Positions 1 through 32,000 of a stretch of 32,000 nt of DNA are shown here, piece by piece. This DNA is from Desulfosporosinus lacus DSM 15449. Its GTDB lineage: Bacteria; Bacillota; Desulfitobacteriia; Desulfitobacteriales; Desulfitobacteriaceae. How positions within the stretch are numbered: position 1 is the first letter of the stretch; each line of letters starts with the position of its first letter. The position numbers and the translations under genes are program-made. Below the pieces are notes generated by a model that saw only the letters and a program-made list of their open reading frames with translations, made no database searches and was not told the DNA's origin. The stretch is from positions 106,298 to 138,297 of the forward strand of contig NZ_FQXJ01000009.1 of assembly GCF_900129935.1 (NCBI RefSeq), written 5' to 3'.

Positions 1-1337
1 CCGTCAATGTAAACACTTCCCGCTTCCACACGCTCGCCAAATTCCATTCGATTTGGAGAAAGTTCAACACGTGAGCCAAGCTGGGTTATGGCGATGTCTT
101 GGTCAGCATAGCCAAGGGAATGACCGATTCTTCGAAAGCCCACTTGATGACGGATTTCACCGTGATGCGGTATCAGAAAACGCGGCTGGACAAGACGGAT
201 CACGAGCTTAATCTCTTCTTGATTAGCGTGTCCGGACACATGAACCTGTCCCATTTCTTTGGTCACAACTTCAGCCCCGATTTGATAAAGATGATTGATC
301 GTCTTACCGACCAATTTCTCGTTACCTGGTATCGGTGTTGCCGCCATAATTACCATGTCCCCAGCCAAAACATTGATCTGCCGATGGCTTCGAGTGGCCA
401 TCCTCGTCAAGGCGGCCAGCGGCTCTCCTTGACTGCCGGTGGTGAGCACGAGCAATTTTTCAGGTGGCATATTTCCAACCTCAGCACTGGGAACTAAGAT
501 ATTCTCATCCGGCAATTTCAGATATCCCAGTTCTATTGCAGTTCGAACCACATTTTCCATACTTCTTCCCACAACGCAAACCTTGCGTCCAATATCCGCG
601 GCTGCATCGATCGCTTGCTGAATCCGGTGCACATTCGAAGCAAAGGAAGCCATGATAATCTTTCCTTCAGCCCGTTCGAACCACTCCCGCAAGGCTTTCC
701 CAACAGCCATCTCGGACACAGTAACACCGGGCCTCTCTGCGTTTGTTGAATCGCAGAGCAAGGCCAGAACCCCTTCCTGCCCCCAAGCTGCCAGTTTTCC
801 CAGTTCCATGTCCTGACCGTCAATCGGCGTATAGTCGACCTTGAAGTCCCCGGTATAAATCACTCTGCCCACCGGAGTAAGTAAAGAATACCCTACTGCA
901 TCAGGAATACTGTGGGTAACCCGAAACGCTTCTACTTTAAAGGCCCCTGCCTGAATTGGTACGCCCGGTTCAAGAATGTTAATCAAAGACTCTGGGTATG
1001 GAGTCCTCTCCTGAAACTTTGCCTGTACTAACCCTAAGGCTAATTTAGTTCCATAAATGGGAATATTCAATTTAGGCAAAATGAAGGGAAGTCCTCCAAT
1101 ATGATCTTCATGTCCATGAGTAATAAAGAGTCCCTTAATTCGGTCACGGTTTTTCTCTAAATAAGTTATATCGGGAATCACTAAATCGATGCCAAGTAAT
1201 TCCTCATCCGGGAACTTTACCCCCCCGTCGATGATTACAATGGAATCCTCGTATTCAAAGACAAGCAGATTCTTCCCAATTTCTCCGGTTCCTCCCAGGG
1301 GAATCACACTAAGCTTTGACGTCTTATTGGGCAACAT
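1..1337 (-). CDS. rnj: Ribonuclease J (metallo-beta-lactamase / beta-CASP RNase); the C-terminal part runs off the left edge
   Basis: Absent from the ORF track because it is open to the window edge. My translation from ATG 1337..1335 (GGAGG 8 nt upstream) gives MLPNKTSKLSVIPLGGTGEIGKNLLVFEYED...ITHGHEDHIGG...DSTNAERPG...VHVSGHA...GSVYIDG. These are RNase J hallmark motifs, and the frame stays open to position 1. Confidence 0.9.
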   Translation of the reverse strand, partial: MLPNKTSKLSVIPLGGTGEIGKNLLVFEYEDSIVIIDGGVKFPDEELLGIDLVIPDITYLEKNRDRIKGLFITHGHEDHIGGLPFILPKLNIPIYGTKLALGLVQAKFQERTPYPESLINILEPGVPIQAGAFKVEAFRVTHSIPDAVGYSLLTPVGRVIYTGDFKVDYTPIDGQDMELGKLAAWGQEGVLALLCDSTNAERPGVTVSEMAVGKALREWFERAEGKIIMASFASNVHRIQQAIDAAADIGRKVCVVGRSMENVVRTAIELGYLKLPDENILVPSAEVGNMPPEKLLVLTTGSQGEPLAALTRMATRSHRQINVLAGDMVIMAATPIPGNEKLVGKTINHLYQIGAEVVTKEMGQVHVSGHANQEEIKLVIRLVQPRFLIPHHGEIRHQVGFRRIGHSLGYADQDIAITQLGSRVELSPNRMEFGERVEAGSVYID

Positions 1338-1517
1338 AAAAAACACCTCCTATGGTAGCACTAAACTTACTTTGCCCCATAGAAGATGTTTTCATGTCAT
1401 ATTATATACTTACAAGACCCCACTTTTGTTCAAGTGGTTCCAGACCAAACCCTCAGGCTTGGCAGTCTTCCATTGCGACAATTCCGACTTCCGGCATCTG
1501 GTCTCTGACCCCTTGTT

Positions 1518-2078
1518 TTACTGAGCCCGTTGAACATAGCTTCCGGTTCTTGTATCAATGATCAGAACATCTCCCTCATTGACAAAGAACGGAACTTGCA
1601 CAACAGTACCCGTTTCCAAAGTTGCAGGCTTAGTCCCTCCTGTAGCCGTGTCCCCTTTGACTCCCGGTTCAGTGGCGGCAACCGCTAGCTGAACTGTATT
1701 TGGCACATCAACTCCGATGACCTCCACGTCAAAGAAAAGCACCCCTAAAGTCATGTTTTCTTTCAACCACTTGACACCGTCTCCGATTTGAGCCTCTGTC
1801 AAAGAAGTTTGCTCATAGGTCTCCTTATCCATGACCACAAAGTGTTCCCCATCTTTATAGAGGTAATCCATCTCTCTGCGCTCAACATGGGCCTTTTCAA
1901 CCTTTTCTCCGGCATTAAACCTCCGCTCCACAACTCCGCCGGTTTTGACATTTTTCAATTTCGTACGCACAAAGGCAGCACCTTTACCGGGCTTGACATG
2001 TTGGAATTCAACCACTGAAAATACATCACCATCTAATTCGATGGTTAGACCTGTCTTAAAATCATTTGTAGAAATCAT
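1518..2078 (-). CDS. efp: Translation elongation factor P
   Basis: The 186-aa ORF begins [47 protein letters not shown], the canonical EF-P N-terminus including the KPGKG loop. GGGGGAAG SD upstream. Confidence 0.97.
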
Positions 2079-2259
2079 GTTATTTCTTCCCCCTAATAAT
2101 TCTTGTATAAGTTAGTTTGTCCTCTTCTAACGTCTAATACTTAGAAATCCCTAAACAATATCCCTGATTCCGGTAAGGTTCTTTCCTGTCTGAATCTTCG
2201 TGCTCCCTCAGCGGTGCTTACGAAAGATGTTATCCAACAGTTAGCTATTCGGACAAATT

Positions 2260-3321
2260 TTACTCGAAAATAATGAATTCTTTCGGTGCTTTAGTTAATA
2301 CTTCACAGCCGTTTTCTGTCACCAAAACAATATCTTCAATTCGGACACCGCCCCAATTAGGGATATAGATACCAGGTTCGACCGTAATGACCATACCCGG
2401 CTCCAGCAATCGTTCTTCCCTTTTATTTAGATTCGGACCTTCATGGATAGCCAGTCCTACAGAGTGTCCCAATCCATGTCCGAAGTAATCTCCATAACCG
2501 GCCTTTTCGATCATTGCGCGGGCTACAGCATCCACTTCTTTTCCGGTTCGTCCCGGAGCAACTGCTTGAATCCCTGCCCGCTGGGCAGCCAAGACAGTAT
2601 CATAAACCTGCCGATGCTTGTCCTCCGGATCGCCGATGAACACAGTTCGAGTAATATCTGAACAGTAACCTTGATAAATCGCTCCGAAATCCATTGTCAG
2701 GAACTCTCCTGATTGAACTCTCTTTGAACTGGCTGTCCCATGAGGCATAGCTGAACGAATACCCGAAGCCACGATGAAGTCGAATGAACCCCCGCTTGCA
2801 CCAGCCCGGCGCATAGAAAATTCTAAGTTGAGGCCAATTTCTTCCTCCGTCTGTCCGATTTCGATGGTCTTTAATGCTTCATCAAACGCCATATCTGCAA
2901 TCTTAACTGCTTGTCGAATCAACTCAATCTCAGAACTATCCTTTATCGAACGCAGGTGACTGACAAGATCAGGTAATGAGATAAGTTCTGCTTGTGAAAA
3001 TCCATCCTTAAATTTTCCAAAGTCCACATATGTGATAAAGTCCCCTTCAAAGCCAACCCTTTGAGCCTGTTGTCCGACTTCTGACAAAGTCGTAAAGTGG
3101 TCCTGTCCCGCGTCAATAATTTCAAACTCAGGGGCCTGGGCTTTGGCTTGTTCTATGTAGCGAAAGTCGGTCAATAAAAGGGCTTTTTCTAATGTAATGT
3201 ACAAAGTGGTTTCTCCACCGGAAAACCCGCTTAGGTATCGTCCATTCTCCGGACGCATTACAACATATGCGTCGATATTTCCATTGTGCATCTGTTGACG
3301 CATTTGTTGCAGACGACTCAC
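2260..3321 (-). CDS. M24-family Xaa-Pro aminopeptidase / dipeptidase (aminopeptidase P family)
   Basis: 353 aa with a creatinase-like N-domain and M24 pita-bread metal ligand context (DFGAIYQGYCSDITRT, HGLGHSVGLAIHE, EPGIY, RIED). GTG start with GGGGGAG SD. The conserved aroQ-pepP-efp order of Firmicutes supports the call. Confidence 0.9.
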   Translation of the reverse strand: MSRLQQMRQQMHNGNIDAYVVMRPENGRYLSGFSGGETTLYITLEKALLLTDFRYIEQAKAQAPEFEIIDAGQDHFTTLSEVGQQAQRVGFEGDFITYVDFGKFKDGFSQAELISLPDLVSHLRSIKDSSEIELIRQAVKIADMAFDEALKTIEIGQTEEEIGLNLEFSMRRAGASGGSFDFIVASGIRSAMPHGTASSKRVQSGEFLTMDFGAIYQGYCSDITRTVFIGDPEDKHRQVYDTVLAAQRAGIQAVAPGRTGKEVDAVARAMIEKAGYGDYFGHGLGHSVGLAIHEGPNLNKREERLLEPGMVITVEPGIYIPNWGGVRIEDIVLVTENGCEVLTKAPKEFIIFE

Positions 3322-3340
3322 TAAATGTCTCCCCCTTTTC

Positions 3341-3368
3341 GTAGTTCGTGGTTTGTAGTACGTGGTTC
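3341..3368. repeat. Tandem direct repeat, 2 x 14 bp (GTAGTTCGTGGTTT / GTAGTACGTGGTTC) in the aroQ-peptidase spacer
   Basis: Read directly; 12 of 14 positions identical and the copies are adjacent. Confidence 0.7.
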
Positions 3369-3386
3369 GAATATCTGATTCGCGCG

Positions 3387-3827
3387 TTATGCCCGCTGCT
3401 CTTGGTAGTCAATAGCATAACGCATCGCTAATCCATACCCCTCTGCACCAAGCCCTGAAATCTGTCCGATGCAGACCGGCGCAATAACTGAATTGGCTCG
3501 AAATGCTTCACGAGCATGGATATTGGACAGATGAACCTCAACCGCCGGAACCTTTACTCCACTAATAGCATCTCGAATCGCATAACTTGTATGCGTCCAA
3601 GCCCCAGGATTAAGGATTAAAAAATCAGCAGGTGTTAAGTCTTGAATCCAATCTATGAGAACTCCCTCATGATTCGTTTGCCGGCACTCAACGTTTATTT
3701 TGGCTTCATCCGCTAATTTTAGTATTCCCTGATTAATCTCTGCCAATGTTTGCGATCCATAATGCTCAGGCTCACGCAACCCTAATAAATTGATATTCGG
3801 ACCATTAAACACCCATATCTTACCCAT
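3387..3827 (-). CDS. aroQ: Type II 3-dehydroquinate dehydratase
   Basis: 146 aa: MGKIWVFNGPNINLLGLREPEHYG...ECRQTNHEG.LIDWIQ...NPGAWTHTSYAIRDA...EVHLSNIHAREAFR. This is the textbook AroQ signature. Confidence 0.96.
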   Translation of the reverse strand: MGKIWVFNGPNINLLGLREPEHYGSQTLAEINQGILKLADEAKINVECRQTNHEGVLIDWIQDLTPADFLILNPGAWTHTSYAIRDAISGVKVPAVEVHLSNIHAREAFRANSVIAPVCIGQISGLGAEGYGLAMRYAIDYQEQRA

Positions 3828-3874
3828 TTAATCACTTCCTTAACTACCTTCTTAAAATTTTAACACAATTTTCT

Positions 3875-3883
3875 ATTGTAGCA
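3875..3883 (-). promoter_or_regulatory. Candidate extended -10 promoter element (TGcTACAAT) for the aroQ-peptidase-efp unit
   Basis: The minus strand reads ATGCTACAAT about 48 nt upstream of the aroQ ATG. No convincing -35 element. Confidence 0.35.
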
Positions 3884-3996
3884 TAGTATTTTTAGGAGTG
3901 ATCCATGCATAAGAGCAATGGACAACAGTGTATTGCAATCGCCCTTAATATCATCCCAAGCTCTTACATGATTATTTACATAATATCATAATCTGT

Positions 3997-4029
3997 GATG
4001 AAGTCAGGAAATTAATGAATTAACGATAG
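3997..4029 (+). repeat. Orphan copy of the last ~10 codons plus stop of the Rpn-like gene (direct repeat of 4948-4980)
   Basis: GATGAAGTCAGGAAATTAATGAATTAACGATAG here versus GATGAAGTCAGGGACTTAATGAATTAACGATAG at 4948-4980. Similarity stops immediately upstream. Confidence 0.8.
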
Positions 4030-4087
4030 AAACAATTGGATAATAAAGCAATTAGTAGCCAAGACAGGGAATCGAGTTTGACAGACG

Positions 4088-4129
4088 GCTTGTCCAAGAA
4101 ACGAATGCGCATTCGTTTCTTGGACAAGC
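4088..4129. repeat. Perfect 42-bp palindrome (GCTTGTCCAAGAAACGAATGC|GCATTCGTTTCTTGGACAAGC)
   Basis: Verified base by base. As RNA it would form a ~19-bp stem with a GCGC tetraloop and has no clear U-tract on either strand. Confidence 0.95.
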
Positions 4130-4172
4130 CCGATTTGTTAGAGCCGGATTTTCAAACCGGAAACTGTGAGCA

Positions 4173-4396
4173 TTAAGGAGAAATTGTGTCGGGAACACCC
4201 GTCCGTTCTATGGCATAAGCTATAGAAGCAAACTTTGCCGATGGACTGCCCGGACCTTTACCTGGGATTTCGATAGGCCGGCCGTCGTCATCATATTTAT
4301 ACCGACTCCAAATTCTCGTCTCATTTTCACTGCCGAGTTTGAACGTCGAGGTTCCAATCAGCTGATTTCCTTCATTATAATCAAATTAATCTTCCA
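4173..4396 (-). pseudogene. Orphan Rhs/YD-repeat core fragment
   Basis: 4274-4396 aligns at DNA level with 7847-7963 of the large Rhs gene (for example GTCGAGGTTCCAATCAGCTGATT is shared). Translation gives EVED*FDYNEGNQLIGTSTFK..YKYDDDGR versus GVEDRFDYNEGNQLIGTSTFK..YEYDDDGR. There is an in-frame TAA where the intact gene has CGA, and homology is lost on both sides. Confidence 0.8.
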
Positions 4397-4587
4397 CCTC
4401 TGAAAAGAGGAAAGATACTGTTTGTAACGATAGGGTTATCCGGAAGGGGAAGAGAAGTAAGGCGACTCACGTCTACTTTTGAAGTGAACCAATTCCTCAC
4501 TGCCGCGAGGTATGTTATAATTAGACTGTAATTTGCCCTTAACCATCGGATAGGTTTTAGCAACAAAACCATTTTGTCGGTCAAGGG

Positions 4588-4974
4588 GTGAGTGAAATGT
4601 GTCTTATCCATAAACCTCATGATAAATTTTTCAAGGAAACCCTCAGTGACATTGGGACGGCCAAGGATTTTCTGCAAAACTATCTGCCCCAGGAAATTCT
4701 GGACATTATTGATTTGGAGACCATCACCCCGCAAAAAGACAGTAATGATCTGACGTTTCAGCCAATCTACGAACTAGCCAAAGAGATTTCCTTGGAAAGG
4801 AGTGAAGCCGTTATGACTATTGCGGAGAAACTGATCACCGAAGGTATGGAGAAGGGGATGGAAAAAGGCAAGCTGGAAGTGGCGGAAAATTTGCTGAGGC
4901 TAGGCCTGGGAATCGATATGATTCTAAAGGCTACAGGACTGACTGAGGATGAAGTCAGGGACTTAATGAATTAA
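4588..4974 (+). pseudogene. Internally deleted Rpn-family (YhgA-like, Transposase_31) recombination-promoting nuclease / putative transposase remnant
   Basis: The N-terminus HDKFFKETLSDIGTAKDFLQNYLPQEILDIIDLETI and the C-terminus TIAEKLITEGMEKGMEKGKLEVAENLLRLGL..ILKATGLTEDEV are the two typical ends of ~300-aa Rpn proteins. The PD-(D/E)xK core between them is missing (128 aa total). The likely real start is ATG 4597, after AAGGGG. Confidence 0.7.
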
Positions 4975-4987
4975 CGATAGGAACTAA

Positions 4988-5022
4988 ATTGCCCTGGGCT
5001 GCTCTAAGCAACTCAGGGCAAT
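4988..5022 (+). terminator. Stem-loop (ATTGCCCTG-N17-CAGGGCAAT) just after the Rpn remnant
   Basis: 9-bp perfect stem followed by CTTTAGTT. The loop is large, so this is a weak terminator call. Confidence 0.35.
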
Positions 5023-5155
5023 CTTTAGTTAAGAACTCAATTATCTTTGTTTTCTACTACCCCAAAAACGATTCGACAATTATCGGGAAGTACCCTAGAG
5101 AGGAAAAGAAGGCCTTCGAAGAAGGCATTTTCCGAGCCGAGCATTATTTTAGCAC

Positions 5156-5788
5156 TTATTCAGGGAACTTGAAACATGACTTTAAAACCTTACTCAATGC
5201 ATTTCTTGGCGTATAAACTTCAAAGTAGCTATAATCAAAGGCTCTTATCTCAATTTCTGATTCTGGATGCTGGAGCCCCTCTAGAGCTTCAGTTTGTGGT
5301 AGTAAGTTTTTCTTCCAAAGTACCTCCTTATTTATTGGAAATGCGATGAAGACACCGCGCTCAAATTGAATTACCTTCTTAACCTTTTCAATTAATTCTT
5401 CAGTTGTATTAATCAAACATATCCCTGCTTGGTCTTGAGGGAACAGGAAGTTCATTGGCGTGTACGAACTCCCAAAGACATCAAACACAAACCAGCAATG
5501 GTTTCTCAGTTCATACTTAATACAATTTAAAATTTTTCCTAGTTGATCGCCTAAACAGATTAGTTCATTTGAAAACTGCTCCTTTCCCAATAAAAAGGTA
5601 TATTCAGAGTGGTTATCTCTGAAAACCTGCAAGATCAATTCCTCCCTTAATTTAAAGTTTTCACTTAAATCTCCACAAACCGTTAATAAACTCTGCATAA
5701 TGATCGTGAGGGTTAGTATGATTTTGGGACGACCATGAATATAGTCCCCGTTTCTACCTTTTGCCCAACCTATCTGTATGTGGCGCAT
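5156..5788 (-). CDS. Hypothetical protein; candidate orphan immunity protein of the Rhs locus
   Basis: 210-aa ORF in AT-rich DNA downstream of the toxin-immunity pair. No SD at either candidate start (5788 or Met31 at 5698) and no motif I recognise. The call rests on position only. Confidence 0.45.
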   Translation of the reverse strand: MRHIQIGWAKGRNGDYIHGRPKIILTLTIIMQSLLTVCGDLSENFKLREELILQVFRDNHSEYTFLLGKEQFSNELICLGDQLGKILNCIKYELRNHCWFVFDVFGSSYTPMNFLFPQDQAGICLINTTEELIEKVKKVIQFERGVFIAFPINKEVLWKKNLLPQTEALEGLQHPESEIEIRAFDYSYFEVYTPRNALSKVLKSCFKFPE

Positions 5789-5842
5789 TAGACTCTGGAA
5801 TGTGCGTCGTTCCTCGCTCGAAAAGCGTCTAGCTTCAAGAGC

Positions 5843-5884
5843 AAAAGAGGAGTCCTACTTACTGAGACGAAGGACTCCTCTTTT
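5843..5884 (-). terminator. Intrinsic terminator of the Rhs-immunity operon (usable in both directions)
   Basis: AAAAGAGGAGTCCT-N14-AGGACTCCTCTTTT. 14-bp stem with T-runs on both strands, about 110 nt past the immunity stop. Confidence 0.65.
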
Positions 5885-5995
5885 AGGTTGTTAGAATTGT
5901 TCCCGATTTTATGAGTACGACTTGGACCTGATTCTTATTTTTGGTATTACCCTAGTTGGTTAGGTTATCCCAATGTTTAATCTGAAAATTGAATA

Positions 5996-6418
5996 TCAAA
6001 GTAAATCGATCTCTTCCTTGGCAATCCCAAATAAACAAAGTACATCATTTTCAAGTTGTTCTGCAGCAAAATCCTTTTTAACTTTTTTGCCAAGAAGCCT
6101 TATACAATCAACTACGTTTTTGATTATTAACAACTTCTTTTTCTCGTAGTTAGCATTGAGGAAGCTTTCGTAATCAATTCTCAGCCTGTAGTCAGCATCC
6201 TTAGTTTTCTTTTTGTAAAGCTTCCTTTCTTTGAAAAACCCGGCACTTTCTAACTCAGGTTCTAAATTAACGATAATGGGTATTATACCTAGGTTCTGAA
6301 CCGCATTACCATAGTCATTTACCTCAAGAATCTTTAGCTTTTGTTTAATTTCGTTACGAATTTCTCTAAATGCTTCCGAAATAGTCGTGTCGATTTCACC
6401 GCTCATAAATATTTCCAT
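5996..6418 (-). CDS. Putative cognate immunity protein for the Rhs C-terminal toxin
   Basis: 140 aa from ATG 6418. The AGGGAG SD overlaps the Rhs stop codon (GAT TGG TAG GGAGCG), placing the gene immediately downstream of the toxin. Small, acidic/basic, AT-rich gene. The track start at 6424 is a TTG two codons upstream. Confidence 0.7.
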   Translation of the reverse strand: MEIFMSGEIDTTISEAFREIRNEIKQKLKILEVNDYGNAVQNLGIIPIIVNLEPELESAGFFKERKLYKKKTKDADYRLRIDYESFLNANYEKKKLLIIKNVVDCIRLLGKKVKKDFAAEQLENDVLCLFGIAKEEIDLL

Positions 6419-6430
6419 ATGCAACGCTCC

Positions 6431-9400
6431 CTACCAATCGCTTTTGTTTAGAGTAGGTCTTTTTCCAAAAGTAAATTTATATTCTAAAATCATATTGTGT
6501 TGCCAATCATGCATCTCTTTTTTAGTCCCTCTCACCATGATTTCCATATCTGCGTTATTCTTTAGAAGATACTTCTTAGTATACCTCTTAGGCCCTAAAG
6601 TAGTTTCTCCATATTTTAAAATTTCTCCAGTATCAATGTGTTTCAGAGCATATCCCACCGCCGCTTTAGCCGTTTGAAGCGAATTACCATGAACCGCCTT
6701 TCCAATTGCTTTAACCGTTGTAGCGGATACAGCAGGAATTGCTGCTGAAGCTGCGTCTACAGCTGCACCCACATAGTTTTTTTCAGACAAATCCATTGCT
6801 GTCATTTGAACATCTTGTTGGAAATCGGGGGCAGATGCGACTGTAGCAAAATAGTTCCCAATAACGACTAAGGCCATGAGTGCCCCTTCACCTAAGAACG
6901 GCAATAGAAACCAAATATGGCCGTTAGGATCATGTCGATTTACAGGATCTCCTCCGGTATACGTATATCGATTTAGAGTCTGAGGATTAGATAGGTCCTG
7001 ATAAATATTATCCTTCGTCAAAAACCTGCCAATCCCTGCATTATAGTACCTGGCATTCAGGAAATACAGCCCAGTTTCCTTATCATATCTATATCCCGCA
7101 TAAGTGTACGCATGATTAAAATCATCATCCGCGCTCATGTCAATAGAGTCGCCTGCTCCATCCTTAACACTGATGACATTCCCGTAAGGATCGTAAGCAT
7201 ACTGTCTGTACAAGGCACCATTGGAATCCGTCACCGCCACAACATCCCCATGGGCATTGTAATGGTAGTAATAATAGTTCCAATACTCTCCAACAGGGCG
7301 GAAGATATAGATCGAGAGCAGTTTTCCTTCCGGGGTTCGGGTATAGCGGGCGGTAACTTTATCCGCATACTGATTGGAGGTCTCGTACATCAGCTGACCC
7401 TTAAAGTAATGGTAGGTTATGGTCTCAGATCCCACGGTTTTCGTGAGGCGCTGGCCATCCCCGTCATAGGTGTAGCTGGCAATGACAGTACCTGCTCCGT
7501 TTTTCACGCTGGTTAAACGGTTAGCCGCATCATAAACATATTGCTGAGTTTTGCCGTTAACCGTCAGCTTAGTCAGATTCCCGTTGGCATCATAACTCAC
7601 ATTACCAGCCGACCCGTTGAGGGAGCTGATCTTATTATCCCCATCATAAGCAAAGGTATTTGTCTGTCCGCTGGGCAGCTCCATGGTTTTAAGGTTTCCC
7701 GCCGGATCATAGCTGTAATCCAGAGTGTGCTTTTTTACATCATCCGTGATCTCGGCTTGGGTTAAGCGGTTTAGCTGCTCAGTTCCATTATTGTAAACAT
7801 ATTTTGTCGTTGGATTTTCTGAACCGTCACGAGTAATGCTTTTCAGTCGGCCATCGTCATCATACTCATACTTGTTCGTAATTTTTGTATCGGTGCCGGG
7901 TTTGAAGGTCGAGGTTCCAATCAGCTGATTCCCTTCGTTATAATCAAATCGATCCTCCACACCATTGGGATTGGTCTGCAACTTCAGCTTGCTGCCCTCA
8001 TCGTACTTAAAGAGAGTGTCTTTGCCCGCTGCCGAGACTTTTTCCACCAACTTGTTGGGGGAATAGACAAAGGCGTAGAGGACGTCAGGATTGGATAGAT
8101 ACTTAAGCTTAAAGCCCAGAAGTTGATCCGTCTTGGAGTACATGTCTCCGGCAGGTTTGGTGATGCTCCCGATAAACGTGCCGCTGCTGCCCTTTTCGAT
8201 AGAGCTGATCAGATTTCCTACCTCATCGTAATCATAATCGAAGGTATGAAGGATTGGGCCAGTGGGTGTTTTGGAAACCGTTGCCTGCTTGCGCCGGCCT
8301 TCCAGATCATAGCTGAAACCGTAGGTTTCATTACTGGATAATCTCAGAGTCTTAAGCAAGCCTAAGGGACCGTAGTCTAAGCTGACGGTGCTGCCGCTGG
8401 CATTGGTTTTTTGAGTGAGCCGGCCATTGGCATCATAGGCATAACTGCTGACAATGGAGTTGGCGGCGTTCTTCTCAGCCTGGAGATTGTTCTTGTCATC
8501 ATAGACGAAGGAACTTTGATTGTATATCGTCCCTGAAGGAGCCTTGGTGTTAACACTTAAGACGTTGCCGTTGGCGTCCAGGCCGTAGGTGGTCAGGTTT
8601 TGGGCGTTGTCCGTGACGGTGCGCAAACGCTCCTGGCCGTCATAGGCGTAGCGGATGACTTCACCGGTAGGAGAAGTGACGGAGGTTGCTTGTCCATAGG
8701 CATCGTTCCCATAGCTGACCGTCTTATTCAGCTGATTGGTGGTGCTGACAACATAATTATTCGAGGAATCATAGTTTGAGGTAACCACTTCCCGGCCATA
8801 TCCGAAGCGAATATTGTCAAACTTGGCAACCCCTTGAGCACTGGTTACATCTAAGCGGACTTTGGCGGTTCCGTTGACAGGAGAGTTAAAGGGTACTACA
8901 TACTTGGCTAGGCCTGATTTTTCCGAGACGACTTTGGATTTAATGGTTTGAACGTAAGTCCCGGCTTGATTGTAGATAAGAACCTGCAGGGAAGCACCAT
9001 TGCCAGAAGCGGCGGTCAAGGGATCGGTGCTGAGATTTCCGCTTAGGGTATAGTCTTGCCCTTGTTTAACGGGGATCAGGGTTTGAGATTCCAGGTAAGT
9101 GCTCCCGGTAGAGGGGAGATTGATAGTTCCCACTTCTGATATGACGTCTGCATAGCTGCTGGAGCGAGCCCATTTGGAAAGTCCATTGACAAAGGAGGAG
9201 TTCTGCAGAGCGTTATACCCACGGATCTGTGGGCTTTGTTCAAACTGGAGGTTTTCGAAGTAACCGATATACCCTTGGTAGGTGATGGCCATGATCCGGG
9301 CATAGACAGCATTGGCTGGAGGTTTAATGTCCGTGGCGGTATATCGTTGCCACTCTCCGTCTTTGACTTTAAAATAAGGGGTAGGATCTTCGATTAGGTT

Positions 9401-11143
9401 TTTATCCGCATCGTACCAGAAGATATTGATGACTGCCCCTAAAGTTGAGCCGCTTCCTGCGGCTTTAATATCCCCACTGAGGATATAGTTGCCCTTCGCT
9501 TTGTCGGCTACACTGACAAAGCCTGTCCACTGATAGGTGTTATGGTTTGTTCCCGGATTGAGCTTTAAGATACGACTCCCGCCGTAAGGGGCTTCCAGAT
9601 CCTCCTCGGTGAGATTAGTACTGCCCGTGGGCGCATATCCTAACCATTCCAAGGGCTGATTATTGCTGTCCACTTCATTAAAGCCGCTGTTATAAATCCG
9701 GTTATCCGCTATCCCCAAGAGATTAGATTCCATCGTCAGGTTTCCGGCATCATAGGTGTAGGCTTTGGAGTTGCCGGCCTGGTCGGTTTGGGTTTGCTGG
9801 TCTAAGCTGACCGGGTCCCAGGCATTCTGAACGTATTTGCCGTCTGCTTGAGTTAAAGTTTTCAGGCGATTTCTATAGTAATCATAGCTGGTTTCTCTCC
9901 CGTTAGGATCTGTTGTAGGCTCAGTGGCCTTGGTCATATTCCCAAAGGCATCATACTTATAGTTGTAGGTGTTTCCTAAGGGTGTGGTGAGACTTGTCAG
10001 CTGGTCTGCGGCATTCCAGGTCATGCGGGTGGCTGAATTAACACCGCCTGGATCGTTGATCACGGCTATGGGATTGCCATAATTATTGTGCACATATTGA
10101 GTGACATCCCCCAGGGGAGAGGTAACCCAGCCATCCCCGCCGAAGCCGATCTCTGTATGACCATGGAACTCCGCTGCGGCTGCTCCTTCGACCAGTTGGG
10201 CCTCATCGAAATAGGCATCTCCGCCAAAATGGGTGTTGTCATGGTCTACTTCCAAGTAGACAATCAGGTAAGCCGCATTGGCTTGGGTGGTCATACTTAG
10301 AGACTGTTTTGTCCAATCCTTTGTTCCCGTGAGAGCGATGGATCGTGTGTCCTTCCAGGTGGAATCCAGAATGGTGCCGTTAACATCCGTCTGCACAGTG
10401 TTGAGAAAGGCTCTGCCGTTAAGACCACCGGTTTTCAGCTTAGCGCTTAGGTTGTAGGCTGTAGAGGGTTTAATCGGAATTGTTTGTTGCACATAGAGAA
10501 AGCTCTGGCTAGAACCTGGGTAAACTGTTGGGCTGCTTTGGATGTGCACACTGCCTTTACCCGTTGTGGCGGTTGAGGAGTCTTCTGTGATACTTCCATA
10601 ATCGTAATCGATCTTTTCTTCCCAAGAGTCGAGATTACTGCCATAGCCTGCTTCAAAGCTGGGGTTGCCCAGCAGATTGATTTCACCGACACTGGCAATG
10701 CGGTTGAGGTTATCATAAGTCAGATAATAGGGTGTGCCATTTTTATCCGTCATGGACCGAAGTTGTCCCTTGTCCCAGCTGTACTTAAGGCTGGAATCGC
10801 CATAGACGGCATCTTTATAAGTGACCTGGGTCAGGAAACCTTCTGGATTATAATTGTAGGTTACCTTTACCTGACCGGTATGGTCTTGCAAGGAAGCCAC
10901 GGTACCATTAACGAGGGTTAATTCCACCACCCGGCTGGAAGCATCGGTTAAGCGGATTTTATCGCCCACTCGGGTAACACTCGTGGTATTTGTTTTGCCG
11001 TCCAGAAGGCGAATCACCTTGCCGTCCCCGGCAAAGACGACACTGGGGAGCTCGGCCTGATAACCGCCGCTTTCATTGATCTCCTGAAGGGTATAGGTTC
11101 CGTCAGGGTTCTTATAGAGCTGAACCGGGTAATTATCCGACAA
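6431..11143 (-). CDS. Rhs / YD-repeat polymorphic toxin, 1570 aa as tracked (start codon uncertain)
   Basis: Many YD repeats (YAYDANGRLTQ, YEYDDDGRLKS, YTYDGDGQRLTK). Rhs-associated core end: RYYNAGIGRFLTKD...NRYTYTGGDPVNRHDPNGH. A non-repeat C-terminal ~160 aa follows. The tracked start is TTG with no SD and no signal peptide. Confidence 0.92.
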   Translation of the reverse strand: MSDNYPVQLYKNPDGTYTLQEINESGGYQAELPSVVFAGDGKVIRLLDGKTNTTSVTRVGDKIRLTDASSRVVELTLVNGTVASLQDHTGQVKVTYNYNPEGFLTQVTYKDAVYGDSSLKYSWDKGQLRSMTDKNGTPYYLTYDNLNRIASVGEINLLGNPSFEAGYGSNLDSWEEKIDYDYGSITEDSSTATTGKGSVHIQSSPTVYPGSSQSFLYVQQTIPIKPSTAYNLSAKLKTGGLNGRAFLNTVQTDVNGTILDSTWKDTRSIALTGTKDWTKQSLSMTTQANAAYLIVYLEVDHDNTHFGGDAYFDEAQLVEGAAAAEFHGHTEIGFGGDGWVTSPLGDVTQYVHNNYGNPIAVINDPGGVNSATRMTWNAADQLTSLTTPLGNTYNYKYDAFGNMTKATEPTTDPNGRETSYDYYRNRLKTLTQADGKYVQNAWDPVSLDQQTQTDQAGNSKAYTYDAGNLTMESNLLGIADNRIYNSGFNEVDSNNQPLEWLGYAPTGSTNLTEEDLEAPYGGSRILKLNPGTNHNTYQWTGFVSVADKAKGNYILSGDIKAAGSGSTLGAVINIFWYDADKNLIEDPTPYFKVKDGEWQRYTATDIKPPANAVYARIMAITYQGYIGYFENLQFEQSPQIRGYNALQNSSFVNGLSKWARSSSYADVISEVGTINLPSTGSTYLESQTLIPVKQGQDYTLSGNLSTDPLTAASGNGASLQVLIYNQAGTYVQTIKSKVVSEKSGLAKYVVPFNSPVNGTAKVRLDVTSAQGVAKFDNIRFGYGREVVTSNYDSSNNYVVSTTNQLNKTVSYGNDAYGQATSVTSPTGEVIRYAYDGQERLRTVTDNAQNLTTYGLDANGNVLSVNTKAPSGTIYNQSSFVYDDKNNLQAEKNAANSIVSSYAYDANGRLTQKTNASGSTVSLDYGPLGLLKTLRLSSNETYGFSYDLEGRRKQATVSKTPTGPILHTFDYDYDEVGNLISSIEKGSSGTFIGSITKPAGDMYSKTDQLLGFKLKYLSNPDVLYAFVYSPNKLVEKVSAAGKDTLFKYDEGSKLKLQTNPNGVEDRFDYNEGNQLIGTSTFKPGTDTKITNKYEYDDDGRLKSITRDGSENPTTKYVYNNGTEQLNRLTQAEITDDVKKHTLDYSYDPAGNLKTMELPSGQTNTFAYDGDNKISSLNGSAGNVSYDANGNLTKLTVNGKTQQYVYDAANRLTSVKNGAGTVIASYTYDGDGQRLTKTVGSETITYHYFKGQLMYETSNQYADKVTARYTRTPEGKLLSIYIFRPVGEYWNYYYYHYNAHGDVVAVTDSNGALYRQYAYDPYGNVISVKDGAGDSIDMSADDDFNHAYTYAGYRYDKETGLYFLNARYYNAGIGRFLTKDNIYQDLSNPQTLNRYTYTGGDPVNRHDPNGHIWFLLPFLGEGALMALVVIGNYFATVASAPDFQQDVQMTAMDLSEKNYVGAAVDAASAAIPAVSATTVKAIGKAVHGNSLQTAKAAVGYALKHIDTGEILKYGETTLGPKRYTKKYLLKNNADMEIMVRGTKKEMHDWQHNMILEYKFTFGKRPTLNKSDW
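6434..6916 (-). other. C-terminal toxin module of the Rhs protein (aa 1410-1570): hydrophobic helix plus a GIY-YIG-like domain
   Basis: It begins right after DPNGH. IWFLLPFLGEGALMALVVIGNYFATVASA is hydrophobic. HGNS...GYALKHIDTGEILKYGETTLGPKRY has the G-Y-x / x10 / x-Y-G / x7 / R spacing of GIY-YIG nucleases. The DNA is visibly more AT-rich than the repeat core. Confidence 0.5.
8798..9217 (-). other. CBM-like beta-sandwich insert 3 in Rhs (aa ~643-782)
   Basis: Starts NALQNSSFVNGLSKW and ends GVAKFDNIRFGYG. Same pattern as inserts 1 and 2, and no YD motifs inside. Confidence 0.5.
9236..9712 (-). other. CBM-like beta-sandwich insert 2 in Rhs (aa ~478-636)
   Basis: Starts NRIYNSGFNEVDSNNQPLEW and ends GYIGYFENLQFEQ. 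Confidence 0.5.
10184..10681 (-). other. CBM-like beta-sandwich insert 1 in Rhs (aa ~155-320), CBM4/9/22-like
   Basis: Starts NLLGNPSFEAGYGSNLDSWEE and ends GGDAYFDEAQLVEG. This is the N-x-x-F-E...W start and F-D-x-x-x-L end typical of CBM_4_9-type modules. Confidence 0.55.
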
Positions 11144-11155
11144 TCCCTTTTTTTA

Positions 11156-11194
11156 TCATTTATGTAATTTATTCCATTTTCTATAGTCACACAT
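11156..11194 (-). promoter_or_regulatory. 12-codon upstream mini-ORF (MCDYRKWNKLHK*) whose TGA overlaps an ATG (ATGA) ahead of the Rhs ORF
   Basis: The minus strand reads AAGGAGAAAGGttgattgATGTGTGACTATAGAAAATGGAATAAATTACATAAATGATAAAAAAAGGGATTGTCG. SD at 11202-11212. Whether it is translated is unknown. Confidence 0.3.
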
Positions 11195-11305
11195 CAATCA
11201 ACCTTTCTCCTTATCCGTAAGTGCACTACAAGATTCTTGGTATAGATGAGTTCTTTGCGGTGTTCTGTTTTGAAATACTCTAGCATCAGCCGTATTCCCT
11301 GACAG

Positions 11306-11311
11306 ATTATA
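11306..11311 (-). promoter_or_regulatory. Candidate -10 box (perfect TATAAT) for the Rhs operon
   Basis: The minus strand reads TTATTTATATAATCTG between the upstream terminator and the Rhs leader. No good -35 element. Confidence 0.3.
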
Positions 11312-11336
11312 TAAATAACTTAGGTTAATATAAGGT

Positions 11337-11380
11337 AAGGAGGATGTAACGAAACCTTTTGGTTTCGTTACATCCTCCTT
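11337..11380 (-). terminator. Intrinsic terminator after the LysM gene / pilus operon
   Basis: Perfect 20-bp stem AAGGAGGATGTAACGAAACC-TTTT-GGTTTCGTTACATCCTCCTT, 67 nt downstream of the LysM stop, with T/A-rich flanks. Confidence 0.75.
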
Positions 11381-11447
11381 TAAAAAATCTAAGTTTTCCA
11401 CATAATTTGTTATATATAGAAGACTATCCCAAGCGAATCCAAACTTG

Positions 11448-12032
11448 TTAGTATGCCGCTTGCGCTCCCTGACCGTATTGAGGGGCAAAATTGAATTGGG
11501 TTTGTTGGCTCTGATCCTGCTGTTGGGGTTGAGATAGTTGCTGAGTTGTTTGCTCTTGAGCTTTTGTCTGAACCGCTAGTTTACCCTTTTCTGCGCTGTC
11601 CCCATCCCCACTCACCAAGCGCGGAGAGAGTATAACGTTTAAGTTGCTTAACATTATTTGCACTTCTGTGGGACCACATTCCCCTGCCGGCTGAATTTTG
11701 CGTATCTCTGTTCGCGGCAGAAGAAAATGAATTTCATGGGGAGTCTTAGGTTCCCCAATACGTCGAAGACGAACATGAACTCCCTCTATTTCCATTTCAA
11801 CTTCGTCAAGATATTCCCCTACAAACTCTTGCCCCTGATCTCCATCAATATTTGCATACTGTTCTAACCCTTTAGACCCTTTAAATTCGGGCAGAACAAT
11901 TTTCTGTCCTATTTGAAGCCTTAGTGGATCAACACTGGGATTGACCATTAAAAAATCGTCACAAGTTCCACCCCAGCGTTGAGCCAAGGCATGAAAATTA
12001 TCTCCTGGTTGAATGCAGTATTCCTTGCCCAC
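11448..12032 (-). CDS. LysM domain protein with a Gln-rich low-complexity tail
   Basis: The N-terminus YCIQPGDNFHALAQRWGGTCDDFLMVNPSVDPLRLQIGQKIVLP is a LysM motif. The C-terminus is QEQTTQQLSQPQQQDQSQQTQ. GTG start preceded by GGAGAGGAGGAA. Confidence 0.85.
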   Translation of the reverse strand: MGKEYCIQPGDNFHALAQRWGGTCDDFLMVNPSVDPLRLQIGQKIVLPEFKGSKGLEQYANIDGDQGQEFVGEYLDEVEMEIEGVHVRLRRIGEPKTPHEIHFLLPRTEIRKIQPAGECGPTEVQIMLSNLNVILSPRLVSGDGDSAEKGKLAVQTKAQEQTTQQLSQPQQQDQSQQTQFNFAPQYGQGAQAAY

Positions 12033-12125
12033 GTCACATTCCTCCTCTCCTTAAACTATGGAAGGGAAAGAATGTCTTGTTACTAATTCTGGAAATTATT
12101 TCTTTATTATCCCATTAACTTGAAC

Positions 12126-12644
12126 TTACTCACCTGTGCAGTAATAGATTTGTAAAATAGCCTCTCCACCTGCTTCACTTAACACCGCCTCTTGAACATG
12201 AATACTGATTCCTTGCATTTTCTCAAGTGCTGCGAGGGAGGTGACGATTCCTGGCCATTGACCGAGTAAGCGCAAGTTGACTAAAGCATAATCAATCCTT
12301 GCACCTTTACCGGCCTCTCTCCGCTCCCCAAACCGTTCAACATTTAACGAAACCACGTCCACGCCCACATCTGCAAATGTGTGCCGACACAACTCAATCA
12401 TATCGGGCAGCTGATCCATTGTGGGAATAATGGTATTAGGCTGTGTCATCCCCTTTCTTCGTACATCTTGCCAGTAAGCTTTTTCTTCCTGTAAGGAGCC
12501 CAGTCGCATATAAGCTGGTTGCCAAAGAGCCAGAAAGGCACCCGCAATACAGATCAAAACCCCTGCGATGATAACCTTTAAAGTTCGGGGGGATAGACGC
12601 TGGCAAAAGGGATATATCGAATGGGTGGGGGGGGATTTAATCAT
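12126..12644 (-). CDS. PilO-like type IV pilus assembly protein (bitopic)
   Basis: One N-terminal TM segment (LKVIIAGVLICIAGAFLALW), then a coiled-coil-like segment, positioned after pilMN. ATG 12644 follows AGGGAGG and lies inside the last codons of pilMN. The tracked start 12665 lacks an SD. Confidence 0.6.
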   Translation of the reverse strand: MIKSPPTHSIYPFCQRLSPRTLKVIIAGVLICIAGAFLALWQPAYMRLGSLQEEKAYWQDVRRKGMTQPNTIIPTMDQLPDMIELCRHTFADVGVDVVSLNVERFGERREAGKGARIDYALVNLRLLGQWPGIVTSLAALEKMQGISIHVQEAVLSEAGGEAILQIYYCTGE

Positions 12645-14076
12645 AGTCGCCTCCCTGTTTTGCATTTAAAATAAACTCGACATTTTTTAGGGCTGTCAAC
12701 TTATAACCGGACAAAGAGGGGTCTTCCCATCCTAAGGCCCGCAAACTGTTAATGATCCCTTGAACACTTTTGGAGTCATTTGCACTTCCGCGAACAGACA
12801 AACTCCCTTGCTTAAAGACGATCTGCTCAATCTTCAGTTCTGCGCCCGACAAGTCCTGAACCTGGGCCAATCTCTCTCCGATTTTTTCCGAGTGTATACT
12901 CACCTTATTCCAAGCCGACGCGAGAGCTTCTTGTTGTCGATTCTGCTCCTCAATCCCAGCACCCTCAGTCGATAGCTGTGTTATTTCCTCTTGCAAAGTC
13001 GATGCCCTTTGACAGAGGGATAACCAACTCAAAGTTCCTGCTATTAAAAATACCGAAGCCAAAAAGACTAAACCAAGATAGGTCTTCTTAACCTTCTGCT
13101 TGGCAACAGGCTGACACCATAAGTTAAGCCCTGGACGATCTGATAAGATTCGCTGGCCATACCCCATCGTCACCTCAGCAAATCCTTTGTTGTCCTCAAG
13201 CAACTTCTGCCAAGAATCAGGAATATCCTTTAGCATTGCTTCTTCAACCATTAAGTTATGGTTTGAAGCGGCTAACGCCTGAGCGAGTTGGGCAATTTCG
13301 GGTCCTCCACTCCAGACCAAACGTTTTAAATTATAGTCTGGTTGCTGGGTCCGGTGGTATAAAAGAAAGCGCCCAACTTCGTTTTTCCATTCATCTATCC
13401 GCCCTTGCTCGCGACCCTCATTCGCACTTGCATCTTTAGATAGAAGAGAAGGTAACGACCGTACACTTTTTGGGACCACTCCTCGAAATAAGGCCATGTG
13501 TAGACTCCCTGAATCTCCCTGCAGGTATAGCACATCTTTGTCTGCTTCAAATCCCAAGGCTTGACCTAAGACAGAATACGCAAAATCTGCTCCACTAACG
13601 CTAAAGCCCGCTTGTCCAAAAATAAAGGCATACTGTTCCAGTATGCTTCGACGTGTTGCGCCTAATAAAACCTGTAGGCCCTTATGCTTTTCATCAGAAA
13701 TAACAAGGAAATCATAGAGTAAATCTGATCTTGGAATTGATATTTCTTCATCAACTAAGAGAGGTATTGCTGATTTTCGATCGTATTTAGAAAGCCAAGG
13801 CAGGGTATAAGACCCTATGAATCCTTGTTGCAGAGAAACAGCCAAGTATACCTTCTGGCAGTTGCCTGGATGTTGTAACCGATAAGTCGACAAAATACCT
13901 ATTAGGGAGTTTTCGTCCCGTACAATTCCCTGCTCAATAATTCCGGTCGGAATTGGAATGCGGTCAAATTTGACCGCTGAAGAATTATGAACCAGTTTTC
14001 TAAACGGAGGGATGGAAAAACAAAACCCTCGAATCTCTCCATCAGTTACTTCAAAGACCATGGAACTTTTTCGCAT
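12637..14076 (-). CDS. PilM-PilN fusion protein (actin-like ATPase fold + TM + PilN-like periplasmic part)
   Basis: 479 aa. The first ~320 aa are PilM-like. They are followed by the TM segment YLGLVFLASVFLIAGTLSWLSL, a coiled coil and a C-terminal domain. GGGGG SD. Operon position is between pilD and the pilO-like gene. Confidence 0.75.
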   Translation of the reverse strand: MRKSSMVFEVTDGEIRGFCFSIPPFRKLVHNSSAVKFDRIPIPTGIIEQGIVRDENSLIGILSTYRLQHPGNCQKVYLAVSLQQGFIGSYTLPWLSKYDRKSAIPLLVDEEISIPRSDLLYDFLVISDEKHKGLQVLLGATRRSILEQYAFIFGQAGFSVSGADFAYSVLGQALGFEADKDVLYLQGDSGSLHMALFRGVVPKSVRSLPSLLSKDASANEGREQGRIDEWKNEVGRFLLYHRTQQPDYNLKRLVWSGGPEIAQLAQALAASNHNLMVEEAMLKDIPDSWQKLLEDNKGFAEVTMGYGQRILSDRPGLNLWCQPVAKQKVKKTYLGLVFLASVFLIAGTLSWLSLCQRASTLQEEITQLSTEGAGIEEQNRQQEALASAWNKVSIHSEKIGERLAQVQDLSGAELKIEQIVFKQGSLSVRGSANDSKSVQGIINSLRALGWEDPSLSGYKLTALKNVEFILNAKQGGDYD

Positions 14077-14120
14077 TTAAGCACCCCCTTAAAATGAGGT
14101 TCGATTATGGTGCATAAATA

Positions 14121-14909
14121 TTATCTTATCCAAGTCCAGTACCAGTCAAAGATTTGGGTTCCCCATAATAATGTAAATATTGCCCCTAAGGCCAGATAGG
14201 GCCCAAAGGGAATCTGCTGCCGAAAGCGCTTTTGACCTGTGATCAGGAGGAAAATTCCTGCTAATGCTCCAATAAAACTTCCGCTAAAGACTGACAGAAA
14301 AATTGCAGGAAACCCTAAGAAGGCGCCCAAGGCCGCCACCAACTTGACATCTCCCAGACCCATTCCTTGCGGATAGGCCAGCGCAATCAACAGGAACACC
14401 CCCCCTGCGCCCAAAGAACTAAGCACACTCTCCCAGCCGCCAGGGCTTCCCGGTATAAGAAAAGCTCCTAATATTCCAAACCCTAAGAGGGGAAGGGTAA
14501 GAACATCCGGCAGACGAAAGGTATCTAAATCAATAAAGGATAAAGCAATCAGCACCGCTACGAAAGCAAGGTTTAAGACCATTCGGGCTGGGTGGACCCC
14601 TGAATCAATACTAATGTAGGCGGTCAAAAAGAAAAGAATTCCTGTTAGGAGTTCAATGGCCGGATAACGCCAAGAAATACTTGCCTGACATTCACGACAT
14701 TGCCCTTTTTGAATTAGAAAGCTAAGCACAGGAATGAGTTCCCAAGCCCGTAATGCATGTCCGCAAGCAGGACAATGAGAGCCTGGGGATACGATAGATT
14801 CCCCACGGGGGACACGATAAATGACTACATTCAGAAAACTTCCGATTATGAGTCCCAGCAACATTGAGAGTATTGAGAGTTCTGCAAGCCCTGTCGTCAT
14901 ACTCATCAT
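14121..14909 (-). CDS. pilD: Prepilin peptidase / N-methyltransferase (A24 family)
   Basis: CPACGHAL...CRECQASISWRYPAIELLTG zinc-finger N-domain, a polytopic membrane body and GLGDVKL aspartyl motif context. Confidence 0.95.
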   Translation of the reverse strand: MMSMTTGLAELSILSMLLGLIIGSFLNVVIYRVPRGESIVSPGSHCPACGHALRAWELIPVLSFLIQKGQCRECQASISWRYPAIELLTGILFFLTAYISIDSGVHPARMVLNLAFVAVLIALSFIDLDTFRLPDVLTLPLLGFGILGAFLIPGSPGGWESVLSSLGAGGVFLLIALAYPQGMGLGDVKLVAALGAFLGFPAIFLSVFSGSFIGALAGIFLLITGQKRFRQQIPFGPYLALGAIFTLLWGTQIFDWYWTWIR

Positions 14910-15011
14910 GAAGTATCATCCTTTCTGGTTGCACTTCTGCTTCCATCCAGCTATAAATATCAAACGCACTCGTGCTAAATATGGGAATTTACTTGCCTAT
15001 TAATTAAATTA

Positions 15012-15527
15012 CTAATCAACAGAAGAGGTCCATAGGATTTCTTTTAACTCCGCATCATACGCTCGAACTTCTGCGGCCAAACCGTTGCTGGCCAGATAGA
15101 TCATGATTATATTGGTGGGCTGTAAAGTCTCTGGAATGACAAGCACCGTTTCATCAGTTTTATCTGTATCATCCGCTTTAAGGGTTTCAACTCCAAAACC
15201 TTCTTTACCCTCTGCTACCTGTTGTGTTGTGGTTGTGTCCAACTTACTTATGTAATTAGGAATAAATCCAGCAGCAGTTACCACACCATCATCGTCCTTC
15301 ATGTTTTCGGGATATGTTCCATTTTCAACTTGATACCGATCTAAGGCAGCTTTAACTTGATGTGCTGTTGCCACATCTGCTTTTTGCCGTGCGTTTGTTG
15401 TACTTGACACTAATTTTGGGATCGCTATAGCTGCCAGCCCGGCAATGATAATGATCACGGCTAACACTTCGATTAGGGTAAATCCTTTGTCCCGTTTGAG
15501 ATAATTCACACTTTTCTCCTCCTTCAT
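15012..15527 (-). CDS. pilA: Type IV major pilin (PilA-like)
   Basis: Class III signal: ...KRDKG/FTLIEVLAVIIIIAGLAAIAIPKL. ATG 15527 (GAGGGGG SD) or GTG 15509 (GGAGGAG SD, giving a 9-aa leader) are both better starts than the tracked 15548. Confidence 0.85.
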   Translation of the reverse strand: MKEEKSVNYLKRDKGFTLIEVLAVIIIIAGLAAIAIPKLVSSTTNARQKADVATAHQVKAALDRYQVENGTYPENMKDDDGVVTAAGFIPNYISKLDTTTTQQVAEGKEGFGVETLKADDTDKTDETVLVIPETLQPTNIIMIYLASNGLAAEVRAYDAELKEILWTSSVD

Positions 15528-15614
15528 CTTAAATAACCCCCTCTTCATCAGATAATCTTAAGCAGGGTTTGCAATTTGGCGTAAACCAAATAGGTAACAT
15601 CAGACCCGACCGTT

Positions 15615-15650
15615 CTTGCCCCAGAATCAAACGCGCGATTCTGGGGCAAG
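15615..15650 (-). promoter_or_regulatory. GC-rich stem-loop between pilC and pilA (CTTGCCCCAGAATC-N8-GATTCTGGGGCAAG)
   Basis: 14-bp perfect stem with no U-tract after it on the minus strand. It could be an attenuator, a processing site or a stabiliser rather than a canonical terminator. Confidence 0.5.
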
Positions 15651-15713
15651 TCGAGGAGAAGGCTCCCACCCTTGTCGGGATTGCCCAAACATACTAAACT
15701 CCAGGATATTTTT

Positions 15714-15762
15714 CTGACCTCAGGCCTCTGACTTCCGCCTTCTGCCTTCTGATTTCCGGTCT
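15714..15762. repeat. Seven tandem degenerate heptamers (plus strand: CTGACCT CAGGCCT CTGACTT CCGCCTT CTGCCTT CTGATTT CCGGTCT)
   Basis: Read directly. The array abuts the pilC stop codon; on the coding strand it is purine-rich (AAGGCAG-like units). Confidence 0.7.
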
Positions 15763-15763
15763 G

Positions 15764-16969
15764 TTATTCAAGATGTGAACTGAGATCAAAGACAGGAAGC
15801 ATGACCCCGCCTGCAACAAGGCTGATCAGCCCAGCTAAAGCAAGAATCAAAACAGGTCCAAGCATACGCATTAAACGATCTAGGTGTTCCTCGAGTTCAC
15901 GGCGAAAAATCCGTGTGACATAATGCAGCATCTGATCCAGTTGACCCGCTTCCTCGGCAATTCCTATCATTTCAGCCCCTTCCTTGGGAAAGATTCCACT
16001 CGAACGCAGCAAAGGTGCCATTCTCTTTCCCTGACGAACATTTAGTACGAGATGGTTTGTCAACGCCAGCATCTCCGGACTGCGCAACGATCCTGCTGTG
16101 AGACGCAGAGCTTCCAACAAGGGAATTCCAGCACCTAATAAGCGAGCCAACATTCTGCTGAACTGAACTAAATCCCTAAGACGATAGACCTTTCCGATGA
16201 GTGGAGCGCGACCCAGCAAATCGTCTAAACGAATTTTCCAGTGATCCGGGCTCGTAAATTTCAGAACCAGCAGACTACCGCCTACTAATCCAACAACCCC
16301 CCCTAAGAAAAGGGGAAGTTTTTGACTGCCGGCAAAAATGACTCTCGTCAAAAAGGGTAATTCAGTGGCACCTACACTTAAAAACAGTTTTTCATACATA
16401 GGAAGAACCCACACGGAAAGAACATAAAGTACCAGGATAACAGCAGTAAACAATAGCATTGGATAGGCCAGAGCAGCCTTAACCTTTTGCTGATAAACCT
16501 GTTCCTGATCTAACTCATCTGCCACTTCACTGAGAACCTTTCCGACAGTTCCCGTGTATTCCCCCGCTTTAATCATGGAGAGTACAAATGCGTTAGGGGA
16601 AGGATTCACAAGGGCTAAAGCTTCTGATAAGTCACTGCCTGATTCCACTCGCTCCTTAACGCTTTTCCATTGTTCCTGCTCAAAAGATCTTTTCTCTTCA
16701 GGGGAGATCATCATTTCCAAAGCCTGAAGTATGGGAATTCCCGCTTCCAATAAGGTAGCTAACCGACGAGCGAAACTGCTCCACTTTAAATCAGCTCTGG
16801 CCGGTAATAATACGTTCTTCCAATTCAGGGTTGCTCGAACCCATACGGGGAAGTATCCTGCCTTCCTTAAGCGGGTTTGAACCTCAGTACTCTCATCACC
16901 TGCCCATGCTCCGTGCCGTATTTTTCCATTTAAGTCGACAGCTTTCCATAGAAAATACTGCCTGCTCAT
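15764..16969 (-). CDS. pilC: Type IV pilus platform protein (GspF/PilC family)
   Basis: 401 aa with the two-fold T2SS-F repeat architecture and three TM blocks. ATGA overlap with the pilT stop. Confidence 0.93.
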   Translation of the reverse strand: MSRQYFLWKAVDLNGKIRHGAWAGDESTEVQTRLRKAGYFPVWVRATLNWKNVLLPARADLKWSSFARRLATLLEAGIPILQALEMMISPEEKRSFEQEQWKSVKERVESGSDLSEALALVNPSPNAFVLSMIKAGEYTGTVGKVLSEVADELDQEQVYQQKVKAALAYPMLLFTAVILVLYVLSVWVLPMYEKLFLSVGATELPFLTRVIFAGSQKLPLFLGGVVGLVGGSLLVLKFTSPDHWKIRLDDLLGRAPLIGKVYRLRDLVQFSRMLARLLGAGIPLLEALRLTAGSLRSPEMLALTNHLVLNVRQGKRMAPLLRSSGIFPKEGAEMIGIAEEAGQLDQMLHYVTRIFRRELEEHLDRLMRMLGPVLILALAGLISLVAGGVMLPVFDLSSHLE

Positions 16970-18012
16970 CTCCTCATGCAGTCAGGGCTCTGCATCTTTT
17001 CCTGAGCCACCTCGTAAGACACCAGACCCCTTTGCACTAAATCCATAATTGCCTTATCCATAGTTTGCATTCCTAACTTGGCATTCGTTTGGATAACCGT
17101 TGGAAGCTGATGAGTTTTGCCTTCCCTTATAAGGCTGCGAACCGCTGGCGTAGCCATCATAACCTCGATAGCGGCCACTCTTCCTTGCTGATCTGCTCTA
17201 GGAAACAATTGTTGAGACATAATCCCCTGTAATACTGCCGCCAGTTGCACCCGAATTTGCTGCTGTTGGTGAGGGGGAAAAACATCAATCATCCGGTCCA
17301 CCGACTGGGTGGCGTCATTTGTATGAAGGGTGCTAAAAACCAAGTGCCCAGTTTCTGCGGCTGTAACAGCGGTAGCGATAGTTTCTAAATCCCGCATTTC
17401 TCCAACCAAAATCACATCCGGATCTTGACGCAAAACAGCTCGCAGGGCATTCGTAAATGAATGGGTATCGTTACCAACCTCCCGTTGATTGACTAAACTC
17501 AGTTTATGTCTGTGCAAATATTCGATCGGATCTTCAATAGTCACGATGTGGCAAGCCCGTGTTCGATTGATATAGTCAACGAGGGATGCTAAAGTAGTTG
17601 ATTTACCACTTCCGGTTGGGCCGGTCACCAGGACTAATCCTTTATGCAGTTTAGCCAGTTCAATACTTACTGGCGGAAGTCCTAACTCTTCCGGACTGGG
17701 AATGACAAAAGGAATCAAGCGAATAACTATTCCGATAGATCCTCTCTGACGAAATATATTAACCCGATAACGTCCAACCCCTGCCAAACTATAGGATAGG
17801 TCTAATTCTCCATATTCAGCAAACCGTTTGGCTTGCTTTTCATCCATCAGAGATTGGGCAAAATTATTTAAATCAGCCTGCGAAAGTTTTTCCATCTGAT
17901 TTTGAACCAGTGAACCATTAATACGTAAAACCGGCGGGCTCTCCACTGTCAAATGAATGTCTGACGCCTTATTCTCTCCAGCCAAAAGCAAAAGCTCTTT
18001 TAATGAAAACAT
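16966..18012 (-). CDS. pilT: Twitching-motility retraction ATPase PilT
   Basis: 348 aa: ASDIHL, Walker A GPTGSGKST, TIEDPIE, RQDPDVILVGEMRD, GHLVFSTLHTN. Typical PilT size with no N-terminal GspE_N domain. Confidence 0.93.
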   Translation of the reverse strand: MFSLKELLLLAGENKASDIHLTVESPPVLRINGSLVQNQMEKLSQADLNNFAQSLMDEKQAKRFAEYGELDLSYSLAGVGRYRVNIFRQRGSIGIVIRLIPFVIPSPEELGLPPVSIELAKLHKGLVLVTGPTGSGKSTTLASLVDYINRTRACHIVTIEDPIEYLHRHKLSLVNQREVGNDTHSFTNALRAVLRQDPDVILVGEMRDLETIATAVTAAETGHLVFSTLHTNDATQSVDRMIDVFPPHQQQQIRVQLAAVLQGIMSQQLFPRADQQGRVAAIEVMMATPAVRSLIREGKTHQLPTVIQTNAKLGMQTMDKAIMDLVQRGLVSYEVAQEKMQSPDCMRR

Positions 18013-18027
18013 TTCTTCCGTCTCCTC

Positions 18028-19725
18028 TTATCCTTGTATTCCGGATGTGACACGTAATACTTCCTCCACGGTCGTAAGTCCTTGGATCACTTTAAACATC
18101 CCATCTTCAAAAACCGTAAGCATCCCGGAAACCATCGCTTGTTGTTCAATGTCTCTGGCATTTTGCATAGATAGGACGAGTTCTTTAATCTCCTGATTAT
18201 ACAGCAAAAATTCATGTACCCCAATCCTGCCACGAAATCCAGTTCCCAGACAATCCGGGCATCCTGCGGCACGATGCAGTTGGTCGACTGACCCCGGTAA
18301 ACGGAGTACCCTTTTCTCCGCCTCAGAAACCTTATACTTAATCTTACAATCTTCACACAACCGGCGCACCAGGCGTTGAGATAATACCCCACTGACCGCT
18401 GAGGCTAAGAGATAGGGTTCTACCCCCATATCGATGAGCCGAGCTAAGGCCTCTGCTGCCGTATTAGTATGTAACGTTGATAACACTAAATGTCCGGTAA
18501 GGGAAGCGGTGATGGCGATTCTCGCTGTTTCTTCATCACGGATTTCTCCAATCATGATCACATCCGGATCTTGACGCAAGATATGTTTTAACCCCACCGG
18601 AAAGCTGAGCCCTGCGGGAAGGTTAACTTGTACCTGATTCACCCCAGACAATTGATATTCGACAGGTTCTTCAATTGAAATAATATTTTGCTCCTCAGCG
18701 TTTAATTCTCTGAGCAGGGCATAGAGGGTAGTGGTCTTGCCGCTTCCCGTTGGACCCACGACCAGTATCAAACCATTGGGACGTTTCAATAAGGCTTGTA
18801 CTCCTGCCTCAACCTCTAAGCGCATTCCCAGATCATTAAGCGGACGCTGAGCCATCTCCGGGTCTAAAATTCGCACAACTATTTTTTCCCCATACACAGT
18901 AGGCATCGAGGACATTCGCAGGTCAACGCGCCGAGGACCTGCGTTAAACGTCATTCGGCCATCTTGAGGAAATCGCCGTTCAGCCACATCCATTTGAGCC
19001 ATCACTTTCAGGCTGGAGACAATACTCCGAGCGGCCTTGGCCGAGAGATCATGTTTTCTAATAAGTTTACCGTCAATTCGGTAGCGCACCACAAAAGCAC
19101 TTTTCCGGGGTTCCCAATGAATGTCGCTGACTCCCTGCACGACAGCCTCGTGTAACACGGAATGAACGAATTTAAGGGTTGGTGCCTCATCCTCTTGGGA
19201 ATCTAACTCAGCAGTCTCGGAAAACTCGACCGACCAAACGCCTTGATTTTGCAAAACATCCTCTGCAAGGTTTGCCAGACGGGCGACGGATTGTTCTACC
19301 GTTAAACACTGTCGAATTGCAGCCTCAATTTCTTCCTTCATAGCAAATACAGGCTCAATTTCCAGCCCTGTAAACATTCTGACATCCCGGAGGGCCCGTT
19401 CATGGGTGGGATCTAACATGGCGACTCTCAAAACCCCGGAATACCGTTCAAAGGGGATAAGGGTGTAACGGCGAGCCATTTCTTCAGAAATTAGACCTGC
19501 TACAGCAGGGTCAATTGCGACCCTGGTCAATTTTACTTCCGGGATCCCCAGATATTGTCTTACAGCCTCCGATAAGCCAGCTTGGTTCAACGCACCCATA
19601 CGCACAAGCGTATCCCCAATTGGTTCTCCGGCCTGCAAGGCTAATTCTAACCCGGCAGATAATCCAACTTTATCAAGAAAGCCATTAGCTAGTAGAAACT
19701 GACCAAATTCATGATTGTTTTTCAT
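18028..19725 (-). CDS. pilB: Type IV pilus assembly ATPase PilB (GspE family)
   Basis: GspE_N domain, Walker A GPTGSGKTT, RQDPDVIMIGEIRD, GHLVLSTLHTN and a tetracysteine motif CEDC...CPDC. The start was moved to ATG 19725, just after the upstream TGA; the tracked 19773 overlaps the previous gene. Confidence 0.93.
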   Translation of the reverse strand: MKNNHEFGQFLLANGFLDKVGLSAGLELALQAGEPIGDTLVRMGALNQAGLSEAVRQYLGIPEVKLTRVAIDPAVAGLISEEMARRYTLIPFERYSGVLRVAMLDPTHERALRDVRMFTGLEIEPVFAMKEEIEAAIRQCLTVEQSVARLANLAEDVLQNQGVWSVEFSETAELDSQEDEAPTLKFVHSVLHEAVVQGVSDIHWEPRKSAFVVRYRIDGKLIRKHDLSAKAARSIVSSLKVMAQMDVAERRFPQDGRMTFNAGPRRVDLRMSSMPTVYGEKIVVRILDPEMAQRPLNDLGMRLEVEAGVQALLKRPNGLILVVGPTGSGKTTTLYALLRELNAEEQNIISIEEPVEYQLSGVNQVQVNLPAGLSFPVGLKHILRQDPDVIMIGEIRDEETARIAITASLTGHLVLSTLHTNTAAEALARLIDMGVEPYLLASAVSGVLSQRLVRRLCEDCKIKYKVSEAEKRVLRLPGSVDQLHRAAGCPDCLGTGFRGRIGVHEFLLYNQEIKELVLSMQNARDIEQQAMVSGMLTVFEDGMFKVIQGLTTVEEVLRVTSGIQG

Positions 19726-19729
19726 GCCC

Positions 19730-20113
19730 TCACCAATGCAATTCCTGATAACCCTTAATGACCCAAGTTCCATTAACTAACTCTAACCGCTCCTCAATTC
19801 TTCGAACAGCTAATCCGGAAAGTCCTTTAGACGTCACTTTATACTCCCCTCCACTAAACTCAATTAGGATATCGACCTGCCCAGTATCAAATGACAAACT
19901 CCCTTGCCGCAGTTCCGGATTAACCAGCAAATGGGCTTTAGCCCACTCAATCCCTCCCTCAGCAATGTAGAGGGCTTGTCTGCTTTGAGTTTCACGTTTT
20001 ACCATGCGGTTCTCTGCATTGGCCTTTAGATAGACCTCCATCCCCAGTCCCGAAAACAAGGTTAAAAGCAAGAGAAGGAGAAGGCTCAAATAACCCGATT
20101 GATTTTGCACCAT
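19730..20113 (-). CDS. PilX-like / minor pilus component with an N-terminal hydrophobic anchor
   Basis: From Met71 of the tracked ORF: MVQNQSGYLSLLLLLLLTLFSGLG... The longer tracked N-terminus overlaps the previous gene and looks non-coding. Confidence 0.5.
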   Translation of the reverse strand: MVQNQSGYLSLLLLLLLTLFSGLGMEVYLKANAENRMVKRETQSRQALYIAEGGIEWAKAHLLVNPELRQGSLSFDTGQVDILIEFSGGEYKVTSKGLSGLAVRRIEERLELVNGTWVIKGYQELHW

Positions 20114-20136
20114 TGTTTTGGGAACCCTTCTATTAA

Positions 20137-20664
20137 TCAAAGTACGGAGGGCATTTGTGGTGCAAGTGAATATACCCGTGGTCTGATAAGCGTTTGCCAA
20201 GTGACAATTTGCCCATCCACGTTTGCCTGTAAGAAGATTTCCCACAATCCCGGCTCCACCTCCGCACATTTCCATCCAATCATACAGCTCGCCACCGGTT
20301 GGGGCACTTCTGCATGTCTCCAATAAAGATCTTTCTGTCCATCATGATCTAAATCATCGATAAAATAGGAATCAAGCCTTGGCAGAGGGTTAGAATCATC
20401 TGCTAAGGGTAACACCTTCAATACACCGGGATCTGTCCAGCTTGCAGTTTCGGACATGCGAATTGCATCAGAGACCGTCTTTCCAGCCGTCATGACGGCA
20501 TAATGTGCTTCCAAGTGATTCTTGAGAGCACGTGCTCCACGCCATTGATCCGTAAACAGCCGCATCGCCATCAGCAAGAAAATGCCGGAAATCAATAAAG
20601 CAACCAACACTTCTAAAAGGGTTAAGCCTCGTTCTGAATGATCCGTCCTCCTATTCAACCGCAT
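20137..20664 (-). CDS. Minor pilin (PilW-like) with a prepilin signal
   Basis: MRLNRRTDHSERG/LTLLEVLVALLISGIFLLMAM. GGAGAG SD. 14-nt overlap with the upstream gene. Confidence 0.7.
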   Translation of the reverse strand: MRLNRRTDHSERGLTLLEVLVALLISGIFLLMAMRLFTDQWRGARALKNHLEAHYAVMTAGKTVSDAIRMSETASWTDPGVLKVLPLADDSNPLPRLDSYFIDDLDHDGQKDLYWRHAEVPQPVASCMIGWKCAEVEPGLWEIFLQANVDGQIVTWQTLIRPRVYSLAPQMPSVL

Positions 20665-21073
20665 AAAGGCTCTCCAACTTATATTGATAAGGGTTTCCCC
20701 GTTCCGTCCAAATGACTTCTACACTTACTTTTAATAGTTGGGGGGTGTCATGCCATTCTGAACATATTATCCAACGGAATTTCCCATCTGTTCCTTCTAT
20801 CGCTCCACCTGGGATACAATTTCGGTCAGCGATATTATCTCTCCACTTATGAGCTGCCAAATGATCCATTGTTGCTTGAGCCAGATTAGCACCCTCCATA
20901 AGAGTTGTGGCCCGGCGAGATTCTGAAAGCGCCTCAACTGTCAATTCGAAAAGAACACCAAATCCTAAAGAGAAAAGAAACAGGGCAAATAATACATCAA
21001 ATAAAACATATCCCTTCGCAGTGTCGAAGTTATTGCTTTTTGGGATGCTCCCTTCCCCCCTCCATGGTTTCAC
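20651..21073 (-). CDS. Minor pilin-like protein (PilV/GspI-like) with an atypical Asp at +5
   Basis: ...DTAKG/YVLFDVLFALFLFSLGFGVLF. GTG start with weak SD. Confidence 0.6.
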   Translation of the reverse strand: MKPWRGEGSIPKSNNFDTAKGYVLFDVLFALFLFSLGFGVLFELTVEALSESRRATTLMEGANLAQATMDHLAAHKWRDNIADRNCIPGGAIEGTDGKFRWIICSEWHDTPQLLKVSVEVIWTERGNPYQYKLESLYAVE

Positions 21074-21138
21074 TCACGTTATATCCATTTCCCAATAAAA
21101 AACCATGTCATCTCTTTAAGTGAACGAAGGTTAGACCA

Positions 21139-21492
21139 TTAATTAGCCGAGGAGTTGTTGACTCGCCCCGACGAATCAAGCTGGTAACTCTGCTCAGAGT
21201 TAAAAGGATTGCTTGGAATTTCATTAAGGTAGGGACCTTGCCAATCACTCATGCCCTTCTGAGAATATACCAAATCAGTTACACTGTGCGGATAAGTACC
21301 GACATCAATCTTGTAAAGCTGGGCGGCTCCTTCGATTCTTTGGATGTTGGCCCGATTCATTTGCAAGCGAACATGTTTGGAGGCTGAACCGTAATAAGGG
21401 GTAAATGAGGTTAGTAGAACTCCCATAAGGAAAAGGACAACCAGAACTTCCCATAAGGTGAAACCTGATAGTCGTGACTTGTTATTTCTCAT
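21139..21492 (-). CDS. GspG-like pseudopilin / pilin
   Basis: MRNNKSRLSG/FTLWEVLVVLFLMGVLL...QLYKIDVGTYPHSVTDL...WQGPYL..IPSNPF is the T2SS-G type signature. The tracked start 21549 is a TTG extension. Confidence 0.8.
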   Translation of the reverse strand: MRNNKSRLSGFTLWEVLVVLFLMGVLLTSFTPYYGSASKHVRLQMNRANIQRIEGAAQLYKIDVGTYPHSVTDLVYSQKGMSDWQGPYLNEIPSNPFNSEQSYQLDSSGRVNNSSAN

Positions 21493-21694
21493 CAAGGAAA
21501 TTCTTCTCGGATAATTCACGCTTCTCAATTCTAAACTCACAACTTTCAACTCAATACAAGATTCCTAACACACAATTCTTCTTCTTTCTCTGTCCATTAA
21601 GAAATCCCTTCCTGACTCGACATATCTTTCTCGAAAATACTTTTAGTTACCATTTTCCCCTATTAATTCCATAGCATTACATCGATATGTACTT

Positions 21695-21706
21695 TTGCAA
21701 TTGCAA
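21695..21706. promoter_or_regulatory. Perfect 12-bp palindrome TTGCAATTGCAA upstream of the pilus operon
   Basis: Read directly, about 200 bp upstream of the first pilin ATG. Confidence 0.3.
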
Positions 21707-21711
21707 TAAGG

Positions 21712-21749
21712 AAAATCTGACAAAGATTCTTTAATCCTTGTCAGATTTT
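21712..21749 (-). terminator. Terminator after ubiD (AAAATCTGACAA-N14-TTGTCAGATTTT)
   Basis: 12-bp stem ending in a T-run on the minus strand, about 80 nt past the ubiD stop. The stem is AT-rich. Confidence 0.5.
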
Positions 21750-21829
21750 GTATACTTCTTGGTTTTAAGCAATAACCTGATTCTCACCCAAGTCTGTCTA
21801 TAAGAACTCAGCAAACTATTGATCTTATT

Positions 21830-23266
21830 TTAGGCCTTATAACTAAATGCATCCTTAAACCCATACTCATTCCATTTTTCTTTGACCACTTCCAGCACTG
21901 GTTCTGATAAAGTGATATTGGTGGGTTTTTCTTTCCATTCATAGGGAATAGTGCAATCCATGATAATCCTGGAGGTAATGTCCCTGGCTCCGATGGGCAA
22001 AGAGGGATCCAAGGGGGTTGAACGAGCCCTTGAGATAATTTGGCAGCCACGCAAAGGATTCATTCTAGTCGTCATTGCCCAAAGGACACGACCCATATCA
22101 TCAGCTGGAATATCCTCATCGACTACGACAATTACTTTAAATCCGTAGGATCCTGTCGTCGTAGCAATAACCGCATTGCCAACGTGATCTGAATGACCGG
22201 GATACATACATTTTACCGAGACGACGGCCATATATCTTCCGGATGACTCTGGCGGTACATAGACTGATTGGATACCGGGAACTTTCATTTGTTCTAAGTC
22301 AGACCACAATGTCGCAGTGCGGTTCATCGCCTGAATCATGTGGGTATCTGTCACAGGTCTTCCTACCGTTGTAGAATGGAAGATCATATCATTACGATAA
22401 GTGACGGCTTTGACATTAATATAGTGTCTGGGAGTAGTCCCTACGCCCGAATAGTAGCCCGTATATTCTCCGAAGGGTCCTTCTGCTCGTAATTCTTCCG
22501 GCCATAACTCACCCTCAAGAACCATTTCTGCATTCGCTGGGATGGGTAAATCGACATATTCTCCTTTTACCACTTCTACAGCAGAACCACGCAGAGCTCC
22601 AATGTAATTATACTCATCTTCTCCCGCACTAATTGTCGTACTGGAAGCCAGGAACATTAAGGGATCATACCCTATAACGACAGCTACTTGCATAGGTTTA
22701 TTGAGTCCGATATATTTCTTCCGGTGTAAGTCGCCATGTTTTCCTTTGATGAACATGACTCCAACGGTATTTTTATCAAGCATTTGCATCCGGTAAGTAC
22801 CCAGGTTGATCCATCCTGTCTCAGGGTCTTTAGTGATACAAGTGGCAAAGGTCCCAATATATCTGCCGCCGTCCCTTTCATAAAATTTAGGAACCGGGAA
22901 TTTAAATAAATCAACGTCGTCCCCTATATCGATATTTTCCTTAACTGCTCCGGTTGCAACATACACCGGGGGAATCAGGGTCTTGCATCTGTCTACCCAT
23001 GCTCTGGCCATTTGAGTTTGGGTCGTCTCTATAGGCATATTCATAGCAATTGCTAAACGTTTAGTGCTGGATAAGGCACCGACAAATACTTTGCCGCCTT
23101 TATAGTCTTTAACATTTTCAAAAAGTAAGGCCGGACCTGTTTTCTCTTCATTAACTTTGGCAATATGGGATAGTTCGAGATTCCAATCGACCTCATTTTT
23201 AATCCGCAACAGTTCCCCGTTTTTTTCTAGTTCACTGATAAAATCCCGCAAGTTCTCATTTGGCAT
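21830..23266 (-). CDS. UbiD-family prFMN-dependent (de)carboxylase
   Basis: 478 aa: MPNENLRDFISELEKNGELLRIKNEVDWNLE, GEDEYNYIGALRG, AEGPFGEYTGYYSG. These are UbiD metal/prFMN and catalytic Glu motifs. GGGGGA SD. Confidence 0.95.
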   Translation of the reverse strand: MPNENLRDFISELEKNGELLRIKNEVDWNLELSHIAKVNEEKTGPALLFENVKDYKGGKVFVGALSSTKRLAIAMNMPIETTQTQMARAWVDRCKTLIPPVYVATGAVKENIDIGDDVDLFKFPVPKFYERDGGRYIGTFATCITKDPETGWINLGTYRMQMLDKNTVGVMFIKGKHGDLHRKKYIGLNKPMQVAVVIGYDPLMFLASSTTISAGEDEYNYIGALRGSAVEVVKGEYVDLPIPANAEMVLEGELWPEELRAEGPFGEYTGYYSGVGTTPRHYINVKAVTYRNDMIFHSTTVGRPVTDTHMIQAMNRTATLWSDLEQMKVPGIQSVYVPPESSGRYMAVVSVKCMYPGHSDHVGNAVIATTTGSYGFKVIVVVDEDIPADDMGRVLWAMTTRMNPLRGCQIISRARSTPLDPSLPIGARDITSRIIMDCTIPYEWKEKPTNITLSEPVLEVVKEKWNEYGFKDAFSYKA

Positions 23267-23401
23267 ACTATATCCCCCTTTTAATTCTTAATAAGAAGAC
23301 TCTTCGTTACCGCAATTTGACCCTGCTTTACCCTTTCCCTTTAAAACCTCTCTTTGGACGGGTTCCCCTTAAATCTCCTTTGATTCACTTCACCTCCCTT
23401 T

Positions 23402-25054
23402 CTAACTTATCTTTTCTTCTTCCATCTTTGCTGTAATAATTTCCCGCAACCTGCTTTTGTTGACTTTAGAATCGGAAGCAAGTGGGAAAGTATCCACGAT
23501 CTCTAAGTGCTCAGGAAGTTTGTATTTAGCAAGTTTCTTTTCATTGAGGAAATTGACCATTTCCTCAAAAGTCAATACCCCCTCCTTATTATTAGGGATA
23601 ACAAAGGCGCAAGCCTTTTCACCCATAATCTTATCGGGCATAGCAACGATCGCTACATTAGATACCTTTGAATGGGCCATCAAAATGTTTTCTATTTCGC
23701 CGGGATAAATATTTTGCCCCCCGCGGATAATGATATCTTTCTTTCGGCCAACGATCATAATAAATCCGTCGTCGTCTATTTTAGCTAAATCTCCGGGAGA
23801 GGCCCAACCCTCGCTGTCATAAGCCTCGGCAAAGGTTTTTACCGGGTCACGGTAGTAACCGCCCGAATTCTGGGCACCACGGAAATACAATTGTCCAACT
23901 TCACCCTGTGGTAATACATTGCCATCATCATCGACGATTCTTATTTGATTGCCCGGCAAGGGTTTCCCGACGGTGGTGCGGCGCTTTTCAGCAGAATCAT
24001 TGATATTAATCCCCGTAACAGAACCCGTATCTTGAGAACCATAGGTACTTATTATTGGGCCATTGAATCGCTGTTCTACTTCTTCCGCAAGTGTAGGGGA
24101 AAGATAACCTCCCGCGCTGCGTATAGCCCGAATTGAGCTTAAGTCATATTTCTCTAATGATTCTTGCATAATCATGGCCAACTGAGCAGGTACTACGCAG
24201 GGAATTGTTACTTTTTCCTTCTCAAAAAACTCCAGGGCATTTTGGGCACTGTAGTCATAGAGCAATACTATCTTGGCAGCTGCTTGGGGAGCACAGAAGT
24301 AAGTTGGAGTACCACCGGCAGCGCCAGCCGCCGGGGCAACGGCACAGAGCACATCCTTAGGGCTCAGTTTCCAGTTCCTTACATGAGTTTTAGAACTCCA
24401 AAGGCGTGCAGCTATGGAATATTCAACAACTTTAGGCACCCCGGTCGTTCCGGTAGTAGTGCTTAAGAAGCCCACATGGGTCGGATCAAATCGTCTCTTA
24501 GTCAGGTAGTCCACAGGATATTTTTCTTCTAAAGGATCATTTACAATATCTTCAAAGGAAATTACCCCTTTAGGAACATCCTCACCGATTACGATGATAT
24601 TTTTAAGTAGTGGCAGTTGTTCCTTTAGTTCTTGATACATTTCATAATAGTCAAAGTTTCTATACGAGCGGGAGATAATGACAGTCGTTGCTTCAATCAA
24701 GGAAATTATTTCTTGACATTCTTTGTGACGCAAGGTGTGCATTAAGGTCATTGAAACAATTCCCGCTTTTTCACAAGCAACCCTGGCGATAAACCCTTCT
24801 ACACAATTGGGCAAATGAACCACTACCCTGGCATCTTGAGGAATACCTAATTCGATAAAAGCTAAAGCAAGCCGATCGCTTTGCTTTTTTGCTTGAAGCC
24901 AGGTTAAACGAGTTCCTTTGGAATCAACCAAAGCCTCTTTATTGGGAAACTCCTTAGCGTTTCTATCCCAGAAATCCGAAAAAACTTCATTCGTCCAATA
25001 CCCTTTGGCAGTAAATTCCTCTACTTCTGCTTTGCTGTACCTAACAGGAATCAT
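23402..25054 (-). CDS. Aryl-acid adenylating enzyme / aryl-CoA ligase (ANL superfamily, DhbE/EntE-like clade)
   Basis: 550 aa. The N-terminus YSKAEVEEFTAKGYWTNEVFSDFWDRNAKEFPNKEALVD resembles 2,3-dihydroxybenzoate-AMP ligases. A3 motif STTTGTTGVPK, and a C-terminal Lys in SKVNKSRL. The start overlaps the upstream stop (ATGA). Confidence 0.88.
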   Translation of the reverse strand: MIPVRYSKAEVEEFTAKGYWTNEVFSDFWDRNAKEFPNKEALVDSKGTRLTWLQAKKQSDRLALAFIELGIPQDARVVVHLPNCVEGFIARVACEKAGIVSMTLMHTLRHKECQEIISLIEATTVIISRSYRNFDYYEMYQELKEQLPLLKNIIVIGEDVPKGVISFEDIVNDPLEEKYPVDYLTKRRFDPTHVGFLSTTTGTTGVPKVVEYSIAARLWSSKTHVRNWKLSPKDVLCAVAPAAGAAGGTPTYFCAPQAAAKIVLLYDYSAQNALEFFEKEKVTIPCVVPAQLAMIMQESLEKYDLSSIRAIRSAGGYLSPTLAEEVEQRFNGPIISTYGSQDTGSVTGININDSAEKRRTTVGKPLPGNQIRIVDDDGNVLPQGEVGQLYFRGAQNSGGYYRDPVKTFAEAYDSEGWASPGDLAKIDDDGFIMIVGRKKDIIIRGGQNIYPGEIENILMAHSKVSNVAIVAMPDKIMGEKACAFVIPNNKEGVLTFEEMVNFLNEKKLAKYKLPEHLEIVDTFPLASDSKVNKSRLREIITAKMEEEKIS

Positions 25055-26319
25055 TGATTAATTCCTCCTTCATAAATAGGTTCTGCTTCAAAAACAGGTT
25101 TTACCAAGTCCTTAAACGCCTTAATAACGGCCTCCCCAAACTCCGGTTCATCAATATTAGCGTCAACCTCAATCACTTCGATATGCTCAGCAGCCAGCTC
25201 TTTGAAAACTTTTACAAAAATCAAATCACTTTCCGGTTCAAAGATAGCAGTACCTGCTTTATCGAAAGAGGCCCAGCCTTTCAACGGAATCAAGAACTTT
25301 ACGGGACCGCAGGCTGCATTTAGTTTTTCGGCCATTGCCCGCGCTACTACTCTTAATTCATCCGAGTTAAGACGCAAGAAAGTGCGCAAGGCATCGAGAT
25401 CATACTTTTTTCGTTCGTAATAATCAGGCTTATATTTACTCCGTGGAGGAGTCATTAAATTTACAGCACAGGGCGCGATAATCTGGGGAATACCGATTTT
25501 GCCGGCAGCTTCAAGTCGTTTTTTCCCTGCCGATCTGGTTCCGCCAAAAATTTCCTCCCCTACTCCGCCAGGTGCCAAATCAATAACAGCTTTGAACATG
25601 CCCTCTCCACTCATCATCTCCTCCATAGCCTTATCGGCTACCCCGGTTGCAGAAAAGCCGATAATCTGATACCCTTCCACCTCCAAACGGTTGCGTACAA
25701 AATTGGCAGTTTCTTCACATAAGCTCAGTTGGGTCATAGCTATATAATCCTTAGGTCTTTCCTCTTTTCCCGGTACTTTCTTCTCCGATTTTTGGGTCAT
25801 ACCCACAATTGCGCCTGCCGCCTGATCTAAGATATCTCTTATTAAGTCGTTTAAGCCTGTAAAATCAATAACCGAGTGAAAGATAGTAATATCAGAGGTT
25901 CCAAAGTAACGGCTTGCTAACCCCTGTGAAGCGGCAACACTGCTAACCATAGATTTAGGAACACCGAAAGGTAACGTTCTCATTATGTTCGTGACTAAGA
26001 GACTGTTCGTGGCACCGCCGATCCCAATGACGCCCTGAATCTTCCCCTCAGCATAGAGTCTTTTAAGCTTGGCAGAAGCACCGGCAGTAATGATTTCGGC
26101 AAGTCGAACGCGGTTCTCTGTGGAAAAGACTGTTTCAGCCGGATTGCCAAGGGCAAAAATTTCTTCACGTGTAACGTCTGCCGGCATCCCCGGCTGTCCT
26201 CTGGTTCCTAAATCAAAAATAATTGTTCGGCAATTTCTTGCTTCGATTTGCTTTTTTAGATAATTAGTTTCGGCGGCCTTAGTATCCAAGGTACAAAGGA
26301 TAGCGATTGTCTTGCTCAT
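25051..26319 (-). CDS. UPF0261 family protein (Tm-1-like ATP-binding domain), paralog 1
   Basis: 422 aa: MSKTIAILCTLDTKAAETNYLKKQIE...GVIGIGGATNS...FGVPKSMVSSVAS...DITIFHSV.D..GLN. AGGAGG SD. Confidence 0.85.
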   Translation of the reverse strand: MSKTIAILCTLDTKAAETNYLKKQIEARNCRTIIFDLGTRGQPGMPADVTREEIFALGNPAETVFSTENRVRLAEIITAGASAKLKRLYAEGKIQGVIGIGGATNSLLVTNIMRTLPFGVPKSMVSSVAASQGLASRYFGTSDITIFHSVIDFTGLNDLIRDILDQAAGAIVGMTQKSEKKVPGKEERPKDYIAMTQLSLCEETANFVRNRLEVEGYQIIGFSATGVADKAMEEMMSGEGMFKAVIDLAPGGVGEEIFGGTRSAGKKRLEAAGKIGIPQIIAPCAVNLMTPPRSKYKPDYYERKKYDLDALRTFLRLNSDELRVVARAMAEKLNAACGPVKFLIPLKGWASFDKAGTAIFEPESDLIFVKVFKELAAEHIEVIEVDANIDEPEFGEAVIKAFKDLVKPVFEAEPIYEGGINQ

Positions 26320-26429
26320 TAAATCCTCCTTTGAACAGTTTTTGTAATATTCTAAATCTTATGTTATCAGACAAATAATTCTATAACTATTCTCATATTG
26401 GGTAAAAATCTTGCGAATATCTTAGCTAC

Positions 26430-26455
26430 TTTAGTCGTACGTGCTCACCCCTTGG
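26430..26455. promoter_or_regulatory. Candidate operator site A (TTTAGTCGTACGTGCTCACCCCTTGG)
   Basis: It shares TTTAG-N3-TAC-N5-CACCCCTTGG, including an exact 10-mer, with site B at 29047-29072. It lies 110-135 bp upstream of the UPF0261-ligase-ubiD operon. Confidence 0.45.
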
Positions 26456-26499
26456 TACCTTTCATCCTGCGGTCGCCTCTTAATAATTAGCGTCTATTC

Positions 26500-26523
26500 T
26501 TAGGGGTACTGCTCTGTACCCCT
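26500..26523. promoter_or_regulatory. Candidate operator site C / hairpin (TTAGGGGTAC-TGCTCT-GTACCCCT)
   Basis: Perfect 8-bp inverted repeat of the same half-site as sites A and B. It lies 30 bp after the regulator stop, so it could equally be that gene's terminator. Confidence 0.4.
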
Positions 26524-26553
26524 GTTTGTATTGTTCAAAATTCAGCGCTGCAC

Positions 26554-28902
26554 TCAATTGATAAGTTTTAGGGCTAACTGTATCTGCAACCCCACATCGG
26601 GATCATCCATATCAATTCCCGCTATCTCCTCTATCCTCTTCAAACGGTATTTCATGGTGCTGTGATTGAGAAAACCTTCTCTTGCGGCCTTTAAGATATT
26701 GCCATTATTTCGATAATAAAGTTCCAACATGCTTACTAACTGAGCATTATGTTTCCGGTCGTAATCAATTAAGGGGCGGAGTACCCGGTTTGCAAATCTT
26801 GCGAACCTTTCCTTATTGATTTCCAACAGCGCAAACACCCCCAGACGCTCATAGGACATCATCCGGTTTTCCTGGTTCAGGCTTTTCATGATCTCCAAAG
26901 TACTGGTGGCTTGCCAGTATGATTCCTTAAATTCGTCAAAACGATGGCAGTTCCCACCTAGGGCCAACCACCAGACAGTCTCACCAGGTTGTTCGCTTAA
27001 TTCTTTCTCAATTGCTTTGGCCAAGGGATTGTTCTTCTCACACACATTTAAAGCGGCTAACACAAGGATATAGCGGTTGCTGATGACAATACTCCCGGGG
27101 GATTCCCGCTGGACTGCCTCTTTCACCAATTCATAAATGCGCCGTTTGGCAGACGACCCTGGGTATGAAGCTTCTCTGCTTTCCACATCGATAATAAACA
27201 CTTGATAGGTATCTGCAAATACAAACCCCAACTGGGCTGAGCGGTGATAGGCTGCCTCTTCAGATTCGTAGTTGCCTGCTATCAAATCTTCAATGAAATC
27301 TTCTCTTTGGCGCATTTCCACTGCCAAGGCTGCTTTTTGCTTCAGTAATTCAAGAGCAAAGACCCTTCCCGCCTGCTCCATGGCAATATAGTCCAACTCA
27401 AACAGCCTTTTTTCCTTTTCCAGCGCTGACACATACCCAAAAACTTCCTTACCGGCAACAATGGGCACGATTATCTGCCGCCTTCCCCCAGAGTCTGTCT
27501 CAAGAGTAACCAGACGCTTATCATTCACGAGGGCCTGCATTTCCTGTCGATACCGCGGGACTTTCATCAGATGCCCAATTGAGAGAAATCCATTTTCCAG
27601 CTCGGTATTCCCTCCGGATGCTGAAATCAGTCTGAAATTTTCATCCTCCACCCACACATGGCAGTTGATTAACTCTGCCAGTGTCCGGGCGATCGCCTCC
27701 AGTCCCTGACACTCCAGGACCAATTGGGTTAACTGGGTGTGAATATCGCTGGACTTCTTGAGCTTAGCGTGCTGAGCAGTAAGGACATTGTTAAGTTGGT
27801 TAAGCTGAAGCACTTTTTCCTGTAGTTCTTCGTCTGTTCTTTCATATACACGGGCATTTTGGATCGCTATCGCCGCTTGTGCTCCAAGAATTTGCAACAG
27901 TTCCTGATCTTCATGGTTGAAAACCCGGTTGCCCGGTTTTTTAACCACTACCATGGCACCAATCATAGACCCTTTGAAATAAAGAGGTACTCCGAGGGAA
28001 TCTTCCTGTACCACAATGGCCCGTCCTGTCTTGAGCACAGGAGTAAGAAGCTCGCCGGGATCATTTGTAATCTCCGACCACACTTCCGCTTCCTCGGTCC
28101 TGTACACGAGAAATTGGCCATCTTCCATAACAAGGGCCATGCAAGAGGCCTGTGCAAAGAACATTTTCGCGGCGTACTGGATAAACCTCCTTGGCAGTTT
28201 ATCCGAATCGTAATTAGTGGTGATTTCTACTGCAGCCTCGTTTAAGCCTCTCCACTGCACAACTCGCTCCCTTTCCTCGGTCACCATTTTTTGCAGGCTT
28301 TTAAGCACTGAACTAGGCCGCAAGTCTTCAATATACCTTGCCGCCTCTCTGCCCCAGGCTTCCAGCGGACGTAATTCCCATTTACAGTGTTGGTCTCCTT
28401 TGGCACCGCACATGGTCTCCACAGATACAATTTCCCGTCCCATAAACCCACTGGCATAACCGCTGGCATATCCGGATACCGTCCAACAGACTGCTTCCGT
28501 GGCTTGACCATAAAGTTTAAGATGTTGCTCTACTTCATTCGAATTATGCCATTCCCCTCGCATGAGGAAAGTCCCCTCAGCGCGGTTAAATTCTAAATGA
28601 TCACATTTGACATGGGCCGAACCCTCGATGGTATGGATCATTGGCCCTGCCAACATCCACTCGGCATCAGTCTCAAAATTGAACATATTCTTTACGCTCA
28701 TGACATCAGCATAACCACAACGGTACCCAAAGCGGGTAAGAACCCCCCGGGCATTGTCCTCCCCCAGTGACTCAATCAATTCCTGTCGCAGTTGTCCAAG
28801 GGCGTCTGCATTGAACAACAGCATTCGGTTGCCCCGAAAGGTCATTGTTCCCCTCTCTCTGTCGAGGGTGAGAAAATTCTCAAAATCAAACACTGGTTTC
28901 AT
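26554..28902 (-). CDS. Hybrid transcriptional regulator: XylR_N + V4R aromatic-sensor module, GAF domain, PucR-type C-terminal HTH
   Basis: N-terminus: MTFRGNRMLLFNADALGQLRQELIESLGEDNARGVLTRFGYRCGYADV (XylR_N-like). EAVCWTVSGYASGYASGFMGREIVSVETMCGAKGDQHCKWELRP is V4R-like. Middle: GAF-like. C-terminus: FLNHSTMKYRLKRIEEIAGIDMDDPDVGLQIQLALKL (PucR HTH). There is no AAA+/sigma54 module. ATG 28902 follows GGGGGG; the tracked TTG 29001 extension has no SD. Confidence 0.85.
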   Translation of the reverse strand: MKPVFDFENFLTLDRERGTMTFRGNRMLLFNADALGQLRQELIESLGEDNARGVLTRFGYRCGYADVMSVKNMFNFETDAEWMLAGPMIHTIEGSAHVKCDHLEFNRAEGTFLMRGEWHNSNEVEQHLKLYGQATEAVCWTVSGYASGYASGFMGREIVSVETMCGAKGDQHCKWELRPLEAWGREAARYIEDLRPSSVLKSLQKMVTEERERVVQWRGLNEAAVEITTNYDSDKLPRRFIQYAAKMFFAQASCMALVMEDGQFLVYRTEEAEVWSEITNDPGELLTPVLKTGRAIVVQEDSLGVPLYFKGSMIGAMVVVKKPGNRVFNHEDQELLQILGAQAAIAIQNARVYERTDEELQEKVLQLNQLNNVLTAQHAKLKKSSDIHTQLTQLVLECQGLEAIARTLAELINCHVWVEDENFRLISASGGNTELENGFLSIGHLMKVPRYRQEMQALVNDKRLVTLETDSGGRRQIIVPIVAGKEVFGYVSALEKEKRLFELDYIAMEQAGRVFALELLKQKAALAVEMRQREDFIEDLIAGNYESEEAAYHRSAQLGFVFADTYQVFIIDVESREASYPGSSAKRRIYELVKEAVQRESPGSIVISNRYILVLAALNVCEKNNPLAKAIEKELSEQPGETVWWLALGGNCHRFDEFKESYWQATSTLEIMKSLNQENRMMSYERLGVFALLEINKERFARFANRVLRPLIDYDRKHNAQLVSMLELYYRNNGNILKAAREGFLNHSTMKYRLKRIEEIAGIDMDDPDVGLQIQLALKLIN

Positions 28903-29036
28903 TTGCGGCCCCCCAATATTAATTACTTTTTTTAACTCATCCATTCGTATAAACCAACGCAAATGAGAGTGGAGTGGGACTCTGGACTCAGTTCCCCTCA
29001 AGCGGGTTTGTACAAATTAATGAATTTGTTTTAAAA

Positions 29037-29130
29037 TTTTCCCCAATTTAGGGATACTAAGGCACCCCTTGGGAAATTGACAAAATTGTCAAAGAGTTTT
29101 TCCTCACTTTAGGAATAGTAAGGCAAAACC
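29037..29130. promoter_or_regulatory. Divergent control region: two ~28-bp direct repeats (29037-29064 and 29098-25) carrying operator-like sites B and D, flanking the inverted repeat TTGACAA-AA-TTGTCAA (29077-29092)
   Basis: TTTTCCCCAATTTAGGGATACTAAGGCA versus TTTTCCTCACTTTAGGAATAGTAAGGCA: 24 of 28 identical, 61 bp apart. Site B continues into CACCCCTTGG. Confidence 0.5.
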
Positions 29131-29268
29131 AATCATGCTAACATTTAATTATAGTCTGAAAGTTCAGAATATACAGGCTTGTTAAGTTAAAATGTACCAC
29201 TCTTCAGGTCAAAAGCCACTTTTTATAGAGGGCAAAGATTAAAAAACTTGAGAAAAGGAGTAATTATC

Positions 29269-30513
29269 ATGAAAAATATTTTGATCGTAGCTTGTCTGGA
29301 CACCAAGAGTACAGAGGTTCTTTTTTTAAAAGAAAGAATTGAAACCTTCGGAGCCAAAACAATTATCATCGATGCCGGAATCTTGGGAGAGCCCCTTTTT
29401 CCGCCGGATTTTACACGAGCGGATGTAGCGGAAATGGCTGGTACGACCCTGGAAAAGGTCAGAAAAATCCCCTCCGAAGGCCAGGCCATGGATATTCAAA
29501 TCAAAGGCGCTATTGGCATAGCACAGAAACTGCACAGTGAAGGTAAGGTACATGGAATCCTGGGTATAGGAGGGGCCATGGGTACCGGCCTGGGAACAGC
29601 GGTAATGAGCTCTTTTCCTATCGGAATTCCGAAAGTTATGATTTCTACTGTGGCTGGGGTCGGTAATTTAGTAGGAGTCTTCGTCGGAACTAAGGACATT
29701 AACATGTTTCACTCGGTGGCGGATGTAGCCGGACTGAACCGGTTGACCCGAACTATTTTCTCCAATGCAGCGGGAGCGGTTGTGGGCATGGCAAATGCCG
29801 GTGTTGATAAACTTGAAAATAGAAGGCTGGTTGCCGTTTCAACCCTTGGCACTACGGAACATGCTGCCGAAAGAACAAGGGCACTGCTTGAGCTGGCCGG
29901 TTATGAATCCGTGACTTTCCACACAACAGGTGTTGGCGGTCGAAGCCTGGAGCACTCGATAATAGATGGATTGGTTGACGGAGGGGTAATAGAGTATTCT
30001 CTACATGAATATATCGATCGGATAGCAGGGGGGCTATACCAGGCTTCTGATGATCGATACGAAAACGCCGGCCTTATGTCTCTACCTCAGGTATATGTTC
30101 CCGGTTCTACTGATTTTATTGTTGAGGGGCATGGTAAGGAGAAGTACCAGGGTCGTAAAACTCATATGCATAATCAGGCCATCATGTTGTACCGAACCAG
30201 CCCGGTTGAAATGAAACAGTTGGGAGAGGAAATCGGTCAGAAGCTGAGTAGGAGCAAATCTCCGGTTACGGTTGTAATTCCAATGCGAGGCTTTAGTGTC
30301 CACGACCGAGAAGGCGGTCCACTCTGGGAACCCGAGGCACTTTTGGAGTTTGCTAAGGGCATTGAGAGTAAGGCCAATACCATGCTCAAAGTCAAGAGAG
30401 TGGATGCTCATGTTCTCGAAGAAAGATTCATTCAGGAAGCTTTGGACTCATTCCTGGAAAACGCTAAAATTGTTGACACTATGGCTGCGATTGACGTTAG
30501 ATCAGCCGGATAG
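29269..30513 (+). CDS. UPF0261 family protein (Tm-1-like ATP-binding domain), paralog 2
   Basis: MKNILIVACLDTKSTEVLFLKERIE...GILGIGGAMGT...IGIPKVMISTVAG...DINMFHSVADVAGLN is collinear with paralog 1. ATG 29269 follows AAAGGAG; the tracked 29248 is a TTG extension. Confidence 0.85.
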   Translation: MKNILIVACLDTKSTEVLFLKERIETFGAKTIIIDAGILGEPLFPPDFTRADVAEMAGTTLEKVRKIPSEGQAMDIQIKGAIGIAQKLHSEGKVHGILGIGGAMGTGLGTAVMSSFPIGIPKVMISTVAGVGNLVGVFVGTKDINMFHSVADVAGLNRLTRTIFSNAAGAVVGMANAGVDKLENRRLVAVSTLGTTEHAAERTRALLELAGYESVTFHTTGVGGRSLEHSIIDGLVDGGVIEYSLHEYIDRIAGGLYQASDDRYENAGLMSLPQVYVPGSTDFIVEGHGKEKYQGRKTHMHNQAIMLYRTSPVEMKQLGEEIGQKLSRSKSPVTVVIPMRGFSVHDREGGPLWEPEALLEFAKGIESKANTMLKVKRVDAHVLEERFIQEALDSFLENAKIVDTMAAIDVRSAG

Positions 30514-30537
30514 TGTTATCCCACAGCAAGGGTTCCT

Positions 30538-30559
30538 AAGAGGAGGGTTTCCTCCTCTT
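30538..30559 (+). terminator. Intrinsic terminator of UPF0261 paralog 2
   Basis: AAGAGGAGG-GTTT-CCTCCTCTT followed by TTCCTGCTTT, 25 nt after the stop. Confidence 0.8.
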
Positions 30560-30774
30560 TTCCTGCTTTACAAAGCTTAAGCTCTGTGACAGTCTGGGCA
30601 GGAATTTGTAATTCATCCTTGACACTCCTTTCAGAATCCGGGCTATTATTTTTGAATATTTAGAACTTTCTAAAACCTTACCATATATTGAAAGAAGGTT
30701 ACTATCCCCATAATAGTTAAAAAACCTATTCGAGAATTTGTACAATTTGGCTAAAATTTATTCGAGAGTGAATT

Positions 30775-30832
30775 TATATGGCAAGAGCCGCCTTTACGTT
30801 CAATTGAAACGCAGGGCGGCTCTTGCCATATA
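30775..30832 (-). terminator. Long hairpin after ubiX (18-bp perfect stem TATATGGCAAGAGCCGCC / GGCGGCTCTTGCCATATA, 22-nt loop containing TTCAATTGAA)
   Basis: Read directly. It lies 32 nt past the ubiX stop with no clear U-tract. Confidence 0.5.
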
Positions 30833-30863
30833 ACTGAACAACCTTTCTCAAGGGTTGTTCTTC

Positions 30864-31448
30864 TTACATTGTCCGCAGTTTCTGCCGAGTTCCTCCGCCC
30901 TCCCAGCGTTTAAACAATTGGTGACTGACGTCAAATTGGTCCAGGGCCTTGCCCACAGTCTGATTGATGATATCATCGATTGTCTTAGGCATGTGGTAAT
31001 AGGCGGGCATAGGCGGGAGAATGACTGCACCCATTTCCGCCACAGCCGTCAGTAACTTAAGATGTCCAATATGAAGAGGGGTCTCACGAGGGATAACTAC
31101 CAGTTTCCTTCTTTCCTTCAGCACTACATCAGCCGCTCGTACCAAAAGCGAGTCGTTATAGGAATTGGCTAAAGCTGAAAGGCTCTTAATGGCACAGGGT
31201 GCTATGAGCATTCCGTCCGTTTTAAACGAACCACTGGAGATGGAAGCTCCTATGTCCCTGTTATCGTAGACATAGTCCGCTAAGTTCTCCACTTCCTTCA
31301 CACTAAAATTTGTCTCCGTTTCAATAGTTCTTTTGGCGCTATCCGTCAAAACAAGATGGGATTCTATTTGGCAAGCCCCTAAAGTCTGCAACATTCGAAT
31401 GCCGTAGATGGCGCCGGTGGCACCGGATATACCCACAATCAACTTCAT
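30864..31448 (-). CDS. ubiX: Flavin prenyltransferase UbiX (prFMN synthase)
   Basis: 194 aa: MKLIVGISGATGAIYGIRML...LVLTDSAK...PCAIKSLSALANSYNDSLL.RAADV.LKERRKLV. The GGAGGGA SD lies inside the end of ribK. Confidence 0.95.
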   Translation of the reverse strand: MKLIVGISGATGAIYGIRMLQTLGACQIESHLVLTDSAKRTIETETNFSVKEVENLADYVYDNRDIGASISSGSFKTDGMLIAPCAIKSLSALANSYNDSLLVRAADVVLKERRKLVVIPRETPLHIGHLKLLTAVAEMGAVILPPMPAYYHMPKTIDDIINQTVGKALDQFDVSHQLFKRWEGGGTRQKLRTM

Positions 31449-31450
31449 TC

Positions 31451-31855
31451 TTATCCCTCCACTTCACTTTTCTTGAATGTTAAAGTAACTACATCCCCGT
31501 CTACAATGTTTAAGGTGTCTTTAATGCATACCGGCGCCACTATTTCGATTCTTCCAATCGGGTGTTTGGTTTTTCCTGGCATCACAACCGCACCTACAAG
31601 TTGATCATTGATCAAGGTCTCGTAACAGATGGCCGAGCAAGACGTTTTATTTCTCGGCTCGATGAACACCCCGCCAGTCTGACCAAAGCTCACTAAACTA
31701 TCCCAATCAAGTTCAATCATATCTACATTTAAAGTGCCGGGGTAGGGTACAAACCCCAGCTTATTTAAGAATTGCTCAACCACCCAATCAAGCTGGGTAA
31801 AATATTTACCTTCCTTAAAACCACTTGAAACTGTACCCTGCAACTTTATTTCCAT
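31451..31855 (-). CDS. ribK: CTP-dependent riboflavin kinase, archaeal type (DUF120/RibK family)
   Basis: 134 aa: GTVSSGFKEGKYFTQL.W...F...LGF.PYPGTLNV...GAVVMPGKTKHPIGRIEIVAPV.IKD.LNIVDGDVVTL. It is collinear with my recollection of the Methanocaldococcus MJ0056-type enzyme. Confidence 0.8.
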   Translation of the reverse strand: MEIKLQGTVSSGFKEGKYFTQLDWVVEQFLNKLGFVPYPGTLNVDMIELDWDSLVSFGQTGGVFIEPRNKTSCSAICYETLINDQLVGAVVMPGKTKHPIGRIEIVAPVCIKDTLNIVDGDVVTLTFKKSEVEG

Positions 31856-31891
31856 TCCCGAACACCTGCCTATTTAGAGTTGTATCCCTCT

Positions 31892-32000
31892 TCATTCCTC
31901 AATTACCTCGACAACCCCATTAGTGCCATCAATTCGAATGCGTTGACCTGTCCTAATGTGTTCAGTAACCCTAACCCCCCGAGTAATGGTACCTACCACC
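31892..32000 (-). CDS. 3' end of a PEP-utilising-enzyme family protein (mobile His-swivel domain C-terminus); the rest lies beyond the right edge
   Basis: My translation is VVGTITRGVRVTEHIRTGQRIRIDGTNGVVEVIEE*. This matches the ...VVG....AT..I..G..V.VDG..G.V ending of PF00391-type domains. Only 36 aa are visible. Confidence 0.55.
   Translation of the reverse strand, partial: VVGTITRGVRVTEHIRTGQRIRIDGTNGVVEVIEE

What the first reader, a model, noticed from the sequence alone, without database searches (positions are those of the whole stretch)
21830..32000. UbiD/UbiX plus aryl-CoA ligase locus built around two UPF0261 proteins and an aromatic-sensor regulator: candidate undescribed anaerobic aromatic-activation system
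Seen in the sequence, minus strand: PEP-utilising enzyme (3' end only), then CTP-type riboflavin kinase, then UbiX, then a hairpin. Next comes a convergent, monocistronic UPF0261 paralog on the plus strand, then the XylR_N/V4R-GAF-PucR regulator. Then UPF0261 paralog 1, joined by an ATGA overlap to a DhbE/EntE-like aryl-acid ligase, followed by UbiD and a terminator. Established knowledge: UbiD enzymes are prFMN-dependent reversible (de)carboxylases and UbiX makes prFMN. UbiD-like plus aryl-CoA ligase plus UbiX gene sets mark anaerobic benzene/naphthalene carboxylation (AbcDA-BzlA-UbiX in a Peptococcaceae enrichment). They also mark phthaloyl- and isophthaloyl-CoA decarboxylation. Combined with PEP-synthase-like kinases, they mark the route phenol to phenylphosphate to 4-hydroxybenzoate. 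Inference: this is a compact, substrate-inducible module with its own cofactor supply. It either (phosphorylates and) carboxylates an aromatic and thioesterifies the product, or thioesterifies and decarboxylates an aromatic diacid. The UPF0261 pair and the regulator type do not, to my knowledge, appear in any described version of these pathways. That is why I rank this the most promising new biology in the window.
Basis: partly seen in the sequence, partly recalled or inferred. Interest (0 to 1): 0.82.

Follow-up and report, generated by a model that had tools for sequence, protein, structure and literature searches.

The report
Anaerobic phenol-carboxylation cluster with orphan kinases
This part of a Desulfosporosinus lacus genome is a version of the gene cluster that strictly anaerobic bacteria use to add CO2 to phenol-like compounds, and it carries two conserved kinase-like proteins (UPF0261) whose role in that reaction has not been explained.

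Summary
The organism is Desulfosporosinus lacus. The UbiD passes NCBI's curated model for phenylphosphate carboxylase beta subunit (PpcB). The regulator's sensor domain keeps all phenol-binding and zinc-binding residues of MopR.

The locus is not an isolated novelty. It is a rearranged member of the pps–ppcB–ubiX phenol cluster of strict anaerobes, seen in D. gibsoniae and in the D. anilini phe cluster. Of 44 species-representative PpcB-like loci with both flanks available, 43 carry a UPF0261 gene. The same regulator type sits in the D. gibsoniae cluster. In published D. anilini proteomics the UPF0261 protein (02057) and the DhbE-like ligase (02058) are phenol-induced, but neither has an assigned function.

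A 2025 paper showed that one UPF0261 protein, MarK, is an ATP-dependent phenolic kinase. The plus-strand paralog here keeps MarK's substrate residues. The ligase-coupled paralog belongs to a distinct subfamily (type L) that lacks them and was found with the DhbE-like ligase in 34 of 34 loci.

Verdict: a known kind of system with a conserved component that has gone unnoticed. This type of carboxylase has not been demonstrated in vitro with phenylphosphate, and the conserved partners now give a concrete set of proteins to test.

The parts
31892..32000 (-). 3' end (last 35 codons plus stop) of a 588-aa PpsA-like PEP-utilizers protein. It resembles the phenylphosphate synthase alpha subunit and its phospho-His motif (GGMLAHAAI) is present.
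   Evidence: Contig extension L001:3777-5543. PF00391 E 5e-22. PRK08296-type 294 bits, below cut-off. The C-terminus matches the window.
31451..31855 (-). CTP-dependent-type riboflavin kinase, giving a local FMN supply.
   Evidence: PF01982 E 4e-28. NCBIfam ribK_Meth scores 74 bits against a cut-off of 168.
30864..31448 (-). UbiX flavin prenyltransferase, which makes prFMN for the UbiD.
   Evidence: NF004685 268.6 bits against a cut-off of 188; PF02441 E 7e-41.
30774..30833 (.). Long hairpin closing the PpsA-like/RFK/UbiX transcription unit. It has no U-tract.
   Evidence: -42.3 kcal/mol, z = -8.6. Inverted repeat I1.
30538..30565 (+). Terminator-like hairpin plus U-run after the plus-strand UPF0261 gene.
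   Evidence: -19 kcal/mol, z = -2.7.
29269..30513 (+). UPF0261 paralog 2 ('type M', MarK-like), a candidate ATP-dependent phenolic-OH kinase. Monocistronic.
   Evidence: 35% identity to MarK, E 1e-77. It keeps D-T-K and MarK residues G195, T196, H219, F283, H304 and H348, with I285 changed to V.
29037..29125 (.). Two 28-nt direct repeats flanking the palindrome TTGACAAAATTGTCAA, in the divergent promoter region between the regulator and UPF0261-M. Candidate operator.
   Evidence: Zero matches in 100 shuffles. Found only in D. lacus-like contigs.
26554..28902 (-). Transcription regulator: a MopR/DmpR-like phenol-sensor domain (XylR_N + V4R) fused to GAF, GGDEF_2 and a PucR HTH.
   Evidence: Pfam. 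E 7e-33 to the MopR sensor 5KBE. MopR H106, W134, C155, E178, C181 and C189 are all conserved, as H90, W118, C139, E162, C165 and C173 here.
26502..26523 (-). GC-rich hairpin after the regulator gene, upstream of the UPF0261-L operon.
   Evidence: -14.1 kcal/mol, z = -5.4.
25051..26319 (-). UPF0261 paralog 1 ('type L', ligase-coupled). It keeps the ATP-site D-T-K but lacks MarK's histidine substrate pocket. Role unknown.
   Evidence: Pfam. Residue comparison. Type L occurs with the DhbE-like ligase in 34 of 34 loci. 33% identical to paralog 2.
23402..25054 (-). DhbE/EntE-like ANL aryl-acid ligase. Its start overlaps the UPF0261-L stop (ATGA).
21830..23266 (-). PpcB-type UbiD (de)carboxylase. 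Catalytic R159, E262 and E267 and metal ligands N154, H177 and E218 are present.
   Evidence: TIGR02724 510.7 bits against a cut-off of 468.95. 100% identical to a D. lacus protein that NCBI names 'phenylphosphate carboxylase subunit beta'. 57% identity to the D. gibsoniae cluster UbiD. Motifs.
21712..21749 (-). Intrinsic terminator after UbiD: a 17-bp stem followed by UUUUCCUUAUU.
   Evidence: -23.5 kcal/mol, z = -5.7.

Best explanation
The locus is the Desulfosporosinus lacus version of the strict-anaerobe phenol (phenolic compound) activation and carboxylation cluster, the pps–ppcB–ubiX type. The proposed steps follow, each marked as shown or inferred.

1. A phenolic effector binds the MopR-like sensor of the XylR_N/V4R–GAF–PucR regulator, which switches on the flanking operons. 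Sensor homology and ligand residues are shown; regulation is inferred.
2. The phenolic OH is phosphorylated by the MarK-like UPF0261 paralog (29269-30513; ATP to ADP), by the PpsA-like dikinase component, or by both. This is inferred from homology.
3. The aryl phosphate or phenolate is para-carboxylated by the single PpcB-type UbiD. Its prFMN comes from the adjacent UbiX, fed by the local riboflavin kinase, type-2 IPP isomerase and PNPOx. Family assignment is shown; the chemistry is inferred.
4. The hydroxy-aryl acid is adenylated and thioesterified by the DhbE-like ligase, which also pulls the unfavourable carboxylation forward. This is inferred.
5. The ligase-coupled UPF0261 paralog (25051-26319) is an obligatory conserved partner of the UbiD/ligase core. 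Most likely it handles a phosphorylated or otherwise anionic intermediate. Its reaction is unknown.
For: **Family assignments**
- The UbiD exceeds the curated PpcB equivalog cut-off, while the PpcA, VdcC, UbiD and MqnL models all fall below theirs.
- The window ends in a 588-aa PpsA-like gene with an intact phospho-His motif.
- The regulator sensor matches MopR, PoxR and CapR (E 7e-33 to 2.5e-30) with all phenol-anchoring and zinc residues conserved.

**Synteny with cultured organisms**
- D. gibsoniae, a phenol degrader: regulator, PpsA, PpsB, UbiD, UPF0261, ligase, UbiX, HD (PMC4148979).
- Paradesulfitobacterium aromaticivorans: the same set followed by HcrCBA-like genes.

**Conservation across 80 species-representative loci**
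- 51 of 58 loci with at least 3.5 kb downstream have UPF0261 within 6 kb downstream of the UbiD.
- 43 of 44 loci with both flanks have UPF0261, and 39 of 44 have PpsA, PpsB and UPF0261 together.

**Published proteomics in D. anilini (PMC7500099 Table S1)**
- Areas are given in the order 4-aminobenzoate / aniline / benzoate / phenol.
- UPF0261 02057: 0 / 5e7 / 5e7 / 2.5e9.
- Ligase 02058: about 7e8 on the first three, 1.3e10 on phenol.
- PpcB 02059: about 1e9 on the first three, 1.8e10 on phenol.
- In the ani cluster, UPF0261 03869 and ligase 03870 are induced on aniline and 4-aminobenzoate.

**UPF0261 function**
- MarK shows that a UPF0261 protein can be an ATP-to-ADP phenolic kinase (PMC12624787).
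- Paralog 2 keeps MarK's pocket.
Against: - No PpsB (PPDK_N) gene lies in the roughly 16 kb locus. Whether one exists elsewhere in the genome is unknown.
- No 4-hydroxybenzoyl-CoA reductase or benzoyl-CoA reductase genes are adjacent, unlike in close relatives.
- I found no report of D. lacus growing on phenolics.
- Phenylphosphate carboxylase activity of this cluster type was not detected in D. anilini extracts (PMC6114531), so the carboxylation step is itself unproven.
- Recombinant D. anilini PpcB-type proteins carboxylated phenylphosphoamidate without UPF0261 (PMC7500099), so UPF0261 may not be essential for catalysis.
- The actual substrate is not determined. It could be phenol, a substituted phenol or an aniline.
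Confidence: 0.75

Rival explanations
1. The architecture is the same but the substrate is not a phenol. One example is aniline, activated through phenylphosphoamidate and carboxylated to 4-aminobenzoate, as in the D. anilini ani cluster. Another substituted aromatic is also possible.
For: The D. anilini ani cluster has the same UPF0261 (03869), 549-aa ligase (03870) and PpcB-type UbiD (03872) arrangement, and these are induced on aniline and 4-aminobenzoate.
Against: The regulator keeps the MopR residues that bond the phenolic OH, H106 and W134. The closest cultured relatives carry 4-hydroxybenzoyl-CoA-reductase-like genes next to the cluster.
Confidence: 0.1
2. The module runs in the decarboxylating direction. 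It would be a non-oxidative hydroxyarylic-acid decarboxylase of the VdcBCD/ShdBCD type, removing phenolic acids for detoxification or energy.
For: UbiD enzymes are reversible. The VdcC model gives 342 bits and the VdcB model 249 bits. No downstream benzoyl-CoA pathway genes are adjacent.
Against: The VdcC score is far below its cut-off of 650, while the PpcB model passes. There is no VdcD/LpdD-type small subunit in the locus. A PpsA-like phosphotransfer protein, an aryl-acid ligase and two ATP-binding UPF0261 proteins have no role in simple decarboxylation.
Confidence: 0.07
3. The locus is a partly decayed or reshuffled remnant of a phenol cluster that no longer supports a complete pathway in D. 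lacus.
For: PpsB is missing from the locus. A close relative contig (L008) has only a 213-aa PPDK_N fragment next to its D. lacus-like gene set. The gene order is rearranged compared with D. gibsoniae and P. aromaticivorans. No downstream pathway genes are adjacent.
Against: All eight genes have intact full-length reading frames with conserved catalytic motifs. Translational coupling and terminators are intact. Identical loci recur in several independent metagenomes.
Confidence: 0.08
4. The locus carboxylates an unsubstituted arene (an AbcDA-type benzene or naphthalene carboxylase with an aryl-CoA ligase), or decarboxylates an aryl-diacid CoA ester (phthaloyl-CoA decarboxylase type).
For: The UbiD-like + ligase + UbiX gene set superficially resembles abcDA-bzlA-ubiX and the phthalate clusters.
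Against: The UbiD passes the PpcB equivalog model, whereas the PpcA-type model scores 241 against a cut-off of 565. Phthaloyl-CoA decarboxylase matches at only 55 bits. There is no second carboxylase subunit or AbcD-like gene. The regulator has a phenol-type pocket. A PpsA-like gene is present.
Confidence: 0.03

Closest known systems
Desulfatiglans anilini phenol ('phe') cluster H567DRAFT_02049-02059 (PMC6114531, PMC7500099)
   Same: It has a single PpcB-type UbiD (02059), a DhbE-like ligase (02058), a UPF0261 protein (02057), UbiX (02056) and PpsA/PpsB. All are phenol-induced in proteomics. The Desulfatiglandaceae locus L030 shows the same order.
   Different: D. anilini has PpsB, a CheY-like receiver and HCR genes in the cluster, and a different regulator. 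The D. lacus locus has no PpsB. It adds a MarK-like UPF0261 paralog, a riboflavin kinase, Idi2 and PNPOx, and uses a XylR_N–GAF–PucR regulator.
Desulfoscipio (Desulfotomaculum) gibsoniae phenol cluster (PMC4148979; locus L091)
   Same: It carries a XylR_N/V4R–PucR regulator, PpsA, a PpcB-type UbiD (57% identity), a type L UPF0261 (59% identity), an ANL ligase and UbiX.
   Different: D. gibsoniae has PpsB, a canonical 612-aa PpsA and an HD protein, all in one direction. Its regulator lacks the GAF domain. It has no MarK-like paralog and no riboflavin kinase.
Thauera aromatica phenylphosphate synthase PpsABC plus phenylphosphate carboxylase PpcABCD (biochemistry recalled from general knowledge and as summarised in PMC6114531)
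   Same: The logic is the same: phosphorylate phenol, para-carboxylate with a UbiD-family enzyme, then form the CoA ester. PpcB and PpsA homologs are present.
   Different: The D. lacus locus has no PpcA, PpcC or PpcD and no PpsB or PpsC. UPF0261 proteins and a DhbE-like ligase are present instead.
MarK (Saro_1862) of Novosphingobium aromaticivorans, PDB 9MPY (PMC12624787)
   Same: It shares the UPF0261 two-domain fold and the ATP-site D-T-K. Paralog 2 keeps the aromatic pocket (G195, T196, H219, F283, H304, H348) at 35% identity.
   Different: MarK works with a biotin-dependent acetovanillone carboxylase in an aerobe. Here the partners are a prFMN UbiD carboxylase and an ANL ligase in a strict anaerobe. 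Paralog 1 lacks the histidine pocket.
MopR/DmpR/PoxR phenol-responsive regulators
   Same: The sensor domain has the same fold, with conserved phenol-OH anchors and a conserved zinc site.
   Different: The output is GAF–GGDEF_2–PucR HTH instead of a sigma-54 AAA+ activator module.

Membership tests
PpcB (phenylphosphate carboxylase beta subunit, NCBIfam TIGR02724 equivalog) | Whole-protein score above the curated cut-off | tested here: met
   510.7 bits against a cut-off of 468.95. PpcA scores 240.8 against 564.6 and VdcC 342.4 against 650, so both fail.
PpcB / UbiD family | Three UbiD domains, the catalytic Glu-Arg-Glu and the metal ligands for prFMN | tested here: met
   UbiD_N, UbiD and UbiD_C are present. 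R159, E262 and E267 in EGPFGEYTGYY, plus N154, H177 and E218, are present and mostly invariant in alignment A1. The mapping to Fdc1 R173/E277/E282 is from memory.
PpcB | Demonstrated carboxylation of phenylphosphate | not testable with these tools
   This needs enzymology. It was not detected even for the D. anilini ortholog (PMC6114531).
Thauera-type four-subunit phenylphosphate carboxylase (PpcABCD) | A second UbiD paralog (PpcA) plus the gamma and delta (phosphatase) subunits encoded together | tested here: not met
   The locus has only one UbiD. Every ORF of at least 80 aa is assigned to another family. Clustering of unassigned ORFs across 80+ loci found no recurrent PpcC/D-like family. 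ORFs under 70 aa were not examined.
Strict-anaerobe pps–ppcB cluster (G. metallireducens, D. anilini, D. gibsoniae type) | A single ppcB with ubiX and ppsA in one cluster | tested here: met
Strict-anaerobe pps–ppcB cluster | ppsB (PPDK_N ATP-grasp subunit) adjacent to ppsA | tested here: not met
   There is no PPDK_N ORF in L001 or the window. It is present in 48 of 58 related loci. Whether one exists elsewhere in the D. lacus genome is unresolved.
Strict-anaerobe pps–ppcB cluster | A DhbE-like ligase and UPF0261 next to ppcB | tested here: met
   Window 23402-26319. Type L occurs with the ligase in 34 of 34 loci. UPF0261 is present in 43 of 44 loci.
MarK-type UPF0261 aromatic kinase | UPF0261 N and C domains and the ATP-site D14-T15-K16 | tested here: met
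   Both paralogs meet this.
MarK-type UPF0261 aromatic kinase | Aromatic pocket G195, T196, H219, F283, I285, H304, H348 | tested here: met
   Paralog 2 (29269-30513) has G, T, H, F, V, H, H.
MarK-type UPF0261 aromatic kinase | The same aromatic pocket, in paralog 1 (25051-26319) | tested here: not met
   It has S, L, S, L, T, L, F at those positions. The type L subfamily instead has invariant R72, R166, D225, R257, N282, D305, R308 and W345.
MarK-type UPF0261 aromatic kinase | ATP-dependent phosphorylation of a phenolic OH | not testable with these tools
   This needs a kinase assay.
DhbE/EntE aryl-acid adenylating enzymes | Score above the equivalog cut-off, and an aryl-carrier-protein partner | tested here: not met
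   TIGR02275 scores 319.8 against a cut-off of 723.55. No carrier protein is in the locus. The best PDB hits are still DhbE, EntE and salicylate-AMP ligases, so it is DhbE-like but not an ortholog.
UbiX flavin prenyltransferase | Score above the curated cut-off | tested here: met
   NF004685 scores 268.6 against 188, and TIGR00421 scores 242.6 against 108.9.
MopR/DmpR/XylR phenol-sensing regulators | XylR_N + V4R sensor with the phenol-OH anchors (H106, W134) and the zinc site (C155, E178, C181, C189) | tested here: met
   All six residues are conserved. Residue roles are recalled from the MopR structural literature.
MopR/DmpR/XylR phenol-sensing regulators | Sigma-54 AAA+ activator output domain | tested here: not met
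   The output is GAF, GGDEF_2 and PucR HTH_30.
Phthaloyl-CoA decarboxylase | Close sequence relationship to Pcd | tested here: not met
   55 bits to 8OZ5/8PMK, compared with 279 bits to the best solved UbiD and more than 580 bits to PpcB-like proteins.
AbcDA benzene carboxylase | An AbcA-clade UbiD plus an AbcD partner | tested here: inconclusive
   No second carboxylase subunit gene is present. No AbcA reference sequence was available for a phylogeny. The PpcB model passing and the PpcA-type model failing argue against membership.

The most novel reading that the evidence does not exclude
The conserved non-MarK UPF0261 subfamilies are the missing partner of the single-subunit PpcB carboxylase of strict anaerobes. 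These are type L, always paired with the DhbE-like ligase, and type D, always directly after the UbiD and never found with that ligase. In this reading they replace PpcA, PpcC and PpcD by binding the anionic aryl phosphate and carrying out nucleotide-dependent phosphoryl transfer during carboxylation. If the acceptor were ADP, part of the ATP invested would be recovered. That would explain why assays containing only phenylphosphate and CO2 have failed, and how sulfate reducers can afford the pathway.
Probability: 0.2. Interest if true: 0.85.

Novelty: new variant of a known kind. Interest (0 to 1): 0.6.

Why it matters
Phenol carboxylation in strict anaerobes has been an open problem since 2009. 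Their clusters contain only a PpcB homolog. The carboxylase activity was not detected in extracts, and the authors of the D. anilini study themselves asked how a sulfate reducer can pay up to four ATP equivalents (PMC6114531).

This analysis shows that UPF0261 proteins are near-universal members of these clusters across Bacillota, Chloroflexota, Desulfobacterota and Burkholderiales. They fall into discrete subfamilies, and two of those subfamilies are mutually exclusive. One subfamily is rigidly tied to a DhbE-like ligase whose function is explicitly called unknown in the literature.

Since 2025, one UPF0261 protein is known to be an ATP-dependent phenolic kinase. Together these facts turn a vague gap into a defined reconstitution experiment with three or four proteins. 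The result would matter for anaerobic bioremediation and for using prFMN enzymes to fix CO2 onto aromatics.

Tried and rejected
- **Promoter/terminator consensus scan.** It gave counts no higher than shuffled sequence, so I used individual hairpin folds instead.
- **Literature.** No paper links Tm-1-like/UPF0261 proteins with UbiD. The key Geobacter (PMC2698347) and Thauera (PMC438602) papers are not held. I therefore could not check whether those clusters list a UPF0261 ORF.
- **The 370-aa ORF upstream of the PpsA-like gene.** I considered it as a divergent PpsB and rejected that. It is a polytopic membrane protein with no Pfam, NCBIfam or PDB match.
- **PpsB elsewhere in D. lacus.** A search of homologs of a related PpsB found none named D. 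lacus among the top 120, but names are sparse, so the result is inconclusive.
- **The 28-nt repeat and palindrome as a shared operator.** They are absent upstream of the other operons and from orthologous loci.
- **Clustering of unassigned ORFs across loci.** Most clusters were alternative-frame artefacts. The real recurrent extras were a CheY-like receiver, HCR subunits and a CBS protein, with no PpcC/D analog.
- **UPF0261 fusions.** None of the top 120 type L homologs is fused to an AMP-binding or UbiD domain.
- **An apparent UbiD–UPF0261 fusion in L090.** This is an artefact of long ORFs in a high-GC genome.
- **UbiD phylogeny against AbcA, PpcA and PpcB references.** I could not build one because no reference sequences were obtainable. 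Curated HMM cut-offs were used instead.

Full report
**Observation**

On the minus strand the order is:
- the tail of a PEP-utilizers protein (31892-32000)
- a CTP-type riboflavin kinase (31451-31855)
- UbiX (30864-31448)
- a 60-nt hairpin (30774-30833; -42 kcal/mol, z = -8.6)

A convergent, monocistronic UPF0261 gene lies on the plus strand (29269-30513) with its own terminator-like hairpin.

The minus strand then continues with:
- the XylR_N–V4R–GAF–GGDEF_2–PucR regulator (26554-28902; public gene calls start it at the ATG at 28902, giving 782 aa)
- a second UPF0261 gene (25051-26319), whose TGA overlaps the ATG of a DhbE-like ANL ligase (23402-25054)
- UbiD (21830-23266)
- an intrinsic terminator (21712-21749; z = -5.7)

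**Origin and extension**

The UbiD is 100% identical to a Desulfosporosinus lacus protein that NCBI names 'phenylphosphate carboxylase subunit beta'. Identical contigs from several metagenomes extend the locus past the window end. Those contigs show that:
- the truncated gene is a 588-aa PpsA-like protein (PRK08296 type) whose C-terminal PEP-utilizers domain has an intact phospho-histidine motif
- it is preceded by a 370-aa polytopic membrane protein with no family match, a PNPOx-type flavoprotein and a type-2 IPP isomerase

FMN synthesis, a DMAPP source and prenylation are all encoded locally. No PPDK_N (PpsB-type) gene lies in this roughly 16 kb region.

**What the UbiD is**

It exceeds the curated equivalog cut-off for PpcB (510.7 against 468.95). 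It fails the cut-offs for PpcA, VdcC, UbiD proper, the menaquinone decarboxylase and BagN. Solved UbiD structures are distant: the best scores 279 bits and phthaloyl-CoA decarboxylase only 55 bits. Hundreds of PpcB-annotated proteins from Desulfobacterota, Chloroflexota and Bacillota score 580-880 bits. The catalytic Arg and two Glu, and the metal ligands, are present. This excludes the aryl-diacid-CoA decarboxylase reading and makes the benzene-carboxylase reading unlikely.

**What the regulator senses**

Its N-terminal 200 residues match the crystallised phenol-sensor domains of MopR, PoxR and CapR (E 7e-33 to 2.5e-30). In the alignment, the two residues that anchor the phenolic hydroxyl in MopR (H106, W134) and the four zinc ligands (C155, E178, C181, C189) are all conserved. 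The residue roles are recalled from the MopR structural work. The output module is GAF–GGDEF_2–PucR rather than a sigma-54 ATPase. A regulator with the same XylR_N–V4R sensor and PucR output (lacking only the GAF domain) heads the D. gibsoniae phenol cluster, and the full architecture heads the P. aromaticivorans cluster. It is therefore not new to these pathways.

**Neighbourhood survey**

I fetched the loci of the closest UbiD relatives and 80 species-representative genome loci. I then scored their six-frame ORFs with the window proteins. The order PpsA, PpsB, UbiD, [ligase], UPF0261, [LpdD-like], UbiX recurs across phyla. The counts are:

| Loci considered | Result |
|---|---|
| 58 with at least 3.5 kb downstream of the UbiD | 51 have UPF0261 within 6 kb downstream |
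| 44 with both flanks | 43 have UPF0261 |
| 44 with both flanks | 39 have PpsA, PpsB and UPF0261 together |

Every type L homolog whose context I looked up sits in the same setting: D. gibsoniae, P. aromaticivorans, an Ardenticatenaceae genome, a JGI contig and a BRH_c37-like contig.

**Link to experiment**

In D. anilini the phenol-induced cluster H567DRAFT_02049-02059 contains ppcB (02059) and a '2,3-dihydroxybenzoate-AMP ligase' (02058). The authors state that the ligase's function is unknown. The cluster also contains UbiX (02056) and ppsAB. Phenylphosphate carboxylase activity could not be detected. The authors concluded that sulfate and iron reducers use a different catalytic mechanism, and they noted the unexplained energy cost (PMC6114531).

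The proteome table of the follow-up paper lists these proteins (PMC7500099):

| Protein | 4-aminobenzoate | Aniline | Benzoate | Phenol |
|---|---|---|---|---|
| 02057, 'Uncharacterized protein, UPF0261 family' | 0 | 5.0e7 | 5.3e7 | 2.5e9 |
| 03869, a second UPF0261 protein | 5.4e9 | 6.5e8 | 0 | 0 |
| 03870, a 549-aa acyl-CoA synthetase adjacent to 03869 | 2.6e10 | 2.3e10 | 1.1e8 | 8.3e7 |

02057 is thus induced in parallel with 02058 and 02059, and 03869 and 03870 are induced on aniline and 4-aminobenzoate. The main text of neither paper discusses UPF0261.

**UPF0261 function and subfamilies**

A 2025 study showed that MarK, a UPF0261 protein, phosphorylates phenolic hydroxyls using ATP and releasing ADP. 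It also defined the substrate pocket (PMC12624787).

- **Type M (MarK-like).** The plus-strand paralog is 35% identical to MarK. It keeps the ATP-site D-T-K and every pocket residue, with I285 changed to V.
- **Type L (ligase-coupled).** The other paralog is only 33% identical to the first. It keeps D-T-K but has S, L, S, L, T, L, F in place of the pocket residues.
- **Across the fetched loci, four recurrent types emerge.** Type M is MarK-like. Type L is next to the ligase. Type D comes directly after the UbiD, with the ATP-site lysine replaced by arginine. Type Y lies upstream of PpsA.
- **Types L and D are mutually exclusive.** Type L occurs with the DhbE-like ligase in 34 of 34 loci, type D in 0 of 18, and the two never co-occur.
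- **Type L has its own invariant residues.** In 158 sequences these are R72, R166, S219, D225, R257, N282, D305, R308 and W345 in MarK numbering. Several of them are shared with type D. This hints at an anionic ligand, but that is inference only.

**Most likely mechanism**

1. A phenolic compound is sensed by the regulator.
2. It is phosphorylated by the MarK-like paralog, the PpsA-like protein, or both.
3. It is para-carboxylated by the prFMN-dependent PpcB-type UbiD.
4. The acid is trapped as a CoA ester by the DhbE-like ligase.

The type L protein is an obligatory but unassigned partner. The family assignments, synteny and cross-species conservation are shown. The reaction steps are inferred.

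The main weaknesses are:
- the absence of PpsB and of downstream reductase genes from the locus
- the lack of any phenotype data for D. lacus
- the report that recombinant D. anilini PpcB-type proteins carboxylate phenylphosphoamidate without UPF0261

**Verdict**

This is the phosphorylate–carboxylate–thioesterify route, but it is not an undescribed system. It is a variant member of the strict-anaerobe phenol cluster. What is new is the recognition that UPF0261 proteins, in defined subfamilies, and the DhbE-like ligase are core conserved parts of that cluster. These components have no assigned role in a pathway whose key step has not been demonstrated in vitro with phenylphosphate.

Noticed in passing
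window 29037-29125: Two 28-nt direct repeats (86% identical, 61 bp apart) flank a perfect 16-bp palindrome, TTGACAAAATTGTCAA. They lie in the divergent region between the regulator and the MarK-like UPF0261 gene and could be an operator. They were absent from 100 shuffles and occur only in D. lacus-like contigs.
   Followed up: partly
L001:2249-3361 (just beyond the window's right end): A 370-aa highly hydrophobic polytopic membrane protein with no Pfam, NCBIfam or PDB match. Homologs sit beside pps genes in L008, L075 and L089, so it may be a transporter for the aromatic substrate.
   Followed up: partly
L001:3-836 and L001:1099-1614: A type-2 IPP isomerase and a PNPOx-family flavoprotein lie upstream of the PpsA-like gene. 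With the riboflavin kinase and UbiX they form an unusually complete local prFMN supply set. A similar Idi2 + PNPOx pair follows the UbiD in L008.
   Followed up: partly
L011-L090 (for example L050:11187-12110): A single-domain CheY-like receiver ORF lies between the UbiD and the ligase in about 51 loci. Its D. anilini counterpart 02050 is phenol-induced (6.0e9 against about 1e9). It is absent from the D. lacus locus.
   Followed up: no
L008 and L096: A Desulfosporosinus BRH_c37-like contig carries two UbiD/UPF0261 sets. One is D. lacus-like, with only a 213-aa PPDK_N fragment. The other is complete, with PpsAB and benzoyl-CoA-reductase/dehydratase-type genes downstream.
   Followed up: partly
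L009, L014, L026 and about 19 loci in total: An LpdD_chaperone-like small protein (PF21758) often sits between UPF0261 and UbiX. HD-domain or NUDIX hydrolases are also frequent and may make DMAP for UbiX. None is present in the D. lacus locus.
   Followed up: no
window 6431-11143 (-): A 1570-aa RHS-repeat protein lies in a block with higher GC (0.49-0.50) than its left flank (0.38). It may be a horizontally acquired toxin-type gene.
   Followed up: no
window 12126-21549 (-): A type IV pilus / type II secretion-like gene set abuts the UbiD terminator. It includes a T2SSE ATPase (16966-18012), a further 581-aa ORF upstream (18028-19773) that looks like a second secretion ATPase but was not scanned, T2SSF (15764-16969), a prepilin peptidase (14121-14909) and apparent pseudopilin ORFs (20137-21549; the 133-aa ORF next to UbiD carries T2SSG).
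   Followed up: no
window 26502-26523: A GC-rich 8-bp-stem hairpin (z = -5.4) lies just after the regulator stop and has no U-tract on the coding strand. It could be a weak terminator or a regulatory element upstream of the UPF0261-L operon.
   Followed up: no

What the first reader, a model, noticed from the sequence alone, without database searches (positions are those of the whole stretch)
25051..30513. Two divergent UPF0261 (Tm-1-like ATP-binding) paralogs bracket the regulator; one is translationally coupled to the aryl-acid ligase
Seen: the 422-aa and 414-aa proteins are collinear homologs, sharing LDTK near the N-terminus, GIGG, (G)IPK..xS.VA and FHSV.D..GLN. Paralog 1's TGA overlaps the ligase ATG (ATGA at 25051-25054), which usually indicates stoichiometric co-production. 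Paralog 2 is monocistronic, with its own terminator, and is divergent from the regulator. Established: UPF0261 is the N-terminal ATP-binding half of tomato Tm-1. In bacteria it is commonly paired with a PEP-hydrolase-like TIM-barrel protein, and its function is unknown. No such TIM-barrel partner is present in this window. Inference: the family may act here as an ATP-dependent accessory, for example a kinase or activase of the substrate or a partner of the ligase or UbiD enzyme.
Basis: partly seen in the sequence, partly recalled or inferred. Interest (0 to 1): 0.72.

Follow-up and report, generated by a model that had tools for sequence, protein, structure and literature searches.

The report
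Two kinase-like genes in phenol cluster
Two distantly related UPF0261 (MarK/Tm-1-type) ATP-binding genes sit in an anaerobic phenol-degradation cluster: one looks like a true phenol kinase, and the other belongs to an unstudied, histidine-less branch almost always encoded beside an aryl-acid ligase in strict anaerobes, where the carboxylation step is still unexplained.

Summary
Two full-length UPF0261 proteins (422 and 414 aa) are 33% identical (E 7e-71). They bracket a XylR_N/V4R/GAF/PucR regulator, and paralog 1's TGA overlaps the ligase ATG (ATGA, 25051-25054).

MarK (PDB 9MPY, JBC 2025) is a UPF0261 ATP-dependent phenolic kinase that forms ADP.

Paralog 2 keeps MarK's ATP motif and all five acceptor-pocket residues checked. 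In 8 of 9 other contexts examined, its relatives lie beside or within about 6 kb of phenylphosphate-carboxylase/UbiD-UbiX genes, and in two they head ppcB-ppcA-ubiX operons with no phenylphosphate synthase nearby. It is probably the phenol(ic) kinase feeding the UbiD carboxylase.

Paralog 1 keeps the ATP motif but has Ser/Leu/Ser/Leu/Phe in place of the acceptor pocket. Its clade lies next to a DhbE-like ligase in 71 of 80 genome loci, and the ligase lies next to it in 66 of 80 metagenome loci. A single PpcB-like UbiD and UbiX usually accompany the pair, and PpcC/PpcD almost never do. In Desulfatiglans anilini, UPF0261-family proteins at the syntenic position are induced by phenol or by aniline/4-aminobenzoate but were never discussed.

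Paralog 1's reaction is unknown. I read it as an ATP-binding partner of the ligase/carboxylase module. Overall this is a new variant of a known kind, of moderately high interest.

The parts
21830..23266 (-). UbiD-family (de)carboxylase, PpcB-like
   Evidence: Pfam UbiD_N/UbiD/UbiD_C. TIGR02724 phenylphosphate carboxylase beta scores 510.7 bits against a cut-off of 468.95.
23402..25054 (-). DhbE/EntE-like aryl-acid adenylating (AMP-forming) ligase
   Evidence: Pfam AMP-binding and AMP-binding_C. The closest solved relatives are 2,3-dihydroxybenzoate-AMP and salicylate-AMP ligases, E 2e-72. No NCBIfam equivalog cut-off is reached.
25051..25054 (-). ATGA stop/start overlap between paralog 1 and the ligase
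   Evidence: Read directly from the sequence. The same 4-nt overlap occurs in the locus holding the Paradesulfitobacterium aromaticivorans-named ortholog (L004).
25051..26319 (-). UPF0261 paralog 1, histidine-less 'S-type', ligase-coupled
   Evidence: PF06792 and PF23189. D-T-K is kept, but MarK G195/T196/H219/H304/H348 are S/L/S/L/F. AF2 model has pLDDT 77.9, and its best PDB hits are 9MPY and Tm-1. The ligase is adjacent in 71 of 80 loci.
26501..26524 (-). Hairpin between the regulator stop and the paralog-1 promoter region (terminator-like)
   Evidence: 9-bp stem with 5 GC pairs, reported on the + strand by the scan and lying just downstream of the regulator stop on the - strand. Weak evidence.
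26554..29001 (-). Regulator with XylR_N + V4R + GAF + GGDEF_2 + PucR HTH domains
   Evidence: Pfam. Gene callers use a later start, giving 782 aa. Regulator homologs lie near the module in 12 of 80 loci.
29047..29125 (+). Two 18-nt direct repeats TTTAGGRATASTAAGGCA, 61 bp apart, in the regulator/paralog-2 intergenic region (candidate operator)
   Evidence: 2 matches against 0.09 expected; 0 of 100 shuffles reach 2.
29269..30513 (+). UPF0261 paralog 2, MarK-like 'H-type' phenolic kinase candidate
   Evidence: PF06792 and PF23189. E 4.6e-69 to MarK 9MPY, with D14, T15, K16, G195, T196, H219, H304 and H348 all conserved. Relatives lie beside ppc/UbiD-UbiX genes.
30540..30554 (+). Terminator-like hairpin plus T-run after paralog 2
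   Evidence: Scan counts are not above the shuffled expectation.
30864..31448 (-). UbiX flavin prenyltransferase
   Evidence: PF02441. NF004685 scores 268.6 bits against a cut-off of 188.
31451..31855 (-). CTP-dependent (archaeal-type) riboflavin kinase
   Evidence: PF01982, E 4e-28.
31892..32000 (-). 3' end of a PpsA-like (phenylphosphate-synthase alpha-like, PEP-utilizers) gene cut by the window edge
   Evidence: tblastn match at 31895-31963. The full 588-aa gene is on contig L001 and keeps the catalytic His motif GGMLAHAAICARE.

Best explanation
The region is the core of an anaerobic phenol-type catabolic cluster, in the order PpsA-like, riboflavin kinase, UbiX | paralog 2 | regulator | paralog 1, ligase, PpcB-like UbiD. 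Its two UPF0261 genes have different jobs.

Paralog 2 (29269-30513) is a MarK-like ATP-dependent phenolic kinase. It most likely makes the aryl phosphate (phenylphosphate or a close analogue) that the prFMN-dependent UbiD carboxylase uses, spending ATP to ADP rather than the ATP to AMP + Pi of phenylphosphate synthase.

Paralog 1 (25051-26319) belongs to a separate, widespread, histidine-less clade. This clade is inherited as a unit with a DhbE-like aryl-acid ligase, a single PpcB-like UbiD and UbiX in strict anaerobes. I infer that it is an ATP/ADP-binding subunit or partner of this carboxylation/activation module. It would act on an anionic intermediate (aryl phosphate, aryl acid or its adenylate) or on the ligase itself.

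Shown here: homology, residue patterns, conserved gene linkage, and (from published proteomes) substrate-specific induction of UPF0261-family proteins at the syntenic position. Inferred: both reactions, the substrate identity, and any physical complex.
For: Family function. MarK (Saro_1862, PDB 9MPY) phosphorylates acetovanillone and other phenolics with ATP and gives ADP. D14/T15/K16 mark the ATP site, and G195/T196/H219/H304/H348 form the phenol pocket (PMC12624787).

Paralog 2. It matches 9MPY at E 4.6e-69 with all eight of those residues conserved. Most of its 119 closest relatives keep G-[TSA]-H-H-x. Relatives head PpcB/KdsC-like/PpcA/Phenyl_P_gamma/UbiX operons with no PpsAB within 10 kb (L172, L173). 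Others precede a PpcB-like UbiD and UbiX (L171, L174) or lie 0.5-6 kb from ppc clusters (L090, L175, L176). The source contig has PpsA but no PpsB.

Paralog 1. D-T-K and the other N-domain residues are kept, but the pocket is S/L/S/L/F. The model's best structural matches are 9MPY and Tm-1. The ligase lies within 700 bp on the same strand in 71 of 80 genome loci across Bacillota, Desulfobacterota, Chloroflexota and Syntrophia; 7 of the other 9 are contig ends. In the reverse test, 66 of 80 ligase loci carry an adjacent UPF0261, with about 3-6 exceptions that have room for one. Within 10 kb, UbiD and UbiX are each present in 59 of 80 loci. PpcD (gamma) is absent from all 160 loci and PpcC-like is present in 1. 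Distance-matrix correlation is 0.92 for UPF0261-UbiD, 0.90 for UbiX and 0.86 for the ligase, against 0.68 for PpsA; the positive control PpsA-PpsB gives 0.88.

Experimental support from D. anilini proteomes. UPF0261 protein 02057 has areas of 0 / 5.0e7 / 5.3e7 / 2.5e9 on 4-aminobenzoate / aniline / benzoate / phenol. UPF0261 protein 03869 has 5.4e9 / 6.5e8 / 0 / 0. Each tracks its neighbouring ligase, 02058 or 03870 (PMC7500099 supplement). The authors state that the function of ligase 02058 is unknown and that phenylphosphate carboxylase activity could not be measured (PMC6114531).
Against: No biochemical data exist for either protein or for any close relative.

Paralog 2. MarK prefers para-carbonyl phenols, and paralog 2 keeps H348, the ketone-binding residue, so plain phenol may not be its substrate. 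A PpsA-like gene with an intact catalytic His sits in the same cluster. Some paralog-2 relatives are fused to, or encoded next to, PEP-utilizers/PpsA-like proteins. So it might feed PpsA rather than phosphorylate phenol directly.

Paralog 1. Some clade members have E-E-K instead of D-T-K and are paired with a His-retaining paralog (L038, L043, L044, L059), which suggests a non-catalytic role in at least some lineages. UPF-ligase-UPF triads occur without any UbiD within 10 kb. The nearest relative locus, L008, has paralog-1 type followed directly by UbiD with no ligase. Mirror-tree correlations are inflated by shared phylogeny. That D. anilini 02057 and 03869 are S-type is inferred from synteny with Desulfatiglandales loci, not from their sequences.
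Confidence: 0.6

Rival explanations
1. Paralog 2 replaces PpsB rather than the whole synthase. It would use ATP to phosphorylate the swivel-domain histidine of the PpsA-like protein, which then phosphorylates phenol.
For: The source cluster has a PpsA-like gene with an intact His motif, but no PpsB in the window or on contig L001. The closest relative locus (L008, Desulfosporosinus BRH_c37) has PpsB and HD roughly where this organism has the regulator and paralog 2. Relatives P0162 and P0168 are fusions of this clade with a PF00391 mobile domain, followed by UbiX and a PpsA-like gene.
Against: The fused mobile domain has Thr where the phosphohistidine should be: GGPLSTASIYARE against GGMLAHAAICARE. 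Paralog 2 keeps the complete MarK phenol pocket, which a protein kinase would not need. L172 and L173 have no PpsA at all. PpsB may simply lie elsewhere in the genome.
Confidence: 0.15
2. Paralog 1 is a catalytically inert scaffold or chaperone for the adenylating ligase, analogous to MbtH-like partners of adenylation domains. It may act as a heterodimer with a His-type paralog.
For: The ligase adjacency is near-obligate and genes often overlap. All acceptor-pocket histidines are lost. E-E-K variants occur with a second paralog flanking the ligase. MarK is a homodimer (PMC12624787).
Against: N-domain residues shared with the kinase clade are conserved at 90% or more in this clade: D12, K14, E17, GG101-102, K122, D143, S149. 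The clade also has its own invariant polar residues in the C-domain: R262, N287, D309, R312, K297. That pattern is expected for an enzyme or ligand-binding protein rather than an inert scaffold.
Confidence: 0.15
3. Paralog 1 is a cofactor-supply kinase for UbiX/UbiD, for example making dimethylallyl phosphate for prFMN, and is not part of the catabolic chemistry.
For: In many loci the order is ligase, UPF0261, UbiX, sometimes with an HD phosphohydrolase between them. Its correlation with UbiX is 0.90. The window cluster also carries a dedicated riboflavin kinase.
Against: The UPF-ligase-UPF triads have no UbiD or UbiX within 10 kb. In this window paralog 1 is about 4.5 kb from UbiX, in a separate operon, and overlaps the ligase. 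The complete ppcABCD-ubiX operons examined have no S-type gene.
Confidence: 0.07
4. The two paralogs are redundant isozymes of the same phenolic kinase with different substrate ranges.
For: They share the same fold and the same ATP motif and lie in the same cluster.
Against: They are only 33% identical. Five of five pocket residues checked differ. A conserved Asp/Asn pair is swapped between the clades: D282/N302 in H-type against N287/D309 in S-type. Their gene linkages are distinct.
Confidence: 0.05

Closest known systems
MarK (Saro_1862) of Novosphingobium aromaticivorans, PDB 9MPY: UPF0261 multiple aromatic kinase
   Same: Both paralogs share its two-domain fold and its D-T-K ATP motif. Paralog 2 also shares all five acceptor-pocket residues I checked (G195, T196, H219, H304, H348), at E 4.6e-69.
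   Different: MarK works in an aerobe, upstream of a biotin-type carboxylase (acvCDEF) acting on an acetyl side chain. Here the partner is a prFMN/UbiD ring carboxylase in a strict anaerobe. Paralog 1 lacks the whole phenol pocket and is tied to an adenylating ligase.
Phenylphosphate synthase PpsABC plus phenylphosphate carboxylase PpcABCD of Thauera aromatica
   Same: The pathway logic is the same: phosphorylate the phenol, carboxylate para with a UbiD-family enzyme, then make the CoA thioester. The window UbiD passes the PpcB model cut-off.
   Different: No PpcA, PpcC or PpcD is present, and no PpsB was found. The kinase candidate is unrelated to PEP-utilising enzymes and would form ADP, not AMP + Pi.
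'Strict-anaerobe type' phenol and aniline clusters of Desulfatiglans anilini (phe 02049-02059; ani 03866-03876) and Desulfoscipio gibsoniae
   Same: The core is the same: PpcB-like UbiD, DhbE-like ligase, UPF0261 and UbiX. D. gibsoniae protein P0016 is 59% identical to paralog 1. The D. anilini UPF0261 proteins are substrate-induced.
   Different: Those clusters have PpsA and PpsB and no MarK-like second paralog. In the papers I could read, the UPF0261 gene is left as an unnamed 'uncharacterized' arrow.
Tomato Tm-1 and bacterial UPF0261/TBST (PF09370) pairs
   Same: The N-terminal UPF0261 fold is shared, and Tm-1 binds ATP through the equivalent lysine (Tm-1 K20). Tm-1 matches both paralogs at about E 1e-42 to 1e-47.
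   Different: No TIM-barrel partner lies near either gene or in any of the Pfam-annotated related loci.

Membership tests
UPF0261 (PF06792 + PF23189) | Both Pfam domains score above the gathering threshold | tested here: met
   Paralog 1 scores 180.7 and 202.7 bits; paralog 2 scores 180.9 and 178.5 bits; the cut-off is 27.
UPF0261 (PF06792 + PF23189) | Two-domain fold like 9MPY and the Tm-1 N-terminal region | tested here: met
   Paralog 1 AF2 model (pLDDT 77.9) matches 9mpy_A at E 7.8e-29 and 3wrw_A at E 9.7e-27. Paralog 2 was not modelled.
MarK-type aromatic kinase | ATP-site residues D14-T15-K16 | tested here: met
   Both paralogs have L-D-T-K at the aligned position.
MarK-type aromatic kinase | Phenol pocket G195, T196, H219, H304, H348 (paralog 2) | tested here: met
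   Paralog 2 has G, T, H, H, H at these positions.
MarK-type aromatic kinase | Phenol pocket G195, T196, H219, H304, H348 (paralog 1) | tested here: not met
   Paralog 1 has S, L, S, L, F. None of its 119 listed relatives has the full G-T-H-H-H pocket, and all but two lack His at position 219.
MarK-type aromatic kinase | ATP-dependent phosphorylation of a phenolic hydroxyl, with ADP as product | not testable with these tools
   This needs an enzyme assay.
MarK-type aromatic kinase | Operon with acvCDEF/hpeCBAD-type carboxylase and phosphatase genes | tested here: not met
   No such genes are in the window or on L001. The neighbours are UbiD, UbiX and the ligase.
Tm-1-like UPF0261/TBST pair | Adjacent or fused PF09370 TIM-barrel partner | tested here: not met
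   No PF09370 hit among the window ORFs I scanned, in the flanking contig, or in the Pfam-annotated related loci.
Phenylphosphate carboxylase (Thauera type, PpcABCD) | PpcB-like UbiD subunit | tested here: met
   TIGR02724 scores 510.7 bits, above the 468.95 cut-off.
Phenylphosphate carboxylase (Thauera type, PpcABCD) | PpcA, PpcC (gamma) and PpcD (delta phosphatase) subunits present | tested here: not met
   There is only one UbiD in the window. No Phenyl_P_gamma or KdsC-like homolog was found in L001, nor in 159 of the 160 related loci. For the window itself I rely on the ORF list and Pfam scans, not a dedicated tblastn.
Phenylphosphate synthase (PpsAB) | PpsA (PEP-utilizers with catalytic His) and PpsB (PPDK_N) both present | tested here: inconclusive
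   PpsA-like is present with an intact His motif. No PpsB homolog was found in the window or on L001, but the rest of the genome was not available.

The most novel reading that the evidence does not exclude
The histidine-less UPF0261 clade, the DhbE-like ligase and the lone PpcB-like UbiD together form a previously unrecognised three-component, nucleotide-coupled aryl carboxylation/activation machine. In strict anaerobes it would replace PpcA, PpcC and PpcD. The UPF0261 subunit would handle the aryl phosphate, possibly returning its phosphoryl group to ADP to save energy, while the ligase traps the acid. This would explain why phenylphosphate carboxylase activity has not been measurable in D. 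anilini extracts. With a MarK-type kinase in front, as in this window, phenol activation would cost far less ATP than the textbook four equivalents.
Probability: 0.2. Interest if true: 0.85.

Novelty: new variant of a known kind. Interest (0 to 1): 0.66.

Why it matters
How strict anaerobes carboxylate phenol is an open problem. They have only a PpcB homolog, the carboxylase activity could not be measured in D. anilini extracts, and the textbook route costs up to four ATP equivalents, which sulfate reducers and syntrophs can hardly afford (PMC6114531).

This analysis points to two unexamined, testable players. One is a one-ATP MarK-type kinase that replaces phenylphosphate synthase in some clusters. 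The other is a conserved ATP-binding protein locked to a ligase of 'unknown function' beside the carboxylase in phenol and aniline clusters across at least four phyla.

It also extends the only known activity of the large UPF0261 family into anaerobic, UbiD-dependent metabolism. And it defines a second clade with a remodelled acceptor site.

Tried and rejected
TIM-barrel (PF09370) partner. None was found among the scanned window ORFs, on the flanking contig, or in the Pfam-annotated related loci.

orf370 as a hidden PpsB. The 370-aa gene upstream of PpsA on L001 has no Pfam or NCBIfam hit and is hydrophobic and membrane-like. It is unrelated to the no-Pfam genes next to paralog-2 relatives.

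Promoter and terminator scans. Counts equal the shuffled expectation, so I used them only as weak support.

The UPF0261 + PEP-utilizers fusion as proof of a phosphorelay. The fused domain lacks the phosphohistidine.

Literature. I found no paper linking UPF0261 or Tm-1-like proteins to anaerobic aromatic degradation or to UbiD. Schleinitz et al. 2009 on Geobacter could not be read. The ORM2 benzene paper has no UPF0261 component.

Mirror-tree analysis. It places paralog-1 type with the UbiD/UbiX/ligase module rather than with PpsA, but it cannot separate physical interaction from co-inheritance.

Not attempted. I did not model paralog 2 or any complex, because the structure tool takes single chains only. 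I could not inspect pocket geometry, because model coordinates are not exposed.

Full report
**1. What is in the sequence**

The minus strand carries a UbiD-family gene (21830-23266), an AMP-forming ligase (23402-25054) and UPF0261 paralog 1 (25051-26319). After a hairpin comes an 815-aa regulator (26554-29001) with XylR_N, V4R, GAF, GGDEF_2 and PucR-HTH domains. Divergent from the regulator on the plus strand is UPF0261 paralog 2 (29269-30513). Converging on it are UbiX (30864-31448) and a CTP-dependent riboflavin kinase (31451-31855).

- The two UPF0261 proteins each carry PF06792 and PF23189. They align end to end at 33% identity, E 7e-71.
- The stop of paralog 1 overlaps the ligase start in ATGA.
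- A hairpin with a T-run follows paralog 2. The terminator scan overall is not enriched over shuffles.
- The left 21 kb of the window holds unrelated genes: EF-P, a peptidase, an RHS toxin with Imm44 immunity, and what look by sequence like type IV pilus genes.

**2. The surrounding pathway**

The UbiD protein scores above NCBI's curated cut-off for phenylphosphate carboxylase subunit beta (510.7 against 468.95 bits). An identical copy of the region on metagenome contigs (L001-L003) extends 4.3 kb past the window edge. It shows a 588-aa PpsA-like PEP-utilizers gene, a 370-aa hydrophobic protein and a PNPOx-like gene.

- PpsA keeps its catalytic His motif.
- tblastn finds no PpsB, HD-phosphohydrolase or 4-hydroxybenzoyl-CoA reductase in the window or on L001.
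- Orthologous clusters, in the locus holding the Paradesulfitobacterium aromaticivorans-named ortholog and in Desulfoscipio gibsoniae, have the regulator, PpsA, PpsB, UbiD, UPF0261, ligase and UbiX. The first also has Hcr-like genes.

**3. The family is no longer of unknown function**

A full-text search for UPF0261 returned Hall et al. 2025 (PMC12624787). MarK (Saro_1862, PDB 9MPY) is a homodimeric UPF0261 protein that phosphorylates acetovanillone and other phenolics with ATP and yields ADP.

- D14/T15/K16 mark the ATP site; an E16K change raises the rate about 1600-fold.
- G195, T196, H219, H304 and H348, with F283 and I285, form the phenol pocket.
- D14, T15, K16, G195, H219 and H304 are more than 90% conserved among MarK homologs.

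**4. The two paralogs belong to different functional clades**

Paralog 2 matches 9MPY at E 4.6e-69 and conserves D, T, K, G195, T196, H219, H304 and H348. Paralog 1 matches at E 1.6e-45. It keeps D-T-K but has S, L, S, L, F at the five pocket positions.

- None of paralog 1's 119 closest database relatives has the full G-T-H-H-H pocket, and all but two lack His at position 219.
- Most of paralog 2's relatives keep G-[TSA]-H-H-x.
- Comparing 119 S-type with 107 H-type sequences shows a shared N-domain core: D12, K14, E17, GG101-102, P121-K122, D143, S149. Clade-specific residues lie mostly in the C-domain. S-type has S223, E255, N287, D309, W349, R262, K297 and R312. H-type has H218, D250, D282, H301, N302 and F342. 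An Asp/Asn pair is swapped between the clades.
- An AlphaFold2 model of paralog 1 (pLDDT 77.9) has 9MPY and Tm-1 as its only strong structural matches.

**5. Paralog 1: conserved linkage**

A GTDB-wide scan with an alignment of the paralog-1 clade gave 80 loci from Bacillota, Desulfobacterota, Chloroflexota, Syntrophia and others. I annotated them by BLASTP against the cluster proteins.

- A ligase 46-81% identical to the window ligase lies within 700 bp on the same strand in 71 of 80 loci. Seven of the remaining nine are contig ends.
- Thirty-four pairs overlap or are 30 bp or less apart. These gaps are approximate, because ORF starts were taken as the most upstream candidate.
- Within 10 kb: UbiD in 59 loci, UbiX in 59, PpsB in 46, PpsA in 43, Hcr-like genes in 22-28, an HD protein in 19.
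- The reciprocal scan of metagenome contigs with a ligase alignment gave 80 loci, of which 66 have an adjacent UPF0261. Most of the rest end at the ligase. Three (L116, L131, L170) have clear room for a UPF0261 gene but lack one, and three more (L102, L128, L168) are borderline.
- Homologs of the Thauera-type subunits PpcC and PpcD are absent from 159 of these 160 loci.
- In 31 loci with all components, distance matrices of the S-type protein correlate best with UbiD (0.92), UbiX (0.90) and the ligase (0.86), and less with PpsA (0.68). The known partners PpsA-PpsB give 0.88.

The S-type gene therefore travels with the carboxylation/activation module, not with the phosphorylation module.

**6. 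Paralog 1: published but unnoticed experimental evidence**

In Desulfatiglans anilini the phenol cluster reads ppcB (02059), '2,3-dihydroxybenzoate-AMP ligase' (02058), 02057, ubiX (02056). This is the order seen in Desulfatiglandales loci L041, L061, L067 and L072.

- The authors state that the function of 02058, which is induced on phenol, is unknown.
- They also report that ppcγ has no obvious homolog, that the best ppcα and ppcδ matches lie outside the cluster, and that phenylphosphate carboxylase activity could not be detected (PMC6114531).
- The later study's proteome table lists 02057 as 'Uncharacterized protein, UPF0261 family'. Its areas are 0, 5.0e7, 5.3e7 and 2.5e9 on 4-aminobenzoate, aniline, benzoate and phenol.
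- A second UPF0261 protein, 03869, lies in the aniline cluster next to acyl-CoA synthetase 03870. Its areas are 5.4e9, 6.5e8, 0 and 0 (PMC7500099 supplement).

The proteins are thus made specifically when the neighbouring ligase is. That these two are S-type is inferred from synteny only.

**7. Paralog 1: limits on interpretation**

- Twelve of the 80 loci carry a second UPF0261 that retains His219.
- In L038, L043, L044 and L059 the ligase-adjacent S-type has E-E-K in place of D-T-K. In L038, L043 and L044 it forms a UPF(H)-ligase-UPF(S) triad. The triads sit among TRAP-transporter, short-chain dehydrogenase or aldehyde-oxidoreductase genes, with no UbiD nearby. The tightest tie is therefore to the ligase, and in some lineages the S-type may not bind ATP.
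- The ligase is nearest to DhbE, EntE and salicylate-AMP ligases, which are hydroxy-aryl-acid adenylating enzymes.
- The S-type C-domain gains several invariant basic residues. I take this as a hint of an anionic ligand (inference).

**8. Paralog 2: contexts of relatives**

I inspected nine other contexts.

- Two are operons of UPF0261, PpcB (712 bits), a KdsC-like phosphatase, PpcA (725 bits), Phenyl_P_gamma and UbiX, with no PpsAB within 10 kb (L172, L173).
- Two have a XylR-type sigma-54 activator beside UPF0261, a UbiD, a second UPF0261 and UbiX. The UbiD is PpcB-like by NCBIfam in L171; it was not scored in L174.
- Three lie 0.5-6 kb from a ppc cluster (L090, L175, L176).
- One is a fusion with a PEP-utilizers mobile domain, followed by UbiX and a PpsA-like gene (L089).
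- One lies beside a phenol-type outer-membrane channel gene and a XylR-type activator (L088).

A MarK-type kinase sitting where phenylphosphate synthase normally sits is the simplest reading. It would cost one ATP equivalent rather than two, since MarK gives ADP. The fusion's mobile domain has Thr in place of the phosphohistidine. So the alternative that paralog 2 charges PpsA, replacing PpsB, remains possible but is less favoured.

**9. Comparison with known systems, and novelty**

Paralog 2 passes every sequence-level test for a MarK-type kinase, but its genomic partner is a UbiD ring carboxylase, not the biotin-type acvCDEF system. Paralog 1 fails the pocket test, so I do not file it as a MarK-type phenol kinase. 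It defines a ligase-coupled clade whose reaction is unknown. Neither gene has a TIM-barrel (PF09370) partner of the Tm-1-like kind (PMC5028733).

I found no paper connecting UPF0261 to anaerobic phenol or aniline metabolism or to UbiD enzymes.

**10. Verdict**

I rate this a new variant of a known kind, with interest about 0.66. The strongest open possibility (about 0.2) is that S-type UPF0261, the ligase and a lone PpcB-like UbiD form the missing carboxylation machinery of strict anaerobes.

Noticed in passing
window 30864-31855: An archaeal-type CTP-dependent riboflavin kinase lies directly upstream of UbiX in the same operon. Riboflavin-kinase or kinase-HAD fusion genes also sit in the UbiD/UbiX clusters of L172, L173 and L175. 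This looks like a dedicated FMN supply for prFMN synthesis.
   Followed up: partly
window 29047-29064 and 29108-29125: Two 18-nt direct repeats (TTTAGGGATACTAAGGCA and TTTAGGAATAGTAAGGCA), 61 bp apart, lie in the regulator/paralog-2 intergenic region. Only 0.09 matches are expected by chance. They may be the operator of the XylR_N/V4R/GAF/PucR regulator.
   Followed up: partly
L001 2648-4414 (just beyond window 32000) and window 31892-32000: The source cluster has a PpsA-like gene with an intact catalytic His but no PpsB within reach. The closest relative locus (L008, Desulfosporosinus sp. BRH_c37) has PpsB and an HD protein between UbiX and its paralog-1 ortholog.
   Followed up: partly
P0162 and P0168; L089 262-1821: These are 519-aa natural fusions of a paralog-2-type UPF0261 with a PEP-utilizers mobile domain. 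The phosphohistidine of that domain is replaced by Thr (GGPLSTASIYARE). UbiX and a PpsA-like gene follow.
   Followed up: partly
L038 2561-6738, L043 6988-11242, L044 4226-8421, L059: In these loci the ligase-adjacent S-type UPF0261 has E-E-K instead of D-T-K and co-occurs with a His219-retaining paralog. L038, L043 and L044 form UPF-ligase-UPF triads with no UbiD nearby. This hints at heterodimers with one degenerate ATP site.
   Followed up: partly
window 5996-11143: A 1570-aa RHS-repeat protein is followed by an Imm44 immunity protein. This is a polymorphic toxin/immunity pair unrelated to the finding.
   Followed up: no
window 12126-21549: A run of genes that look by sequence like type IV pilus or competence genes (prepilin peptidase, PilB/PilT-like ATPases, PilC-like protein, pseudopilins) lies immediately downstream of the UbiD gene. 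One neighbouring gene on L001 hits T2SSG. The aromatic cluster ends abruptly at about 21.8 kb.
   Followed up: no
window 30780-30830: A perfect 17-bp inverted repeat (ATATGGCAAGAGCCGCC...GGCGGCTCTTGCCATAT) lies between the converging UbiX and paralog-2 genes. It is probably a bidirectional terminator.
   Followed up: no
L175 10786-12463: A His-retaining UPF0261 (pocket G-V-H-H-A) sits in an operon with PpsA and PpsB and is followed by an LpdD_chaperone-family gene. This is a third recurring UPF0261 subclade in phenol-type clusters; L042 has the same pocket type.
   Followed up: no
window about 26320-26553 compared with L001: Coordinates of the otherwise ~99-100% identical metagenome contig shift by 14 bases between paralog 1 and the regulator. 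This implies a small indel in the intergenic region between assemblies.
   Followed up: no

Follow-up and report, generated by a model that had tools for sequence, protein, structure and literature searches.

A RibK-like gene of a mainly bacterial PF01982 subfamily lies directly in front of ubiX in Desulfosporosinus lacus and is a probable accessory of prFMN synthesis

UbiX joins FMNH2 to DMAP(P) to yield prFMNH2, and the housekeeping RibF converts FMN onward to FAD. The closest described relatives of the gene treated here are two archaeal riboflavin kinases, MJ0056 of Methanocaldococcus jannaschii and RbkR of Thermoplasma acidophilum; their PF01982 family has been stated to be absent from bacteria, and Tyr115 of RbkR has been described as absolutely conserved in archaea (PMC5397151). 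Purified UbiD enzymes can lack their cofactor despite co-expression of UbiX, as with VdcCD (PMC8379154), and the available part of PMC13040415 lists no flavin kinase among the UbiX-UbiD accessory proteins. Among the papers searched, none links PF01982 or riboflavin kinase to prFMN, UbiX/UbiD, phenylphosphate or benzene carboxylase.

The window is a 32 000-nt stretch of the genome of D. lacus DSM 15449, a sulfate reducer. A RibK-like gene of PF01982, W-V subfamily, lacking a wHTH domain (31451..31855, minus strand; 134 aa, ATG start) lies there directly in front of ubiX, encoding flavin prenyltransferase (30864..31448, minus strand; 194 aa). The gap between them is 2 nt (31449-31450), and the ubiX Shine-Dalgarno sequence GGAGGG (31455..31460, minus strand, read 31460-31455), 6 nt from the ubiX ATG, overlaps ribK codons V132-E133-G134; the coordinates confirm the original prediction on both the gap and the Shine-Dalgarno placement. 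From this spacing and placement we infer co-transcription of the pair.

The protein has a single Pfam match, PF01982 (E 4e-28; 98.2 bits, cut-off 25; profile positions 1-120 of 121), and its only PDB sequence matches are MJ0056 and RbkR. Its AlphaFold model (pLDDT 83) has the MJ0056-type cradle-loop barrel fold (Foldseek E 4e-9 to 2e-8, TM 0.71-0.83), with 5TRD and 2VBV among the fold matches at TM 0.79-0.83. The family called from a DUF120/RibK motif pattern is therefore right, although two spacings in that pattern are not (YF-x9-F instead of x6, P-x6-L instead of x4). UbiX scores well above the cut-offs of TIGR00421 (242.6 versus 108.9 bits) and NF004685 (268.6 versus 188 bits), and shares 82% identity with its counterpart in the Thermincola phenol cluster.

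The genome holds one PF01982 gene and one ribF, the latter separate, on contig C18. The EF-P encoded in the window groups with proteins of Desulfosporosinus. Contamination or recent foreign DNA was rejected as the source of the RibK-like gene, which sits on a 228-kb contig and has the GC content of the genome (0.42). Replacement of RibF was also rejected: the search for a canonical ribF that had been proposed found it in D. lacus and in 13 of 13 other Bacillota carriers of PF01982.

Judged by profile scores, the D. lacus protein is a PF01982 member outside the canonical archaeal RibK/RbkR group; it misses the NCBIfam equivalog cut-offs of ribK_Meth (74 versus 168 bits) and NF010762 (92 versus 279 bits). 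In an unrooted IQ-TREE tree of 70 sequences, the 26 bacterial rows are set off by one branch (99/86) and the 40 archaeal rows of canonical type by another (100/99), with four Bathyarchaeia rows between them. These four (L057, L063, L074 and L089) are stand-alone RibKs of the W-V type with no ubiX found near them, and both Bathyarchaeia genomes checked have a second, longer PF01982 gene of canonical type. Of the top 50%-identity clusters, ~73% (109/149) have the Trp of the W-V pair, which suggests that the subfamily is old and diverse. The D. lacus protein sits with copies from Thermincola and Aromatoleum, apart from the other Desulfosporosinus copy, a placement that fits aromatic clusters moving among bacteria. 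It belongs to a distinct, mainly bacterial PF01982 subfamily with W-V in place of the invariant archaeal Tyr, a correction to the earlier label of archaeal-type. The suggested archaea-to-bacteria transfer is unsupported because the sequences from bacteria make up a clade of their own and are not nested among canonical archaeal RibKs; the tree being unrooted, no donor can be named.

Active-site residues were compared with those that PMC5397151 lists for RbkR. Five of the eight CTP-site residues are identical, two are conservative replacements (L202 to I111, R203 to K112) and one is altered (G104 to K14). The phosphate/metal motif YxGTLN is present as Y38-P-G-T-L-N43, the catalytic Glu is E104 (the proposed base, Glu195 in T. 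acidophilum RbkR), and Pro93, His98, Gly12 and Gly16 are retained. The cytosine-contact LR reads I111-K112; the second position is Arg in 73/75 archaeal domains and Lys in 13/22 bacterial loci. The Gly-rich loop GxGEG reads GFKEG, with Lys in place of the middle Gly; the original prediction left this change unmentioned. At the flavin site, four of six residues are retained (Pro, Glu, Tyr/Phe and Tyr/His), and Tyr115 and Phe165 are changed, so the canonical archaeal pairing of Tyr115 with an aromatic residue at Phe165 is missing from the D. lacus protein. Val25 replaces Tyr115 throughout the subfamily, with an adjoining Trp24 in 22/22 bacterial loci; Ser72, at the flavin-contact Phe165, is private to the D. 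lacus lineage.

A remodelled pocket might accept a different flavin, either reduced riboflavin or dephosphorylated prenyl-riboflavin, which would permit direct FMNH2 formation or prFMN salvage. We consider this unlikely. The subfamily-wide replacement of Tyr by W-V speaks for it, along with a new Cys73 and Pro67, but neither the catalytic Glu nor the phosphate loops are altered, the Trp could simply take over the stacking of the Tyr, and the W-V copies of Bathyarchaeia have no ubiX close by.

The other two substitutions bear on whether the subfamily supplies FMN while the D. lacus copy is weakened or decaying within a partly eroded cluster. G14K and F72S are both private to the D. lacus lineage: position 14 is Gly in 14/14 near relatives, and a 90%-identical relative keeps both G14 and F72. 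Sequencing error was rejected as their source, the identical protein being found in two other independent samples. Such decay would also suit the gene losses described below, yet the ORF is intact in all these samples, 6/75 archaeal domains have Arg, Lys or Met at position 14, and Cys occupies position 72 in 9/14 near relatives. Against relatives, dN/dS is 0.10-0.17 for ribK and 0.06-0.09 for ubiX; ribK has thus been under purifying selection, and its polarisable lineage-specific changes are 18 synonymous to 7 non-synonymous. Decay of this copy is improbable in our estimate.

An alignment scan of genome contigs found RibK homologues where a single-sequence scan found none. Carriers of PF01982 made up 12/400 Bacillota genomes (3% of the sample), 30/301 Desulfobacterota genomes (10%) and 2/42 Desulfosporosinus genomes, with further copies in Aromatoleum buckelii (three) and an Acidiferrales MAG; the carriers found are mostly anaerobes. 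At least one of ubiX, ubiD, pps or IDI-2 lies within 8 kb of ribK in 10/13 carriers among Bacillota, 22/30 among Desulfobacterota and 2/2 among other bacteria, versus 0/74 archaeal loci. We give these figures as plain counts, with no test, because related genomes cannot be treated as independent, short contigs hold several of the loci, and an exact motif was used to fetch the archaeal set. No such core neighbour was found within that distance in 8/30 Desulfobacterota and 3/13 Bacillota carriers (several on short contigs); ubiX is present in 11/13 Bacillota carriers, the other two giving no ubiX match. The adjacency seen in D. lacus recurs, as had been predicted, with ubiX fused to ribK or within 250 bp of it in 3/13 Bacillota and 12/30 Desulfobacterota carriers. 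The idea that the pair marks heavy UbiD use gains some support: by hand count, PF01982 is found in 8/25 Bacillota genomes with at least two ubiX matches, 2/152 with one and 2/223 with none.

Two UbiX-RibK fusion ORFs were found, with both Pfam domains in each. They belong to one Bacillota genome (G431; L113:3576-4595 and L114:1838-2860), where each adjoins ubiD genes. Further fusions are RibK-HAD and His-phosphatase-RibK, and a HAD gene is fused to ribK or less than 1 kb from it in 6/13 Bacillota and 13/30 Desulfobacterota carriers. Other neighbours elsewhere are ribBA, IDI-2, Nudix, PF21758 (which we take to be LpdD-like) and PNPOx-like genes. In another member of the genus (G018, L122:268-2425), ubiX, PF21758, HAD and ribK form a compact, pure cofactor cassette; in a different genome a truncated ribK fragment lies just 5′ of a ribD-ribE-ribBA-ribH operon (L121, G317:C10:7643-7789).

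These phosphatases return us to a changed flavin. The W-V subfamily would then phosphorylate reduced riboflavin for UbiX, or prenyl-riboflavin, and perhaps, together with the frequently fused or neighbouring HAD phosphatase, run an undescribed prFMN salvage or trafficking cycle in anaerobes. The frequent HAD partner, the use of an unrelated His-phosphatase in one fusion and the mostly anaerobic carriers all favour it; the phosphatase may act on DMAPP instead, and we regard the cycle as doubtful.

We favour a reading in which the gene encodes a monofunctional riboflavin 5′-kinase, probably CTP-using, that raises the FMN consumed by UbiX and so serves as an accessory of prFMN synthesis; this is fairly likely. 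The RibK-like enzyme would convert riboflavin to FMN, with CTP as the probable nucleotide; the FMN would be reduced to FMNH2, which UbiX would join to DMAP(P), and the prFMNH2 would load a PpcB-like UbiD encoded 7.6 kb downstream. A type-2 IPP isomerase (IDI-2; TIGR02151 above cut-off) encoded 4.7 kb upstream could provide the prenyl donor and is itself FMN-dependent. Because UbiX uses flavin as a substrate and RibF drains FMN to FAD, a kinase induced together with the aromatic pathway would enlarge the supply of FMN while that pathway is on. With RibF always present the kinase would be a non-essential booster, and since its relatives adjoin or are fused to UbiX in many anaerobes it is probably an optional, undescribed helper for the flavin supply of carboxylases that degrade aromatics. 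In favour of this reading are the retained catalytic residues, the fold, the recurrent linkage to prFMN and pps genes, the UbiX-RibK fusions, the copies in phenol clusters and the purifying selection on ribK; the activity, nucleotide and substrate are predictions. Counting against it are the altered flavin pocket, K14, S72, the change of LR to IK, the carriers lacking a core neighbour or ubiX, and the missing PpsB, PpcA, PpcC and PpcD.

The nearest relatives with contigs read (61-90% identical) are in pps/ppc-type clusters. RibK copies were found in the phenol clusters of Thermincola and Aromatoleum, the Thermincola order being ppsA-ppsB-ribK-ubiX-ppcB-ppcD-ppcA-ppcC-ubiD x3-nudix; another copy in Thermincola has neighbours arranged as in abcD-abcA-bzlA-ubiX, the cluster proposed to encode a benzene carboxylase. 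In D. lacus a ppsA-like gene (~590 aa, 72% to Thermincola PpsA; 3′ end at 31892..32000, minus strand) lies 36 nt upstream of ribK and is likely the first gene of an operon ppsA-ribK-ubiX. A long hairpin 3′ of ubiX (30774..30833, minus strand; -52.7 kcal/mol for a 105-nt fragment, z -9.5) is probably the end of the transcript. No Rfam match was found in the 12 kb around the operon, which therefore has no FMN riboswitch, and a promoter/terminator scan performed at chance level.

Beyond the hairpin come a convergent UPF0261 (MarK/Tm-1-like) gene (29248..30513, plus strand; 9MPY match, E 5e-69), whose product is a possible aryl kinase, then on the minus strand an aromatic-sensing XylR_N/V4R-GAF-PucR regulator (26554..29001, by Pfam), a second UPF0261 gene (25051..26319), an acyl/aryl-CoA ligase (23402..25054) and the PpcB-like carboxylase of the UbiD family (21830..23266; TIGR02724 510.7 bits, cut-off 469; 54% to Thermincola PpcB), a probable prFMN client. 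Directly downstream of ubiD is a type IV pilus/competence cluster (12126-21549, minus strand), and the window also holds a 1570-aa RHS/YD-repeat protein (6431-11143, minus strand) followed by a 142-aa ORF (5996-6424), likely a polymorphic toxin-immunity pair.

Upstream, past the window edge, are genes for the PpsA-like protein, a membrane protein, a PNPOx-like protein, the IPP isomerase, an HD protein and an XylR_N/V4R-PucR regulator. The membrane protein (L001:4372-5484, minus strand; 370 aa, no Pfam match) is 90% conserved in the cluster of congener G019 and is possibly a transporter for an aromatic substrate or riboflavin. The PNPOx-like protein (L001:6119-6634, minus strand) recurs near IDI-2, ubiX and ribK in Bacillota, Acidobacteriota and Desulfobacterota, and is a candidate flavin reductase or prFMN-binding protein; a PDB sequence search gave no match, so a PhdC-like role is unsupported.

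Only the ppsA-like and ppcB-like genes of the full Pps/Ppc phenol pathway (ppsA, ppsB, ppcA-D) were found; no PpsB, PpcA, PpcC or PpcD orthologue turned up in the D. lacus genome (52 contigs, 100% complete by markers). A PPDK_N match on contig C27 was rejected as ppsB, as it belongs to one 870-aa protein. We therefore describe the locus as an aryl-phosphate/carboxylase-type cluster with an incomplete phenol pathway. The UPF0261 family takes in the aromatic kinase MarK (PMC12624787), and the UPF0261 proteins might fill the kinase gap left by the missing ppsB; such a substitution for PpsAB would weaken the argument from these absences for a decaying ribK. The Desulfosporosinus cluster type (21830-32000; L204-L206) combines ppsA(B), a single PpcB-like UbiD, UPF0261, CoA ligase, HD, IDI-2 and PNPOx-like genes, with no ppcA/C/D nearby.

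As ribK follows ppsA in a genome lacking ppsB, and in several clusters comes immediately after ppsA or ppsB, its product might be a subunit or replacement of a phenol/aryl kinase and no flavin kinase at all. The closest relatives, though, have ppsB alongside ribK, many copies have ubiX or IDI-2 but no pps nearby, and the fusions found join RibK to UbiX and never to Pps; we hold this to be highly improbable.

Flavin supply as an optional aid is in keeping with the congeners. In G019 (C115) the order is ppsA-[123 nt]-ubiX-ppsB, and the spacer (L204:6955-7077) holds a frameshifted 108-nt remnant left over from the 3′ end of ribK (75-79% identity, E 2e-13 to 8e-19) that scores 73 and 93 versus 29 for the best of 500 shuffles. 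The remnant retains the ubiX Shine-Dalgarno sequence while most of ribK is deleted, so ribK was once in a related cluster and has since been lost; a comparable cluster in G015 has no ribK. The gene is dispensable in Desulfosporosinus clusters, and its loss, which could also be cited for decay, is what one would expect of a booster with RibF as back-up. To call it a pathway-private FMN source, as the original prediction did, is too strong because congeners retain the cluster after losing ribK.

If active, the kinase would give the UbiX-UbiD toolkit an accessory that works upstream and could help to load anaerobic phenol, aniline and candidate benzene carboxylases with cofactor; the gene may also help to flag genomes with several prFMN systems. 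The expected chemistry is already known, unless the substrate differs. Specific to the D. lacus analysis are the congener remnant, the private substitutions and the incomplete cluster.

Compared with known systems, MJ0056 (EC 2.7.1.161; PDB 2VBU, 2VBV) shares with the D. lacus protein the fold (TM 0.77-0.79), PF01982, stand-alone size, GTLN, the catalytic Glu and PxxTxH at ~32% identity; it differs in Tyr27 (Val with an adjacent Trp in D. lacus), Gly16 (Lys), Phe73 (Ser) and LR (IK), and its kind is archaeal housekeeping, whereas the D. lacus protein would be an accessory beside RibF. The kinase domain of RbkR (5TRD; PMC5397151) is alike (TM 0.83), but the D. lacus protein lacks its wHTH domain and link to rib regulation. 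Bacterial RibF/RibC (PF01687) has the same presumed reaction yet is a distinct family with a PTAN motif, use of ATP and a fused FAD synthetase. With the pps/ppc clusters and the ani/phe clusters of Desulfatiglans anilini (PMC7500099) our locus shares ppsA-like, ppcB-like, ubiX, CoA ligase and aromatic-sensing regulator genes, while lacking ppsB, ppcA, ppcC and ppcD and having two UPF0261 genes; its cluster type recalls the D. anilini carboxylase, which is without a gamma or delta subunit. LpdD and PhdC/YclD (PMC13040415) are likewise products of small, optional genes with linkage to ubiX/ubiD and aid the supply of prFMN; they act after UbiX, in binding and oxidative maturation, whereas the RibK-like protein would act before it.
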